From an uncultured bacterium (GTDB lineage Bacteria; Chloroflexota; UBA5177; JANWHV01): a stretch of DNA of 64,000 nucleotides. This document shows, in pieces, positions 1-64,000 of this stretch. Under the pieces are notes generated by a model. It made no database searches and had not been told where the DNA came from. It saw nothing but the letters and a program-made list of their open reading frames with translations. Location: contig CAWHAE010000007.1 of NCBI GenBank assembly GCA_963827235.1, positions 1 through 64,000 of the forward strand, written 5' to 3'. Made by a program: the position numbers and the translations under genes. Position 1 is the stretch's first letter. Each line of letters opens with the position of its first letter.

Positions 1-402
1 CAGAACTGCATTACCCGACACCACTACCATCATTACCGGGGCTTCTACGCCACGCAGCGGAAACTGATTGCCAAGGAAGAGCCGAAGCGGGCCAAGCCGA
101 TCCTCTATGCCTATCGCGTGCTGATGACCGGCATCCACCTCTTGCAAACCGGCGAAGTGGAGGCCAGCGTGTTGCGGCTCAATGTACAGTTCGGCTTCGA
201 CTTCCTTGACGAGCTTATCGCCCGAAAAGTCGGCGGCGAGAACATCGCGGTCGGAGGAGTGGATTGGCCGTTCCACGAGGCCCGGCTGACAGAATTGGAG
301 GCTCGACTCGATCAGGCGTTCCAGGAATCGAAACTGCCGGAGGACAGAGACCGAAAGCCGGTCAACGAACTGCTGGTACGGTTGCGGCTTGCGGGGCAGT
401 GA
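1..402 (+). CDS. Nucleotidyltransferase of the RlaP/YcgL (Nuc-transf) family, 5'-partial
   Basis: Frame 1 is open from base 1: HHYRGFYATQRKLIAKEEPKRAKPILYAYRVLMTGIHLLQTGEVEA...SKLPE, the typical C-terminal half of this family. Confidence 0.75.
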   Translation, partial: QNCITRHHYHHYRGFYATQRKLIAKEEPKRAKPILYAYRVLMTGIHLLQTGEVEASVLRLNVQFGFDFLDELIARKVGGENIAVGGVDWPFHEARLTELEARLDQAFQESKLPEDRDRKPVNELLVRLRLAGQ

Positions 403-422
403 GAACAGGATACGTCACTTCT

Positions 423-923
423 ATGTCCGAGCGAGCGATCATCCGGCAAAGGCAGCCCCGAGCAGCTGTTGGCCGACTGCGAGGTGCCGCATGGGTCGGG
501 ACCGGGGGCCAGCATCGAAACAAGGTGGAAACGGCAATCAGCCTGCACCATCTGCCGACGGGCATGCCGCGGAGGCCAGCAGCGCCGCAGCCAGGCCCAG
601 AACCGGACCCAGGCCGTGTTCCGGCTCAGGGTAAACCTGGCCTTGGAGGTCCGGCGACCCTGCGGCCCGGACTACGTGCCCAGCCCCCTCTGGCAATCGC
701 GGTGCGGCGGGGGTGCTGAAGGTACGCCGGGCACAACGACTTCCCCGCCCTGCTGGCCGAGGCATTGGACGTGCTGGCCGCCTTGGATGCCGATCCGAAG
801 CGGGGGGCTGCCGTGCTGGACTGCACGCCGTCGCAGTTGATCCGGTTGCTGAAACTCGACCCGCGTGCCCTGGCGGTGGTCAACGGCTGGCGTCGTGAAC
901 GCCAAATGCACGCTCTCCGATAA
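423..923 (+). pseudogene. Peptide chain release factor-like protein (RF-1/GGQ domain), frameshifted as read
   Basis: Pieces in different frames: GGQHRNKVETAISLHHLPTG; RRSQAQNRTQAVFRLRVNLALEVR; LAEALDVLAALDADPK...SQLIRLLKLDPRALAVVNGWR, stop at 921-923. Confidence 0.75.
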
Positions 924-1028
924 CGGGTCACGGAAATGGGTGGTCGGCGGGGGCTTGCCAGTTCCGTGCGTCGCGCCCTCTTCTTTCGCTCGTTGACACC
1001 TCATAAAATATGGACAAGGAGAATGCCA

Positions 1029-1506
1029 ATGGCGAAGCGAATGACCATTTTCGGAGTCGGCCCGAAGATCATGGCCCGACCTTCCTGTACTTGGCCGTCG
1101 CGGGAATTGCCACCTACCTCTGGCCCGCCATTTTCCTTGTTCAGACCGTTCCGTATGTTTTCTTCTTGGTGCCAGGGGTGGTGCTGTTGGCGTGGCCTGC
1201 CATGCTGGTCGTCGGCGTCTTTCAATCAAGGCGGCGTACAAGAAGGACGAACTGACGACCACGGGAATCTTCGGCATCGTCCGAAACCCGATCTACGCCG
1301 CGTGGATCGTCTTCAACATTCCAGGGCTGGTCCTGCTCTTCCGCTCTTGGCCGATGTTCTTCGCGCCGTTTCTGGCCTATGGCCTTTTCAAGATGTTGGT
1401 GGGCAAGGAGGAGAAGTACCTTGAAGAACGGATCGGCCAAGCCTACCTGGAATACAAGACACGGGTGCCAGAACTTTTCCCGTGCTGCTACAAACGAATG
1501 AAATAG
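1029..1506 (+). pseudogene. Isoprenylcysteine carboxylmethyltransferase (ICMT/PEMT) family membrane protein, frameshifted as read
   Basis: MAKRMTIFGVGPKI, hydrophobic segments, then ELTTTGIFGIVRNPIYA and EEKYLEERIGQAYLEYKTRVP motifs, split over 3 frames. Confidence 0.75.
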
Positions 1507-1514
1507 GGCTCTCA

Positions 1515-1940
1515 ATGGCAAAGAAGAAAACGCCGAAAACGTGGATGCTGCCCAATCCCACTAAGCGAAAGCCCAAGGCCGACTTGACGCCAACGATAAG
1601 GGCCGACCTGGACGCCAAAGCGAAGAAGCTGGTGGCCGTCCTCAAGCCCAAGTATGTCAAGCCGCCGCCCAGAAACGCGCAATTCAACTACATTACCGAC
1701 GTGTGGATCAAGTGGCTTGGCAGCACCTTGTACTTCGGCACAACCTACGCCTGTCCAGGCCCGAACGCGATCTCGCCCTCGTTCGAGGCGAAGTTTGCCC
1801 GCATGGAATACGTCGGTGGCGGTCGCTTCGTCCTTTCCTACATGCGGCATACGGAAGAGTGGTTCAGATTGTTCCCTAGCTTGACTGCGGACAAATGCCT
1901 CGACGCCATCAAAAATGAAGGTCACTTCCAATTGGATTGA
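1515..1940 (+). CDS. Hypothetical protein
   Basis: Clean ORF MAKKKTPKTW...FARMEYVGGGRFVLSYMRHTEEWF, follows the previous gene closely. Confidence 0.7.
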   Translation: MAKKKTPKTWMLPNPTKRKPKADLTPTIRADLDAKAKKLVAVLKPKYVKPPPRNAQFNYITDVWIKWLGSTLYFGTTYACPGPNAISPSFEAKFARMEYVGGGRFVLSYMRHTEEWFRLFPSLTADKCLDAIKNEGHFQLD

Positions 1941-1949
1941 GGACTGAAC

Positions 1950-2050
1950 ATGAAAGTAGCAGCTTTTGCCTTGGCGTGTTGCATTGTCTGTGCCGCTGCT
2001 GTTGCCGCCGAACCTGAAAAGCGGCCAACCAAGATTTGGAATCGCACAGG
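1950..2050 (+). pseudogene. 5' fragment of a secreted protein (signal peptide), apparently cut at about 2.05 kb
   Basis: GAGGA RBS then MKVAAFALACCIVCAAAVAAEPEK; downstream it runs into the minus-strand T-box-like RNA. Confidence 0.4.
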
Positions 2051-2054
2051 GCGC

Positions 2055-2145
2055 CGGGTATTCGCCGAGGCCATGGCCGGGCGCGCTTGCAGCCGGTGGC
2101 GCGCCCTCTCTCGCGGCTGTCGCTCGGCTACTCGTCCTCACGTAG
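2055..2145 (-). ncRNA. T-box riboswitch stem I (Tyr specifier UAC), truncated, no antiterminator
   Basis: Minus strand: GAGGACGAGTAG-gccgag...AGAGA-GGGCGCGC-caccGGCTGCAA-GCGCGCCC...ctcggc-GAA-TAC. AGUA, AG bulge, distal loop and specifier loop appear in canonical order. Confidence 0.6.
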
Positions 2146-2162
2146 AGTAGCTGTTGCTCCCT

Positions 2163-2192
2163 GGTATACGAGCGGGTGTGGAGAACTGTCAA
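2163..2192 (-). promoter_or_regulatory. Sigma70-type promoter in front of the T-box stem I
   Basis: TTGACA (2192-2187), 18-bp spacer, TATACC (2168-2163). Confidence 0.5.
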
Positions 2193-2778
2193 GGCAGCAA
2201 TGTCGGGCCGGCGCGCCCGAGTTCGTTTCCCCGCGCCTCGGTCCGCCGATCTTGGGGGCGCGGCCGTCTTGGCCGTCTCCGGACGTGCCCGGCATGGCTA
2301 TCATCGCCGCGAGACAAGAAGGCGCTGCGTCACAGGGTCCGGGTGGGCCCAGACGCGGTCTTGGAAGGCTCGTCCGCCGCGTATCTGCCAGCCATGGTTG
2401 CCGTGCTTGAAGGGCCCTCGATCATCGTCCCCGTGGTGCGGCAGATTTGCCGGCCGGCGCAGGACAGAACAGAAGTTCCAGAGAGAATATACTAATCTGC
2501 TGGGACCGTAGAAACATTATGTTGGTGGCGCAGATAGAGCTTTATGGCAGTGCGAATCTATGACCGGCGGCAGCAGGGATCGTTCGCGGTGATGGGTGTC
2601 TGCCGGCGAACCTTTGCGTGTCGCGCAGCTAGTGAGCCGCACGGCCAGTCCGGCAGTGATCCATCATCTGTCGGGCAGCGTGGATGGCTCCGGCGGCTAC
2701 TCCCGCGCGCAATGCGGCGTGCGCAGGTCGCTGGGTGGTGGACTCCTCTGGTGGACGGCGGTCCCACCCGATGTGGTA

Positions 2779-3449
2779 CTACTCCGGCCCGTACAAGCTC
2801 CAGAGCTGTAGATCGAAGAAACTGTCCGAGCCCAGCTTCGGGATCGTGCCGCGTACGAGGTTCGCCGGCATACCCTGGCCCAAGAGCAGCCAACCGTTGA
2901 CACTGCTCCGATAGCACCAGCGCTCACAAGAGAAGGTGCGCGTGGTCTTGTCCAGGAGTATGAAGCGCAAGATCGGCGTGTATCTGCCGAAACGCGCGGC
3001 CCACTCTTCCGTCATGGCGATGAAGGTGGCATCAACGTGTCCGAGTACCGTCTCTGAGAAGCGCTCGGCAGACGCATAGGCATCTCCGTTCACAAGCTCA
3101 AAGACGTCGATGCGCTTGCCCTTGATCACTACGCGGTACCGCTGGGCGTCAGGCAGCTCATGGAGTGTTGCTTCAACCTCGGCACGCTCGCCGGGGCAGT
3201 AATGATCTATACATGATCCTTGACGAGGGAGACCACGCCGTTGACGCCCTCGCTGATCGAATATCCGGCCGGGATCTCGGCTACCGGATTCTCATGCAAC
3301 CTCGGTGCGAAGAAATAGCGAGCCTTGCCCGTGGTGGTTAAGCCTCGATTCAGGAAATACGTCACGCCCTTGCGATTGGTATGCCGTACCGCAGCGACAC
3401 TTTTTGGTGGGCGGGAGGGCGCGTTTGCTCGTGTACTCCGTTCGGCCAT
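2779..3449 (-). pseudogene. Conserved hypothetical protein split by a frameshift/stop near 3207
   Basis: N-part HTNRKGVTYFLNRGLTTTGKARYFF...IPAGYSISEGVNGVV continues in another frame as RYRVVIKGKRIDVFE...ILRFILLDKTTRTFSCERWCYRSSVNGW...LGSDSFFDL. Confidence 0.6.
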
Positions 3450-3647
3450 TGTGAATACCCTCCCACACGGCCCTCAGCATCTTGCACGTTCTCAATGCCA
3501 TACTACCCGGCTACGCCCTTTCCCGTTGCTTCCCCGGTCGCCGGCAGCCCGAAGAACGGTGGCCTGATCCTGCCTGTCCGGCACGTCCGCTGCCTTCACA
3601 GCAGGTGTCTCCTGGCCGATGCCGTGCAGCCAGGGACCAGGAAGGAG

Positions 3648-4532
3648 CTAGCCGGCCGCCGGCTCGACCGGCAGGTCCGGCCGCGCACCCCACTCGTTCC
3701 AGCTCCCGTCGTAATTCGTCAGCCGGGGGTAGCCGAGCAGGTTGAGGGCGAAGAGGACGCTGGTAGCGGCCACTCCCCCATTGCAGTACGCGATCACCTG
3801 CTGCTCGGGACGCAAGCCCATTGATTCAGCCGCGCGTTGCAGCTCGTCGTGGGAACGGAAACGGCCCTGCTCGTCCACGACCTGTTCCCGCGGCAGATTG
3901 AGGGCGCCGGGAATATGCCCGCCGCGCGGGCCACGCTGCACTGCATTGCCGTACTGTGCCTCGTCGCGCGCGTCGATCAGCATGGTGCCGGGACTGCCGA
4001 GGGTCGCCAGGACCTGCGCGGCAGTGGCGCGCCACTGCGGGCGGACGCGGGGAGTGAGCTGGGCCGGCGGGTAGGATGGTATAAGGGAGCTGACGGGCCT
4101 GCCCTCGTGCTGCCAGCGCTTCCAGCCGCCGTCGAGCACGCGGACGTTGTCGTGGCCATAGTAGAGGAGCACCCACCACAGACGCGTGGCGAACTGGCTC
4201 GCGGGATGGTCGTCGTAGGCGACAACGGTCGTGGCGTCGCCGATGCCGGCGGCGCCGAGGATCGCGGCCAGGCGCTCAGGGGGTGCTACCTGCGCCGGCA
4301 CGGGATCCTCCGTATCGACGATGTCCTTGGTCCAATCCAGGAAGACGGCGCCGGGGATATGTGCCTCCTCGTAGGCATCGGGCTGCCCGAGGTACGTGGC
4401 ATGCTGCAGGCGGCCGTCGACTGTCGTCTGCACCTTGCCCCGCATGTCGACGATGCGGATACCCGGGTCGTCCAAATGCGCGGCCAGCCACCCGGTATCT
4501 GCCAGCCACAGATCGCGCCTGTCCTCTGCCAC
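3648..4532 (-). CDS. Two-domain rhodanese sulfurtransferase (SseA/TST-like)
   Basis: HIPGAVFLDW, LDGGWKRW, GHIPGA, active loop YCNGGVAA, YDGSWNEW. Confidence 0.92.
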   Translation of the reverse strand: MAEDRRDLWLADTGWLAAHLDDPGIRIVDMRGKVQTTVDGRLQHATYLGQPDAYEEAHIPGAVFLDWTKDIVDTEDPVPAQVAPPERLAAILGAAGIGDATTVVAYDDHPASQFATRLWWVLLYYGHDNVRVLDGGWKRWQHEGRPVSSLIPSYPPAQLTPRVRPQWRATAAQVLATLGSPGTMLIDARDEAQYGNAVQRGPRGGHIPGALNLPREQVVDEQGRFRSHDELQRAAESMGLRPEQQVIAYCNGGVAATSVLFALNLLGYPRLTNYDGSWNEWGARPDLPVEPAAG

Positions 4533-4727
4533 GTGCCTCTCCTCTAGTCGTCTACGCCTCGCGCATGCGGCAAGGCTTCTCTTGCAGGCAGTCTACCAAG
4601 GTAGTAGCACGCATGAAGCACCCGGCCGGCGTTGCCAGTGTACCGGTGTAACCAGATACGATGAGAGCAAGAGGTGCGCCGTCGCATAGCCTCGTCAGGC
4701 CCGAGATCCTCATAATAGGAGTTCCAG

Positions 4728-5672
4728 ATGCCCGTAAAGATCCCCGATTCGCTTCCCGCCATGGGCATTCTCGAGAGCGAAAACATCTTCGTGATGGGCG
4801 AGAACCGCGCGCTCCACCAGGATATCCGCGCGATCAAGATCGCCATCCTCAACCTGATGCCCACGAAGATCGTGACCGAGACACAGCTTCTGCGCCTGCT
4901 CGGCAACTCGCCGATCCAGGTGGAGATCGAGCTCGTGCACATGGAGACTCACGAGTCGAAGAACACTCCCGCCGAGCATCTGCTGAAGCACTATTCGACT
5001 TATCGCGATATCCGCGACAACAACTACGACGGTCTGATCATCACCGGAGCGCCGGTGGAAACCCTGCCGTTCGAAGAGGTCGACTACTGGGACGAGCTCA
5101 CCGACCTCATGGATTGGGCGCAGACGCACGTGTATTCCACGTTCTATATCTGTTGGGGAGCGCAGGCCGGGCTCTACCACTACTACGGCATTCCCAAGCT
5201 CCCGCTGCCCAAGAAGATGTTCGGCGTCTTCCCCCACCGCGTCAACGTGCGCTACGAGCGGCTGGTGCGCGGGTTCGACGACCTGTTCTACGCACCGCAC
5301 TCGCGCCATACCGAGGTCCGCCGCGAAGATATCCTGGCGAGGCCCGATCTCGTGCTTCTCTCGGACTCCGAAGAAGCAGGCGTCTACATCGTGCTGTCTG
5401 CCGACCGCCGCCACATCTTCGTCACCGGACACTCGGAGTACGATCCGCTGACCTTGCGCGCCGAGTACTTGCGCGACGTGAACAACGGTCTGCCGATCGA
5501 GGTGCCGCGGAACTACTTTCCCGGCGACGATCCGTCGCAGGAGCCTCTCGTGCGCTGGCGCGGCCACTCCAACCTGCTCTATTCCAACTGGCTCAATTAT
5601 TATGTCTACCAGCAAACCCCCTACGATCTCAGCGAGATCCCCGCGGGAGGCGGCACCCGTTCGGATTTCTAA
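4728..5672 (+). CDS. metA: Homoserine O-acyltransferase MetA, probably acetyl-CoA specific
   Basis: [22 protein letters not shown], catalytic [31 protein letters not shown]; AGGAG RBS. Confidence 0.95.
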
Positions 5673-5836
5673 AGCGGCTCTGGTTTTCGCCTGATGCCGC
5701 TAGAGGCGAGGTGCATCCGCCCGCGGTCGCGCGGGCATATGTGTGTGCCGTACGATGCATCGATACCTCCGGAAATAGCGCGACATCCGGATCCTCATCC
5801 GGCGACGGATCTCTCGCCGCCGTGGGCAGCGGCCTG

Positions 5837-7333
5837 TCACGAGAAGTTCTGCAGCCGTCCCCAGATGCGTGGAATCGGGGTCTTGAGTTGGCAGTACGTC
5901 ACGGGCGCGCCCTGTTCAAGATTCACGACCTGGTAGGGGACACGGAGATGAGCCACTTCCGTTGCCGACGTGCACATCCAGTCGATCTCGGCTGGTTGGT
6001 AGCCGACCATGAGGGCATCGGTTGCAGCAAGGTGCGCCGGCAGCCAGAAGAAGTCGCTCAACTGCGGACTGAAGCTGGCAGGAAGGAGTTTCGCCGTGCC
6101 ATAGAGTTGCAGCGCCCCTGCGACGCCGTAGTCGGACGAAATGATCACCGTGGTGGCTCGCCCTGAGGGGGAAAGTGCTCCATAGATCGCCGTCAGCTGC
6201 TGCGTGATCGGAACCCATCCGACCGTGCTGGCAAAGTCCGGTTCCTTGCTATCGAGGCCGGTCGCGTGCAGGCGACTGGCGGGCGTGATGGGGAGGAGGA
6301 TCTGGATGAGAACGATGGCCCCGAGCAAGCTGGCCACGGCGACTGCGGCGGCAAGCGTGGAGCGATGCACTCGACGCTTGAGATGGGAAAGAGCAAGCAG
6401 GCCGGCCGCCATGACAATGGGAATACTGGGCGCTGGGTAGTAGAACTTGCCCACGAAGAGAAAGACGACCAGCGGGACGGTACATGCGATGCCGATCGCG
6501 CGCAGATCGCGATCACGGAGGAGCGAGATGAGGCCGGCGACCCATAGAGGAGTGAGGAGGAGAAGGAGGACCAGGAAATCGACAAGGAAGGTTCCAGCAC
6601 CGCCGCCCGACTGGACGCTCCCCTGGTGGTTGAGGACGTAGCTGAGGGAAGGAAAGCCCTTGTCGACCTGCCAGATGAGATTCGGTGCCGAGACGATCAG
6701 CATGAGGACGGCTGCAAGCCACGGAGAGCTGGTCCGCAATTGAGCACGGAGCGAGGGGGTTAGAAGCACGGCCAGACCGATGCCGGCGATCAGCGCGACG
6801 ATGGTGTACTTGACTTCGAGGCCGATGCCGAGTGTAAGGCCCAGGAGGAACCAGGTGCGTGGCGCCGGTGCGATGACGAGCGTAAGGAACAGGTAGAGGG
6901 AGACCATCCACGTCACCTGATCGAAGATCACGGTCTGGAAGAGCCAGGTGCCGAGAATGGCTGGCGCGGTGACACCGATCAGGAGGGCGAGCGCCTGCAA
7001 GTTCAGCGAGCCGCCGAGCTTGCGCACATACGCACCGCAGAGGATGACGTTGACACCGCCGAGGAGGGCCGGCAGGAGGCGGAGGGTCCACGGTGTGACC
7101 CCGAGCAGCGTTGTCTCGAGCCGGGCAAGGAGCGGAACCAGGGGCGGGAAGTCGACATACCCGAAGGCCAGGTGCCTTCCACAGGCCAGGTAATACAACT
7201 CGTCGATATGGAATCCCAGGATGCCGTTGGTGGCCAGGTGCAAGGCGACGATGATTACGCCAGCTCCGCCATACAGTAGGAGAGTTGCGCGAGGTGACTG
7301 ATCTGTGGTGGGTGGATGATGTGAACTCATCAT
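5837..7333 (-). CDS. Glycosyltransferase family 39 / ArnT-like (GT-C) membrane protein
   Basis: GFHIDELYYLACGRHLAFGYVDFPPL, LRLLPAL, KYT motif, many TM segments. Confidence 0.88.
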   Translation of the reverse strand: MMSSHHPPTTDQSPRATLLLYGGAGVIIVALHLATNGILGFHIDELYYLACGRHLAFGYVDFPPLVPLLARLETTLLGVTPWTLRLLPALLGGVNVILCGAYVRKLGGSLNLQALALLIGVTAPAILGTWLFQTVIFDQVTWMVSLYLFLTLVIAPAPRTWFLLGLTLGIGLEVKYTIVALIAGIGLAVLLTPSLRAQLRTSSPWLAAVLMLIVSAPNLIWQVDKGFPSLSYVLNHQGSVQSGGGAGTFLVDFLVLLLLLTPLWVAGLISLLRDRDLRAIGIACTVPLVVFLFVGKFYYPAPSIPIVMAAGLLALSHLKRRVHRSTLAAAVAVASLLGAIVLIQILLPITPASRLHATGLDSKEPDFASTVGWVPITQQLTAIYGALSPSGRATTVIISSDYGVAGALQLYGTAKLLPASFSPQLSDFFWLPAHLAATDALMVGYQPAEIDWMCTSATEVAHLRVPYQVVNLEQGAPVTYCQLKTPIPRIWGRLQNFS

Positions 7334-7388
7334 AGCTCCGGTCAGTGGCCGGCGACTCCCCCCGCTACCCGAGCAAGCGGCATCCCGT

Positions 7389-7610
7389 CTAGTCAGCCTT
7401 GATAGCGGTCGCGTCGGTGGGCGCCGGAGGCCGGCCGCGCCGCGGCATGGGGCCTGTGCCATCCGGCAGTCGTCGGGCCTCGGCCAGCGACCGCCGCAGG
7501 AGGAACTCTATCTGCGCGTTGGTGCTGCGCAGCTCGTCGGCTGCCCATCGTGCCAGCGCGTCGTGCACGGCGGGGTCCAGCCTCAGCAGAATCGTCTTGC
7601 GTTCAGCCAC
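7389..7610 (-). CDS. Small ribbon-helix-helix (Arc-like) DNA-binding protein
   Basis: GTG start; AERKTILLRLDPAVHDALARWAADELRSTNAQIEFLLRRSL; usual partner of SPFH genes. Confidence 0.85.
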   Translation of the reverse strand: MAERKTILLRLDPAVHDALARWAADELRSTNAQIEFLLRRSLAEARRLPDGTGPMPRRGRPPAPTDATAIKAD

Positions 7611-7620
7611 GTCTCTCTGC

Positions 7621-8520
7621 TCACTGGTAGAGCGTACCGGTGTTGACCACCGGCTGCGTCGCCTGCTCGCTGCACAGCACCACGAGCAGATTCGAGACCA
7701 TCGCGGCCTTGCGCTCCTCATCGAGCTCGACCACTGCCTCCTCCTCCAGCCGGGCGAGGGCCAGGCGGACCATGCCCACCGCGCCGTCCACGATCCGCTG
7801 GCGCGCGGCCACGACCGCCTCGGCCTGCTGGCGCCGCAGCATCGCCTGGGCGATCTCCGGCGCATAGGCGAGCCGCGTGAGCCGCGACTCGACGACTCCC
7901 ACGCCGGCCGGCGCCACGCGGACGGCAATTTCCGCCGATAGCTCGTGGGTGATGTCCTCCGCGTTCTCCCGCAACGAGACCTTCCCCGTTTCGCGAGCGT
8001 CATACGGATAGGACATGCCGATGTGCCGCACGGCGGTCTCCGCCTGGATGCCGACGAATTCCTTGAAGTCGTCGACGTCGAATACGGCGCGGGCCGTATC
8101 CCGCACCTGCCACACCACCACGGCCGCAATCTCGATAGGGTTGCCATCGGCGTCGTTCACCTTGAGCACCGGCGTCTCGTGGTTGCGAATTCGGGTGGAG
8201 AGCATGCGCCGGGTGGTGAACGGGTTGACCCACTGCAGGCCGGGCGTGCGCACGGTGCCGGTGTAGCGGCCGAACAGCTGCACCACGCGTGCCTGGCCGG
8301 GACCGACCGCGATCAGCCCGCGCAACACGAGAGCGCCGGCGAGAAACACGAGGGCGTCCACGATAGCCGCCACGTCGCCACGCACCGTCAGTACTCCGCT
8401 CCCGATTACGATGGCCAGGCCGAGGACGAGCATTGGCAGCCCGGCAGTGATACGGGCGGACCGCTCCTTGAGCACCTCTGGCGAGCTGTCAAGCGATAGA
8501 GTGCTCGGCAAATCCAACAT
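7621..8520 (-). CDS. SPFH/band 7 domain membrane protein
   Basis: Two N-terminal TMs, [55 protein letters not shown]. Confidence 0.92.
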
Positions 8521-8549
8521 GTTCGCACCTCAGTATCTACCTCATGTTC

Positions 8550-8586
8550 ATATCTTTACCATATCTACATGATATCACTTTATCAC
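8550..8586. promoter_or_regulatory. Phased ATATC boxes, candidate operator of the RHH protein
   Basis: ATATC at 8550, 8561 and 8572 (11-bp period), including TGATATCA; AT-rich patch upstream of the SPFH start. Confidence 0.5.
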
Positions 8587-8722
8587 GCCTGCGCAAGAGT
8601 TTGCGGGCTGATAGGGGATGAGTTCGCTGCAACCGGCTCAGTTACCGGCTCACACATGCCCCGAACTGGGGATAGTCTCGCCGCGCGCGCAGTCGTACGG
8701 TTGAGTCGGCCGCGCCTCAGCC

Positions 8723-9484
8723 ATGGGGCCGGCCGGATTCTGGAAGCTCTGGGGCAGCGTCGATCCATTGCCGAGCCGTGTCAGCGAGGCGCAAGCAAGG
8801 TACCGACCTGGCGTGATGCGGGGATATGGCTCGTTGCGTGGAGGTGCTGCCGTGTGTGGATCTCGGCTCGGAACTGCGGTCGAAGGATGTGGCGCTTCCG
8901 CTCAGATATACACTCCAGGCGGCGCTCTGCTGCGCCGCTTCCTGGCCACTATCGCTCATCCGCATATCCTTACGGCTGCCGCCTCCAACCGGCGCTTCCG
9001 GCACTCTGGCCGGGCGCTCGTCCTGTGGCTTGCCGGCGCGGCTGTTGCCGCCTGTGCCGTGCTCGCCATTATCTGGCACGCCGGTGCCGGCGATGCCTAC
9101 ACCGTGGCCGAGATCCGGCAAGATCTGCGGCAAAATCCCGGCCAGTGGGTCAACCACACAGTGGTGCTGAGCGGCGTGCTCCAGGGCTGCATGGGGATGA
9201 ACAGCGTGACGCTGGCAGACTGTTCGCCCTCGTCCTGGCAGCCGGTCCTGGCCGATGCCGCCAATGCAAGCTCCGCCGATTCCCTGCCCGTGACGTTCGG
9301 TGGCACCGATCCCGTTCGGGCGCTCCTGCTGCGAGTGCCGCTGCTCGATCGCTTCGCACCGGGCCTTCAGACTCTGGCCTGGGGTAGCGCAGCAACCTAC
9401 CACGTGCGGCTGGAGAAGGCGCCGGCGAGCACCCCTTGCGGCAGCAGCGTCTGCTATGCGGCCGAGCTGGTGAACGCCCTGTAG
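8723..9484 (+). CDS. Hypothetical membrane-anchored protein (true start probably nearer 8950-9010)
   Basis: TM segment ALVLWLAGAAVAACAVLAIIW followed by a Cys-containing domain; protein-like only in the 3' two thirds. Confidence 0.5.
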   Translation: MGPAGFWKLWGSVDPLPSRVSEAQARYRPGVMRGYGSLRGGAAVCGSRLGTAVEGCGASAQIYTPGGALLRRFLATIAHPHILTAAASNRRFRHSGRALVLWLAGAAVAACAVLAIIWHAGAGDAYTVAEIRQDLRQNPGQWVNHTVVLSGVLQGCMGMNSVTLADCSPSSWQPVLADAANASSADSLPVTFGGTDPVRALLLRVPLLDRFAPGLQTLAWGSAATYHVRLEKAPASTPCGSSVCYAAELVNAL

Positions 9485-9503
9485 TCCACGCGGCGTCAGT
9501 GCC

Positions 9504-9531
9504 TCTCAGCAATTTCTTACTCGATTCTTAG
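9504..9531 (+). promoter_or_regulatory. Three hexamer direct repeats, OmpR/PhoB-family-like box
   Basis: TCTCAG (9504), TCTTAC (9515), TCTTAG (9526), 11-bp period. Confidence 0.5.
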
Positions 9532-9759
9532 CTTTACCTTGCCCCGCTATTGCCTTCCTATTAGCCTGGCGGCTTACTGTGACACCTGGCGGTACCGGGC
9601 AGGACAGTACACCAGCCCGTGCCGGCGCCCGGGGTGCACCGAAGGACGGCGGCTGCACTCCGGGCGCGACGCTATGCGGCGCGCATTACGCGTGAGGCCC
9701 GATCGACGTGAGCCCGCTACGCGGCGTCATCTGGAGACAGGTGATCAAAGGACGGGTTG

Positions 9760-11364
9760 ATGAATGGACGAAGCACCACACGCACCCTGGCAATAATCGC
9801 ACTGGCCGGAAGCTTCAGCGTTGGCGGCACGACCCTCTACGTCGCCACGCACGGCGGGAGGACGTCTGCTCGTGTCATTGCCACTGACACGGGCGCGACG
9901 GACACGCCTACCCCCCAGATCGGTAGTGCGCCGGTTGGGGGAATGGGCGCCGGAACGCCGCCCGCCGGCACGCCTCCGGCCGGCGGGCAGCTTTCCGGGA
10001 CTCCGCCTGCAGGAGGCATGTCGGGAACCCCACCGGCAGCCGTCACGTCCGGGACACCACCAGCGGGCACGCCGCCCGCTGCCCTCGCTTCCGGCACGCC
10101 GCCCACGGCCGTCGCATCGGCGACGCCCGTGGCCAGCTCGACTCCTACCGCGTCGAGTCAGAAGCAGCTCGGCACCGCGGGCTACACCGTGAAGACCGGA
10201 TCCGTCACCAAGACGAGCGAGCGCTTTCGGGCCTCGGGTGCCGACGAGTCGGCCATTCTCGTCACCGGCGGCGGCAGTCTCACGCTGACGAGCTGCAAGA
10301 TCGCCACGACCGGTTCCTCGTCGTCCTCCGACAGCAGCAGTTTCTACGGTCTCGACGCCGGCGTGCTCGTCTATGCCAGCGGCAGCGCGGTACTCTCGGG
10401 CAGCTCCATCACCACCACCGGCTCGGGCGCCAACGGTCTCTTCGCCTACGGCGGCGAGGCCTCCGCTTCGATGTCTCACGGCAGTATCACGGCGACCGGC
10501 CAGTACGCGCACGGCGCGATGACCAGCGGCGGCGGCATGGCATCCGTCTCCAACGTCACGATCAAGACCGCCGGCGATAGCGCCGCCGCCATAGCCACCG
10601 ACCGTGGTGGCGGCACGATCACGGTCACAGGCGGCACCATGACTACCTCCGGCTCGAGCTCTCCCGGTATCTACTCGACGGGAGCGATCACGGTCACCGA
10701 CGCCACGTTGACCGCGAGCGGCTCCGAGGCGGCGGTGATCGAGGGCAGCAACACGATTGCTCTCACCAACAGCAAGCTCACCGGCAGCAAGCTCTGGGGC
10801 GTCTTGATCTACCAGAGCTCCTCGGGTGACGCGCAAGGCGGGCACGGTATCTTCACCATGACCGGCGGCTCGCTCACCGCTCTCAGCGGCCCCCTGTTCC
10901 ACGTGACGAATTCGACCGGTACCATGACGCTGCATGGCGTGAAAGTCTCCGCCTCGTCCGGCACGCTGATCAGCGCGACTACCGATCGCTGGGGCACGAC
11001 GGGCTCGAACGGCGGCACGGCCATTCTGACGGCAGACCATCAAACGCTGAGCGGGAACATTGTCGCCGATAGCTCCAGCGCCGTTACCATCGCCCTGACG
11101 AACAGCTCGACGCTGAGTGGTGCCATCAACGCGGCCAAGACGGCCAAGAGCGTGTCGTTGACCCTCGATGCTTCCAGCCGGTGGAAGGTGACGGCCGACT
11201 CCACCCTGAGCAGCCTTACCGGCGCTCAGCTGTCCGGCACTTCAATCAGCAACATCGCGGGCAACGGCCACACCGTGACCTACGACAAGAGTCTTGCTGC
11301 CAACGACTGGCTGGGCGGCAGGACCTATACCCTCGCGAACGGCGGCAAGCTCGTCGCCGCCTGA
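9760..11364 (+). CDS. Secreted Gly/Ser/Thr-rich beta-helix protein (autotransporter passenger/pectin-lyase-like fold)
   Basis: N-terminal signal/anchor, GTPP linker, repeated ITTTGSGANG / IKTAGDSAAAIATDRGGG strands, C-terminal LGGRTYTLANGGKL. Confidence 0.8.
   Translation: MNGRSTTRTLAIIALAGSFSVGGTTLYVATHGGRTSARVIATDTGATDTPTPQIGSAPVGGMGAGTPPAGTPPAGGQLSGTPPAGGMSGTPPAAVTSGTPPAGTPPAALASGTPPTAVASATPVASSTPTASSQKQLGTAGYTVKTGSVTKTSERFRASGADESAILVTGGGSLTLTSCKIATTGSSSSSDSSSFYGLDAGVLVYASGSAVLSGSSITTTGSGANGLFAYGGEASASMSHGSITATGQYAHGAMTSGGGMASVSNVTIKTAGDSAAAIATDRGGGTITVTGGTMTTSGSSSPGIYSTGAITVTDATLTASGSEAAVIEGSNTIALTNSKLTGSKLWGVLIYQSSSGDAQGGHGIFTMTGGSLTALSGPLFHVTNSTGTMTLHGVKVSASSGTLISATTDRWGTTGSNGGTAILTADHQTLSGNIVADSSSAVTIALTNSSTLSGAINAAKTAKSVSLTLDASSRWKVTADSTLSSLTGAQLSGTSISNIAGNGHTVTYDKSLAANDWLGGRTYTLANGGKLVAA
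9952..10107 (+). repeat. Seven GTPP(A/T) peptide repeats (low-complexity linker)
   Basis: GTPPA x6 plus GTPPT, with divergent codons. Confidence 0.8.
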
Positions 11365-11624
11365 CGCTTACCGGGTGGCACGTGATCGACGACCTGAGAA
11401 CATAGGCAATCGAATCACCGAAGAAGCCTTCCGGCGGAGAGTCGAGGCTTTCAGAGTGCGGGCACGGGCGGGGCAAGCAAGGGACCGGTAACGCGAGCGC
11501 CGGCAGGCAGCTTCACTCAGCGCCGGGCAGCGGGACGATCGGCGGCTTCGCAGCGGTTGCGCTCATCCGGCGTGCTATCCTGCACCTGTCGAGGTCGACA
11601 CATGCGCCTATGAGGAGAGAAAAC

Positions 11625-12548
11625 ATGGCAGAGCACGCGGTGGGGCTGTTTGAAGTGCTGGACGAGCGATTCGAGCGTTGTATCAACGGCAGCGCCAAGC
11701 TCGAGCAGCTCTACACCGGTTGTCGCTGGGCGGAAGGCCCGGCGTACTTCCCGGCCGGCCGCTACCTGGTATGGAGCGACATCCCCAACGATCGCATGCT
11801 CCGGTACGATGACGCCACCGGCACGGTCGGCGTATTCCGGCACCCCGCCGGCTACACTAACGGCAACACCGTGGATCGCACCGGTCGCCTGGTGACCTGC
11901 GAGCACGGTAATCGCCGTGTCACGCGTACGGAGTACGACGGCACGATCACCGTGATCGCGGATCGCTACGACGGCAAGCGCTTCAACAGCCCGAACGACG
12001 TGGTCGTGAAGTCCGACGGATCGATCTGGTTCAGCGACCCACCCTACGGCATCGAGACCGACTACGAGGGCCACCGGGCCCCGAGCGAGATCGGCGCCAA
12101 CCACGTCTATCGCGTCGATCCGCACAGCGGCGCCTGCCGCATCGCCGTGGACGATTTCGACCGTCCCAACGGCCTGGCCTTCTCGCCGGATGAGCGCCGC
12201 CTTTACGTGTCGGATACAGGTTGCACGCACACCCCCGGCGGCCCGCGCCACATCCGCGTCTTCGACGTGAAGGATGACGGCACCCTTTCCGGCGGCACCG
12301 CGTTCGCCGTCTGTACCGCCGGTCTGTTCGACGGCTTCCGGCTGGACGAGGCGGGACGGATCTGGGCGAGCGCGGAGGACGGCGTCCACTGCTACGACGC
12401 TGACGGCACCCTGCTGGGCAAGATCCACGTACCCGAGCCGGTAGCCAACGTGGTGTTCGGCTGGCCGAAGCGCAACCGCCTCTTCATCTGCGGCACCACG
12501 TCGATCTACGCCGTGCTGCTGCCCGTCAACGGGGCACGCACGTTCTGA
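11625..12548 (+). CDS. SMP-30/gluconolactonase/LRE family protein
   Basis: WAEGPAY, WSDIPND, NSPNDVV, PNGLAFSPDE, DGFRLD. Confidence 0.93.
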   Translation: MAEHAVGLFEVLDERFERCINGSAKLEQLYTGCRWAEGPAYFPAGRYLVWSDIPNDRMLRYDDATGTVGVFRHPAGYTNGNTVDRTGRLVTCEHGNRRVTRTEYDGTITVIADRYDGKRFNSPNDVVVKSDGSIWFSDPPYGIETDYEGHRAPSEIGANHVYRVDPHSGACRIAVDDFDRPNGLAFSPDERRLYVSDTGCTHTPGGPRHIRVFDVKDDGTLSGGTAFAVCTAGLFDGFRLDEAGRIWASAEDGVHCYDADGTLLGKIHVPEPVANVVFGWPKRNRLFICGTTSIYAVLLPVNGARTF

Positions 12549-12630
12549 GTCCGGCTCTGCCCGATTGTGGGCTCGTTGCAGGCTGCATAGCCGGCGGGCG
12601 CACACTCGGTCGGGCCGAACGACGACCCAT

Positions 12631-12990
12631 TCACGCAAATGCCTTGGCCCAGGACAGCAGGTGAATGCCCTCCCGTGCGATCAGGGTTTGCAGGGTAGGG
12701 CTGGCGAGCACCTGCCACTCGCGCTCGCGCGGTTCCGTCAAAGGGTCCAGGTGACGCAATTCGTCGTCGATGTGGCCAGGATGTGCCACGAGCTCCGTGA
12801 CCCCAACGGACAGGGCGCGCAGGAACATACCGAGGGGGCGTTGGTCGCGTAGCCGGCCCATCGCCGTGAGCACGCTGAAGCGCTTTGACTGCAGTACACT
12901 TGCCGGTCCGCTGGTGCGTTGCCGAAGCGGAACGCGTGGCACGCGCACAATGGGCAGCCAGGCCTAGGTCATCCGCGTTGATGATCAAGC
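12631..12990 (-). pseudogene. ChbG/YdjC/HpnK deacetylase remnant with internal deletion
   Basis: N-terminal LIINADDLGL motif lies only about 200 bp from the C-terminal ELVAHPG...REREWQVLASP...EGIHLLSW. Confidence 0.65.
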
Positions 12991-13100
12991 CGTCGTTCGA
13001 GCCCGCGCATTGTCCCTCTGTCGCCAAGATAGAGCACATGGCAATCGCCGACCACCGGCCGCTGCCATAATGACTGCAGCCCATTCCCCGAGGAACCGAT

Positions 13101-13973
13101 CTACGCGCCGTGGCCGCGTTTGCGCTTCAGCCACGTTTCCATGCCCATGACGCCGGGATAGATCTTCCGTACGGCCTCTACGTCGGCGTCAAATGTGTTG
13201 CGACTCAGCCAGTACCACATAGCCAGCAGGTCCTTGCTCACCATGCGGCCGAACAGGCCGGCCGGCATGGGCAAGCCGAACGGCGCCCTGCCGTTCACTC
13301 GTTTGAAGATCGATCGAGCCTCGGCGATCGATTGCGTGTCACCGGACAGCACCAGTCTTTGGCCAATGTAGACCTCCGGCTTGGCAAACACCGCCGCGGC
13401 GACGGCGCCGATATCGTCCACCGCGATCCAATCCACGGGTTGGCGCAAGCCGATGGTTTTCGGCATCATGCCCCACCCGATAATGGGAAAATACTTCATC
13501 TCCGTCAGGTCTTCCATGAAGATCGTGGGCCGGAGGATGGTAGCCGGCAACCCAAGTTGTGCGATATGCTGCTCTATCTGCCATTTGGAATCGAAATGCG
13601 GCACCCCCGTTTGTCGATCCGCTGCCGCCACTGAGGCGAATACGAGGTGCTTCACGCCGGCGCTGCTGGAGACGTCCGCGATGAGCTTCCCGTGCACGAT
13701 CTCCGCGTCTATGCCGTTGCGGAGGAAATCGGTGACCGCATACACGCCGTATACGCCGTCGAGCGCGCGCTCGAGCGCTTCGCGGTCCCCCATGTTCCCG
13801 TCGCAAAGCTCCACCCCGGTCTTGGCCAGCGCTTGTGCTCGTTTGCTGTTGGGATTGCGGGTGAGGCCGCGCACCCGCCAACCGGTTTGGAGCAGGTGGC
13901 GCGTCGTGGCACCGCCTTGGCTCCCGGTTGCAGCCGTCACGAGGATCGTCTTGATGTCCGTAGTGTTGCCCAC
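13101..13973 (-). CDS. NmrA/HSCARG family NAD(P)-binding protein
   Basis: ILVTAATGSQGG, VRGLTRNP, GVPHFDSKWQIE, ILRPTIFME. Confidence 0.9.
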   Translation of the reverse strand: MGNTTDIKTILVTAATGSQGGATTRHLLQTGWRVRGLTRNPNSKRAQALAKTGVELCDGNMGDREALERALDGVYGVYAVTDFLRNGIDAEIVHGKLIADVSSSAGVKHLVFASVAAADRQTGVPHFDSKWQIEQHIAQLGLPATILRPTIFMEDLTEMKYFPIIGWGMMPKTIGLRQPVDWIAVDDIGAVAAAVFAKPEVYIGQRLVLSGDTQSIAEARSIFKRVNGRAPFGLPMPAGLFGRMVSKDLLAMWYWLSRNTFDADVEAVRKIYPGVMGMETWLKRKRGHGA

Positions 13974-14037
13974 TGCGCCGCCTCCCTACTCTTCCATCTC
14001 AATCTATATGACGGCGGCAGCCCGCGAAACTCGCCGG

Positions 14038-15039
14038 TCAAGAAATTGGCGTGAGATGAAATCGGGCAATGAGGCGCTCGTCGGGGTCCAGGAAGCCGTG
14101 GAGCGAGACGATACGATCGCCGGAGATGGTCAGGACCTGAAGGGCTGCCAGCCGGTATATGCCGTCGGGGCCGCGAGAATAGGCGGCATATGCCGGGCAG
14201 CCGTTGGCCCGTGTTGGCGTCAGACGGAATGGACGCGGCACGACACTCGTAAAGAGATGTGCCTGCAGGAACCCGCGGATGGCCTCGCGTCCCTGGTACC
14301 AGGCGGGCACCGGCGGCATGGTCATCACCGCATCGTCACGCAGCAGGGCGACCAGTCGATGCACATCCGCTTCCTCCCAGGCCTGTACATATTCGGTCAG
14401 CAGCGCCGCGATCTGGGCGTCGGGCACAGACGTCGGCGCATCCATCCGATACGTGCTGGGCAGCGACTGCATAGTCGCCCGCGCGCGTCGCAGGGCGCTG
14501 TTCACCGCGGTGACCGTCATGTCCAGTAGCCCAGCGACCTCGTCGGCTCGCCAGGCGAGCACGTCGCGCAGGATCAACACGGCACGCTGGCGCGCCGGGA
14601 GATGCTGCAGCGCGGCAAGGAAGGCGAGAGCCACGCTCTCACGCAGATCGTATCGTCCTTCCGGACCGACGCTCTCGCTTGGCAGGAAAGCGTCAGGGAG
14701 CGGTTCCAGCCAGATTGGCTCCATCTGGGGCGGCGGCAATGGCTCGAGGGGGTCGGCGGGTGCATGCGAATGCATGGGCAGAGATCGACGGCGCCTGTCT
14801 CGGGCGTCCAGGGCGGCATGCGTAGCAATCTTGTAGCACCAAGCGCGAAACGGGGCGCGTCCCTCGAATGACGCCAGCTTGCGCCAGGCACGCAAGAACG
14901 TCTCCTGCAGCACGTCCTCGGCGTCGTCAAGCGAGCCAAGCATGCGGTAGGAGTGGACCAGCAGCTCACGGCGATAGGGCTCGATCAGCCGCGCGAAGGC
15001 AGTCTCATCCCCTGCACGAGCGGCGTCGATATCGGACAT
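14038..15039 (-). CDS. ECF sigma-70 factor with C-terminal SnoaL-like extension (SigG-like)
   Basis: YRMLGSLDDAEDVLQETFLRAW, LPARQRAVLILRDVL, VNSALRRAR, MPP..WYQG..ANGCPA. Confidence 0.92.
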   Translation of the reverse strand: MSDIDAARAGDETAFARLIEPYRRELLVHSYRMLGSLDDAEDVLQETFLRAWRKLASFEGRAPFRAWCYKIATHAALDARDRRRRSLPMHSHAPADPLEPLPPPQMEPIWLEPLPDAFLPSESVGPEGRYDLRESVALAFLAALQHLPARQRAVLILRDVLAWRADEVAGLLDMTVTAVNSALRRARATMQSLPSTYRMDAPTSVPDAQIAALLTEYVQAWEEADVHRLVALLRDDAVMTMPPVPAWYQGREAIRGFLQAHLFTSVVPRPFRLTPTRANGCPAYAAYSRGPDGIYRLAALQVLTISGDRIVSLHGFLDPDERLIARFHLTPIS

Positions 15040-15260
15040 ATCTCCCGTGTACATGCTCCCGGCATTCCTGTTCCACACGTAGCGGGGCCTGGCTGGGTGG
15101 CCTATCGGTGAAGGTACCAGCCCCAGCCTGCTCCTTGGCCGGCCTGGAGCGTCCGTGGGTGCAGCACGCCGTGTGCCGCGTCAGGCAATGTCTCTCGCCG
15201 ATGACGTTGAGGGCTGCGCATGACCTACCGCCCGGCCACGGAAGGCTGCATCCGTGCCGC

Positions 15261-16019
15261 TCACTTGGTGGAAGATACGGTCATGCCACCGTCGACGACG
15301 AAGGGCGTGCCGAGAATGAACGAGGCGTCGTCGGTAGCCAGGAACACGGCTGCATTGGCGATGTCGCCGGCAGTGCCCAGGCGACCCACGGGATGGAGAC
15401 GGGCTGCCTTCTCCTTCTCCTCGGGCTTGCCCCCGAAGTAGAGATCGTTGATCGGCGTATCGATCCAGCCCGGGCAGATGCAATTGAGCCGGATGCCGGC
15501 CTTCGCGTAGTCGAGGGCAGCGGCCCGGCTCATGGCGATGATCCCGCCCTTGGTGGCGGCGTAGGCGGCGTTTTCCGGTGCGCCAAACAGGCCGTCGATC
15601 GATCCCGTGGTGAGGATGACGCCGCCCGGCCGCCGGACCAGTGGCCCGCCGTACTTGATGGTCAGGAACATGCCTCGGAGGTTGACCCCGTGCATGCGGT
15701 CCCACTCCTCCTCCGAGGTGTCTTCCAGCGTCTTGCAGATCATGACGCCCGCATTGGCCACCAGGATGTCCAGCTCGCCGTCCTCTTCCCGTACGCTGCC
15801 CATCAGCGCGCGCACGGCCGCCGCATCGGCCACGTCGACCACCGCCAAGCGCGCCCTTCCACCCGCGGTGGAGATCTCGGCGACCACCGCGCGCCCTCTC
15901 ACCGCGTCACGATCGACCGCGATCACGCGGGCACCTTCGCGCGCGAAGGCGGCAGCGATGGCGCGACCGATACCGCTGGCGGCGCCGGTGACCAGTGCAA
16001 CTTTGTCCTGCAATCTCAT
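15261..16019 (-). CDS. Short-chain dehydrogenase/reductase
   Basis: TGAASGIG, ANAG, YAATKGG, CPGWIDT, VDGG. Confidence 0.93.
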   Translation of the reverse strand: MRLQDKVALVTGAASGIGRAIAAAFAREGARVIAVDRDAVRGRAVVAEISTAGGRARLAVVDVADAAAVRALMGSVREEDGELDILVANAGVMICKTLEDTSEEEWDRMHGVNLRGMFLTIKYGGPLVRRPGGVILTTGSIDGLFGAPENAAYAATKGGIIAMSRAAALDYAKAGIRLNCICPGWIDTPINDLYFGGKPEEKEKAARLHPVGRLGTAGDIANAAVFLATDDASFILGTPFVVDGGMTVSSTK

Positions 16020-16317
16020 GTATCTGAGCCCCCAAGCGGGTAAACAGTTCATCCGGTACATGCACGCGAGACCTGAAACCCCGCCGTTCACGCCGCCTTC
16101 GCCGCTGGATGCCCCGGCGCTTCAGCGCGGAGCATCGAGTCCGCGGCAGAAGCAGGATTAGCCGCATTTCCTCCTTAACCGGACGGTATTGGACGAAAGC
16201 CCAGCATCGGGCGACGGCGCGAAGACACGGTCCTCTGCTAGTCGCCGATGGCAGCAGAGGGTGCCCGGCTTCCCTGCCTGGACGCCGCGCCCGGGCGCGG
16301 CGTCCAGGCAGGCACCA

Positions 16318-17823
16318 CTACCAGTTCCAGCTTCCGTACTGGTTCCGCAGTCGCTGCTCGTCTGCCAGCACCAGACGTTGCACCTGCGCCAGCGCGGCGG
16401 CAGGCGTCTGCTGACCGTAGAGCACGCGGACCGTTGCCTTGTCGAGCTGGTCTATATAGTAGACCTCAACCGGGTTGATCGGCAGGTAGGCCTGGCTGTT
16501 CCGCGCCAGGTTGGGCTGCATCTCCACTCCCGGCAGTCCGGCCATGGGATTGCCGGACAGACCGCTCTTCTGCCGGATGGTCGCTTCACCGTCGAGCAAG
16601 GCCGTGAGCCAGCGCTTCTGATCAGCTGCCACCGGGGAGCCGTTTGTCGACGGGCCGAGCAGATAACCGTTGTCCCAGGCGATGAACTTGGCAGCCGCGA
16701 AGGCTGCCGCGGGATGGGCGGCGCCGGGCGGAATGACGATCACCTGCTGTGTGCTGGGGTAGTTCGCCGCTTCCGGCATCACGCCGTGGATCGTGGGCGG
16801 CAGCCAGGTAAGCTGATATTGCAGCCCGCCCTTGGCGCCGAACGTGAAGGAATCGAACGGCGTGAGGCTCCAGTACGAATTCGCGGACGGCGTGATCAGC
16901 GCCTTACCGGAGGCCATGTAGTCCTTGGCACTGCCGTTCCAGATGTCGGGGTCGCCCGCCAGGAATTTGGTCAGCTTGTCGTAGCCGCCGTAGAGGTCCA
17001 CCAGCTGTTTCAGATAGGTGAGATACTCCACGTTGCAGGGATCGGTGGCCGTCGGCTGGTTGCGCGCGTCGTACATGCCGTGGCCCACGGCGCACATACC
17101 GCGCGCCATGGTTTCCCAGGTGTAGCCTGCCGGTGCTCCGGTGCTGAACGGCCAGTAGCCGATCCGCGTCAGATTGCCCGAGGAGTCGAAGCGCACCGCC
17201 TTCTTGGACATGTTGTAGAGGTCGGCGAAGGTCTTCAGGTTAGCGTTGCTGAAGCCCAGGGGCGTCATGTACTTCGGCAGATAGACCAGCTGGCCCAGCA
17301 GCGGACCGCTTACCGCCGGTATGCCCCACCAGTGACCGCCGAAGTGCGCCCATTTGGCCATGCCGGGCAAGAAGTAGCTGTCGGAGACGTGGTACTGGGC
17401 GAAGTACTTGTCCAACGGCTGTGCCAGCTTGCGCAGAACCGAGAAGCCCAGGTAGCCGCCCTGAATGAACACCATGTCCGGCGGATTGCCGGAGTTGACG
17501 GCCAGGGTCAGCTTGGTCTCGAGCGTCGCCTCGTCGTTGATCGCGGTCTCTTTCCATTGCAGGTTGGGGAAGGCCTTGGCCAACCGGCTATGGAAGATGT
17601 TGTTGATGGAAAAGACATTACCAGGACTGCTGTCGTTGAAGCCCTGCAGTGAGCCGCAGCATGTATAGACGGAGAGGGTGACGTTCATGTCGACCGATGG
17701 ACCGGCGTCGGTTGCCGGCAGTCGCGCGCCGAGAAGGCTGGCCACGAGCACGGTCGCCGCCAGCACGGATAGACAGGCGCGGCGTGGCGCGATGGGCACG
17801 GGAAGACTCCTTTCCGCTTGCAT
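16318..17823 (-). CDS. Sugar ABC transporter extracellular solute-binding protein
   Basis: Signal peptide, SGNPPDMV, AQPLDKY, C-terminal GQQTPAAALAQ; operon with permeases. Confidence 0.85.
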   Translation of the reverse strand: MQAERSLPVPIAPRRACLSVLAATVLVASLLGARLPATDAGPSVDMNVTLSVYTCCGSLQGFNDSSPGNVFSINNIFHSRLAKAFPNLQWKETAINDEATLETKLTLAVNSGNPPDMVFIQGGYLGFSVLRKLAQPLDKYFAQYHVSDSYFLPGMAKWAHFGGHWWGIPAVSGPLLGQLVYLPKYMTPLGFSNANLKTFADLYNMSKKAVRFDSSGNLTRIGYWPFSTGAPAGYTWETMARGMCAVGHGMYDARNQPTATDPCNVEYLTYLKQLVDLYGGYDKLTKFLAGDPDIWNGSAKDYMASGKALITPSANSYWSLTPFDSFTFGAKGGLQYQLTWLPPTIHGVMPEAANYPSTQQVIVIPPGAAHPAAAFAAAKFIAWDNGYLLGPSTNGSPVAADQKRWLTALLDGEATIRQKSGLSGNPMAGLPGVEMQPNLARNSQAYLPINPVEVYYIDQLDKATVRVLYGQQTPAAALAQVQRLVLADEQRLRNQYGSWNW

Positions 17824-17901
17824 AGTGTGGGTGTGACTGGTCCTGCTACCTCTTTCTGGGCGCGATGGTCGAGATAGGCGAGTTTCGGCCCCCCTCCTTT
17901 C

Positions 17902-18822
17902 TCACATCTTGAGGCCGGTCATGGTGATGCCGCGGATCATGGTGCGCTGCGTAAAGAAGAAGAGCAGCACCGGCGGCCCGGTCAGAATGAGCGAATACGC
18001 CATGATGGCGCCGATATTGACGACGCCGTGGTTGACCACGAACTGGTACACGCCGAGAGAGAGCGTGTAGTTGCTGGGGTCGTTGAGGAAGATCAGGGGG
18101 TTAAAGAAGTCGTTGTATGTCCACAGGAAGGTGAACAGGGCGGTCGTGGCCAGCGCCGGCTTGATCAGCGGCACGATGATGTGCCAGAAGATGCGGTAGT
18201 CCGAACAGCCGTCGATGCGCGCCGAGTCCGAGAGATCGTAGGGAATGGTCATCATGAACTGGCGCAGCAAGAAGATGAAGAACGAGTTGCCGGTCAGCGC
18301 CGGCCAGGTTAGCGGGCGAAGAGTTCCCAGCCAGCCGATCCACTTATAGAGGTAGTAGGTGGGGATCAAGGTTGTCCACGGCGGCAGGATCAACGTGACC
18401 AGGACCAGGATGAACAACGCTTCGCGTCCGGGAAACCGCAGGCGGGCGAACGGGTAGGCAATGATCGCGCTCGATGCGACGGTGGCGACGACGTTGAAGG
18501 CGGTGATATAGGCCGTGTTGCGCACGTAGTCCCAGAAGCCGGACACTCCGACCGCACTCTGCATGCCGGCGAGGGTCCAGGGATGCGGCCACATCGTAGG
18601 CGGCAGCGACGTCAGGTCGCCGTTGGTCTTGAAGGCGCTGATCACCAGCCAGTAGAACGGGATGAGGAAGGGAATGGCCGCTACCAGGAGCAGGAGATGC
18701 CGGATCGCGGCCATCCGCCGCTTGCGGCCGTAAGGACGGGTGCCCTGTCGCGTGGCGGCGCGCCGCTCGCCGTCGCGCACGTCGATCGCTGCCAGCCTGC
18801 CGCGCTCGCTGCTAACTGCCAT
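17902..18822 (-). CDS. Carbohydrate ABC permease (MalG-like)
   Basis: AYPFARLRFPGR, IPYDLSDSARIDG EAA loop. Confidence 0.92.
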   Translation of the reverse strand: MAVSSERGRLAAIDVRDGERRAATRQGTRPYGRKRRMAAIRHLLLLVAAIPFLIPFYWLVISAFKTNGDLTSLPPTMWPHPWTLAGMQSAVGVSGFWDYVRNTAYITAFNVVATVASSAIIAYPFARLRFPGREALFILVLVTLILPPWTTLIPTYYLYKWIGWLGTLRPLTWPALTGNSFFIFLLRQFMMTIPYDLSDSARIDGCSDYRIFWHIIVPLIKPALATTALFTFLWTYNDFFNPLIFLNDPSNYTLSLGVYQFVVNHGVVNIGAIMAYSLILTGPPVLLFFFTQRTMIRGITMTGLKM

Positions 18823-19768
18823 AGTGCACCCACCTTCCCGAGGTCCGCACCAGCACCAGGGTAATCGCGACCACGACGATGGTCAGAATCCAGGCCATGG
18901 CCGAGGAGTAGCCGACGTTGCCCTGCTGGAATGCCTGGTCGTAGATGTGCAGGGAGAAGAAAAGAGTGGATCCGTCCGGCCCACCCACGTCGCCGCCGCT
19001 TCCCGTCGCCCCTGCCGTGGCGACCGTCGAGACGACGAACGCCTGTGCGAAGTACTGGAAGGAGTTGATCATGCCGAGGATCAGGTTGAAGAAGACCGTG
19101 GGCGTGATCAGCGGCAGTGTGACGTGCCAGAAACGGGCCGCGCCGCCGGCTCCGTCCAGCGAGGCAGCCTCGTAGAGCTCTTCCGGCACCCCCTGCAGGC
19201 CAGCCAGAAAGATGATGATCGTGGCACCGGCGCCCCAGACGTTCTGCAGCAGCAGACCGGGCTTGGACCAGTTTGGATCGGTGAACCAGCCGGGCTGCGA
19301 AAGGTGCAGGCCACCGAGCACGGCGTTGACCAACCCCGTCTGAGGGTTGAGCAGCCAGAGGAAGAGCAGCGAGCTGCCGACGAAGGGCACGAGCGAAGGC
19401 AGGAAGAAAATGGTGCGGTAGATGGCGATGCCGCGCACCTTCGAGTTCAGCAGCAAGGCCACGAACAAGCCGGTCACGAGGGTGACGGGGACGCTGACGA
19501 ATACCCACCACGCCGTCACGCTCAGCGTGGTGGGGAAGTCGGGATCTGTGCCGTCCCACATGGCGCGGAAATTGTCCAGGCCGATCCAGTGCGGCGGCCA
19601 GACAGCGCCCGTATAGTCCGTGAACGAGAAATACAGGGAAAGGACGGTAGGTATCAGCCAGAGACCCAGCATGCCCACGATCCAGGGCGAGAGGAACACC
19701 AGGGCGACACGCAGCGTACGCCGCGAGTGCGGCGAAGAGCGGAACGGCCGCGCGGCAACCGCAGCCAC
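18812..19768 (-). CDS. Carbohydrate ABC permease (MalF-like)
   Basis: LAGLQGVPEELYEAASLDGAG EAA loop; overlaps neighbours. Confidence 0.92.
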   Translation of the reverse strand: MAAVAARPFRSSPHSRRTLRVALVFLSPWIVGMLGLWLIPTVLSLYFSFTDYTGAVWPPHWIGLDNFRAMWDGTDPDFPTTLSVTAWWVFVSVPVTLVTGLFVALLLNSKVRGIAIYRTIFFLPSLVPFVGSSLLFLWLLNPQTGLVNAVLGGLHLSQPGWFTDPNWSKPGLLLQNVWGAGATIIIFLAGLQGVPEELYEAASLDGAGGAARFWHVTLPLITPTVFFNLILGMINSFQYFAQAFVVSTVATAGATGSGGDVGGPDGSTLFFSLHIYDQAFQQGNVGYSSAMAWILTIVVVAITLVLVRTSGRWVHYGS

Positions 19769-21171
19769 TAGACGACCGCCGCTTCTTCGCGCAGACTGTC
19801 GGTGAAGACGTCGAACAGCAGGTCTGCCTCGTGCTGGGTGATCGTCAAGGGCGGCGCCAGGGCAATCCAGTCCGGGTCGGCGCGCAGCAAGAGCCCCTTG
19901 GCCTGGGCGCGCTTGGCGACCTTCTGTCCAAACCGCCTATCGGCGGCGAAGGGTATGCCGGCCGCGGCGTCGCGCGCCAGGCCGATGCCGATCAGCAAGC
20001 CTCTGCCGCGCACATCCGTGATCACGTTGAGGTCGTCGAGCTCGGCCAGGCGGCCTCGCAAGTACTCGCCCTGGCGGCGCGCATTGGCACACAGGTCGCG
20101 GTCCAGGATCTCCTGCACGCAGGCCAGGCCGGCGGCACTGGAAAGCGGATTGCCGCCGAAGGTGTTGCCGTGGGAAAACTCCACGTGATCGGCATCCTCT
20201 CCCCAGAACGCGGCTGCCACGTGATCGCGGTAGGCGATGGCGGCCAATGGACCGTAGCCGCCTCCCAGACCCTTGCCCATGCAGAGCACGTCGGGCAGCA
20301 CGTCGAAGGTCTGCGCGGCAAACATGTTCCCGGTGCGTGCAAATCCGGTGATCACTTCGTCGAAGATCAGGAGCACGTTGTGCCGGTCGCAGATCTGCCG
20401 CAAGCGCGGCAGATAGTCGGGAGGAGGCGTGGTAATGCCGCCGGTGTTGCTGATCGGCTCGACGATCACGGCGGCGACGCTCTCGGGCCCTTCCAGATCG
20501 ATCAGCCGCTCGATCTGATCCACACAGGTTACGCCGCACCCTGGGTAGTGAAGACCGAAGGGGCAGGCTTGGCAGGTGGGCGGCATAGCCTTCAGGAAGC
20601 CGGCCAGCGTGGGCTCGAAAACCGTCTTTCGCTTGGCCAGTCCGCTGGCCGACAGGGCGCCCATGGTGCCGCCGTGGTAGGCGCGATAGAGGCTCACGAT
20701 CTTGAACTTGTGGGGATTGCCCGTTTGGCGATGATACTGGCGTGCGAGCTTCATCGCCGCTTCGGTCGTCTCGGAGCCAGTGGAGAACAGTTTCACGGTA
20801 TTGAGATCGCCGGGTGTGATCGAGGCGATCAGATTGGCAAGCTGAACGGCCGGCACGTTCGTGCCGTGCAGCGGCGGAGCAAAGCACATGCGATCGATCT
20901 GGGCGTGCAGCGCCGCCAGCACGCGCGGGTTGGCGTGCCCGACGTTGGCGACGAAGATGCCGGAGCACCCGTCCATGTAGCGCTTGCCGTACACGTCCCA
21001 GTACCACACGCCCTCGGCCCGCGCCATCACCAGCGGCTCGTCCAGGAAGCTCTTCATCTGTCGCAGGTCGAGGACGATATGCCGGAGCAGATCGGGCGAG
21101 GCGTAGCGGGCAAGATCGTTGCCTGTCCCGGCAGTGTCGCCGAGCCTCACGGGGTCCTGTTCTTCAATCAT
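19768..21171 (-). CDS. Class III PLP-dependent aminotransferase
   Basis: YHGGT, IFDEVITGFARTG, PDVLCMGKGLGGG (PLP Lys), HGNTFGGNP. Confidence 0.93.
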   Translation of the reverse strand: MIEEQDPVRLGDTAGTGNDLARYASPDLLRHIVLDLRQMKSFLDEPLVMARAEGVWYWDVYGKRYMDGCSGIFVANVGHANPRVLAALHAQIDRMCFAPPLHGTNVPAVQLANLIASITPGDLNTVKLFSTGSETTEAAMKLARQYHRQTGNPHKFKIVSLYRAYHGGTMGALSASGLAKRKTVFEPTLAGFLKAMPPTCQACPFGLHYPGCGVTCVDQIERLIDLEGPESVAAVIVEPISNTGGITTPPPDYLPRLRQICDRHNVLLIFDEVITGFARTGNMFAAQTFDVLPDVLCMGKGLGGGYGPLAAIAYRDHVAAAFWGEDADHVEFSHGNTFGGNPLSSAAGLACVQEILDRDLCANARRQGEYLRGRLAELDDLNVITDVRGRGLLIGIGLARDAAAGIPFAADRRFGQKVAKRAQAKGLLLRADPDWIALAPPLTITQHEADLLFDVFTDSLREEAAVV

Positions 21172-22538
21172 GCGTGCTCCTTGCCAGCGGCGATTCGTCG
21201 ATCCAGAACCGGCAACCGATCTCTGCCGGAGAGAAGCATAGAGATGCGTGCCACCGCGTCGCGGCTATTCCTGGCCGGGGCCTCGCTTCCGCCGGCCGCG
21301 GGCGCAGGCCGTCCCAGCAGGCGCTCGGCGGGCGCGGCGAACAGCCAGTCGATGGCCTGCAGGCTCACGCCGCGGGCGGCGGCGTCGTTGCCCAGGGCGC
21401 CTGGCACCAGGGTGCGCGTGGCGGGCAACATGGGAAGGACGTGCAGCCGGATCATGCGTTGCGCTGCCTCCAGGACCAGCGGGCTACAGTGAGCCAGGGC
21501 GCCGCCAAGCACCACGAGGTCGACGCCCAGCAGGTTGAGGGCCATGCTGATCGCGATGCCCAGGCGCTCGCCGGCTTCGGTCAGCAGCCCCAGTGCCAGC
21601 TTGTCACCGCTTCCTGCCGCCGCTGCCAGGTCCGCCAGTGAAAGGCTCTCCACCTGCTCGGCCAGGCTGGAGAAGACGCCCCGTTGGAGCAGGTCCCGGG
21701 CGCGCGCAAGAATGGCGCGCACCGAGCTGGTAGCCTGCAGGCAGCCTCGATTGCCGCACTGGCAGAGGTCCCCACCCGGCTCGACCGTGACGTGGCCCAG
21801 CTCTCCAGCCAGCCCATGAGCGCCGCCGAACGGCCGGCCGTCGATCATGAGGCTGGCGCCGATCGACGCGCCGGCGTCGACGAAGAGGAACGATCGTCCC
21901 GGAGCGGCGCCGCCGCGGGCCGCTCCCAGGCGCAGCTCGGCAACCGATTTCGCGCGCGCGGCTTCTTCGATGATCACGGGCAGGCTCAGAGCGGAGCCCA
22001 AGAGAGCGGCAATGGGAAAGTCGCCCCAGCCGGGCGTATTGCTGCGCGCCAAGCAGCGGCCCCGCTCCCCGTCGATGATGCCGGTCACGGAGACGCCGGC
22101 GACGGCGACGGCCTGCCAGGATATACCTGCCTCGGAGACGACGTCACGAACGAGCCCGGCAAGCCTGGCCACGATCTGCGGCTGGGTAGCTCCGGCCAGT
22201 AGCTCGCTGGATGCCTCCCGGTAGGTGAGCGGCATGCCCTGAAGGTCCGAGACGAGCACGTGCAGCATCTCCGTGCCGATATCCACGCCGATCACGTAGG
22301 CCGCATGCGGCTGAAGCTCGAGCAGCAGCGCGTGCCGGCCGGGTCCGGCGACCTCGTGCCAGCCGGCCTCGCGGATCAGGCCTACCTCTTGAAGAGAGGC
22401 GACAATGCGGGCGGTCATGGCCGTGCTGAGGTCGACCGCCGCGGCCACGTCGGCGCGGGTTGCCTGCCCGCGCGCACGAACCGCCTCGAGCACCGCGACC
22501 TGGCTCCGCGTGAGCACTGTTGCCGCCCTCTCGGACAT
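21168..22538 (-). CDS. ROK family transcriptional regulator
   Basis: N-terminal HTH (TRADVAAAVDLS), GVDIG, AGELGH, CQCGNRGCL. Confidence 0.92.
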   Translation of the reverse strand: MSERAATVLTRSQVAVLEAVRARGQATRADVAAAVDLSTAMTARIVASLQEVGLIREAGWHEVAGPGRHALLLELQPHAAYVIGVDIGTEMLHVLVSDLQGMPLTYREASSELLAGATQPQIVARLAGLVRDVVSEAGISWQAVAVAGVSVTGIIDGERGRCLARSNTPGWGDFPIAALLGSALSLPVIIEEAARAKSVAELRLGAARGGAAPGRSFLFVDAGASIGASLMIDGRPFGGAHGLAGELGHVTVEPGGDLCQCGNRGCLQATSSVRAILARARDLLQRGVFSSLAEQVESLSLADLAAAAGSGDKLALGLLTEAGERLGIAISMALNLLGVDLVVLGGALAHCSPLVLEAAQRMIRLHVLPMLPATRTLVPGALGNDAAARGVSLQAIDWLFAAPAERLLGRPAPAAGGSEAPARNSRDAVARISMLLSGRDRLPVLDRRIAAGKEHA

Positions 22539-22583
22539 AGCAGCCTCGACTTCCCAGCATGGCGATCTCAAGCAATGCTGCCT

Positions 22584-22647
22584 ATCCTAATGGTCCCCAC
22601 GATAACGTTCAACATCCGATCGGCTATTTCATCTCATGGGTGGACTA
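22584..22647 (-). promoter_or_regulatory. Sigma70 promoter and candidate 23-bp ROK operator
   Basis: TTGAAC-N17-TAGGAT (22612-22584); imperfect palindrome TATTTCATC-N5-GGTGGACTA at 22625-22647. Confidence 0.5.
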
Positions 22648-22894
22648 TCCGACCCGGATACGCCCCGGAACGTCGCGCCTGGCCCCAGCCCGTGCGAAGA
22701 ATCGCGGCGCGCTTCAGACCACGAGCCGCCGGCGTGGGAACCGCGGAAGGCAGCCGGGCGCGTGATGTGCGGCACGCTCGGCGTCGAGCCGCCGCCCGGG
22801 CGGGTTCTGCCCGGGCGGCGGACTTCGGCCAAAGAGTAGTCAAATCGCAGGCGCGGCGCGCTCGCTCGCGAGCAGCCAGAGCGCTACGCGGCGA

Positions 22895-23629
22895 TCAGGA
22901 TCGCCTGGTCGGCACCAGCACGATCTCCTCGATGGTCGCCCGCAGTGGCAGGGAGACTGCCGTCGCCACGCAAGCCGCCACGTCCTCCGGCAGCAGCATC
23001 AGGGCCCGCGCCCGGGGACCCGGCGGACTCGGACGGTGGTCCAGAATCGCGGTGTCGGTATCACCCAGCGTGATCACCGTGCTGCGAATGCCGTGCCGGC
23101 CCTCCTCCGCGTTGATCGTGGCGCTGAGCGCCGCCAGCCCGGCCTTGGCGGCGATATAGGCCGCGCCGGCAAGCGGGCCCGGCCGCCGCGCGGATATGGA
23201 GCCGATGTGCACGATCGTGCCCCCGCCCTGCCGGCGCATGGCGGGCAAGACGGCGTGCACGAAGCGGTAGCAGCCGTGGAGATTCACGTCAATCAACCGT
23301 TCCCACTCATCTTCCCGTAGCTCCGCGAGCGAGCGCTGCGAAATGTTGGCACCGGCCGCGTTCACCAGCACGTCGACCCGGCCCCATTCCGCGAGCACGT
23401 GCTGAGCCAGCTCGGTCACGGCGGCTGAGCTGCCGGCATCGCAGGGAGCAACGCGCGGCGGTGCGCCTCCGGCCGCCTCGATACCTGCCGCCGTCTCCTC
23501 GAGCGCGGCGACCCTGCGCCCGGTGAGCACGATCGCGAGCCCGTGCCGCGCGAGGGCCAAGGCACAGGCGCGTCCGATGCCGCTTCCCGCGCCCGTCACC
23601 ACTGCCACCGGCCTTCCGTCTGCCAGCAT
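22895..23629 (-). CDS. Short-chain dehydrogenase/reductase
   Basis: TGAGSGIG, VNAAG, YIAAKAG; GAGGAG RBS. Confidence 0.9.
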   Translation of the reverse strand: MLADGRPVAVVTGAGSGIGRACALALARHGLAIVLTGRRVAALEETAAGIEAAGGAPPRVAPCDAGSSAAVTELAQHVLAEWGRVDVLVNAAGANISQRSLAELREDEWERLIDVNLHGCYRFVHAVLPAMRRQGGGTIVHIGSISARRPGPLAGAAYIAAKAGLAALSATINAEEGRHGIRSTVITLGDTDTAILDHRPSPPGPRARALMLLPEDVAACVATAVSLPLRATIEEIVLVPTRRS

Positions 23630-23981
23630 TGTCTCTCCTCGTTCACCCGGGGCGCCGCGCATCCTGCCGGTCACGCACCGTGCGGGTAGCTGTATGGTGC
23701 CGCATCCAGCGCTATCGGTCTGCCAAGGTCATGGATCGGCGCCTCACCACTTCGCCAAGATGTGGCATTCCGCCTTCCTCGCCCGGGCCGGCGTGAGGCA
23801 GACTTGCCGGATGCACCTGCCGACCTCTGATCGGCAGGCATGTCTCGCGTGACTCGACGCTTGGGAGGAAGGGTATGCTAGCTCTTGTCCTGCTCTGCGC
23901 CCGGATCGGCTGCCGGAGCGGTCCGAGAAGCGAGAGACCGGCGAAGAATCTCACCCATGTACGGTCAGGAGGAGTGTACAA

Positions 23982-24539
23982 ATGATCGACGAAACGACCT
24001 GGAAGGCAGGCTATTGGCGTAACGAGCCGCACCGGTGGCACAGGGAGCCCGACGGCACCGTGATCGTGGAGGCAGATCCGCATACCGACTTCTGGCGTCT
24101 GACCCATGACGGCGGGATCCGCCACTCGGGCCACCACTTCGGCGTGCAGGTGGCCGGCGACTTCACGATGACAGTGTCCGCGGGCGGCGCGTATAAGAGC
24201 TTGTACGATCAGGCCGGTGTGATGGCGTGCGCGGACGACACTCGGTGGCTCAAGGCCGGAGTCGAGTTTTTCGAGGGTGTTCCGCGCCTGAGCTGCGTGG
24301 TGACGCGAGATACTTCCGACTGGTCTCTTGGCGAGCGGGCAGGGGACACCGTGTGGATCCGCTTGCAGCGCGCGGGTGCAGAGCTCATGCTGTCGTTCTC
24401 CGCCGACGGCAAGACGTTCGCGCTGGCGCGCCAGTGCACGCTGGCGGACGGCCCGATGCACGTCGGCCTCCAGTGCTGCGCCCCCGGCGATAACAGCTTC
24501 ACCGCTACGTTCTCCCACTTTGCCATTGCCGTGCCCTGA
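23982..24539 (+). CDS. DUF1349 (concanavalin-like) protein
   Basis: WRNEP..W, TDFWRLTH, YDQAG, WLKAGVE, SCVVT..SDWS; AGGAGG RBS. Confidence 0.88.
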   Translation: MIDETTWKAGYWRNEPHRWHREPDGTVIVEADPHTDFWRLTHDGGIRHSGHHFGVQVAGDFTMTVSAGGAYKSLYDQAGVMACADDTRWLKAGVEFFEGVPRLSCVVTRDTSDWSLGERAGDTVWIRLQRAGAELMLSFSADGKTFALARQCTLADGPMHVGLQCCAPGDNSFTATFSHFAIAVP

Positions 24540-24681
24540 CGTCCGCCCGGCCCCATCGAAGTGAGGCACCGATTATCAAGACGGCTGCAGCAGTGTGTGG
24601 TCAACACTCCGGCCCCCTGGCGGCTGAACGAGCGGTACAGGTGGGGAGCAAGCGTCTTCCTGGGCATACTGCTCGCGATGC

Positions 24682-26169
24682 CTACCGATAATCGAGCATG
24701 AGCACGCTCGCCGAGTGAGGAGGCAGGTCGAGCACGCAGGAATCGCCGGACGCGGCAACCTCCCTGCTCTCGGCACGCACATCGTCGGGGTGACCCAGAT
24801 CGTTGAAGGAAGCGACCGCCGGGCCGCCGACCGTGTACAGAGTGGCTGCCCGATCCCGCAGGGTGGTGCCGGGCAGCCACACCGTGCAGGTGACCACGTC
24901 GTCGGGGTGGAGATTGGCGATGGCGACCGCGATGCGCTGGGCCGACCGGTCCATGGTGGCGGCGACATCGCAGTACGGCACGGCAGCTGCGGTCCCGTCC
25001 TCGCTCCTCGCCTCGAAAGTGGGCGCGGCACAATGAGCGTCGAGCACCTCGGCGAGCGTGTGATTGGCGTAGAGCTCGCACACGTGATAGGTGGGCCGGA
25101 GGATCAGCCCGCCGGCATGGGTGTAGATGGCACCACGGGCGTTGACCAGGGGCGAGAAGTTCGTCATGGCGACGCTGCGGCAATGGCGGAGAGCGGCGTT
25201 GAGGAAACAGGCGTGCAGTACCGCATCGGCCATGGTGTAGGTGGCGTTTTCGTCGTTCAGGTCGCGCTCGTCGAGCCGCGGATCGGCGTCCAGGAAGCTT
25301 GGGTGGTGCCAGAAACGCGGGTTCCACTCGTCGAAGGCAATGCGCACGCGCCCGGCCATGTCGGTAGCGGCAAGGATGTGCTCCATGCGCGTGATGTGCT
25401 CTTCGATCAACCGTGCTTGCGCCATGCAGGCGGGATAGGCCGTGGTCTGACGAGCCAGATAGGCATGGATGGAGATCAGGTCCAGGTAGCGCCCGGCGCG
25501 CTGGAGCAGCCTGAGATTCCAGTCCAGGTCGGCAGTGCTGGCAGCCGACAGGACGATCGAACCGTCGACGCGCCGCATCATCTTGGCCGTCTCGGCGACG
25601 TAGCGGCTCCACTCGTCGGCCTCCTTGGCGCCCAGTTCCCAATGCCCGTAGTTCTCGTTGCCGACGCTCCAGTAGCGGACACGGTGCGGCTCCGGGTAAC
25701 CGTTGGCCGCGCGTAGTCGCGCCCAACGCCCCTGCGCGGACAGGTTGCAATACTCGAGCCAATCGGCGGCTTCCTCCGGAGGGGCCGTGCCCGCGTTCGT
25801 GCAAATATAGGGCTCGGCGCCCGTGGCGCGGCAGAATGCGATGAACTCGTCGGTGCCGAAGTTGTTCGACTCCTCGACGCGCCATGCCTTGTCGTACGCC
25901 GGCTGCCGCCGCGGTCCGACGCCGTCCTGCCAGTGGTAGGCCGAGACGAAACAGCCGCCGGGCCAGCGAATGACGGATGGCTTGAGACGCCGGATCGCCT
26001 CGATCACGTCAGTGCGGAAGCCCTGCTCGTCTGCCAGTGGTGAGCCGGGATCGTAGATGCCCCCGTAGATCTGCCGGTGGAAATGCTCGATGAAATGCCC
26101 GAACATGAGCGGATCGCGCGAGCCAAGGAGGCGATCGCGATCGACGTGAACACGGACCCGCGGGTTCAT
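24682..26169 (-). CDS. Alpha-L-arabinofuranosidase, GH51
   Basis: FGHFIEH, RWPGGCF, FGTDEF, VGNE (acid/base), FDEWN (nucleophile). Confidence 0.93.
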   Translation of the reverse strand: MNPRVRVHVDRDRLLGSRDPLMFGHFIEHFHRQIYGGIYDPGSPLADEQGFRTDVIEAIRRLKPSVIRWPGGCFVSAYHWQDGVGPRRQPAYDKAWRVEESNNFGTDEFIAFCRATGAEPYICTNAGTAPPEEAADWLEYCNLSAQGRWARLRAANGYPEPHRVRYWSVGNENYGHWELGAKEADEWSRYVAETAKMMRRVDGSIVLSAASTADLDWNLRLLQRAGRYLDLISIHAYLARQTTAYPACMAQARLIEEHITRMEHILAATDMAGRVRIAFDEWNPRFWHHPSFLDADPRLDERDLNDENATYTMADAVLHACFLNAALRHCRSVAMTNFSPLVNARGAIYTHAGGLILRPTYHVCELYANHTLAEVLDAHCAAPTFEARSEDGTAAAVPYCDVAATMDRSAQRIAVAIANLHPDDVVTCTVWLPGTTLRDRAATLYTVGGPAVASFNDLGHPDDVRAESREVAASGDSCVLDLPPHSASVLMLDYR

Positions 26170-26758
26170 CCGGTACCCCCTCCTGCCGTACGCTCTGCTG
26201 CGCGTACGTGGCCAGTGTAGCAGCGGGAAGCGCCGGCGCAGGACTGTTCCTATGCCGGGGTGACCTGGTGCCTGACCGTCGCTTGCCCCGCCGGGATCGG
26301 CCCGCCGTGCCGCGGGCTACCGCCTGCTCGTTCCACGCACGGCCTGGCGCGGATACCGGGGTGGCAGCCCGTGCCCTGGGCCGATGCTCAACCTGGGTGG
26401 CAGCTAGAGCGTTCGGGCGGCAGGCCAGGCGACGCCGCAATTCCAGGAGGAGCGACTAGGGCAGCCTGCTGCAACACCTGCTGCGCGTGGGCGGAGCAGA
26501 CAAGGTGCGGGCACTCACCGACCTCAGCAGTTATGAGAAGAGCAACAATCCTGACGGCAAGGAGATCAACAGCGATCCGTGTGCACTGGCGGGCGCGCAC
26601 CTTTGCCTGCAGACCAGCCAGCCTATGCACTGCACTCCTCGCAAACCGTGAGCCTACCCGACTTCCTTAGCCCCCAGCCACACGTCTTCAGGCGGGCGGC
26701 GAGCGTGATCAGTCAGGCCGGGGGCCCGCTCCCAAACCGGCAGATCGTCTGTGAAGCT

Positions 26759-26780
26759 CCGATTACCCTTGGGTTATCGG
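26759..26780. terminator. Hairpin downstream of the hydrolase gene
   Basis: CCGATTACCC-TT-GGGTTATCGG (1 mismatch), 12 bp after the stop; no U-tract. Confidence 0.35.
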
Positions 26781-26791
26781 TCAAAGCCGCC

Positions 26792-27592
26792 TCAGGCGAG
26801 CACCCTGCCGAGGAACGCAAGCATCTCGCTGTTGAATTGCTCCGGCCTCTGGAGCGGGGCGAAATGGCTCACGCCGGCGAGGATCCGGAGCTCCGCGCCG
26901 GGAATGCTCTTCGCCAAATACTCGGCGTGTTCGCGTTTGATGAATTCATCGTGCTCGCTTTGTACGACTGTAACTGGGACGCGGACGCGCGCCAAATCAT
27001 CGGCCGAGTAGTTGGGCTGTGTCCTCTGCATCAGTCCGACCGCAGCGCAAAACGCATCGAACTGGTCCGGCGTGGTCGACAGAAGGGCATAGTCCTTGGC
27101 GTGACGGCCGAAACACCGGTCCAGGATCGGACTGGGCGCGATGTCCTTCGTGCCGCTGGGATCCATGTTGCAGCCAAAGAAGAACACACCCGCAATCCGC
27201 GCTGGGGCGTTCGCTCCGAGGATCAAGGCGATGCAGGCCCCGTCACTCCAGCCGACCACGGCCGCTTTGTCCAGACCTACGATACCCATGACGGCGAGAA
27301 CGTCGGACGCCATCAGCTCATAGGAAAACGGCCGCCCGTCGCGCGTGCTGCGGCCGTGGCCACGGCTATCGATGAGCACGACACGATAGCCGGAGCGGAT
27401 CAGCGCCGGGACCTGATAGCCCCAGTTGCCGCTGTGGCCGAGGCCGCCGTGCAGCAGGATGACGGGCTGGCCAGACCCGTATGCTGCATACCAAATCCGA
27501 GCTCCATCGTGCTCGACATGGCCTTCCTCCGTTGTGACCGGTAAGGGTGCGGCACCGGTCGCGGCGAACGTGGTGAGGTCGTCGTCTTGCAT
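26792..27592 (-). CDS. Alpha/beta hydrolase
   Basis: LLHGG, DSRGHGRS, GWSDG nucleophile elbow, SHFAPLQRP. Confidence 0.92.
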   Translation of the reverse strand: MQDDDLTTFAATGAAPLPVTTEEGHVEHDGARIWYAAYGSGQPVILLHGGLGHSGNWGYQVPALIRSGYRVVLIDSRGHGRSTRDGRPFSYELMASDVLAVMGIVGLDKAAVVGWSDGACIALILGANAPARIAGVFFFGCNMDPSGTKDIAPSPILDRCFGRHAKDYALLSTTPDQFDAFCAAVGLMQRTQPNYSADDLARVRVPVTVVQSEHDEFIKREHAEYLAKSIPGAELRILAGVSHFAPLQRPEQFNSEMLAFLGRVLA

Positions 27593-27605
27593 GTCTCTTA
27601 TGGCC

Positions 27606-28544
27606 TCACACCTGCTGGACCTCGCCCACCATGTTCGCCCGCAGATGCTCGATGTCCCGTGCCGGCGAGGTCCCGAAGTGCTTCTTGTAATCGCGGCTGA
27701 AGTGGGACGCGTCGTGGTACCCGACCTTGAACCCGGCGCTGGTGGCGTCCAAGTGCTCGCCCAGCATCAGCCGCCTTGCCTCGCGCAGTCGCAGCTCTTT
27801 CTGGAACTGTAGCGGGCTCATGTCGGTAATTGCCTTGAAGTGGTCGTGGAAGCCCGACGAGCTCATGCCCAGATCGCGCGCGATGTTCTCGATGCGCAAC
27901 GGCCGGTCGAAGTCCTGCCGCAGCCGCTCGACGGCCTGGGCGATGCGGTGCGAGTGGCCGCCGAGCAACGGCAGGTGCTGCAAGCGACTGCCCTGCTCGC
28001 CCAGCAGGAGCCGGAAAACGATCTCGCGCTTGACGAGCGGGGCGAGCACCCGCGCCTGGGCGGGGGAGTCGATCAGCCGCACGAGCCGCAGGGTGGCGTC
28101 GAGCAGCTCGGTATCGAGGGCGCTGACGACGAGGGCCTTGGCGTCGCTCTGGCTGCGCGGCGCCGGCAGCCCCGCCTCGACCATTACCGAGCCGACCAGG
28201 GTGGGATCGAGATCCAGGCGCAGGCTCAGGTAGGGACGTTCCGTGGAGGCCTCGACGATGCACGAGGTGATAGGGAGCTCGACCGTCGCGAGCAGATAGT
28301 GCTCCACGTCGTAGCAGTAGCAACGCTCTCCGAGGTAGATCCTCTTGAGCCCCTGGGCAATGACGCAGAACGACGGCTCGGAGAGCCCATGGACCCGCTC
28401 GGTCGGCTGCGACATTCGGTTCAGGTGCAGTCCCGCAATCGGCTCCGCGGCGCCATCCACGCGATTGGCGTCCGCGATACGCGTGACCAATTCTTCTCGG
28501 TTCGCTCTGTCCCGCAGCTCGGTGCGTTCCTGCCCTGATCCCAT
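27606..28544 (-). CDS. AraC family regulator (YqhC-like N-terminal domain)
   Basis: PSFCVIAQG.K, GMSSSGFHDHFK..MSPLQFQK, VGYHDASHFSRDYKKHFG. Confidence 0.92.
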   Translation of the reverse strand: MGSGQERTELRDRANREELVTRIADANRVDGAAEPIAGLHLNRMSQPTERVHGLSEPSFCVIAQGLKRIYLGERCYCYDVEHYLLATVELPITSCIVEASTERPYLSLRLDLDPTLVGSVMVEAGLPAPRSQSDAKALVVSALDTELLDATLRLVRLIDSPAQARVLAPLVKREIVFRLLLGEQGSRLQHLPLLGGHSHRIAQAVERLRQDFDRPLRIENIARDLGMSSSGFHDHFKAITDMSPLQFQKELRLREARRLMLGEHLDATSAGFKVGYHDASHFSRDYKKHFGTSPARDIEHLRANMVGEVQQV

Positions 28545-28787
28545 TGCGACCACCGGTGCCTGTTCTTGTGGACGAATCGCAGTTTTGGAGGATGATACAA
28601 GGTTCTTGGAAGAACGTCCATCCAGCACAATGCCCGAGACGCCTAGAATGAAGAGCTAACCGGGGGGAAACGGCCGGCGCAGGCACGGTCCCAGTCTGGA
28701 CCTTTGTCTCAGGCAAGGCGATCGCCGCCTCTCGCGCAGGGACCCCGGCGACGACGCTCGGCAGGGTGGAGCGACGCCTCAAACCGT

Positions 28788-28972
28788 CTCGCAGCCTTCG
28801 AGCAAAGCACCAGCCGAGTACTTTACCAGCACGGTACGTATTGATCCCCTGTTCCAGGTCACCGCGCCGGCGCGCGGCCGGCGCCAGTGTCACGCTCGAG
28901 CCCGGCGCGCACACCGCGTGGCACACCCACCCGCTGGGCCAGGCCCTGATCGTGACGGCTGGCTGCGGCCAT
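28788..28972 (+). pseudogene. Cupin-domain gene fragment
   Basis: [17 protein letters not shown]...[30 protein letters not shown]; no start, frameshifted, 3' truncated. Confidence 0.75.
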
Positions 28973-28999
28973 GCGCCTATGCGATGATCAGACCCGCCG

Positions 29000-29462
29000 C
29001 TAACGCCATGCCGACATCGTGCCCAGTCGCTTGCCAACCACGTCGAGGAAGATGGCGACCAACAGGATCGCGCCTTTCACGGCCGGGATCAGATAGGGAT
29101 CCGTGGCCTGCAGGATGAGCCCGCTGTCGAGACTGGCAATCACCAGGAAGCCGAGCAGGACGGACCAGACGGAGCCCTTGCCACCGGTAAGGCTCACACC
29201 GCCGATTACGGCGATGGAGATAACGTCCAGCAGCAGGTCGGACGACACCAAGGTGGTCGAGGCAGTAGGCTGGTATCCAAGCAGCAGCACGCCAGCGACA
29301 CCGGCCATGCAGCCGGAGATGGCAAAGCAGGACCACTTGATGAAGGTCGTGTTGATGCCTGCACGGCGCGCTGCCTCCATGTTGCCGCCGACGGCGTAGA
29401 TGTGCCGGCCATAGGGCATGCGCGTGGTCATGAACCAGAACAAGGCCACGAACGCGCACAGG
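29000..29462 (-). pseudogene. Monosaccharide ABC permease (XylH-like) 3' fragment
   Basis: YGRHIYAVGGNMEAARRAGI, IAVIGGVSLTGGKGS; N-terminal two thirds absent. Confidence 0.8.
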
Positions 29463-29992
29463 ATCGGGACTCGTATCCTTGATCACAAATCGCGCGACAC
29501 ATCGTCCCAGCCGCATGACGCTCGCCTTATCGGCCACTTCGAAGACGTTCTGCATATTGTGCGTGATGATGACGACCGCAAGACCCTGGTCGCGCAGCCG
29601 CAGGACGAGATTGAGCACCTGCCGCGTCTGGGTCACGCCGAGCGCGGCGGTCGGCTCGTCCAGGATCACCACTTTTGGTGACCAGAGCACGGCTTTGGCC
29701 ACGGCAATGGACTGGCGTTGGCCGCCCGAGAGCTGTGCGACGAGGCTACGGACCGAGGGAATGTTGATGCGCAGCAACGACAGCGCCTCACGGGCGTGCC
29801 GTTCCATGGGCTCCTCGTGAATGGCACGCAGGAAGACACCTCGCGTGCGCTCCCGGCCCAGAAAGAGATTGGCCACGACGTCGAGGTTGTGGCAGAGCGC
29901 CAAGTCCTGATAGACCGTCTCCACTCCTGCTCGAGTGGCGTCGCTCGGCGTTCGAAAGTGCTGGAGCTGCCCGTCGAGCCAGACCTGGCCGG
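29463..29992 (-). pseudogene. Sugar ABC ATPase fragment lacking Walker A
   Basis: VYQDLALC, LSGGQRQ, ILDEPTAALG and H-loop ITHN present; N-terminus replaced by antisense ROK sequence. Confidence 0.8.
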
Positions 29993-30773
29993 CGTCGTGC
30001 GCCGCGCCGACGGCTTCGTCCACCTTGCGCCGAACCTGGGCTGGCACGACGTGCCTCTGGGCTCCATCCTGCGACAGCGCCTCGCCCTGCCAGTGCCGCT
30101 GACGATAGCCAACGATGCGGACCTCGGAGGACTGGCCGAACACGCACGGGGCGCTGGACGCGGCACGAATGACATGGTGTAGCTTCAGTGTGAAGTAGGC
30201 ATCGGGGCAGGTATCATCGCCGGTGGCCGGCCCCTGGAGGGAACGGCTGGGTGCGCCGGCGAGGTTGGTCACTTACTGGTGAATCCAAGCGGACTTCCCT
30301 GTCACTGTGGCGCGACTGGCTGTAGGGAAACGGAGGCCGGCGAGATCGCGTTGCTGCGGCACGCCGGACGCAGCGGAGGGTCGTCACGACGCGAGAGCGT
30401 GAGCCAGGTGCTGGCCGACGCGGAACGGGGCGATACGGCCGCGAGCGCCGCCGTTCAGGCTATCGGGCAATGGCTGGGTCTCGGCTGTGCCAGCCTCGTG
30501 AACATCTTCAATCCGGAGCTCGTCGTCCTTGGTGGATTCTTCTGTAAGCTCTACCCGCTCGTGGAGATGGCCCTGCGCGAACAGATCCGGACCCGCGCGG
30601 TGGCGCCGGCGCGCAACTTCGTCAACATTGTCCCGGCCATGCTGGGGCCGGACGCGGCGGTTCTTGGTGCGGCCGAACTGGCGCTAGAGCCGATCCTGAC
30701 CGATCCCACGATAGTTCCTGCACGTCCGGAAGCGCTCAGTCGGACGGAGCAGCACGGGAAGTCACGTACATAA
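29988..30773 (+). pseudogene. ROK family regulator fragment (5' truncated, internal stop)
   Basis: APNLGWHDVPLG, ANDADLGGLAE, TAG at 30180, GIGAGII, AGEVGH, CHCGATGC. Confidence 0.8.
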
Positions 30774-30783
30774 GGATAGGGCC

Positions 30784-31482
30784 ATGGACATGTTCAACAG
30801 ACTCCGCGGGCCGGAGGGCAGTGCCATTCGGCACCAGCAAAAAAGCCGGGAGCTGGAACAGTCAGGCCTCGTCCATCTGCAGAACGGCAGCCTGTTTCAG
30901 GCCAAGACTGACCTGCAAAGGGCCGTCGGTCTCGATCCCCAAAGCGCGGCTCTGCGCGGTCATCTCGCGCAGGTGCTGGCCGGCCTCGATCTGCTGAAGG
31001 ACGCCGATAGGGAATTCCGCACCGCTATTACGCTCAGCCCGTTCGATCAAGAGCTGCGCTTCGCGCACGCCCAGCTGCTGGAGACAATGGAATACCTGGA
31101 CGACGCCGCAGAGGAGTACGGCTTCGCATCGACCCTCGACCCGCATCCCAGCCGCAGCTTGATCGCGTTAGCGTTCCTGGAAGCCGGGCGCGGCAACATT
31201 CGGAAAGCGGAAGGCAGCATTCTCAACGCGCTCGAACGCGGCGAGAGTAATCTTCAGGTTTGGGCATCCTTGTGTGATATCCGCCAGGACATGCTGCTCG
31301 AGGAGCAGCGAAACCTCAATCGATCGATCGGCCTGCTCGCCTGGGGCTACGATAGGGCACATGGCGACCGGAGAATCCAGACAGCCATCGACGGCAAGAA
31401 GGCGAGACGGCGCAAGGTGACGCGCACCGGCTCCGTCCGCAGTTCCTCCGCAGTGCGACGCAGTCTATCGGGCTCAACGTAA
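30784..31482 (+). CDS. Tetratricopeptide repeat protein
   Basis: Repeating A..L..A..L.P helical pattern (RAVGLDP, TAITLSP, ASTLDP). Confidence 0.7.
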   Translation: MDMFNRLRGPEGSAIRHQQKSRELEQSGLVHLQNGSLFQAKTDLQRAVGLDPQSAALRGHLAQVLAGLDLLKDADREFRTAITLSPFDQELRFAHAQLLETMEYLDDAAEEYGFASTLDPHPSRSLIALAFLEAGRGNIRKAEGSILNALERGESNLQVWASLCDIRQDMLLEEQRNLNRSIGLLAWGYDRAHGDRRIQTAIDGKKARRRKVTRTGSVRSSSAVRRSLSGST

Positions 31483-31566
31483 GGGTCCGGTTAGGCGCCC
31501 GGCGGAGAACTCGGTATTCTCAAGTGTCACTGTTGAGCCCGATCCATGCGAGGTACCTCGGAGCAA

Positions 31567-33162
31567 ATGCACATGACGACAGCCGACCCGCCTCGTCCGA
31601 GCCCGACCCGGTGGCTCGCCATGGCCATGATCGGCTTGGGTGTCTCGATGATTATCATCGACGCTACAATCGTGAACGTTGCTCTACCCGTGATCATCCG
31701 GGCACTGCCCTTGACCTTCAACGAGGCGGAGTGGGTCAACAGCATCTACGCCGTGGTCTTCGCTGCTCTGCTCATCCCTCTCGGCCGGCTCGGTGACACG
31801 CACGGGCGAAAGCGTCTCTACCTGCTGGGCTTAGCCTGCTTTGTGTTCGCCAGCTTGTGTGCCGGCGTGGCACAGAACAGTGGAGAACTGCTGGCCGCCA
31901 GAGTGCTGCAGGGCGTGGGCGCCGCGGCTATCCTTCCTGCCACGCTGTCCACGCTGAACGCCACGTTCCGTGGCAGGGAGCGGATTCTGGCCTTCGCCTT
32001 CTGGGGCTCGATCATCGGTGGTATGGCGGCGCTCGGGCCGCTGGCCGGTGGCTGGCTGACCACCAGCTTCAGCTGGCGCTGGGCCTTCCTCGTCAACCTG
32101 CCTGTCGCCGTGGTCGTGGTCGCCGGCACGATCCTGTGGGTGCCGGAAAGCAAGGACGATGCCGCACCGCGCGGCCGCGACCTGCCGGGTACGCTCACAC
32201 TGAGCCTGTCCATGACCGCGCTGGTGTTTACCCTGATTGAGGGTCAGCATTACGGCTGGTGGTCGCCCGACCAGCCATTCGCCGTGGGCGGCTGGCACTG
32301 GCCGATTGGCGGACTCTCGGTCATCCCTTTCACCGGCACCCTGGCGGTGGTCTGTTTCGGTCTCTTCCTCCTGGTTGAGCGTAACAAAGCCCGCAAGGGC
32401 CAGGTCCTGCTGGTGGACTTCCGCCTGTTCGTCTATCGATCCTATGCCTTCGGCAATCTGGTGGGGCTGGTGATCAGCTTGGGCGAGTATGGCATCATTT
32501 TCGTGCTGCCGCTCTTCCTGCAAGGCGTCCTCGGCTTCAGTGCCTTCCAGACCGGCGGGCTCTTCCTCTCCTTGGCGCTCGGCTCTTTCCTGGCCGGCGG
32601 TCTCGCGACACCACTGACGCACTGGCTGGGCGCTCGGCGCGTAGTCAGTCTCGGCGTGGGCAGCGAAGTGGTCGGCATCTGCGGCACGGCTGCACTGCTC
32701 GCCCAGGCGATGCAAGCCCTGACGCTGGTCCCCTTCCTCTTCGTCTACGGCATCGGCGTCGGCCTCGCCTCTGCAAGGCTGACCAGCGTCATCCTCTCCG
32801 AGATTCCACCGGCGCAATCGGGCCAGGCGTCCGGCATGCAGAGTACCTTCCGCCAGGTCGGCTCGGCGCTGGGTATCGCTATCCTGGGCACGGTTGTCTC
32901 CGTCGTACTCGACCGGCAGACCATGAGCCAGTTGGCTCGCATCCCCGGATTCCCGCTGCAGGCGCGCACCGCACTGGCCGCGACGGTGCGAGAGACAGGA
33001 GGGCAAGTCCTTGCCACGCTACGGACGCAATCCGATCACGCCGTCGTCGTCGCAGTGAGCAATGCCGTCACCGACGCTGCACGCTGGGCTGCATGCGTGG
33101 CCGCCGCCCTCGTGGCCTGCGCGTTCGTCCTCACGTGGTGGCTGCCAGAAGACCAGGCATGA
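31567..33162 (+). CDS. MFS drug:H+ antiporter, DHA2 (EmrB/QacA) family
   Basis: IDATIVNVALP, GRLGDTHGRK, GPLAGGWL...WRWAFLVNLP; about 14 TM segments. Confidence 0.93.
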   Translation: MHMTTADPPRPSPTRWLAMAMIGLGVSMIIIDATIVNVALPVIIRALPLTFNEAEWVNSIYAVVFAALLIPLGRLGDTHGRKRLYLLGLACFVFASLCAGVAQNSGELLAARVLQGVGAAAILPATLSTLNATFRGRERILAFAFWGSIIGGMAALGPLAGGWLTTSFSWRWAFLVNLPVAVVVVAGTILWVPESKDDAAPRGRDLPGTLTLSLSMTALVFTLIEGQHYGWWSPDQPFAVGGWHWPIGGLSVIPFTGTLAVVCFGLFLLVERNKARKGQVLLVDFRLFVYRSYAFGNLVGLVISLGEYGIIFVLPLFLQGVLGFSAFQTGGLFLSLALGSFLAGGLATPLTHWLGARRVVSLGVGSEVVGICGTAALLAQAMQALTLVPFLFVYGIGVGLASARLTSVILSEIPPAQSGQASGMQSTFRQVGSALGIAILGTVVSVVLDRQTMSQLARIPGFPLQARTALAATVRETGGQVLATLRTQSDHAVVVAVSNAVTDAARWAACVAAALVACAFVLTWWLPEDQA

Positions 33163-33492
33163 GGGCCCTCCAGGACGCCTGCCGGCGGTCGTGCCTGGAA
33201 CCCCACGCTATCTCGAATCGTTCCGCGGGACCGTTACCATACCGGCCTCGCGAGGAGTCCTGCCGCATGCAGCGGTGCCTTCTCGATCCGGCCGCCGGTC
33301 TATCCGCCTGAGATACCGCGCGGCACCGGCTGCCAGGCAGGACATCTTTCCTATCACCAATCGAGACACGGGGCATCGATCCGTGCTACGATCAGCGCGC
33401 AAGCGGACAGTGCCGTCACGCTTAGGCAGTAGAGTGCAGCCGGGGCACTGGCTCATTGGTGAGCAACGATCCCGGAAAAGGAAACACAACGC

Positions 33493-33843
33493 ATGTGTCC
33501 CTCAATCGCGGCAGCGAAGAAGCTGCTCAGGGCCGAGCTCAACCGTCTGCAGCTCCCGTACTCGTGCCTCACCGTTCGCACCACCGGCGTCCTGGATCTG
33601 CCGGAGAACGTCCACCTTTCCGTCACCGTCCACGGCTGGCAGGCCAACGCGGCGGCGTGGGCAACCGTGCAGCACTTCGCACAGGCACGCGGCTTCCGTG
33701 TGCAGCGGAGCCTTGCCTTGACAACCTGTGCCGACATCGCGCCCAGGGCTGCTCGCCGGCTGCGAGCCCGAATGCAACCGGCAATGGCGACACCGGCGCA
33801 AGCAAACGCACAGCACCACGCTCCGGTACCCGCGTTCGCCTAG
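33493..33843 (+). CDS. Small hypothetical protein
   Basis: Purine-rich upstream region and high GC3; no family recognised with confidence. Confidence 0.45.
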   Translation: MCPSIAAAKKLLRAELNRLQLPYSCLTVRTTGVLDLPENVHLSVTVHGWQANAAAWATVQHFAQARGFRVQRSLALTTCADIAPRAARRLRARMQPAMATPAQANAQHHAPVPAFA

Positions 33844-34333
33844 AGCACAGGCACCGCGAAGGACGGCCTGAGTCCCGGGCGCCCTACTGATATCCGCCGG
33901 GCGCTGCACGTGGATCCCGATGCCGCGCGACGGCGGCAGACGGGGCGGATACACATGGATACTCTGGCCATGGCGCTGGTCCACGCCCGCGCTCGTACCC
34001 GGACCGTTCCGACCCGGCACGCGACAGCCGGCTTCATGTCGCCGTGAGCACGGTGGCCCGGAGATCCCGCCGGTCGACGCGCCTCGTGGCGCCCGGCCGG
34101 ACTCCATCGCCGGATGTTACTCCCCGGCTGTCCGCGCGGCGCGGGCGTCATGCACTACAATCTTCACGGCAACGCCTTCGCGACGAGTCCTTGCATGGAG
34201 CATGACGAGACGCTGCGAGCCCTCGCCCGCATTTCCAGGTGCGACGGGCAACGGTTCTTCGCGGCAAGCCGGTCGCACTGATCGGCAGTGGGCAGCCGCA
34301 CTGAAGGCATGGCTCCAGAGAGGGAGGCGAGAT

Positions 34334-36721
34334 ATGCGCGTGATAACGGACGGCAATCCGTTCGATCTCGGCGCGGGCGATGGGTGCCGTTGGCTCGCCG
34401 CGGCGGCAGCCGTGCCGCCCTGCGCGATGGCCTATCGGTGCCGGTTTGACGCCGATGGCGGCGCGGCGATGCGCGTACACGTGAGCGCCGACGAACGCTA
34501 TGAGCTGTTCCTCGACGGCCGTCGCATTGGTCGCGGTCCGGAGCGCGGCGACGCCTTGCACTGGTACTTCGAGACCTATGACCTGCCGCTGGCGGCCGGC
34601 TCGCACACCCTTGTCGCCCGCGTCTGGTCGCTGGGCCACCTGGCTCCCATGGCGCAGCACAGCGCCGGTCACGGCCTGATCGTCAGTGCCGAGCGGCCGT
34701 TCCACACGGCGGTGAGCACCGGCCTTGGGCCGTGGGAGGCGAGGAGGCTGGAGGGATATCGCATCGTCGATCCGATCCTGTACCTCGACGAGGGCTGGGC
34801 CCGTTACACCGGTTCCGATCTCACCGTCGACGCGGCGCACACGCCCTGGGACTGCGAGGACGGCGGCGGCAGTGGCTGGTCCGCGCGCGACCTGCTGCAT
34901 GCCGACGCGGCGATGAACGAGTGCGGTGAGTTGCCGGCTCACCTCCTGGTGCCGGGCAGTCTGCCCGCCATGCTGGATCAGTTGCGCCGGGTCGGCGTGG
35001 TGCGCCACGTGTGTGCCGGAGTGCGTGGCGACCGAGCCGTCACGGTACGTCCCGCGGAGCATCTGGAGCACGAGGCCGAGGAGTGGCAGGCGCTCGTCGA
35101 CGGGTGCGCTCACGTGCAGGTGCCTCCGCAGAGCGTGCGGCACGCCGTGATCGATCTCCAGAGCTACTACTGTCTCTATCCACGGCTGGTCGCTTCCGGC
35201 GGCCGCGGCGCGCAGGTGAGCCTCGCCTGGGCCGAGGCACCGTACCTCGGTGCCCAGTCTCGCATCAAGGGCCGGCGAGACCAGCTGGAGAGCGCCTGCT
35301 TCCTGAGCGAGCACCCGGACACCCTGCTCCTCGACGGCGGGGCCGGCCGCGTGCTGGAAAGCGCCTGGTGGCGCGCCGGACGTTATCTCATCCTCACCGC
35401 CGAGACGGCGCAGGAGCCGCTCACGATCGACGGGCTCGACCTCCGCGAGACGCGCTATCCGCTGGAGATGGAAAGCACCTTCGCCTGCGAGGACGAGCGC
35501 GTGGGCCGGGTGATTCCGATCGCGCTGCGCGCCTTGCAGATGTGCGCGCACGAGACCTACATGGACTGTCCCTACTACGAGCAGCTCATGTATGCCGGGG
35601 ACACGCGCCTGCAGGCACTGGTGACCTACACCCTGGGACGCGACGACCGCTTGCCGCGCAAGGCACTCTCGCTCTTTGCCGCCTCGCGCCTGCCGGGCGG
35701 GTTGACGCAGTCTCGCTACCCTAGTCGCCGCCCGCAGGTGATCCCGCCGTTTGCCCTCTGGTGGGTGGACATGGTGCATGACTACGCCCTCTGGCGTGGC
35801 GATCGTGACCTGGTAGCATCGCTGCTTCCAGCCATCCGCGGCGTGCTCGACGCCTTTCTGGATGCGGCCGCTGCCGGAGGCGGCGCCGGCGTGCTGCCCG
35901 GCTGGAACTTCGTGGACTGGGTACCGGCGTGGGCCAACGGGGTGCCGCCGGGCAGCGCGGAGGGCGCCAACGGCTGTGTCGGGTGGCAGCTCGTGCTGAC
36001 GCTCGACCTGGCGGCGGAGCTGGAGCAATGGGCAGGGCAGCTCGAGCTGGCCCAGCGCTTCCGCCGGCACGCCGGCGCGCTCGTGCAGCGACTGCAGCCG
36101 CTGTTCTGGGATGACGCGCGAGGTATGTTCGCGGACGATCCGGCCAGGCAGAGCTTCTCCGAGCACGCGCAGGCGCTGGCGCTCTTGAGCGGCCGGCTGG
36201 ATCCGGCTCAGCAGCAGCGCGTCGCCGCCGGCCTGCTGGGCGATTCGACGCTGTCCCGGTGCACGATCTACTTCTCGCACTATCTGTTCGAGGCTTACCG
36301 GCTGCTCGGCCGTGTCGACGCCCTGTACCAGCGCCTGGGCTTCTGGTTCGACCTGGCGCCGCACGGCTTCGTGACCACGCCGGAGACCTCGGATCTCGCC
36401 TCCACGCGGTCGGATTGCCATGCCTGGGGCGCGCATCCGCTCTACCATCTCTACGCGTCGATCCTGGGCGTTCGTCCGGCCTCGTTCGGCTTCCAGACGG
36501 TTGAGGTTGCTCCTCAGCTCGGACCGCTGCGCTGGGCTCGCGGCCGGCTCGTGCATCCTGCCGGCGCGATCGAGGTGGATTTGCTGCGCACGGAGATGGC
36601 GCTAGCCGGCTCGATCACGCTTCCGCGGGCCGTCTCGGGCGTGCTGCGCCTGGAGGGGACGACACAGCCACTTCATCCTGGGCGCCAGGAGGTGAATGTG
36701 GCTATCGTCCCTACACGGTGA
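34334..36721 (+). CDS. Alpha-L-rhamnosidase, GH78-like
   Basis: VSADERYELFLDG, DCPYYEQLMYAGD, SDCHAW; GGGAGG RBS before ATG 34334. Confidence 0.9.
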   Translation: MRVITDGNPFDLGAGDGCRWLAAAAAVPPCAMAYRCRFDADGGAAMRVHVSADERYELFLDGRRIGRGPERGDALHWYFETYDLPLAAGSHTLVARVWSLGHLAPMAQHSAGHGLIVSAERPFHTAVSTGLGPWEARRLEGYRIVDPILYLDEGWARYTGSDLTVDAAHTPWDCEDGGGSGWSARDLLHADAAMNECGELPAHLLVPGSLPAMLDQLRRVGVVRHVCAGVRGDRAVTVRPAEHLEHEAEEWQALVDGCAHVQVPPQSVRHAVIDLQSYYCLYPRLVASGGRGAQVSLAWAEAPYLGAQSRIKGRRDQLESACFLSEHPDTLLLDGGAGRVLESAWWRAGRYLILTAETAQEPLTIDGLDLRETRYPLEMESTFACEDERVGRVIPIALRALQMCAHETYMDCPYYEQLMYAGDTRLQALVTYTLGRDDRLPRKALSLFAASRLPGGLTQSRYPSRRPQVIPPFALWWVDMVHDYALWRGDRDLVASLLPAIRGVLDAFLDAAAAGGGAGVLPGWNFVDWVPAWANGVPPGSAEGANGCVGWQLVLTLDLAAELEQWAGQLELAQRFRRHAGALVQRLQPLFWDDARGMFADDPARQSFSEHAQALALLSGRLDPAQQQRVAAGLLGDSTLSRCTIYFSHYLFEAYRLLGRVDALYQRLGFWFDLAPHGFVTTPETSDLASTRSDCHAWGAHPLYHLYASILGVRPASFGFQTVEVAPQLGPLRWARGRLVHPAGAIEVDLLRTEMALAGSITLPRAVSGVLRLEGTTQPLHPGRQEVNVAIVPTR

Positions 36722-36969
36722 CTCCCTGCCGCGCGGGCAGGTGAGCCAGGCTTCGGCTGCCGGAGCCGGCGCGAATACGAGGCAAGACTGACTGCCACTC
36801 CAAGCGAATATTGGCTAGCGGAACTGGTCGGCTTCTCCGGTTGGCACCGCTGCTCGCCCGCAGCTGTGCCCGCCGAAACTGGCATTTCATGGCCACGAGT
36901 GACGAAACAGGCTTCCGAATGGCCACGGGGAACGGCTGAAGCGCGATACTACCCTGACCGTGTGTGCAA

Positions 36970-37855
36970 GGTCATGCTCCAAGGGCACCCGTACCTGGAC
37001 GGCCGCCCAGCGGGCAGGCTGGGTGGCCAAGGAGTACGGCGTCCGCCTGAGCGCCGACCGGTTGCGCCGCCATCTGCGGCGGGAGCGCATCACCTGGCAG
37101 CGCACCAGCCGCAGCCTGCGGTACAAACAGAACCCCGAGGAGGTAGCAGAGCGCGAGGCCGTACTGACGGACCTCGCAAGGAAGGGGATGCTGGACTAAT
37201 CGACCTCTGCCATCTGGACGAAGCGGGCTTTGCCTTGACGTTGCTGCCGACCACCTACAGCTGGGGTGTCCAGGGTGAGCGGTTGCGCGTGCCGTATCAG
37301 GCACCGCAAGGCCGCCGGGTGAACGTGATCGGGGTGTATGTCACGCACGGGCCGGCGGCGGGTCGCCTGCTGTATCGGAGCTGGGCCGTCCTGCCCAAGA
37401 GCCGGGCCAAGCAGCCACGCACCACCCCGGAGGAGCGGGCTGCTGCCCACGGTTTGACGGTCGAGGCGGTTGGGCCCATCGACGCCGAGCGCTTGGTGGC
37501 CTTTCTCTGGCAGGTTGCGGGCCGGCCCGCCGACGCGGCGCCGACCTGGCGGCGGGTACGGCCGCTGGTGATCGCCCTGGACAACTACTCGGTCCACACC
37601 AATCAGACGGTTATCGCGGCGCAGCCCGCCTTGGCTGCCGCCAACGGCGAGCTGGTCTATCTGGCCCGCTACTGCCCCGAGCAGTCGGACATCGAACCGG
37701 TTTGGAACGACGTGAAACAGCATCATATCCCGGTGCGCAGTTTCCCGCAGGTGGCCGAGCTCAAAGACGCGGTCGACGATGCGCTGGCCTGCAAAGCCAC
37801 GCAACTGCAGCAAGCCCAAGACAAACCTACGAACATCCGCCGCTGGGCCGCTTAG
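36970..37855 (+). mobile_element. IS630-family transposase, 5' truncated, in two frames
   Basis: Winged-HTH piece WTAAQ...LRRHLRRERITWQR; frame switch at AAGGAAGGGG (about 37178-37187); DDE motifs LDEAGF, LDNYSVH, IEPVW. Confidence 0.85.
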
Positions 37856-39357
37856 CCATCAAGTCCCGTGCGCACAACCGCCAAACCGGGAGCGGGCACC
37901 ACGAGTCGAACGCTACCCGCCTCCGTCACAGCTGCCTCCGTACACCTGGGCACTACATGTCGCGGATCTTCCCAACTGTTGGTGGCCTGGAGGTTCACGC
38001 CGCCCAGTACCGTGACGTCAGCACGCGCCGCGAACTGCCGGTTCGTCACCGTCACGTCAACCGCCAGCTCGTGCTGCTGGTCGCGATTGAGCAGGAACGT
38101 GCAAATCGTCCCGCGCTCAGCGTCGTAGCTGGCCGCAGCGTCGAGCACCGGGACCTCGCCGCGGTCGCCTGCCTGATAGACAGGGCAGGCGACCGCCGGG
38201 GTGAGCGCCAGCCCCGTAGCGTGCTGGGCGTAGAGCTCGAACGGGTAGTAGATGGTCTGCAGCAACACACCATCGGGCCTGGTGACGACAGGAGCGATCA
38301 CGTTGACTGCTTGGGCCAGGCACGCCATCTTCACGACGTCCGCGTGACGCACGAAGGTGGATAGGTACTGCGCGACCACCAACGCATCTTCGAAATTGTA
38401 GACCTCCTCGAGCAGGTGCGGCGCCTGGCTCCAGCCGCCGTCGGCGTGGAGCCCGGCTCGCGCACGGTACCAGACGTTCCATTCGTCGAAGGAGAGATAG
38501 ACCTGCTTCTGGCTCTTCTTCACGCCCCGCACGTAGGCAAGCAAGCCGGCGTAGTCGTCGATGATGCGATCGATCTCCACGCCCTCGGCCAGGTAGCAGG
38601 CACTATTTTGGCTGGCATTACTGCTGTAGCGATGCGCTGAGATGTAGTCGACGTCCTCCCAGCAGTATTCGAGCACTACGCGGTCCCAGTCCAGATAGGT
38701 CGGCATCTCCCTGCCTGAGGAGCCGCAGGCGACCACCTGGATACTCGGATCCAGACCCCGCAGCACCACCGCTGCCTGTGCGGCGCGTTGAGCATAGACG
38801 GTGGCCGGCACGTGACCTGCCTGCCAGGGGCCGTCCATCTCGTTCCCCAGACACCACAGCTTCACGCCGTACGGCTCGACGTTGCCGTTCCGCACACGCT
38901 GGTCGGCCCAGTGGCTCCCGCACGGCAGATTGCAGTACTCGAGCAACTGGGCGGCCTCCGTGGTGCCGGCGGTGCCGAGGTTTACCGCCAGCATCGGCGC
39001 AGCGCCAAGAACCTTGAGCCACGCCATGAATTCGTCGGTGCCGAACTGATTGCTCTCCACGCTCCGCCATGCGTAGTCCGGCCGTGCGGGTCGCGCCTCG
39101 CGTGGTCCGATGCCGTCTTTCCAGTCGTAGCAACTGACAAAGTTGCCACCGGGATAGCGCACGACAGGGATATGGAGCGCGCGAAGGGCATCAAGCACAT
39201 CGCGGCGGAAACCCTGCTCATCGCTACGCGGATTGCCGGGGTCATAGATACCGTCGTAAATCGCCCGGCCCAGGTGCTCAAGAAAGCCGCCAAAGATCCG
39301 CCGGTCGATAGCGCCGACGTGGTGATCGGTATCCAGACGTACCGTCGCTCGATTCAT
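37852..39357 (-). CDS. Alpha-L-arabinofuranosidase, GH51 (AbfA-like)
   Basis: FGGFLEHLGR, RYPGGNF, WCLGNEMDGPWQ, SFDEWNVW, LLEE.Y. Confidence 0.94.
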   Translation of the reverse strand: MNRATVRLDTDHHVGAIDRRIFGGFLEHLGRAIYDGIYDPGNPRSDEQGFRRDVLDALRALHIPVVRYPGGNFVSCYDWKDGIGPREARPARPDYAWRSVESNQFGTDEFMAWLKVLGAAPMLAVNLGTAGTTEAAQLLEYCNLPCGSHWADQRVRNGNVEPYGVKLWCLGNEMDGPWQAGHVPATVYAQRAAQAAVVLRGLDPSIQVVACGSSGREMPTYLDWDRVVLEYCWEDVDYISAHRYSSNASQNSACYLAEGVEIDRIIDDYAGLLAYVRGVKKSQKQVYLSFDEWNVWYRARAGLHADGGWSQAPHLLEEVYNFEDALVVAQYLSTFVRHADVVKMACLAQAVNVIAPVVTRPDGVLLQTIYYPFELYAQHATGLALTPAVACPVYQAGDRGEVPVLDAAASYDAERGTICTFLLNRDQQHELAVDVTVTNRQFAARADVTVLGGVNLQATNSWEDPRHVVPRCTEAAVTEAGSVRLVVPAPGLAVVRTGLDG

Positions 39358-39662
39358 ACTGACCTCACCAATCCGACAGACTCTGCCGTTCCTTAGCGGC
39401 ACCGCCCCAGATGCCGGCCAAGGACTGCCGCTCTACGGCCAGGAAGATATTGGGTCCGGGGATATACCGGCAAGCAGCCTGCTAAGCTCGCTCCGTGGTG
39501 CGATCCAAGACCGGCTCCCCAGTCTGTCCGGCCAGCCGCTGCTCACGTCACCCTTCAATGCCGTCAAGATTCGAGGCAAACCCGAACTTCGCCGCCTCCC
39601 AGGCTGGGATTACCCGGTCATCGAACGCATCGTTGTCGCTGTTCGCTGAACGACCTCGGGAC

Positions 39663-41681
39663 CTAGCCGGCAATCGGCACCTGCGCGCCCTCGCGCAGGT
39701 ATACGGGAATGCGCGCGAGAGGCGCTTCCGCTGTCATATGTTGCCCTCCGGGGCATTCCTTGCCAGTCCAAGCCTCAGTCCACGTAGTCCCTGCGGGTAG
39801 ATAGACATCCCGGCTGCGAGCACCGGCATACAGCACTGGAGCGACCAGGATATCAGGACCGAATAGGAACTGATCGTCGACGGCCACACATGCCGCGTCG
39901 TCAGGGTAGTCGAAGAACAACGGCCGCATCGGCGGGGTTCCCAAGTGCTGGGCAAGCTTCATTTGGGCCATCACGTACGGGCGGAGTCGCTCTCGCAGGA
40001 ACAGTTGCTCTCTGATGATCGCGTAGGCCTCCTCGCCGAACGACCACACCTCATTCGGGCCACCCGTGAACATCGCTCCCATGGCGCCAGGAGCGTCGGG
40101 ATCGGCTGAGCGATGGCCGTGGAGGCGAAACAGCGGGCAGAACACGCCGTATTGGAACCAGCGGATAAGGAGCTCGCGGAACGCGGGTGAGTCTGGATCG
40201 CCGCCATGAAAACCGCCGATGTCCGTCGTCCACCAGGGGATGCCGCTGAGGCCGATGTTCAGGCCCGAGCGAACTTGCGCCCGCAGCGCTTCGAACGTGC
40301 TGCCGATGTCGCCCGACCATACGGCTGCGCCATACCGTTGGCTACCCGCCCAGGCAGATCGGCAGAGGTTCAGAATGCCAGTCTGCCCGGCCCGGCGCAT
40401 GCCCTCGAAGAAGCTTCGTGCATGCAGCATCGGGTAGGCGTTCGCGACGGCCAAGCCCGCTCCGGCGTGGAAGCGCACATTCTCCACATCCATGGGGTGC
40501 ATCTCGGGCTCGCACGCGTCGAGCCAGAAGACGCGAATCCCAAGTTCGTAGTAATGCGCGCGAACTCTATCCCATATGAACTGTCTTGCTTCGGGGTTCG
40601 TCGCGTCGTAGTAGTAGATGCCTACGGGGCCCTCCGGACGGTTGTCGCGGAAGTTCATGAGCACCGGAATGCCCCGGTCGGTGCGCAGCAGCAGGCCGGC
40701 GCGCTGCATGGGTTCGAAGTTCTCGCTCAGGGGATTGACCGAGGGCCACACCGAGACCATCAGCTTGACGCCCATGCTCTGCAGCTCGCGCACCATTCCG
40801 GCCGGGTCGGGCCAAAGGGCGGGATCGAACTGCCAGTCACCCTGCAAGGTCCAATGGAAGAAATCGGCGACGATCACCGACAATGGCAGTCCGCGCTGCA
40901 TATGTTCTCTGGCCACCGTCAACAGCTCTTCCTGGCTGTAGTAGCGAAGCTTGGACTGCCAGAAGCCGGCAGCCCAGTCAGGAAAGTCGGGCGTGTGGCC
41001 AGTTGCCTGCGCGTAGTGCTCCATGATCGCGGCAAGCGATTCGCCGGTCGTGATCCAGTAGTCGAGCTGCGGCGTCGCTTCTGCCACCCAGCGTGTCTCG
41101 CTCGCTACGAGCTCCACGCGCCCTACGGCGGGATTGTTCCAGAGGAGCCCGTACATGCGGCTCGAGAGAAGCCAGGGTATGGTCACTTCCGTGTTGCGCT
41201 GGATCAGCTCGATGGTGGCACCCTTCTGATCGAGCAATCCGTGCTGATGCTGGCCGAGGCCGAAGAAACGCTCACCCTTGTTGGCCGCGAAGCGCGCTTC
41301 GAGATGGTAGAGCTCCCCGCTCAGCGGCTTGAACGCGCGCGGCGGAATACGCGTTGCCCGCTCAGGCCGCTGTTCCCTCAGAAGATCGGTGCCGGTCACG
41401 GCATGCACGAACCGCAGGCAACCGTTGGCGTCGATTTCAGCCAGTATCACGCCGTTGCGGACTGTGGCGGAGGAGCCCGCGATGACGATCTCCGCGGTCT
41501 CCGGTTCTGGAGGGAGAAGCGCGCCAGTAAGGTCGTCTCGAATCTCGGCGTTCATAGTCGCCCGAACACGCAGACTATCCGTACCCCAGGGTTCTATTCG
41601 CACCGTCTCGTGGTTCTGCCGCCAGACCAGGCCACCGTTCTCCTGATAGCAGACCATCTTTCCTAACACTCCCACGCTCAT
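39663..41681 (-). CDS. GH31 glycosidase (alpha-xylosidase-like)
   Basis: FWQSKLRY, FWLDACEPE (nucleophile), WSGDI, WTTDIGGF, FRLHG. Confidence 0.93.
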   Translation of the reverse strand: MSVGVLGKMVCYQENGGLVWRQNHETVRIEPWGTDSLRVRATMNAEIRDDLTGALLPPEPETAEIVIAGSSATVRNGVILAEIDANGCLRFVHAVTGTDLLREQRPERATRIPPRAFKPLSGELYHLEARFAANKGERFFGLGQHQHGLLDQKGATIELIQRNTEVTIPWLLSSRMYGLLWNNPAVGRVELVASETRWVAEATPQLDYWITTGESLAAIMEHYAQATGHTPDFPDWAAGFWQSKLRYYSQEELLTVAREHMQRGLPLSVIVADFFHWTLQGDWQFDPALWPDPAGMVRELQSMGVKLMVSVWPSVNPLSENFEPMQRAGLLLRTDRGIPVLMNFRDNRPEGPVGIYYYDATNPEARQFIWDRVRAHYYELGIRVFWLDACEPEMHPMDVENVRFHAGAGLAVANAYPMLHARSFFEGMRRAGQTGILNLCRSAWAGSQRYGAAVWSGDIGSTFEALRAQVRSGLNIGLSGIPWWTTDIGGFHGGDPDSPAFRELLIRWFQYGVFCPLFRLHGHRSADPDAPGAMGAMFTGGPNEVWSFGEEAYAIIREQLFLRERLRPYVMAQMKLAQHLGTPPMRPLFFDYPDDAACVAVDDQFLFGPDILVAPVLYAGARSRDVYLPAGTTWTEAWTGKECPGGQHMTAEAPLARIPVYLREGAQVPIAG

Positions 41682-41758
41682 TTGTCAGAGAAGCCGTACG
41701 CACTCGCTGCACGCCCCACGCTGTTCATGACGGCGCGCGCCGTCTGACCTCGCCTCCC

Positions 41759-43545
41759 TCACGGTTGGCCCCCGCGCACCGGAAAGTAGACGGCGTAGCG
41801 CTGGTCGACGACGTCGTGCAGCGGAACAAAGCGCAGATTCTCTCGCTGGTTGACGGTCCGATATCCAGACTTCCATTCGGCCCACTCACGCTCATTGTGG
41901 GTGGCGAGCATAGTCGACGGATTGTCTGGGTCGCCGCACAGCACCTGTTCTCCATCGCAGAGCCCAGCCAGCACAGCCGGACCATCCATGAATGCCACCA
42001 GCGACGGGTTGTCGGGTAGCGGCTCGCAGCTAAGCTTCTGCGGGCAGGTTCACCGACACCCGATCCTCGTGCGAGACGCGCCGTATTTCGGCATAGCCGG
42101 ATGGCGTTTGGCCCGTGCTGACGCGCTCCCCGTCTACGGTGATCACTGGCTCACCGTCCACCCACCAGGGCAGCCGGACCTTGAGAGCGAAATCCGCCGG
42201 TCGCTCGCAGTGCACGGCCAGCTCTACCGCCGTCGAGCGCGGCCGGTGTGCTTCAGCCAGTTGCGGATCGGCGGTCTGCCGGATGCTCACGGCGACGCCA
42301 TCACGGCTCCACGTCAGCTCTGCCGGAACGAGTTGGCTGACGACCAGGCCGGCGTCATCCGCGAAGAAGAGGCTACGCTCGTTGACTGTATGGGCTTCGA
42401 GTAGCGTGCCGTGACAGCACCAAAAATCGGCTGTAGGCGTGCCCCAGCGCTTGTGCGCGCCTGCCTGGAGCGGCAAGAAGTAGGCGACGATGCCGTTCTG
42501 GTCGTGCTGCTGCGCGAGGATTCCGTTCCAGAGGTTGCGCTCCCAGTAGTCCGCGAAGCGAGCCTCGCCGGTCCAGCGCAGGAGCCAGTCGGCCAGGCGC
42601 ATCATATTGTAGACGACGCAGTGCTCCTGCGTCTTGTCGCCCAGGCGCGCGCCGAGCTCCTGCGGCGGTGACCAGATCTCCCCGTTCGTCTGGCCACCCG
42701 TGCAGTAGTAGCCGCGCCTCTCCACTGCACGACTCCCAATACGCCTCTACGATCCTGCGCCAGCGATCGTCGCCCGTCACCTCCCACGCCCGCGCGGCAC
42801 CGTGTGCCTCGGGCACGGTTGTGTTGGCGTGCTTGTTCGTGAGCGGGTCATCGCCCGCCAGCAATCGGTCGAACAGCCGCGGCCGGTCGTAGCGGTGCAG
42901 GAGGTCGAGGTGCTCTTGCTTTCCCGTGACCCCATAGACGTTAGCCCATACTTCCAGCATGCCACCCGTCTCGACGTCGAGGATGTCATCCATCTGTTCG
43001 CGCGAGAACCGATTCGTCCAGCGATGAAACCACTGCGCCCAGGCCTTGACGATGTCCAGGGCCTGCTCGTTCCCCGCTAGGGCATACATCTCGAAGAGTC
43101 CCATCAACGTCTTGTGGATGGTATAGTGCGGCGCCCATACCTCCTTGCCGCGCGCCACCCAGTCGAGGTACTGCGTGGGGATAGACCCTGCCCACTCGCC
43201 ACCATTCTCGTGCTGGCAGCGAGCCAGCTCGGCCACGATGTGATCGGCCTTACCCTTGAGCTCGCTGTCGCCGGTGGCAGCGTACCGTTTGGCCGCCGCG
43301 GAGAGCCAGTGCCCGAGGAAGTGCCCGCGCAGCTGGCAGGTCGGCGACTCCCAGCCCCAGTGACAGTCCCGAGGGTGAGTGCGGGGGCTCCATAGGCCGG
43401 CCTCCAGGTAGTAGTTCTGCAACAGGTTTTCAGTCTTCAGGTCGATCATGTAGGCGCGACCAAGATCGTCTCTTCGCTGGAGCTCACCTGGCAAGAGCCG
43501 TACGCTGCCCCACGCCATGGGACGAAAGGTATCCTGCCTCATCAC
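41759..43545 (-). pseudogene. Beta-L-arabinofuranosidase GH127/GH146 (DUF1680), two frameshifts as read
   Basis: GWE..CQLRGHFLGHWLSA, ETGGM, HANT, EHCVVYNM, FWCCHGT; breaks near 42720 and 42040. Confidence 0.88.
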
Positions 43546-43561
43546 AAACTCCTCTTACAGC

Positions 43562-44457
43562 TCAACCTTTGAGCGAGCCTGCGGTCAAACCCTGCACAAT
43601 GAGTCGCTGGAAGATCAGCACGAGCGCCACAATGGGCAGCGATGTCACCTCCGATGCAGCGGTCAATTCGCCCCACGGCACGGTGTGGACACCGCCAAAG
43701 AAGTAGATGGCCACGGGCACGGTGAACATGCTGGACTGGTCCATGAAGGTGTAGGCGAACAGGAACTCGTTCCAGGCGCCGATGAAGGTCAGCAACCCGG
43801 CGGTGACGAGCGCCGGCGCCGAGAGCGGCAGGATGATCCGCACGAGCGACTGTACCGGCGTGAACCGTCCACCTCGGCCTGCTCGGACAGCTCGGCCGGG
43901 ATATCGCGGAAGAAGTTGGTCAGCACCCAGATGGCGAAAGGCAGGGAGAAGGTGACGTAGGGCACGAAGTAGCCCAGATAGGTGTTGGTGAGGCCGAGGT
44001 CGCGTTCGAAGACAAACAGGGAGCTGACCAGCGCGATAGCTGGGAACGTCACCATCACGATCACCAGCACCAGGATGGTGCGTTTGGCTGGCAGCGGCAG
44101 TCGCGCGAGCGCGTAGGCAGCAAGCGTGCCCAGGAGCATGGCGATGGCCGTGGAGACGGTGGCCACGATCACGCTGTTCATGATCGCCTGCCCGTAGGCG
44201 TAGGGTTGCTGGAAGATGTTGTAGTAGTGGCTGAAATCGAGGTGGCTCGGCGCCCACATAATGGGGAGATGGTCAATCTCGAGATCCGACTTCAGCGAGG
44301 TCACCGTCTGCCAGTAGAGCGGGAACAGGTAGAAAACCAGAAGCAGCACACTGAGCACCCAGAGCAGTGTGCCCTCCAACACCTTGCGCACTCGAATGCG
44401 CGAGTGGGCTGAACCGAAGCCCGAGCTGTCCACTGTTCGTCCGGCCAGCACCGCCAT
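43562..44457 (-). pseudogene. Carbohydrate ABC permease, frameshift near 43860
   Basis: AAYALARL, IPAELSEQAEVDG continues in another frame as IILPLSAP...AWNEFLFA...QGLTAGSLKG. Confidence 0.85.
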
Positions 44458-44471
44458 TTCCCCGCCTCCCT

Positions 44472-45444
44472 CTAGACTTCTTCCAAGGTCAGCTGGCGCG
44501 CCATCACCGCAGCCAGGACGATGCAGATCACGGCAAGGACCAAAGACATCGCGCTGCCCAGGCCGAAGTTGATGTAGGAGAATAGCTCGCGATAGGCGTG
44601 CAGCGAGAGGACTTCCGTGTCGGTGCCAGGGCCGCCCGAGGTCAACACGTAGGGAAGGTCAAACGTTTGGAAGGCGGCGACGGTGCGGAAGAGCAGGGCG
44701 ATGACGATGCTTCCCCGCAGCAGTGGCAACGTGATCTGCAGGAAGCGCTGGACGGCATTCGCCCCATCGACGCGCGCCGACTCGTAGAGATCATCGGGAA
44801 TGCTCTGCAAGCCCGCCAGGAGGAGCAGGGCCACGAACGGCGTGTTCTTCCAGACGTCGGCGAAGATAACCGCCGGCATCGCCCACGTGTTGCTGCTCAG
44901 GATATCGAAGCGGGGAGCTTACCACATGCAGATCCTGGAGCACAGCCGAGATCGGACCGTAGTCCGCGTTGTACATGAACTGAAACAAGCGCGCCGTGAG
45001 GACCACGGGGATGGCCCAGGGCACCAGCATCGCCGCGCGCATCAGGCCGCGCCCGCGGAACTGCCGGTTGACGACGAGCGCCGTGATCATGCCGAGCAAG
45101 AGCTCCGACACGACCGCACCCACGGTGAAGTAGGCGGACATCTCCAGCGAGTTCCAGAAGTCCTGCTCCTGACCCAAGAGGTGGTAGTTCCTGAGGCCGG
45201 TGAACGGCTGCCCGAGCCACGGCATGTCGAGGCGGTCCGTGGTCATGCTGGTGTAGACCGTGCGCCCGGCCGGGTAGGCCACAACGAAGATCAGCACGGC
45301 CACGGACGGCAGGAACAGCAGCCAGCCGAGCTGGCGGCGGCTGAGTCCGTACGTGCGGGTGTGTTTCCACCACCCGAGACGGGTGCTACGCACCCCAGGG
45401 TGTGCGTCCGGCAGACCGGCCGCCGGTTCTTGGATGTCGGCCAC
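44472..45444 (-). pseudogene. Carbohydrate ABC permease, frameshift near 44900
   Basis: FRGRGLMRAAMLVPWAIP then DVWKNTPF, LAGLQSIPDDLYESARVDGA. Confidence 0.85.
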
Positions 45445-45467
45445 GCGCTCCTCCTCAGGCCACACCG

Positions 45468-45489
45468 ATCCCCGCCCTCGGGCGGGGAT
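45468..45489. promoter_or_regulatory. Perfect 10-bp inverted repeat between binding-protein and permease genes
   Basis: ATCCCCGCCC-TC-GGGCGGGGAT; a partial second copy at about 45507. Confidence 0.55.
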
Positions 45490-45559
45490 GCCGGCTGCCT
45501 GCCACCATCCCCGCCCTCAGGCCGCGAGCTGACTGCCGCGAGCGGCCAGCGTCACCCAC

Positions 45560-46875
45560 TCACGCGCCGGCCAGGATGGACTCGATCTTGCCCTGGGCAT
45601 CCTTGAGTGCTTGCTCGGGCGTCTTCTTGCCAGTCATGCCGTTGACCAGCTCGGACTCGGCGATCGTGGACATCTCCGTCCAGAACGGCGTCTTGGGCCG
45701 CGACTTCTCGATCCTGGCCTGCTTGATCAGGAGCGGGTACGAGGGGTACTTGCTGATGATCGCGGGGTCGGTGTTGGCGGCGATGTACGCGGGATTCCAG
45801 GAGGTGTGGAGCGTCTTGAAGACCTCCATTTTCTCGGTGCCCAGGAACAGGGCCAGGTCCGTAACCTCCTTGACGTGGTTGCTGAAGGGGTTGATCACGT
45901 ACTGCCAGCCGCCGGTACAGCTATAGGAGCTGCCGCCGGCGAAGTGCGGCGGGTCTGTCACGCCGATCTTGCCGGTCAGCTTGGGATTCGCCTCCGCCTG
46001 GATGTAGGCGTAGTTCCAGTTGCGGTGGTAAATGGCGTTGCCGGTGATGAAGAGCGACAGTGAGATGCTGAGGTCCGCGCTGATGACGCTCGGGAACACC
46101 AGCTTGTCCTTGATGTAGCTGGTCATCATCTCCAAGGACTTGAGGTTTGCCGGGCTGTCGAAGATGACAGCACCCGTCTTGGGGTCGAGGAAATCGCCGC
46201 CCGCGCTCCAGGAGTACTCCATGAAGTTGCAGATGAGCTGCTGGCCGGGATTGTAGCACGGCGCGAACGGCGTCATCTTGGGGTACTTCTTCGCGAGCAT
46301 GACGCCTGGTCGTGCAGCTCCTCGAGGTTTGGGCCGGCTTGAGCCCGTTCGCGTCCAGGATGTCCTTGCGGTAGAACAGGTGCCCGCAGTCGAACATCCA
46401 CGGCATGGCGTAGATATGACCGTTGACGGTGTCGGCCTGGATATTGCCCGGGGTGTAGTTCTTCCACTGCGAGGGCGGGAAGACGCTGTCGAGCGGCAGC
46501 GCCCAGCCGGCGGGCGCCCACTGCGCTTGCCAGATGACGTCCGAGTCGAAGATGTCGATGCTCCCGTCGTGGGCGGAGAGCACGGTGACGAGCTTGTCAT
46601 GGTACGCGTTCGCCGACGCGGAGGGCGCCGGAGTGTACTTGATCGTGACGTTGGGATGAGACGCGGTGTACTGGGCCAGGGTTTCTCTGGCCGTGGGCGA
46701 ACGGAGCAGGGTTGTTACCCAAGCCCATGTAGTTGAGCGTGATACCGCCAGCCGCCTCACTCTTGTTCGCGGTCAGGTCAAGGCCCGCGCTTGCCAGCGC
46801 CAGTCCCGCACCTATCTTCGCACCCGTGCCAAGGAAATCACGCCGCGACATTCCGCGGGTTTGATGCCTCTTCAT
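45560..46875 (-). pseudogene. Tat-exported sugar-binding protein, frameshifted as read
   Basis: MSRRDFL twin-Arg signal, DIFDSDVIW, LFYRKDIL, RNWNY, GGWQYVIN; breaks near 46700 and 46320. Confidence 0.85.
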
Positions 46876-47113
46876 CGTGTTGTTCTCCAGCCTTCAGCGC
46901 GTCGAACGTCCGAATGTTCCACCGATTCAACCAGAGATGCACATCGCGTACCACCGTGTCTTCGCTTGCTCTACCAGCCTGAGATGCAGCTCGGTGCACC
47001 TCCACGCCATCTTCCCTAGGCACTCTCTGCGATCACCTCCTCTCGGTCGCTTTGCGCTAGGCACGGCAGGAGCGCACCCATCCTGGTCCGCGACCCCAAC
47101 TCGCTCCTATGTC

Positions 47114-47158
47114 CTATAACGTTGGAGCTACTCTAGCACTGCCCTCCTGCCTTGTCAA
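47114..47158 (-). promoter_or_regulatory. Sigma70 promoter of the ABC-GH operon with overlapping LacI-type operator
   Basis: TTGACA (47158-47153), N17, TAGAGT (47135-47130); CTATAACGTTGGAG at 47114-47127; related CTACAACGTT at 47412. Confidence 0.7.
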
Positions 47159-47522
47159 GGAAGCGTCCTCGGTTCGCAGGGTCTGAAAATGGTCAGGCAA
47201 AATGCGGGCTTGGGCGTAAGGCTTCCAGGCGCCCCTGTCACAAGTGCGGGGCCTGCCCAGAGGCAATCCGACCTTCGCCAATGACCAACCTACTGGCAGC
47301 AACAGCCCTATTTGTAAGAATTTTCAGACCGTGCCTCGGTCCGTCATCAGAGGAAGTGAGACGTGATGCGGCGCCATAGCTTGAAGCATTTTCCAATTGG
47401 CGGTATTATGCCTACAACGTTTTCGTTCTCCACCGGACGTGCTCGCGTGTGGGTAAGGCGAGCGTGGAGCTATACTGGCAGGTAGTGCGGCGCGCGGATG
47501 CTTGGGAAGGGATCGCTCCGAC

Positions 47523-48560
47523 ATGTCAAGGAATGGGCGGGCCGACAACGGTGTAACGCTCAAGGACGTCGCGGCGCACGCCGGCGTGTCCTTTTCGACT
47601 GTCTCGCACGTCATCAACAATCGTTTCTCGGACGTAGGGCCGAAGACGCGCGAGCGCGTCCATGCCTCGATCCGTGCACTCAATTACCGACCGAACATCG
47701 CAGCACGACGCCTGCGCAAGGCCCGGACCGGCGTACTCGCTCTCACCATTCCGGAAGTCGCCAATCCGTACTTCTCCACGATGATCGGATCGATGTCAGC
47801 GCAGCCAAGGCACAGGGCCGGAGCATGTTGGTCGATATTACGGGCGGCGAACGCGCGGAAGAGCTCGTGGTGGTCCGAGGCATGAGCCCGCACCTGATCG
47901 ACGGTGTGATTCTGTATTCGATTGGGTTGACCGCGGCGGACTGGAGCCCGAGCGCGTGGCCGTGCCGCTCGTGCTCTTCTCGGAGAGGCTGGATCCGGTC
48001 TATTGCGACGTGGTGGAGCTCGACCACGTGGGAGCCGCCCGTTTGGCCACCGAACACCTGCTCCGCATCGGTCGGCGGCGCATCGGATTCGTCGGGGCCT
48101 CAGACATCCGCGCGTCGTGAGCGCAGGCAGGCGTCTCCAGGGCTATCGGGCCGCCCTGGAGGCGGCTGGGCTGGCGGCGGATCCACGTCTCGTGGCGCGG
48201 TCGCCCACCGCATCGTTTTCACGCATGGACGGCATTGCCTGCATGCAAAGGTTGCTCGCCGTGACGCCCCTTCCGGACGCGGTGGTCTGCTACAGCGACA
48301 TCGTGGCACTGGGGGCAATGAAGGCCATTCGCGACGCCGGGCATAGGATCCCTGACGAGATTGCCGTGGTGGGTTTCGACGATATCGAGGAAGGTCGCTT
48401 CTCCACGCCGGCCCTCACGACGGTCGCGCCGGACAAGGCGGAGTTTGGCAGGCTCCTGGTGAGCCTCCTGATCGCACGCATCGATGGCTCCCGTACGGGC
48501 GCCGGAGAACGCTTCGAACCGCCATTCCAGCTCGTCGTGCGGCGTAGCACGGCCGGCTAG
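47523..48560 (+). pseudogene. LacI family regulator, several frameshifts as read
   Basis: TLKDVAAHAGVSFSTVSHVIN, LNYRPNIAARRL, IPDEIAVVGFDDI, PALTTV. Confidence 0.88.
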
Positions 48561-48779
48561 GGACGTAGACCAGATTTGGTAGACGGGACATTTCAACCTC
48601 TGGTCGTACAGGACACTACTCTGCATGGATTCTCGTCGAGACTCTGCGCACCGTGACGCGCTGGACGCCATCCATCGCAGCGTTGAACCGACCTCGAGCG
48701 CGAGACTTGCTACTACTGTGACACGTAGCTCTGCACCCGCTGGGGCCGTGTCACCAAAGGGAGGCGTGGTGTCCGCTGT

Positions 48780-49490
48780 CTCCAGAGGCAGCCATGAAGC
48801 CGAAACCGGAAGTGTCGCTGCAGTAGTATGCCCGCTGCCGACATCCAAGAGAGTCCCGGGCTGGAGGCCACGCAAGATGCCCAGGGCGCGCAGCGCAAGC
48901 GCCTGCTCCAGCGTATTGCGGGCCTCGTGGGCAACCGTGGGGCTCGGGTCGTCATGAGGGTCTGGACTGCCTGTCAGTCTACCGGTGGCAACTCCGCAAC
49001 TGCAGCCAGCGCCGCAGTGCGAAGGCTCGCATCCGGATCGCCCAAGAAGATGCGGACCGCGTTGCCGCTGTCGGCCAGCCTGAACTTCGCTACCACATCA
49101 GCAGCCGTGGCGCATGCGAGTGCGCTGCTGTCGCCCAAGCATGCATGGATTACCTGGGCGGTGTCGGCACTCAGCCGCGCTAGCCGCACCATGGAATCGA
49201 GGGAACTGGCTCGCCTGCCGGCACTGGCTGCCTGATCTTGCAACTCTGTGCACAACTCCTCCTCGACGCCCGGCTCGTATGGTCCGAACAGGTGCATGTC
49301 GTAGCCAGCAAGATACACATCAAGCCACCGCTCACACCAGCCCAGAAAGTCGACGCCGTCGACGGAGTAGAGCGGGCGCCCATCGTCCGCGTATAGCACA
49401 TGGCCCCGCGCCGCCCCGCTGACCACCAACACCGCGTAGACAGTGCAGCCCTGATGGCAAACCGCCAGCGTCCTGTGCAGCAGTCTGTCC
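48780..49490 (-). pseudogene. SMI1/KNR4-like domain plus HEAT-repeat protein remnant
   Basis: TLAVCHQGCTVYAVLVVSGAARGHV...DFLGWCERWLD, then HEAT-like LGDSSALAC..AA and LGDPDASLRTAAL; stop at 48974, no start. Confidence 0.6.
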
Positions 49491-49498
49491 CGGGAGGC

Positions 49499-49701
49499 CT
49501 AACGCGGCTGCCAACTGGCGCCGCCGTCACTGCTGGCCTGGATGGTACTGCCGCCTTCCTGCACGACGACCAGGCAGGTGCGGCTGGAGTGACAGGCGAT
49601 GCCATTGACGTAGGTCCAGGTGCCCGAGCCGTGCGCCTGCCAGGTGGCGCCGCTGGTCCGCACGGTGCCGTCGTCGCCAACCGCCAGGCAGGTGCTGGTG
49701 T
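49499..49701 (-). pseudogene. BNR/YCF48-like beta-propeller 3' fragment
   Basis: TSTCLAVGDDGTVRTSGATW...IACHSSRTCLVV...SSDGGASWQPR* (Asp-box SxDGGxxW). Confidence 0.6.
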
Positions 49702-49705
49702 GCTG

Positions 49706-49933
49706 TTGACACCGCGCTCCAGCTCACTGAGACCACGCACGCTCAGTCTGGCTCGCTCAGCCAATACCTCTGTAGTGCCGCTGGGAGTGACCCTGAAGCA
49801 ACCGTGTGCAGGCGCAATTATGTGGGTCAGAAGTGTGGGTGCTGCCTGGTGCGTGCCTCCACGAAGCGCTATCGTAGGAGCGATGGGACCCAGGAGTGGC
49901 CATGCCCGCGAGGAGAAGCAGGTCATGAGACGG
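49706..49933. repeat. Degenerate copy of the XRE-HTH 5' region and upstream segment at 63064-63440
   Basis: Minus strand EVLAERARLSVRGLSELERGVN; 27-bp identity 49822-49848 = 63327-63353. Confidence 0.85.
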
Positions 49934-50367
49934 GTGCACACATGGCGGAGTGTGCCGGTCCTCTTGTCAGTGCTGGCCCTGGCGGGCGTGAGCGCCCTCA
50001 GAGTCTCCGTACGGCAGGGGTGCCCGACCGCCGGCGCGAGCACGCTCAGACAAAGCCACGCGTTTTGTTCCGGCCGCCGCACAGGCAGGGACGGCGGCAC
50101 TCTCGCGGCTGGAGGAGACGGCGGGCGCAGCTGACAATGCTTACGGCAACCGCACGCGCGCAGGATGTGACCGCTGGAAGCGATGGCCCAAATCACATCG
50201 ACCTGCATATGGCCGATTGCCGGAACCGGCTAGGGAAAAAGGTCGTGCTGGTAAGGAGAGTGGAGCGGCGCCAGTACGCCTAGTGGCCGGCCAGCTGCAG
50301 TGCATCGCGGATTCATAGGAATCGGCACAACGCTCAGGCGAAGGGGTAGCAGGGTAGGGGGAAGACT

Positions 50368-53300
50368 ATGAACGTGAGTCGAGTACGTCGAATGGCGCTT
50401 TGCGCGCTAGCAATCTGCATGGCATTCCCGGCCTACAGGTCTCACGGTGCCTCGCGCGCCGTCGCCGCCGCCCCCACGCCGGTCGCCGCGCCGGCCGGCT
50501 GGCTCTCCGTCCTGGCGGTCGGGACCACTCCTCCTGACGTCCTGCCCCAAGCATATGTGGCGTCCGTCGCGGCATGGCGCACCCTTCCGCTGCAGATCGC
50601 CGAGCAAGCCGCCCCGGCCTTCCGGGACGCGGCGGGCGGCGGCGGCGCCGCAACTGCCCTGCTCGCGCAGACCCTGCTTGGACAGGCCACCGTCACGCCT
50701 GACCCGCGAGCGCTGGCGCAGAGTCGCCTCGGCGCCGTCCTGGGCCCGCTGGCGCAGACCCTGGGCGTGGTGTCCGCCACACAGGCTGCCCCCAGCGCGC
50801 AGGAGCTCGCCTCCAGCCTGGTCGATCCGGCTACCGGCGTCCTGCACGTCATCTACCAGGACCTCTCAGTTCCCGCGCGCGGCCAGCCGCTGGCGCTGCA
50901 GCGTACCTTCGTCTCCGGCAGCACTACCGCCAGTGCCATGGGCAACGGCTGGGCCTTCACGTACGGCACCCACCTGGCCTACGATGCCAGCGGCAATCCG
51001 CTCATCGAGGAAGCGACCGGAGCTGTCACGCACTTCGCCCTCTGGCAGACGCCCTCCCTCTATCTGGCGCTGGACGCTGCGGCATGGGAGATCCTCTCGC
51101 TCGACCGAAGGGGCGGCGCTACCCGCCTGCTGGCCGACGGCAGCAGCGAGCAGTTCGACGCACTTGGGAGGCTGGTGCGGCTCCAGGATCGCGACGGCAT
51201 TGGGCTGACCATCAACTACACGGGCGCCAATCTGGCGTCCGTCGTCGATGCGGCAGGCCGCGGCCTCCGCTTCACCGAAAGCAAGGCGGGCCTGATCAGC
51301 ACGGTCACCGATCCCGCTGGAGCGGTTATTCACTACGGGCACGACGGCGCCGGCAATCTGACCAGCGTGACCACTACTGCCGGAGCCACCACCAGGTTCA
51401 CGTACAGTACGCCGGCGATAGACTCCTACGACACCACGCGCCTCACCGGCATCACCCTCCCTCGCGGCAGCACAATCCGCTTCAGCTACGACGCCGGGGC
51501 GCGCGTATCGCATGTCTCAGGGCCGGGTGCCATGAGCACCAGCATCACCTACACGGGCGGCGCCGAGCCCGGAGCTGTGCGTACCGACCTCGTCGACGCG
51601 ACCGGCGCGCACACCGAGATCGACTCGTTCACCACCGTGCCCCTGGCCGGCAGTGCGCAGCTGCCGATGGTCACACGCACTGTAGACGCCAGCGGCAAGA
51701 CCATGACCGTCACCAGTGGACCGTCAGGCACGGCTGTCGAAGACGGCGACGGCAGGCTGACGCGGATCACCGGCAACGCGGCAGGTCCGGCCAGTGCTGT
51801 CCAGCCGCCAGAAACCGGCGCCGCCCGCCTGGGCTACGATGATGCCACTTCCACGCTCTCCATGCTGACCGGCGTGTCCGGAAACGCTACCACGCTGGTG
51901 TACGATGCGGCAGGCCATCTGGCCGGCATCCGTGACGGTACCGGCGCGCTGACCAGGATCGAGCCGATCGCCCCGAACACGTTCCGCGAGGTTGGCCCCG
52001 ATGGTGGTGCCGCCGTCGTGCAGTTCGACGCGGCAGGAAACGTCATCGCGCTGACCGACGCCATGGGTCGCAAGACCACGTTCAACTGGGATGCTGACGG
52101 CCGGCTCACCCGTATCTCGGATCCAGCCCACGGCAGCTTGACGTATCGGTACGGGCCGGGCGGCGCTCTGCTGGCCCGCACGGACGCGCTCGGAGCGGTG
52201 ACCAGTTACGGCTACGACGCCGATGGTAATCTCACCTCGATGCGGGATGCACTGGGTAACACCTGGCGCTTCGCCTATGACGCCTGCGACCTGCCGGTGA
52301 GTGTAATCGATCCGCTTGGCGACACGGCTCGCCTCAGTTACGACGACGCCGGCCGGTTGACGATGGTCACCGACCCGCTTGGGCACGTCACGCGGGCGAC
52401 CTATGACGGCGCCGGCCGCGTGGTGTCCGTCACCGATCCGCTCGGCCATGCCACGCGCTATCGCTATGGACCGGCCGGTGAGCTCATCGCCGCGACCAGT
52501 CCTGCCGGGCGTACCACCCGGTATAGCTACGATGCCGCCGGCCAGCCGGTCGCCGTGACGCGCGCGGATGGCAGCAGCACGACGCTCGTGTACGACGCTT
52601 CTGGACGGCTGACCGGCAATCGTGCGGGCGCCGGTCCCACAACCGAGTACCGGTACGACGGAGCGGGACGGCTGACCCAGCGCACCGTGCCCGATGAGTC
52701 GGGCTCCTCGTACACCTACGACGCCGCGGGCCACCTGGTGAGCGCCGGCAACGGGAGCGGCACGATCCGCGACGCGTACGACGCGGCCGGCGATCTCACC
52801 GCGACGGTGGACACGAGCGGCCACACGGTCCGCTACACCTACGATGCGGCAGGCCGGCGAGCGTCTATGACCTCTGCCACGGGTGCGGTTACTCGCTACG
52901 CGTACGACGCGGCAGGCCACGTCACCGCGATAGACGATCCCCTGGGCAATTCGACCTTCCGCTACGACGCGCTGGGCGAGCGCATTGGCGCGACGCTGCC
53001 GGGCGGCATCGCCGTCGCCTATGGCTACGACAAGGTGGGCCGGCTCACCGATCTCACCTATACTCGGGGAACGGCCGTCATCGCCCGTTTCGTCTACGGC
53101 TACGACCGCGACGGCAATGTGGTGCTGGAGCAGTCGCTGGGCGACACTCTGCACTACCGGTACGATGCGGCAAGCCGGCTCACCGCCGTACAGGGCAGCG
53201 CTCGGGGTGACGACGCCAGCTACGCCTTTGACGCCGATGGCAATCTCCTCTCCTCGCCCACGGGGGGCGCCCTGCGCTACGACGCGGCCGGACGGCTGCT

Positions 53301-56300
53301 CACGGCCGGGAGCGCGAGCATGGCCTACGACGCGGCCGGCAGGGCGATGACCGGCCTGTCAGGTGCCGTCTATGGCTATGACCAGAGCGGCAATCTGCTG
53401 GCTGCCCACACCGGTGGTGCCGACGTCATGTACAGCGAGGATGCGCTGGGCAGGACCGTCACGCGCTTGGAGGCCGGCAACATCACTGCGACGGTCTTTG
53501 ACGGCAGTGACCCGGTCGCCGAATTCGGCCCGGTCCCGTCGGCGGTCGCCCGCACCGTCTATGGCTCCTGGATCGACGAGCCGCTCGCCTTTTCGGCGAA
53601 CGGAGAGACGTACACCTACGTCGTGGATCGGCTTGGCTCCGTGCGCATGGTGCTGGACGGCGCGGGCAAGCTGGTCGCCACGCTAAGCTACGACGCATAC
53701 GGCAGGCTGACCGGTAAGACGGGGTCCGCGCCGACGACGCTCGGCTTTGCCGGCCGCCCCTACGACCCGGCTACGGGCCTAATCGATCTGCGCAACCGCC
53801 TCTACGATCCGGCGCTTGCCCGCTTCCTCTCCCCCGACCCGCTGGCCCAGCCTGGGGCGGCGACGTACCCCTACGCCGGAGACAATCCCGCGACGCAGAG
53901 CGATCCGCTTGGCCTGTGCGCGGAGCCACCGAACGGGCCCGAGACCGCTTGGGCGGCCGCGTCGCATGGACTCCCTCCCCTGATGGAGGAGGTTTTCGGG
54001 AAGGCGGGCGGTACCTTCTTCGAGGGCTTCGAGCTTTGGGAGGCTTCCAAGCAATTTAACGCGGCGAGCGAGGCATTTGGTGGCGGGGAGGGTGAAGGAG
54101 GCAACGGCTGCGGCGTGAACAACGCGGATCCCACCTTCATCAATGGCGCCGGCGTTGCCGCCACAGGCCCCGGCAGCGCAGCGGGCCACTCGACGCTGAC
54201 GCTCACCAGGGACGCGTCGGGCGGATCCGTCGAAGCGCTGTTCCCCGTTGCAGCAGCCGGCACCGTGACCGTCGACGTGTACGACCTGCACGGCCGCCTC
54301 ACGCGTGCGCTGGCGGCGCGGCCGGCCTCAGCGCCTGTCCTGGATATCACCTGGGACGGACGCGACGTTGCCGGGCGCGAGGTTGCCGACGGCACCTACT
54401 ATATGCTCGAGACTGAACAACCCGCTGCCGTGGGCGCGCAGGCGACGCATGCACTGCGCACCATCGCGGTGACGACGGGCGCTTCCTGGTCCGTCGCCAT
54501 GCCCGCGCCGCCAAGCCCGCCCGCTGCCGCAGGCGTCGCGGCGCAGATTGTCACGCCTTCCAGCGGCAGCCTGCTGCGCGGCGTAGTGCCGATCGACGGC
54601 GTGGCCTCAGGGCCAGACTTCGACCACTATCAGCTCGACTACGGCCCGGGCACCAGTCCCACGCACTGGACCGGCATCCTGGACACAAGCTCGGGCACGC
54701 CTGCCGTGCCCGACCAGGGCCCGGTGACGCTCGCCCGCCTGCACACCCTCTCGGGCAACCTGGGCACACTGGATACCGGGCTCTCAGACTACTTCTACTA
54801 TCGTTCGAGCGGCGCCCAGGGCCTCAGCGGACTCTACACCATTCGCCTGCGTGTCTACGGCCGGCACGGCGAGGAGGCCCAGGCCTTCACCTGGATCGTG
54901 GTAGGGCGGGTCGCCACCTACGTGCAGGACGCGACCATCGCCAGCCCGGATGGGCAGGCGAACCTTGCCGTACCCAGCCTTGCCCTCCACGACATCGCCC
55001 AGGTATTTGCCGTCGAGCCCACCACCTCGACAGTGCCGGTTCCCACGTACCTGCGGAAACTTTCGTCGGTCTACGCGCTCTATCCCTCCGGCTACGTCTT
55101 CGGCAGTCCGGCGACGTTGCGCATGCACGTCGCCGCGGTCGCGCCCGGCGTGCAGATCTATGCGTGGGACGCCGGCTCCGCCACCTGGCAGCCGCTGCCG
55201 AGCACGGTAGCACGCGAGCGGCACGGAGCCACGCTCACTACGCCGGTCGCGCGCCTCGGCCCGGCGCCGGCCCTCTACGCCGTGCTGGCACCTGCTGCCA
55301 CTCCTGCTGCGCCCGTGATCTTTCCACCCGCTGCCACGACGACGAGTGCTGGCACCCTGACGCTCGCCGTCGCGACCCGGCCGGGCCTGGCGGTGCAGAT
55401 TCTGGCCGGCGCGCGACCGAGCGGGCTGCGTGCCGTCGCCGGTGCCGATGGCCTGGCCGTAATTGCGGGTATCGAGCTCCGTCCGGGACAGAACCGCTTC
55501 ACGGCTGTAGCTCAGGATAGCGCCGGCCATACCAGCGCTCCCTCACAAGTGGTCACCACTACATATGCGCCAACGGCTCGGAAGCTCCCGGGTTCCGCTG
55601 CACTACTGCCGGATGTTGCCGGAAGCAGCGCCGCAAGCTCGGGTGCCGGTTCGGCCGGCCCGCCTCCGCCGGTCGTGGACTCTCCCACCTTGCACGCCGT
55701 GCTGGCTTCCGACTTCCAGCGGCCGCAAGACCTCTGGCCGGGCAGAATAGCGCCGCTCGGCGCCACCACCAGCGTGGTGACCGACGGCGGCTACACCCCG
55801 CTCAAGGTCACAGCGGGCCGCACGGGCGATCTCACCACGTTCCTGCCCGTCTCTTCCTTCAATCTCGCCACCCACCCGCTGATCACCTTCTCCTACAAGG
55901 TGCCTGCCGGCGTGTACGTCGATCTCGCGGTACACGCCAACGGTACCTGGTGGGTCGTGCCGTTGAGCGACAACCCGCCCAGTGCCAACGACCATGAGCG
56001 CACCTACTTCGCGCCGCTCGAAGGCGGCCCGGGGCTGCACTTCCAGCGCGACAACCACTGGCACCAGCTCACCATCAATCTCTACCAGCTGATCCGCAAC
56101 GAGCTGCCCACCGGGTCAATCGAGGTGGACCGCATGGCGTTTGGCGACTGGGAGCCGAGCGGGTGGATGGGCGTACGGCCCGCCGAGATGAACGTGCCCG
56201 GCTCCAGCTTCCTGCTCGCCGGCATGGCAATGCCGGCCGTCAGCAGGCGGAACGCCGCCTCCTTCTCGTGGTCCGAGCCCGGTACCGCGGGCATCACGGC

Positions 56301-59040
56301 CTACAGCTACGTGCTCGACCAGCAGCCTGCAACGCTACCACCCGCGCGGGCGTCCGGCACGACTACCGCGACGACGGTTGGGCCGTTGGCCAGCGGCAGT
56401 TACTGGCTGCACGTGCGGGCTCGTGGCCGTGCAGGCACGTGGGGTCCTGCCGCCAACTATCCCTTCATGATCGACACCCTGCCGCTGCGGGTCGGTGCGC
56501 CGGATCCTGGTCCGGGCGCCACGGGCGAGGCCTATGTGACCATTCCCATTGAAGACCCCGGCGCGAGCGGCGTCGATGTCTCCACCATCCGTTTCCAGGT
56601 GTTCGGCAAGACATATGGGGCCGGCAGCAACGTCGTTTCCTATGATCTGACCCACGGCGTGGCCGCGCTCAATGTCGGCTGGATAGACCCGGCGCCGCCC
56701 CAATTGTTCCCCGGCGGGAAGGTGCCTGTGACCTTGCTGGCCGCTGCCGACGCGGCGGGGAACCAGCTGGTCGAGCCCCTGTCCTGGACGTACACCCTGG
56801 ATATTCCCAACGGGTTGCCCGGTGGAGCACAACTCTTGACTACCAGGGGCGGCGATGCACCGACCTTCTCACCCGACGGCACGAGGGTCGCTTTCATCTC
56901 GAGCCGGTCAGGTGCGGCGCACCTGTGGACCATCGACGCTGGAGATCTGGCCGAACGGCAGCACACCGCGCGCCAGATCGTGGCCGGGCCGGGTGCCGAC
57001 GCCGACCCGGCGTGGTCGCCGACCGGAGACCTCATCGCCTTCGACTCCACCCGCGACGGCAGCCGCCATCTCTACCTTGTCCATCCAGACGGCAGCGGCC
57101 TGCAGCGCATCACCAGCGGAGCGTCGGGCGACATGCAGCCCACCTGGTCTCCGGACGGCAAGCAGATCGCCTTCGTGAACGACGGGAACCTGCTGGTGGT
57201 GAACCGCGACGGCACCGACCTGCACACCGTCATCGCCGACGGCGAGCACGCGGTCCACGATCCCACCTGGTCGCCGGATGGCAGGACCATTGCCTACCGT
57301 CACAGCCTCTACGTCGACCAGATCTGGACCGTGCGACTCGACGGCACGCATGACGGCATCTTGACGACGCTGGCGAGCGGCGAGGCACAATCCTCGCCGG
57401 CCTGGCTGGCCGACGGCCGCGTGGCCTACGTCTCGCTGCGTGACAAGGTGTCCGCTCTGTACGCCGTCGAGCCCGACGGTACCGAGCAGAGTGCCCTGGT
57501 CGGACAGCCGCCAGCTCTGCTGTTCACGCCGGCAGCCTCGCGCGATGGCTCGACCATCGCCTTCGTCTCGACCCGGGCCGGCGGGCACAATATCTACGTC
57601 AGCCGCCAGTTCCGCATCGACCCACTGGACGTGAGCGCTGCGAGCTTCGACGCGTCTGCCGGCCACACGGTGTCCATCCGCTACGGCCTCACCTCCTCGG
57701 CCACTGTCTCCATCGGCATCAGCGACAGCGGCGGGCGCGCCGTGCGCACGCTCATCGTGCACAAGATGCTTCCCGCCGGCGTGCGGCAACTGACCTGGGA
57801 CGGCAGGGACGATCACGGCCGTCTGCTGGGCGAGGATGTCTACTCCATCCAGGTGACGGCGCAGGCACCGGGCCTGCCTGTACTCAGGCGCGGGTTGGGC
57901 GTGAGCATCGACGACGTGAGCCGTCATGGCAGCCTGCGCATACACGTACTGCACGCCGGCCAACTAGTGGCGGGCGCTAACCTGACCGTGTCGCGAGCCA
58001 CTTCGCAGGCGTATGTGCTCGATACCACGACGGACAAGACCGGCGCGAGCACAATCAGCCTGAGCCCGGGCACGTACGACGTATTGGCACAGGCCGGCGA
58101 CGGCCTGCAAGGCAGCGCGCAGGGTCTGCTCGTGCGCGCGCACACGACGCTGGATCGGACGATCGCGCTGGCTGTGCCGGCGGTTCGGCAGCCGGGCGCA
58201 CCAGGCGTGGCGACCACGCCGAGCCCCGTAGCAGCCGCCTCGGCAACTGCGCCGGCGACGCCGGTCGCTGCGGTCACGGTCACTGCGACGCCGTCGACCG
58301 GCGGCGCGACGAAGGGAACGCTGGTGGTGACCGTGCTGACGTCGTCCGGCCAGCCGGCAAGCGGCGCAGGAGTTGACATCTACCAGGGGAACAAGCTGGT
58401 CGCTTACTCCGGCACGGACAGCAGCGGTTCGGCCAGCTTCAGCCTCGCCGCTGGCACCTACAGCGTGCAGGTCGGCCTGGGTAGTGCGAAGGCCACGTTC
58501 AGCGGCGTGAAGGTCTCCGCTTGCACTACGACCAGGCAGACGGTGCGCCTCGGGGCTGGCACGCTGGTAGTGCATGTGGACCTGGTGCCGGGCCAACCGG
58601 CCGCCGGCGCCGAGGTGGACATCTACCAGGGGAACAACCTTGTCAGCTACTCTGAGACCGACAGCAGCGGTGCGGTCACCTTCACCCTCAACGCGGGTAC
58701 ATACACGCTGTCTACCAAGTATCGTCTTGCGACCGGGCCAATGATCTCCGCGACAGTCACGGGTGGTGCATCGACCTCGAGCACGATCGTGCTGAACGCT
58801 GGTCAACTGGTGGTGAGCGTGCGCACGAAGTCGGGAGCGCCGGCGGTCGGCGCCGAAGTGGACCTCTCTCTGAAGGGCGCCTTGCTCGCATACCCCAGCA
58901 CCGACAGCACTGGGTCGGTGACGTTCACCGTGAGCGCGGGGACCTACGCCGTGCAGGCCAGTCAGGGTGGCGTCACGTCGCCCATGGTCTCTGTCACAGC
59001 GGTGGCCGGTGCCGTGGTCAGGAGCACGATCGTGCTGTGA
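50368..59040 (+). CDS. Giant secreted RHS/YD-repeat protein with multi-domain C-terminal extension
   Basis: Signal peptide; DUF6531-like VDPATG..DLSVP..LQRT..MGNGW; many YD repeats; core RLYDP..RFLSPDP..PATQSDPLGL; FlgD-like WDGRD..G x2; PD40 P.WSPDG repeats; terminal TDSSG..F.L.AGTY repeats. Confidence 0.92.
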   Translation: MNVSRVRRMALCALAICMAFPAYRSHGASRAVAAAPTPVAAPAGWLSVLAVGTTPPDVLPQAYVASVAAWRTLPLQIAEQAAPAFRDAAGGGGAATALLAQTLLGQATVTPDPRALAQSRLGAVLGPLAQTLGVVSATQAAPSAQELASSLVDPATGVLHVIYQDLSVPARGQPLALQRTFVSGSTTASAMGNGWAFTYGTHLAYDASGNPLIEEATGAVTHFALWQTPSLYLALDAAAWEILSLDRRGGATRLLADGSSEQFDALGRLVRLQDRDGIGLTINYTGANLASVVDAAGRGLRFTESKAGLISTVTDPAGAVIHYGHDGAGNLTSVTTTAGATTRFTYSTPAIDSYDTTRLTGITLPRGSTIRFSYDAGARVSHVSGPGAMSTSITYTGGAEPGAVRTDLVDATGAHTEIDSFTTVPLAGSAQLPMVTRTVDASGKTMTVTSGPSGTAVEDGDGRLTRITGNAAGPASAVQPPETGAARLGYDDATSTLSMLTGVSGNATTLVYDAAGHLAGIRDGTGALTRIEPIAPNTFREVGPDGGAAVVQFDAAGNVIALTDAMGRKTTFNWDADGRLTRISDPAHGSLTYRYGPGGALLARTDALGAVTSYGYDADGNLTSMRDALGNTWRFAYDACDLPVSVIDPLGDTARLSYDDAGRLTMVTDPLGHVTRATYDGAGRVVSVTDPLGHATRYRYGPAGELIAATSPAGRTTRYSYDAAGQPVAVTRADGSSTTLVYDASGRLTGNRAGAGPTTEYRYDGAGRLTQRTVPDESGSSYTYDAAGHLVSAGNGSGTIRDAYDAAGDLTATVDTSGHTVRYTYDAAGRRASMTSATGAVTRYAYDAAGHVTAIDDPLGNSTFRYDALGERIGATLPGGIAVAYGYDKVGRLTDLTYTRGTAVIARFVYGYDRDGNVVLEQSLGDTLHYRYDAASRLTAVQGSARGDDASYAFDADGNLLSSPTGGALRYDAAGRLLTAGSASMAYDAAGRAMTGLSGAVYGYDQSGNLLAAHTGGADVMYSEDALGRTVTRLEAGNITATVFDGSDPVAEFGPVPSAVARTVYGSWIDEPLAFSANGETYTYVVDRLGSVRMVLDGAGKLVATLSYDAYGRLTGKTGSAPTTLGFAGRPYDPATGLIDLRNRLYDPALARFLSPDPLAQPGAATYPYAGDNPATQSDPLGLCAEPPNGPETAWAAASHGLPPLMEEVFGKAGGTFFEGFELWEASKQFNAASEAFGGGEGEGGNGCGVNNADPTFINGAGVAATGPGSAAGHSTLTLTRDASGGSVEALFPVAAAGTVTVDVYDLHGRLTRALAARPASAPVLDITWDGRDVAGREVADGTYYMLETEQPAAVGAQATHALRTIAVTTGASWSVAMPAPPSPPAAAGVAAQIVTPSSGSLLRGVVPIDGVASGPDFDHYQLDYGPGTSPTHWTGILDTSSGTPAVPDQGPVTLARLHTLSGNLGTLDTGLSDYFYYRSSGAQGLSGLYTIRLRVYGRHGEEAQAFTWIVVGRVATYVQDATIASPDGQANLAVPSLALHDIAQVFAVEPTTSTVPVPTYLRKLSSVYALYPSGYVFGSPATLRMHVAAVAPGVQIYAWDAGSATWQPLPSTVARERHGATLTTPVARLGPAPALYAVLAPAATPAAPVIFPPAATTTSAGTLTLAVATRPGLAVQILAGARPSGLRAVAGADGLAVIAGIELRPGQNRFTAVAQDSAGHTSAPSQVVTTTYAPTARKLPGSAALLPDVAGSSAASSGAGSAGPPPPVVDSPTLHAVLASDFQRPQDLWPGRIAPLGATTSVVTDGGYTPLKVTAGRTGDLTTFLPVSSFNLATHPLITFSYKVPAGVYVDLAVHANGTWWVVPLSDNPPSANDHERTYFAPLEGGPGLHFQRDNHWHQLTINLYQLIRNELPTGSIEVDRMAFGDWEPSGWMGVRPAEMNVPGSSFLLAGMAMPAVSRRNAASFSWSEPGTAGITAYSYVLDQQPATLPPARASGTTTATTVGPLASGSYWLHVRARGRAGTWGPAANYPFMIDTLPLRVGAPDPGPGATGEAYVTIPIEDPGASGVDVSTIRFQVFGKTYGAGSNVVSYDLTHGVAALNVGWIDPAPPQLFPGGKVPVTLLAAADAAGNQLVEPLSWTYTLDIPNGLPGGAQLLTTRGGDAPTFSPDGTRVAFISSRSGAAHLWTIDAGDLAERQHTARQIVAGPGADADPAWSPTGDLIAFDSTRDGSRHLYLVHPDGSGLQRITSGASGDMQPTWSPDGKQIAFVNDGNLLVVNRDGTDLHTVIADGEHAVHDPTWSPDGRTIAYRHSLYVDQIWTVRLDGTHDGILTTLASGEAQSSPAWLADGRVAYVSLRDKVSALYAVEPDGTEQSALVGQPPALLFTPAASRDGSTIAFVSTRAGGHNIYVSRQFRIDPLDVSAASFDASAGHTVSIRYGLTSSATVSIGISDSGGRAVRTLIVHKMLPAGVRQLTWDGRDDHGRLLGEDVYSIQVTAQAPGLPVLRRGLGVSIDDVSRHGSLRIHVLHAGQLVAGANLTVSRATSQAYVLDTTTDKTGASTISLSPGTYDVLAQAGDGLQGSAQGLLVRAHTTLDRTIALAVPAVRQPGAPGVATTPSPVAAASATAPATPVAAVTVTATPSTGGATKGTLVVTVLTSSGQPASGAGVDIYQGNKLVAYSGTDSSGSASFSLAAGTYSVQVGLGSAKATFSGVKVSACTTTRQTVRLGAGTLVVHVDLVPGQPAAGAEVDIYQGNNLVSYSETDSSGAVTFTLNAGTYTLSTKYRLATGPMISATVTGGASTSSTIVLNAGQLVVSVRTKSGAPAVGAEVDLSLKGALLAYPSTDSTGSVTFTVSAGTYAVQASQGGVTSPMVSVTAVAGAVVRSTIVL

Positions 59041-59220
59041 GCTGCGGCCGGGCCCGCGGCGGAGAGATGATTTGAGCCAGAAGGAGACAAGGAGGCGCAA
59101 GATGACTTGAGCCAGGAGCAGGCGCCCGACCACAATCCTTGTACTGAGGATCCCCGGTGAACACCAGTCCCATCTGATCACACTGCATGTAATAGCCGCC
59201 GACTGGAAAGGAAGACGTCC

Positions 59221-59526
59221 ATGAACGGCCTGAAGGGCACCATGAAGACGCTCATCGGCGGGGCTTCCGTGGTGTCGTACCGCGGCGCCGTCACCTGTTG
59301 TGTGATCGGCGCCGCCTGCCCGTGCCCACATGGCATCTGCCCGGCCGGGAGCTTCGTCGTGAAGAGGATCACCCAGAAGCAGGACCCATGCGTCGTGGGC
59401 GGCTTTAGGCAACTCGAAGTAGAAGCATTGGCGGCGACGAACACCTTCACCCCGCTGCTCAAGATTCTCGCCACGGACCGGGCGACGGTGCGGTGCGTGA
59501 CGCTGCTCCCCGTCGTCATGAACTGA
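59221..59526 (+). CDS. Small Cys-rich hypothetical protein
   Basis: GAAAGGAAG RBS, high GC3 codons, 7 Cys including TCC..CPCPHGIC. Confidence 0.5.
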   Translation: MNGLKGTMKTLIGGASVVSYRGAVTCCVIGAACPCPHGICPAGSFVVKRITQKQDPCVVGGFRQLEVEALAATNTFTPLLKILATDRATVRCVTLLPVVMN

Positions 59527-59974
59527 CCTGATCGATCTTCTCAATCCGTGCAACTCTTCGTGCAGACGGCCGACTTCGCGCACTCGCCCTGGAATGACGC
59601 CAGATTGGAAGGAGTGGTGCCCTTTGCCGCCTGAAATGCGCAGCATACCTCGTGGGGCCCTGCTGCCCGGCGGTACAACGCTCCGACCAATCTGGCGGCC
59701 TGAGACTGGCCCGGCGGCAGCAGCGATTGGTGGCGGCAGCGGCGCGCCCGCCGCTATGCCTACCAGCACCATCATATTCCCGGTTAGGACCCGCCGGCAG
59801 GCTGGCCCCGGCAGCCCGTCTCTCTTGACCACGATGGTCCAGGCCTGGACTTGCCGGTGACCACCAGGCGGCGGCGTACTCCACCTGCATAATGCTCCAG
59901 TGGTAGTCGCTGCCAAACTGCGCCGCCACTGTGTCCAGCAGAATGTGACCTCACCCTTCAGCCAGCTGCGGCAT

Positions 59975-60342
59975 GGCAAGTGCGTCATGCCCACGCGACC
60001 GCGCTTGCAGCCAGACAGCCCGCGCGCGGTGGTCGTGGAGACGCTGGCCACGCAGGTCCCAGCCGGGGCCCGGCAGCGCTACCGTATCTTGGAGGGCGCC
60101 AAGGGACCCTTGCTGGCCGACTTTGCCGACCTGCGCGTGGTCGCCGTGCGCGACCGGCTGCCTGGACCCACGGTCTGGCTGCTCATCCGGCGCAGCGTGC
60201 CCCAGCCAGGGGACGAGCCTGTCACCAAGTTCTATCTCTCCAACGCTGGACCGACCTGCCGCTCCTGGCCCTCGTCTGGGCCAGCGGCATGCGCTGGCCG
60301 ATCGGGCGCTGCTTCACCGAGGGCAGAGACGAGTTGGGTTTG
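59975..60342 (+). mobile_element. IS701-family transposase remnant
   Basis: EGAKGPLLADFA.LRV, WLLIRRS..KFYLSNA, then in another frame GMRWPIGRCFTEGRDELGL. Confidence 0.75.
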
Positions 60343-60693
60343 CAATACTCACGCATTCGCGCGAGCGGCCCAACGGCCTGCGGCCCGAAATCGCAGTCAG
60401 AATGGATCGTCTGCCACGCCGTGGACGTCGGGCCACGATACGTGGAGCACGGTGCTCGGGAGCGCGACATGCTGGCTGGCGCCATGGCACGACTGGATGG
60501 CGTGATCGCGCACGCCCTGGCGTGGGCACAGCCAACAGTCGACTAAAGCGTGTGACAGCATCGCCTGAAGGCGCTCGACCCAGCCGCACAACCCCTGACC
60601 ATGGCACTCCGGACTGGCGCATGCTATTCCCTCGCCAGGCTGCGCGTCCATGCTCCCGAGGATCTGGCCGGCCTGGGCGACCGCTACAACGGC

Positions 60694-63210
60694 CTACCTA
60701 CCGTACCGATGTGCCAGAGCACTGGCCTCGTCGATCGCAGCTGCGAGCGGCATCGATCGGCCGGACCTCAGGGCATTCTCGACGGTCTCGCCGAGCAGAT
60801 GCCGCAACCTGGCGTCTATCGCACGGTAGCTGGCACTCTCCGCCGGTGACACCGGAGCACAGACCGCATCGCGCAGTGCGGCTGCGGCGCCGAACAGCCT
60901 GCCACCTGTCTCCGCGGCGCCGAGCTCAGCTGCTGTCGCCGCGAGTGCCTCCAGGCACTGGGCGACGTTCCTCTTGTTGCCGATCTCGCGCTCGAGCGCT
61001 AGGCTCGCGCCAAAGAGTCCCGCTGCCCGAGCGTGTCCACCCTGCGCCTGGAGCACGAGTCCCAAGTTGTAGGTTCCCATGGCGATGCTGGACCGGTCTC
61101 CCAGACCCACTGCGAGCGCTTTGTGTTCGGTGAGAAGCGCCGTCGCGCGATCAAGGTGCCCGAGCATGCGCTCGGCATCCGCGAGATTGAGCAACGCGAT
61201 GCACGTGCCGCGGGTGTTGCCCCGCTGCCGGGTGAGCGCCAGGCCCTCCTCCAGCACCGGCATCGCCTGCTCGGGCCGCCCCAGTTCAATGAGCAGCGCC
61301 CCATGGTTCGTGAGCACCGTCGCCAGCAGCGCATCATCGACGAGAGTGCGAGCCAGCCGCGTTGCCTCCTCGTAGCAGGCCTCTGCCCGAACGTAATCGC
61401 CTTGATACTTGAGGGCACTCCCCTGGTTGACAAGGACCACCGTGGCACCGCGGGCGTCGGCCGCTTGACCGAACAACTCGACCGCCTCCTCATAGGCGGT
61501 CAGAGTCAGCGCGAGGTCGCCCTGCTCATTGGCGAAATTGCCGAGCGCGTTGAGTGCGCGGGCCCGAAGCCCCGCTGGTGCCTGGGGGCTCGCGGCAAGC
61601 ATGCGCTCAAGCCAGCCGCGGCCTTCACTCAGGTAGCCGCGGACAAGCCAGAAGCGATACACAGCTACCGCTAGGCGGAGCCCCAGTTCCCCGCGGTCTG
61701 GTGATTGCAGACTCCAGTCAAACGCGGCGCGGATGTTGCCATGCTCGCGCTCAAGCCTGTCGACCCACTCCGCTTGTGCAGCGCCCTGGAGTCCAGGCCA
61801 GGCTTGTTCCGCCAGAGCCAGGTAGTAAGCTGCATGGCGATCGCTGACGCCGCGGGCCTCGCCTGCTGTCGCGAGACACTCCAGGCCATACTCGCGGATG
61901 GTGTCCAACATGCCAAAGCGCGCTTCTGGAGACGGACCCGGCATGCGCACCATGAGGTTCTTGTCGACCAGCGCGAGCAGCCATCCCAGCATGTCATCTT
62001 GCAGACCTCCCGTCATCTGGCACACGGTCTCGGCAGCTTCCAGGGTGAAGCCACCGGCAAAAACGGCCAGCCGCCGAAACAGTGTCTGCTCTCCCACATG
62101 CAACAGGTTGTAGCTCCAGGCAAACGCGCTGCGGAGCGTCTGCTGTCGTTCCGGCAGGTCGGAAGCGCCTCTGGTCAACAACTGCAGGCGTTTCTCCAGC
62201 CGGGACAACAACGCCTGGGGCGGCAGGAGCTTGACCCAGACCGCGGTCAGCTCAATGGCGAGGGGCAGTCCGTCTAGGCGGCGGCAGATGGCCGCGATCG
62301 CAGCCGCCGTCGCGGGCGTGAGTCTGGTTTCCGGCTCGATTGCTTGAGCGCGCTGCATGAAGAGCGTCACAGATGCTACCCGGGCCAGCTCATCCATGGA
62401 ACACTCGCCCCGATCGACCCAGTCCATGTCGGGCAGTGCGAGTGGCCGCACAGGGAATTCGTGCTCGCCTCGCACATGCACGGCAACGCGGCTTGTCACC
62501 AGCACCTTCAGCCGGGCACAAGCCGCGGTGAGATCCGCTAGCAGGAGTGCGGCTTTCGCCACGTGCTCGAAGTTGTCGAGTACCAAGAGCACGTGTGTGC
62601 CAGCCAAGTCTGCCGCAAGGGCCTCGCTCAGGGGTTGTCCGCTCTGCTCGCGGATGTTCAGTGCTTGAGCAATGGCAGAGGCGACGAGGGAGGCGTCACG
62701 CAGCGGTGCGAGCGAGACGAACACGGCCCCACCCGCGAAGTGCTTGGAGAGATCGGCGGCGACGGCGATGGCCAGGCTGGTCTTGCCAACGCCGGCAGGT
62801 CCGGTGAGGGTGGCCAGACGAACATCGTCGCGGCGAAGGAGGTGGGCGACTCCCTGGACGTCGTGCTCGCGGCCGACGAGTGGTGCCGGCAACGCGGGTA
62901 GCGTCGAGCCAGCCGGGAGGGCCAGTGAGCCAGACTGTGAGGCTGCAACTCCTCGGCCCGGACCACGCGTGCGCACTACCGGGGCATCGAGCGCAGTCTG
63001 TTCCGCTGCCGAGAGTCCCAGGGCACGGGCCAAGCGCGCGACCGTATCGGCATGGGGCACCAGGTTCACGCCGCGCTCCAGGTCGCTGAGGCCACGCACA
63101 CTCAGCCCGGCTCGCTCGGCTAAGACCTCTTGGGACAGTCCGGCGGCCAGGCGATAGCGCCGCAACAACTCCCGGAAGGATCCCCGAGCGCCGGGCTCCG
63201 TCTTGTCCAT
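60694..63210 (-). CDS. XRE-HTH + NB-ARC/STAND-type NTPase + TPR regulator
   Basis: LRRYRLAAGLSQEVLAERAGLSVRGLSDLERG, LVGRE, GPAGVGKT (Walker A), LLVLDNFEH (Walker B), GLPLAIEL, C-terminal TPRs. Confidence 0.93.
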   Translation of the reverse strand: MDKTEPGARGSFRELLRRYRLAAGLSQEVLAERAGLSVRGLSDLERGVNLVPHADTVARLARALGLSAAEQTALDAPVVRTRGPGRGVAASQSGSLALPAGSTLPALPAPLVGREHDVQGVAHLLRRDDVRLATLTGPAGVGKTSLAIAVAADLSKHFAGGAVFVSLAPLRDASLVASAIAQALNIREQSGQPLSEALAADLAGTHVLLVLDNFEHVAKAALLLADLTAACARLKVLVTSRVAVHVRGEHEFPVRPLALPDMDWVDRGECSMDELARVASVTLFMQRAQAIEPETRLTPATAAAIAAICRRLDGLPLAIELTAVWVKLLPPQALLSRLEKRLQLLTRGASDLPERQQTLRSAFAWSYNLLHVGEQTLFRRLAVFAGGFTLEAAETVCQMTGGLQDDMLGWLLALVDKNLMVRMPGPSPEARFGMLDTIREYGLECLATAGEARGVSDRHAAYYLALAEQAWPGLQGAAQAEWVDRLEREHGNIRAAFDWSLQSPDRGELGLRLAVAVYRFWLVRGYLSEGRGWLERMLAASPQAPAGLRARALNALGNFANEQGDLALTLTAYEEAVELFGQAADARGATVVLVNQGSALKYQGDYVRAEACYEEATRLARTLVDDALLATVLTNHGALLIELGRPEQAMPVLEEGLALTRQRGNTRGTCIALLNLADAERMLGHLDRATALLTEHKALAVGLGDRSSIAMGTYNLGLVLQAQGGHARAAGLFGASLALEREIGNKRNVAQCLEALAATAAELGAAETGGRLFGAAAALRDAVCAPVSPAESASYRAIDARLRHLLGETVENALRSGRSMPLAAAIDEASALAHRYGR

Positions 63211-63440
63211 GATGAGCCGCCTGCTGGCAATACTCGGTCCGCTGCTGGCTTCGCCTCGCCGTCTATTATGCCGCACACGGGGTAACGCTGGGTATGGAAT
63301 TGCAGAATGCTTGCAAGCGCAATTGCGTGGGTCAGAAGTGTGGGTGCTGCCTGTTGCCCGCTCCACCGGCACACTATCGTGGGAGCGGCCGAGCCTGGGG
63401 CGTATCGTGTACACGTGGAGAAGAAGGTCGTGAAGCGGGG
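63064..63440. repeat. Source copy of the duplicated HTH/promoter segment
   Basis: GCGCAATT..GTGGGTCAGAAGTGTGGGTGCTGCCTG..CTATCGT.GGAGCG..GGAGAAG.AGGTC.TGA shared with 49812-49930. Confidence 0.85.
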
Positions 63441-63469
63441 CAAGCGTTGTTGCCGCCGCGGCGAGACGG

Positions 63470-63545
63470 CCCGCCATGGCTGCGGTCGAGCGCTACAAGC
63501 ACGAGCGTGGCGTTGCCGGTCGATGGCTGCTTGCTCGCCCAGTAG
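63470..63545 (+). pseudogene. Possible SDR C-terminal scrap
   Basis: WLRSSATSTSVALPVDGCLLAQ* resembles the SDR tail (L.S..AS..TG..LPVDGG). Confidence 0.35.
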
Positions 63546-63970
63546 CACCGAGAGCCACCCTGCAGGAGCATCGCCCGGTACATTCGTTGGTCTCACTCGC
63601 TTGCAGATCTTTTCTGTTCTGTGCATCACGAGACTTGACGCTCAGTGATTACGGCGCCGACGCGTGGCAAGTGACTGTGCGCCGGCTCCGGCAGCACGGC
63701 ATTTGAACCGCATGTCTACTCGGTCAGGCTAAACCGGCACTGCCGCCGAGAATGAGCCCGCCATCGTACTCGGTGTGATCACCACGCCGATGCCCTACAT
63801 TTGTAGGGGCGGCATTGCCGAGGCTGAACATCGGCAGGGACCCGCGCGTGGAACAGCTCAACGCTCGCATCGGGTGAGGTTGCAGCACACACGGTTCAGC
63901 GCGGATCTCATCCGCCGCGGTGGCGCGTGCACCATGAGCATCTTGCGCATGCTGAAAGGGAGTGTGCATC

Positions 63971-64000
63971 GTGTCTAAACACATCGATACCTTGCCGACG
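63971..64000 (+). CDS. Start of a gene running off the window
   Basis: AAAGGGAG RBS followed by GTG TCT AAA CAC ATC GAT. Confidence 0.4.
   Translation, partial: MSKHIDTLPT

Follow-up and report, generated by a model that had tools for sequence, protein, structure and literature searches.

Results

Domain organization of the RHS gene

The window analyzed here, a stretch of 64,000 nucleotides from an uncultured Chloroflexota bacterium, contains on its forward strand, as are all the features described below, an open reading frame at 50368–59040 that encodes a protein of 2890 aa plus stop (296 kDa). A Shine-Dalgarno-like stretch, GGGGGAAG, is located 4 nt upstream of the ATG, and Rfam and promoter/terminator scans of the region returned nothing of note. 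The first 28 aa (50368–50451), judged by eye from MNVSRVRRMALCALAICMAFPAYRSHGA, are signal-like, with three Arg residues, a hydrophobic core, and SHGA. They are followed by an Ala/Leu/Gln-rich region (aa 29–151; 50452–50820) that had no Pfam match at E ≤ 1 and showed a dN/dS of 0.25 against the orthologue in genome G001.

The RHS part begins with a DUF6531 domain (aa 152–223; 50821–51036; Pfam E = 1.5e-09, 38.5 bits vs. a cut-off of 24.1), the usual N-terminal domain of RHS shells, and continues as a shell of RHS/YD repeats (aa 224–1107; 51037–53688), in which RHS_repeat (PF05593; E = 8.2e-93) matched 16 stretches and YD_repeat_2x (E = 5.1e-83) matched 11. Then comes the Rhs-associated core (aa 1108–1183; 53689–53916), which was matched by the NCBIfam model Rhs_assc_core (TIGR03696) with 67.1 bits (cut-off 32.5) and contains R1144, D1157, D1179, and the motif DPLGL. 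Residues 1178–1184 read SDPLGL-C, and self-cleavage is predicted between L1183 and C1184. BiTLP is a solved teneurin-like protein for which R2103, D2116, and D2140 are reported as catalytic and L2144 as the cleavage residue (PMC13018210); in our alignment, R1144, D1157, and D1179 fall on these three catalytic positions, respectively, and L1183 on L2144. Both the model match and this alignment confirm the earlier observation that the core ends in DPLGL at aa 1183 (nt 53916) with both protease Asp residues present. The Arg/Asp/Asp triad and G1182 are invariant in 17 of the 17 proteins of the family described below, across phyla, and the dN/dS of the core (0.18 and 0.10 in two genome pairs) is the lowest or near-lowest in the shell half. 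The autoprotease, of the aspartyl type, looks active, and cleavage itself is what these residues would predict.

Among other shell-associated families, TEN_YD-shell (PF25023) scored 43.8 bits against the protein (cut-off 50), no NHL or fn3 domain was matched ahead of the shell at E ≤ 0.1 (Pfam), and, of the Tc toxin (TcB-TcC) domains, neither SpvB and TcdB mid-N nor the propeller gate of TcB was found in the protein. A weak TcdB_toxin_midN match was observed in P0133, a class II relative. Alignments were built of the shell plus linker (A2; aa 150–1275, 39 rows) and of aa 1258–2160 (A3; 37 rows). With regard to class-specific gaps in the shell as a possible mark of a chain exit, one 15-column deletion was found near aa 601, too weak a signal in an alignment of repeats.

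The first-pass annotation, made from the letters alone, had described an RHS core followed by a very long tail with no toxin family, and this was confirmed as a single 2890-aa frame. The GC3 of this frame is the highest throughout (0.73–0.89), with no break in periodicity across the shell/arm junction, where there are also no stop codons. The same single-frame ORF is present in three of the four other genomes of the genus (G001, G003, and G004), the G001 orthologue being 75% identical over aa 3–2884, and dN/dS was 0.02–0.47 in all ten segments in two independent genome pairs. At the level of sequence, the gene is real and under selection. The genome of origin is assembled in 21 contigs and is 95.9% complete, with an estimated contamination of 9%.

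The segment behind the predicted cut

The predicted cut is followed by an acidic linker of 70 aa (aa 1184–1253; 53917–54126; 7.1 kDa) with two cysteines, Cys1184 and Cys1248. The linker contains no stretch with KD19 ≥ 1.6 and is the least conserved part of the protein (56% identity, dN/dS 0.47). It ends at the motif DPTFIN (54127–54144), the local form of a conserved [DC]P[TS][FY][IVL] that opens the arm. In 10 of the 17 family members, a stretch with KD19 ≥ 1.6 does lie behind the cut (2.0–3.0 in eight of these), and a further three of the 17 have a Gly/Ala-rich, low-charge segment in its place. The hydrophobic or Gly/Ala-rich segment is 77–200 aa long in most relatives and 556 aa in P0148; between G003 and G004, the segment behind the cut is 98% identical (dN/dS 0.024). 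This combination of a hydrophobic segment in the relatives with a conserved DPTF is the key comparative feature, which the first-pass annotation had missed, and its hydrophobic part has been lost in the window lineage. By comparison with its relatives, the window linker is a remnant of their hydrophobic segment. A search for short RHS proteins ending in a linker of the G003 type gave one 382-aa fragment only, which was uninformative.

The segment of the relatives resembles, in size and type, a membrane-active RHS payload. The Gly/Ala-rich type, which was also found in 8 of 64 short RHS tails of the background sample, corresponds to the membrane-active payloads Tse5-CT and BiTLP CTD known from the literature. 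With no hydrophobic segment in the window protein and with the linker as its least conserved region, the cocoon may be empty there. The hydrophobic piece may instead be a part of the arm, such as a membrane hairpin, rather than an RHS payload, since a non-RHS protein of the Chloroflexota genome G045 likewise has a hydrophobic stretch and a DPxF motif ahead of its arm. In the Planctomycetota-type members, the hairpin reaches KD values of 2.5–3.0 and would be hydrophobic enough to be captured in the membrane of the producer during Sec export.

The arm and its occurrence in other proteins

Behind the core, the protein continues for 1707 aa (174.6 kDa), as previously noted. The first domain of the arm is a FlgD-type Ig (aa about 1263–1358; 54154–54441; PDB 3c12, E = 3.5e-05), which in the PDB sequence search matched only FlgD; there was also a weak match to the FN3 domain of chitinase A1. 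Then follow two unnamed modules with no PDB match by sequence: module A (aa 1383–1745; 54514–55602; ~360 aa), composed of an Ig-like domain, an unknown beta domain, and a Big_6-like Ig, and module B (aa 1763–2160; 55654–56847; ~400 aa), which ends in an FN3/Y_Y_Y-like Ig. A PD40/TolB-like beta-propeller (aa 2161–2420; 56848–57627) was recognized by PD40 matches in five stretches and a TolB-like propeller match at aa 2164–2346, and behind it is a second FlgD-type Ig (aa about 2424–2510; 57637–57897; Pfam match at aa 2431–2499). The C-terminus is formed by four prealbumin/carboxypeptidase-regulatory-like repeats (57928–59037), discerned by eye, with a P/A/T-rich linker at aa about 2601–2650 separating the first from the other three. 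In this repeat region, Pfam gave bMG3 (above cut-off), SpaA, and SdrD_B, with CarboxypepD_reg matched in relatives.

Both FlgD-type Ig domains and the propeller had been proposed from the letters and are borne out by these profile matches, and the four repeats around the P/A/T linker are indeed visible in the sequence. Two further suggestions were not backed by any profile: for the "ZU5-like" unit, there was no Pfam match at E ≤ 1 (aa 1512–1641), and ZU5 is not among the 25 families found in 37 homologues, while the "CBM-like" unit (aa 1762–1961) also had no Pfam match at E ≤ 1. For the proposed mid-tail Ig units, the scores to Big_13, Y_Y_Y, and Glucodextran_B all stayed below threshold. No toxin family was matched in the window protein at E ≤ 0.1 (Pfam, NCBIfam), nor in the scanned relatives at E ≤ 0.01 or stricter. 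Precomputed annotation of the protein also lists PF26549, PF26550, and PF23381, three accessions outside the Pfam set scanned here.

The modules of the arm recur in 1896 database representatives (E ≤ 1e-3), and most arm-bearing proteins have no RHS part. Module A is directly behind the signal peptide in many other proteins. Module B is found widely, in most cases with PD40 and FlgD-Ig behind it; of 74 module-B ORFs in 80 genome loci, only two carried an Rhs core. Among 23 of the 1896 representatives that were scanned, the companion domains were CBM30, CBM11, PA14, F5/8-C, PKD, and cadherin-like. The G045 protein has the same arm order (A, B, PD40, two FlgD-Ig, CarboxypepD_reg) behind a non-RHS head. 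The arm therefore appears to be an independent, extracellular, non-toxic surface-protein chassis, and ligand binding is suggested by the company its domains keep. The recurrence of the modules and their companion domains support the proposal, already made at first sight, of a non-toxin binding or scaffold arm.

A volume of ~211,000 Å3 was computed for the tail from its 174.6 kDa, ~5× too large for an RHS cavity. Because the BiTLP cavity is given as ~44,000 Å3 (PMC13018210), the arm would have to lie outside the shell; it is size alone that suggests an exit of the chain from the shell.

Genomic context

PAAR (PF05488) and VgrG/Phage_GPD (PF05954) had no matches in the genome of origin (95.9% complete), while the control genomes were matched, in agreement with the earlier report that PAAR/VgrG are missing; no T6SS parts were found. 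The lack of a clear immunity gene was likewise upheld, as the ORFs downstream of the gene had no Pfam match and the flanking genes are not conserved beside the orthologues. A small Cys-rich ORF is present downstream, at 59221–59526. The genome has 28 Rhs-core matches. Its 22 other Rhs-core ends are followed by 110–690 aa of open frame, vs. 1707 aa here. In the Planctomycetota genome G401, the RHS-arm gene is the only Rhs core.

An old and rare family of RHS-arm proteins

By its sequence, the window protein is a member of an old, rare RHS subfamily, here called "RHS-arm, class I". The architecture, put forward at first as the best candidate for an undescribed system, is not a one-off: named members were found in Chloroflexota, Planctomycetota, and the candidate division WOR-3, so that the family spans at least three phyla. 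Scans of loci for close relatives that were based on a single junction protein found none in genome contigs or metagenome contigs. A tree of the shells placed those of class I in a single clade (SH-like support 99), separate from 64 ordinary RHS shells; the label "arm" needs two changes on this tree, vs. a mean of 12.3 after shuffling. The 10 arms linked to RHS likewise group together in a tree of module B, with the same inner split (2 changes vs. 9.7). Shell and arm have diverged together, and the agreement of the two trees points to one or two old fusions. In one divergent member, G455, RHS repeats and the arm are present with no detectable Rhs core.

The background sample was composed of generic RHS loci from a metagenome scan seeded on RHS repeats. 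Its tails have a median length of 155 aa (n = 68), and 6 of 72 core ends combined an Rhs core with another long Ig-rich tail. The tail of the window protein shows conservation similar to that of the shell, with no hypervariability.

Discussion

Comparison with known systems

The closest precedent for the window protein is mosquito SGS1, followed by the teneurins. SGS1 (PDB 8fjp) is described as having an Rhs/YD shell that retains the cleavage site and the full set of three autoprotease residues, predicted TM helices right behind the site that are buried in the shell and run to its opening, and a Tox-SGS domain beyond the helices that is not in the shell (PMC9935623). The window Rhs core matches SGS1 with E = 3.2e-16, and both chains carry propeller and carbohydrate-binding domains (PMC9935623), the latter being putative in our protein. 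The differences are equally clear. The receptor domains reported for SGS1 precede or decorate the shell, whereas those of the window protein all follow it; the outside domain of SGS1 is about 300 aa and removed by furin, while the window arm is 1637 aa; and SGS1 is eukaryotic with no signal peptide, in contrast to the signal-like N-terminus found here (PMC9935623). The hydrophobic helices of SGS1 are absent from the window protein and are matched, at the sequence level only, in the relatives (10 of 17, with three more Gly/Ala-rich).

The first-pass annotation had called the architecture teneurin-reminiscent, a loose fit only. As in the window protein, the YD shell of teneurins and bacterial teneurin-like proteins (TLPs) is described as part of a cell-surface protein that also contains a beta-propeller and a transthyretin/prealbumin-type domain, and the C-terminus of the metazoan teneurins is reported to exit the shell and to bear domains outside it (PMC5851990), as proposed here. 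The domain order is inverted, since the propeller and adhesion domains of the window protein are after the shell and theirs before it, and neither an NHL propeller nor an FN-plug of the teneurin/TLP type was detected (Pfam) in the window protein, whose only propeller is the PD40 behind the shell. The fit is loose in the autoprotease, which the teneurins are reported to have lost, their chain remaining uncleaved (PMC5851990), while the triad is conserved in the family of the window protein. Because the triad is invariant here and SGS1 has an intact cleavage site, buried helices, and a further domain, SGS1 is a nearer precedent than the teneurins. BiTLP shares the catalytic triad, and its own CTD is hydrophobic, membrane-active, and, once cleaved, tethered by a disulfide; the CTDs of bacterial TLPs are said to average ~15 kDa, inside a shell with no opening, and to be accompanied by a downstream immunity gene (PMC13018210), vs. 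175 kDa behind the site and no immunity gene seen beside the window gene.

Tse5 of Pseudomonas aeruginosa shares with the window family the shell, the Rhs core, and self-cleavage (predicted here), and its encapsulated hydrophobic C-terminal fragment of ~15 kDa is close in size to the Gly/Ala-rich or hydrophobic segments of the relatives (PMC10684867). Tse5, as described, ends with this payload and is fired by the T6SS (PMC10684867), while in the window protein the segment continues into a giant arm, the N-terminus is signal-like, and PAAR/VgrG were not found in the genome. Polymorphic RHS toxins have a small, variable C-terminal toxin of tens to a few hundred aa, in contrast to the 1707 aa of conserved sequence with no toxin family found here. 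The same arm is present in non-RHS giant proteins, for example P0015, P0017, P0018, P0020, P0029, P0034, P0128, and the G045 protein, none of which is characterized in the literature searched. They share the DPT[FY]IQ junction, FlgD-Ig, module B, the PD40 propeller, and FlgD-Ig/CHU_C-like domains, to which the G045 protein adds module A and the CarboxypepD_reg repeats; their heads consist of Cys-rich Dicty_CTDC-type repeats or unnamed domains, with no RHS cocoon.

Proposed mechanism and alternative explanations

The best explanation, in which we have middling confidence, is that of a Sec-exported RHS cocoon head that cuts itself and caps a giant adhesin arm. The head would consist of the DUF6531 plug, the YD shell, and the Rhs core, with the giant surface-protein arm behind it. 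After export, the shell would fold and the chain would be cut between L1183 and C1184. The 70-aa segment behind the cut would stay lodged in or at the cocoon, probably closed by a Cys1184–Cys1248 disulfide, and everything from DPTF onward (FlgD-Ig, A, B, PD40, the second FlgD-Ig, and the prealbumin-like repeats) would be outside the shell. The shell and arm pieces would then be held together by non-covalent contacts only, and the arm would act as a glycan- or surface-binding stalk. Given the payload-like segment of the relatives, the ancestral design was probably a cocoon shielding a membrane-inserting segment tethered to an adhesin arm; as the hydrophobic piece has been lost in the window lineage, the protein is most likely a capped adhesin or scaffold that delivers no toxin.

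Several other explanations were weighed against this one. An artefact near 54.1 kb, in which a mis-join or an overlooked stop made one gene out of two, might be suspected in a 21-contig assembly with 9% estimated contamination, but it is barely credible in view of the continuous frame, which recurs in three other assemblies from the genus and in additional proteins from databases, the unbroken GC3 periodicity with no stop over the junction, and the congruent shell and arm trees. We consider it unlikely, though worth keeping in mind, that the chain is an uncleaved, teneurin-style scaffold, leaving the shell through a gap and covalently continuous, with the cocoon as an adhesin hub and the autoprotease motif as a silent relic. 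The teneurin chain, which is reported to leave its YD shell and carry outside domains (PMC5851990), the short and poorly conserved window linker, and the missing Rhs core of G455 all agree with such a scaffold. The teneurins, however, have lost the second Asp motif and align to the query only up to position 154–155, before DPLGL, and an R, D, D, and G that are invariant in 17 of 17 proteins across phyla are hard to explain without a function; in dN/dS, the core ranks lowest or close to lowest within the shell half.

Two explanations give the region behind the cut another role. A conventional polymorphic toxin, with a cryptic payload, in the linker or in an unnamed stretch of module A or B, that contact sets free while the arm aims it, would draw on the roughly 800 aa (modules A and B) plus linker with no family name, on the membrane-active look of the relatives' segments, and on a genome rich in RHS weaponry, as its 28 Rhs-core matches indicate. 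It is quite doubtful, because hundreds of surface proteins with no RHS part contain modules A and B, often right behind the signal peptide, the tail resembles the shell in its conservation, no gene is conserved downstream, the window linker has no segment with KD19 ≥ 1.6, and G401 has the RHS-arm gene as its sole Rhs core. Alternatively, the hydrophobic segment could be a membrane hairpin of the arm, so that a head (RHS or other) and the arm are two ectodomains joined through the membrane of the producer, the hairpin having been dropped in the window lineage to leave a soluble or wall-bound protein. The G045 protein, which runs from head to hydrophobic stretch, CNADPSFIV, and arm, agrees with this, as do P0054, P0063, P0064, P0148, L021, and G455, in which DPTF is 0–3 residues after the second helix and the protein ends in a TM helix with an Arg/Lys tail. 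Against it, the loop between the helices has no positive charges, the hydrophobicity of the Gly/Ala-rich versions (P0006 and P0133) is too low for a TM hairpin, and the same Gly/Ala-rich type ends 8 of 64 ordinary short RHS tails, where payload is its only possible role; taken as a whole, this explanation is improbable.

The capped adhesin arm remains our preferred reading for the window protein. For the family, a more speculative proposal, which we put forward as a minority view, is that the cocoon caps a membrane-inserting hairpin covalently tied to the adhesin arm, and that binding to a target releases the hairpin into the membrane of the neighbor. Such a protein would be an undescribed type of contact device whose cocoon stores no free toxin, and the Planctomycetota-type arm would be anchored in the producer by its C-terminal TM helix. 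If this were true, the result would be a tethered pore or protein bridge between two cells, and the window Chloroflexota lineage, with hairpin and anchor lost, would be a natural intermediate between an RHS weapon and a pure adhesion receptor, having independently taken the same road as proposed for the teneurins.

Significance

The accepted view of RHS cocoons is that they encapsulate small toxins. To our knowledge, the exceptions are the teneurins and the mosquito SGS proteins, both eukaryotic. The family described herein suggests that bacteria themselves build proteins in which a cocoon that looks competent for cleavage heads a giant binding arm, in an arrangement that has been stable over long evolutionary time in several uncultured phyla. 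It also serves as an annotation warning that "RHS repeat-associated core" does not always mean toxin. The RHS-arm family offers a bacterial model for a chain that is partly inside and mostly outside an RHS shell and a connection between adhesins and membrane-active RHS payloads that can be put to the test, as well as natural variants that either have or lack the hydrophobic segment, the membrane anchor, or the Rhs core and are available for direct comparison.

Gene and domain architecture

The RHS-arm ORF (50368–59040, forward strand) is one uninterrupted frame of 2890 aa and is a real gene. The same unbroken frame was found in three of the four other genomes of the genus (G001, G003, and G004), and the frame holds the highest GC3 throughout the shell–arm junction, confirming the first-pass annotation, which had read it as one ORF rather than two fused genes. 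The G001 orthologue is 75% identical over aa 3–2884, while those of G003 and G004 share with the window protein 53% identity in the tail and 41–45% in the shell. Over all ten segments, dN/dS was 0.11–0.47 between the window and G001, and ranged segment-wise from 0.02 to 0.33 between G003 and G004. No match to the window protein was found in G002, a genome 83% complete in 720 contigs. The unpublished genome G018 counts in the tally of this genome search but underlies none of the conclusions. A word-indexed protein search returned four more proteins of like build among 8 matches.

Residues 1–28 resemble a Sec signal by eye, with three Arg, a hydrophobic core, and SHGA. They are followed by DUF6531 (aa 152–223, Pfam), 16 RHS_repeat stretches (Pfam), and the Rhs-associated core (aa 1108–1183, nt 53689–53916), which scored far over the NCBIfam cut-off. 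The core terminus reads SDPLGL/C, L1183 being the last residue before the predicted cut. By alignment, the top solved-structure matches were an Rhs protein (8h8a), the bacterial teneurin-like protein BiTLP (9pt5), and the mosquito salivary protein SGS1 (8fjp). R1144, D1157, and D1179 align with R2103, D2116, and D2140 of BiTLP, described as catalytic, and L1183 with L2144, its cleavage residue (PMC13018210); the first-pass annotation had put the core end at the same residue and noted both protease Asp.

Past this site the protein continues for 1707 aa (174.6 kDa), the length first reported. The tail begins with an acidic linker of 70 aa (aa 1184–1253, with Cys1184 and Cys1248) and the motif DPTFIN (54127–54144), after which comes a first FlgD-type Ig, recognized by profile and structure-sequence match. 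Modules A (aa 1383–1745) and B (aa 1763–2160), neither in a named Pfam family, precede a PD40/TolB-like propeller and a second FlgD-Ig (both profile matches). The C-terminal end is formed by four prealbumin-type repeats, the first set apart from the other three by a P/A/T-rich linker. For modules A and B, no Pfam family was detected at E ≤ 1 except sub-threshold Ig models, and no solved relative was found by sequence save a weak FN3 match. The two FlgD-Ig, the propeller, and the four repeats (previously called carboxypeptidase-regulatory-like) agree with the first-pass annotation; its ZU5-like and CBM-like units received no profile support from Pfam on the tail and its homologues.

Distribution and phylogeny

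When 1.84 billion representatives were searched in full by HMMER with aa 1184–2160, 1896 matched at E ≤ 1e-3, of which 214 reached E ≤ 1e-30. Module A frequently lies directly after a signal peptide, and PD40 and FlgD-Ig/CHU_C usually come next after module B. The arm's company is non-toxic and carbohydrate-associated: in 23 scanned matches the neighboring domains were CBM30, CBM11, PA14, F5/8-C, PKD, cadherin-like, and FG-GAP. An A+B profile identified 74 module B ORFs among 80 genome loci, two of which also had an Rhs core (L020 and L021, titled Chloroflexota and Planctomycetota MAGs, respectively); among the remaining 78 loci, most titles name Armatimonadota, Planctomycetota, Ca. Zipacnadia, WS1, and Lentisphaerae/Victivallales. 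In G045, a Chloroflexota genome of a different family, a non-RHS head precedes the identical arm order, including the CarboxypepD_reg repeats.

An RHS core followed by FlgD and PD40, for which an architecture search had been proposed, recurs. Among the 150 matches listed of the 1896, at least 12, including the window protein, have an Rhs core before the arm, and adding orthologues and L021 gives a set of 17 proteins in two classes. Class I (~3000 aa; RHS, FlgD-Ig, A, B, PD40, FlgD-Ig) comprises the window clade, P0054, P0063, P0064, P0148, and L021, and class II (~2000 aa; RHS, A, CBM11/CBM30) comprises P0119, P0133, P0135, P0138, and P0152. P0138 is named candidate division WOR-3, and a fragment 65% identical to the window clade carries the name Chloroflexota. 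The shells of P0119, P0133, P0135, and P0138 measure 805–904 aa, ~200 aa below the median of 64 ordinary shells (1078 aa). A full-text literature search found no description of a protein with a long adhesin arm behind an Rhs core; the supplements of PMC13018210, on teneurin-like architectures, could hold related cases.

A FastTree phylogeny was built from 77 shells, including the 64 ordinary ones, which came from a search restricted to proteins <1589 aa and whose short tails are no fair control. Class I formed a single clade (SH-like support 99) separate from the ordinary shells, class II a second clade (98), and the arm label cost 2 changes, where shuffling gave a mean of 12.3. In the module B tree (114 sequences), 10 RHS-linked arms grouped together with the same inner split as the shells, and one long-branch non-RHS row fell among them. 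The agreement between the two trees argues that shell and arm have been co-inherited since one or two ancient fusion events. Members of the family are rare: in the window's phylum, 5 of 401 sampled genomes had the arm, four of these belonging to the window's own genus, and in the phylum of L021 the arm was present in 7 of 401, two of them RHS-linked. In G401, the Planctomycetota genome holding L021, the RHS-arm gene is the sole Rhs core.

The segment between shell and arm

Across the 17 proteins the segment after the cleavage site spans 65–556 aa and ends at [DC]P[TS][FY][IVL], most commonly DPTFIQ. A stretch with a KD19 hydrophobicity of at least 1.6 lies within it in 10 proteins. P0054, P0063, P0064, P0148, and L021 have a two-helix hairpin (KD 2.2–3.0), and all five finish with a TM helix and an Arg/Lys tail. 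The segments of P0006, P0158, and P0133 are Gly/Ala-rich and charge-poor, while those of the window protein, P0003, P0138, and P0152 are neither hydrophobic nor Gly/Ala-rich. Because the window protein and its G001 orthologue are nested within hairpin-bearing lineages in both trees, their short linker is a derived loss. No other part of the two proteins is as poorly conserved as this linker (56% identity, dN/dS 0.47); that of G003/G004 is 98% identical over aligned columns (dN/dS 0.024).

In at least 20 non-RHS proteins the arm likewise starts with the DPTF motif, frequently behind Cys-rich CDxDN heads. The motif may mark the boundary of a domain, bind calcium, or serve as a second site of self-processing. 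The form [DC]P[TS][FY][IVL](Q) was also seen at the arm start in P0015, P0016, P0018, P0020, P0030, P0034, P0035, P0082, and the G045 locus L102. Elsewhere the motif directly follows a hydrophobic helix, and in G045 a hydrophobic stretch. At the matching position, metagenome locus L143 has a VWD domain starting GDPHF. A divergent RHS-arm protein of the Planctomycetota genome G455 (L103:3–8798) combines DUF6531 and RHS repeats with a hydrophobic hairpin, DPTFVV, FlgD-Ig, PD40, and, at its C-terminus, a TM helix; it has no detectable Rhs-associated core. Its final 260 aa ahead of DPTFVV include a Pro/Glu/Asp-rich stretch.

Other Rhs tails and the genomic neighborhood

Beside the single arm-bearing gene, the window's own genome (G000) holds a large conventional RHS arsenal: 28 Rhs_assc_core matches (27 above cut-off), with open frames of 110–690 aa after each of 22 other core ends as measured by script. 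These cores often stand in tandem clusters (contigs C8, C10, C12, and C15), and end in DPSG/DPTG, with Q, K, A, or some other residue next, in place of DPLGL. For background, a metagenome scan supplied 80 generic RHS loci, with 72 core ends in 62 loci. Frames closed inside the locus in 68 of the 72 (72–891 aa, median 155); five tails exceeded 600 aa and two more were open-ended at >2660 aa. One of these seven long tails is an ordinary PT-HINT pretoxin, and the remaining six are non-toxin arrays, rich in Ig domains but different in make-up from the window arm (DUF7619 with He_PIG, Big_3_5, or Flg_new_2; FG-GAP with fn3; VWD with Big_13). A Gly/Ala-rich, low-charge start was present in 4/7 long and 8/64 short tails. 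The sequence of RHS core, greasy segment, and long Ig arm therefore recurs with arms that are unrelated to one another, and greasy segments also occur without an arm, as RHS payloads. L136, L127, L118, L162, L150, and L143 continue for 740 to >2660 aa after the core, with arms unrelated to the window arm and a similar design; four of the six have the Gly/Ala-rich, low-charge start.

In line with the first-pass annotation, neither PAAR nor VgrG was found in the own genome, and no immunity gene was found. ORFs upstream (46.6–50.3 kb) and downstream had no Pfam matches, and nothing in the flanks recurs at the orthologous loci apart from a weak ABC-transporter match 5–7 kb off. The ~3.7 kb upstream (46600–50367) contain ORFs with weak codon-position GC contrast (GC3 0.56–0.73 versus 0.82 in the RHS gene), possibly non-coding or poorly conserved genes. 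A Cys-rich ORF of 101 aa (59221–59526, forward strand) lies 180 nt past the stop in the big ORF's frame, with a gene-like GC3 of 0.86 and a Shine-Dalgarno-like stretch (GGAAAGGAAG); it has no Pfam match and was not found beside the orthologues. An antisense ORF (59178–59519) shares its GC3 signal. At 60694–63477 (reverse strand), Pfam identified a 927-aa regulator with XRE-type HTH, NB-ARC/STAND ATPase, and TPR, convergent to the RHS-arm gene and not conserved beside the orthologues.

Proposed function

At 1.21 Å3 per Da, the post-cleavage part requires ~211,000 Å3, a mismatch with the ~44,000 Å3 cavity of BiTLP, whose authors regard volume as limiting payload size (PMC13018210). The linker by itself (~8,500 Å3) is small enough for a BiTLP-sized cavity. 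In SGS1, the Rhs toxin Tse5, and BiTLP, the first residues past the site are described as lining the cavity (PMC9935623, PMC10684867, PMC13018210). The window protein would be exported by Sec and cleave itself between L1183 and C1184, the linker being retained in or at the cocoon as in those three proteins and the arm standing outside as a binding stalk.

Three rival explanations are each less likely than this proposal. An uncleaved teneurin-like scaffold would fit the short, poorly conserved linker of the window protein and the G455 protein's lack of a detectable core; the autoprotease R, D, D, and G are, on the other hand, kept in all 17 RHS-arm proteins, and alignments to teneurin chains end at query position 154–155, before DPLGL. 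A cryptic toxin could lie in the linker or in modules A and B, which belong to no named family; Pfam and NCBIfam profiles detected no toxin family at any position, in line with the earlier reading of the tail modules as non-toxin. The hairpin, finally, could be a membrane anchor belonging to the arm. The hydrophobic stretch before the motif in the non-RHS G045 protein and the TM helix with which the five hairpin proteins finish favor this reading; the Gly/Ala-rich segments of short RHS tails, which have no arm and can be payload only, speak against it. The ancestral protein would have had a cocoon shielding a membrane-active segment tied to the arm. In the window form both this segment and the anchor have been lost, and it is most readily understood as a capped adhesin or scaffold that carries no toxin.
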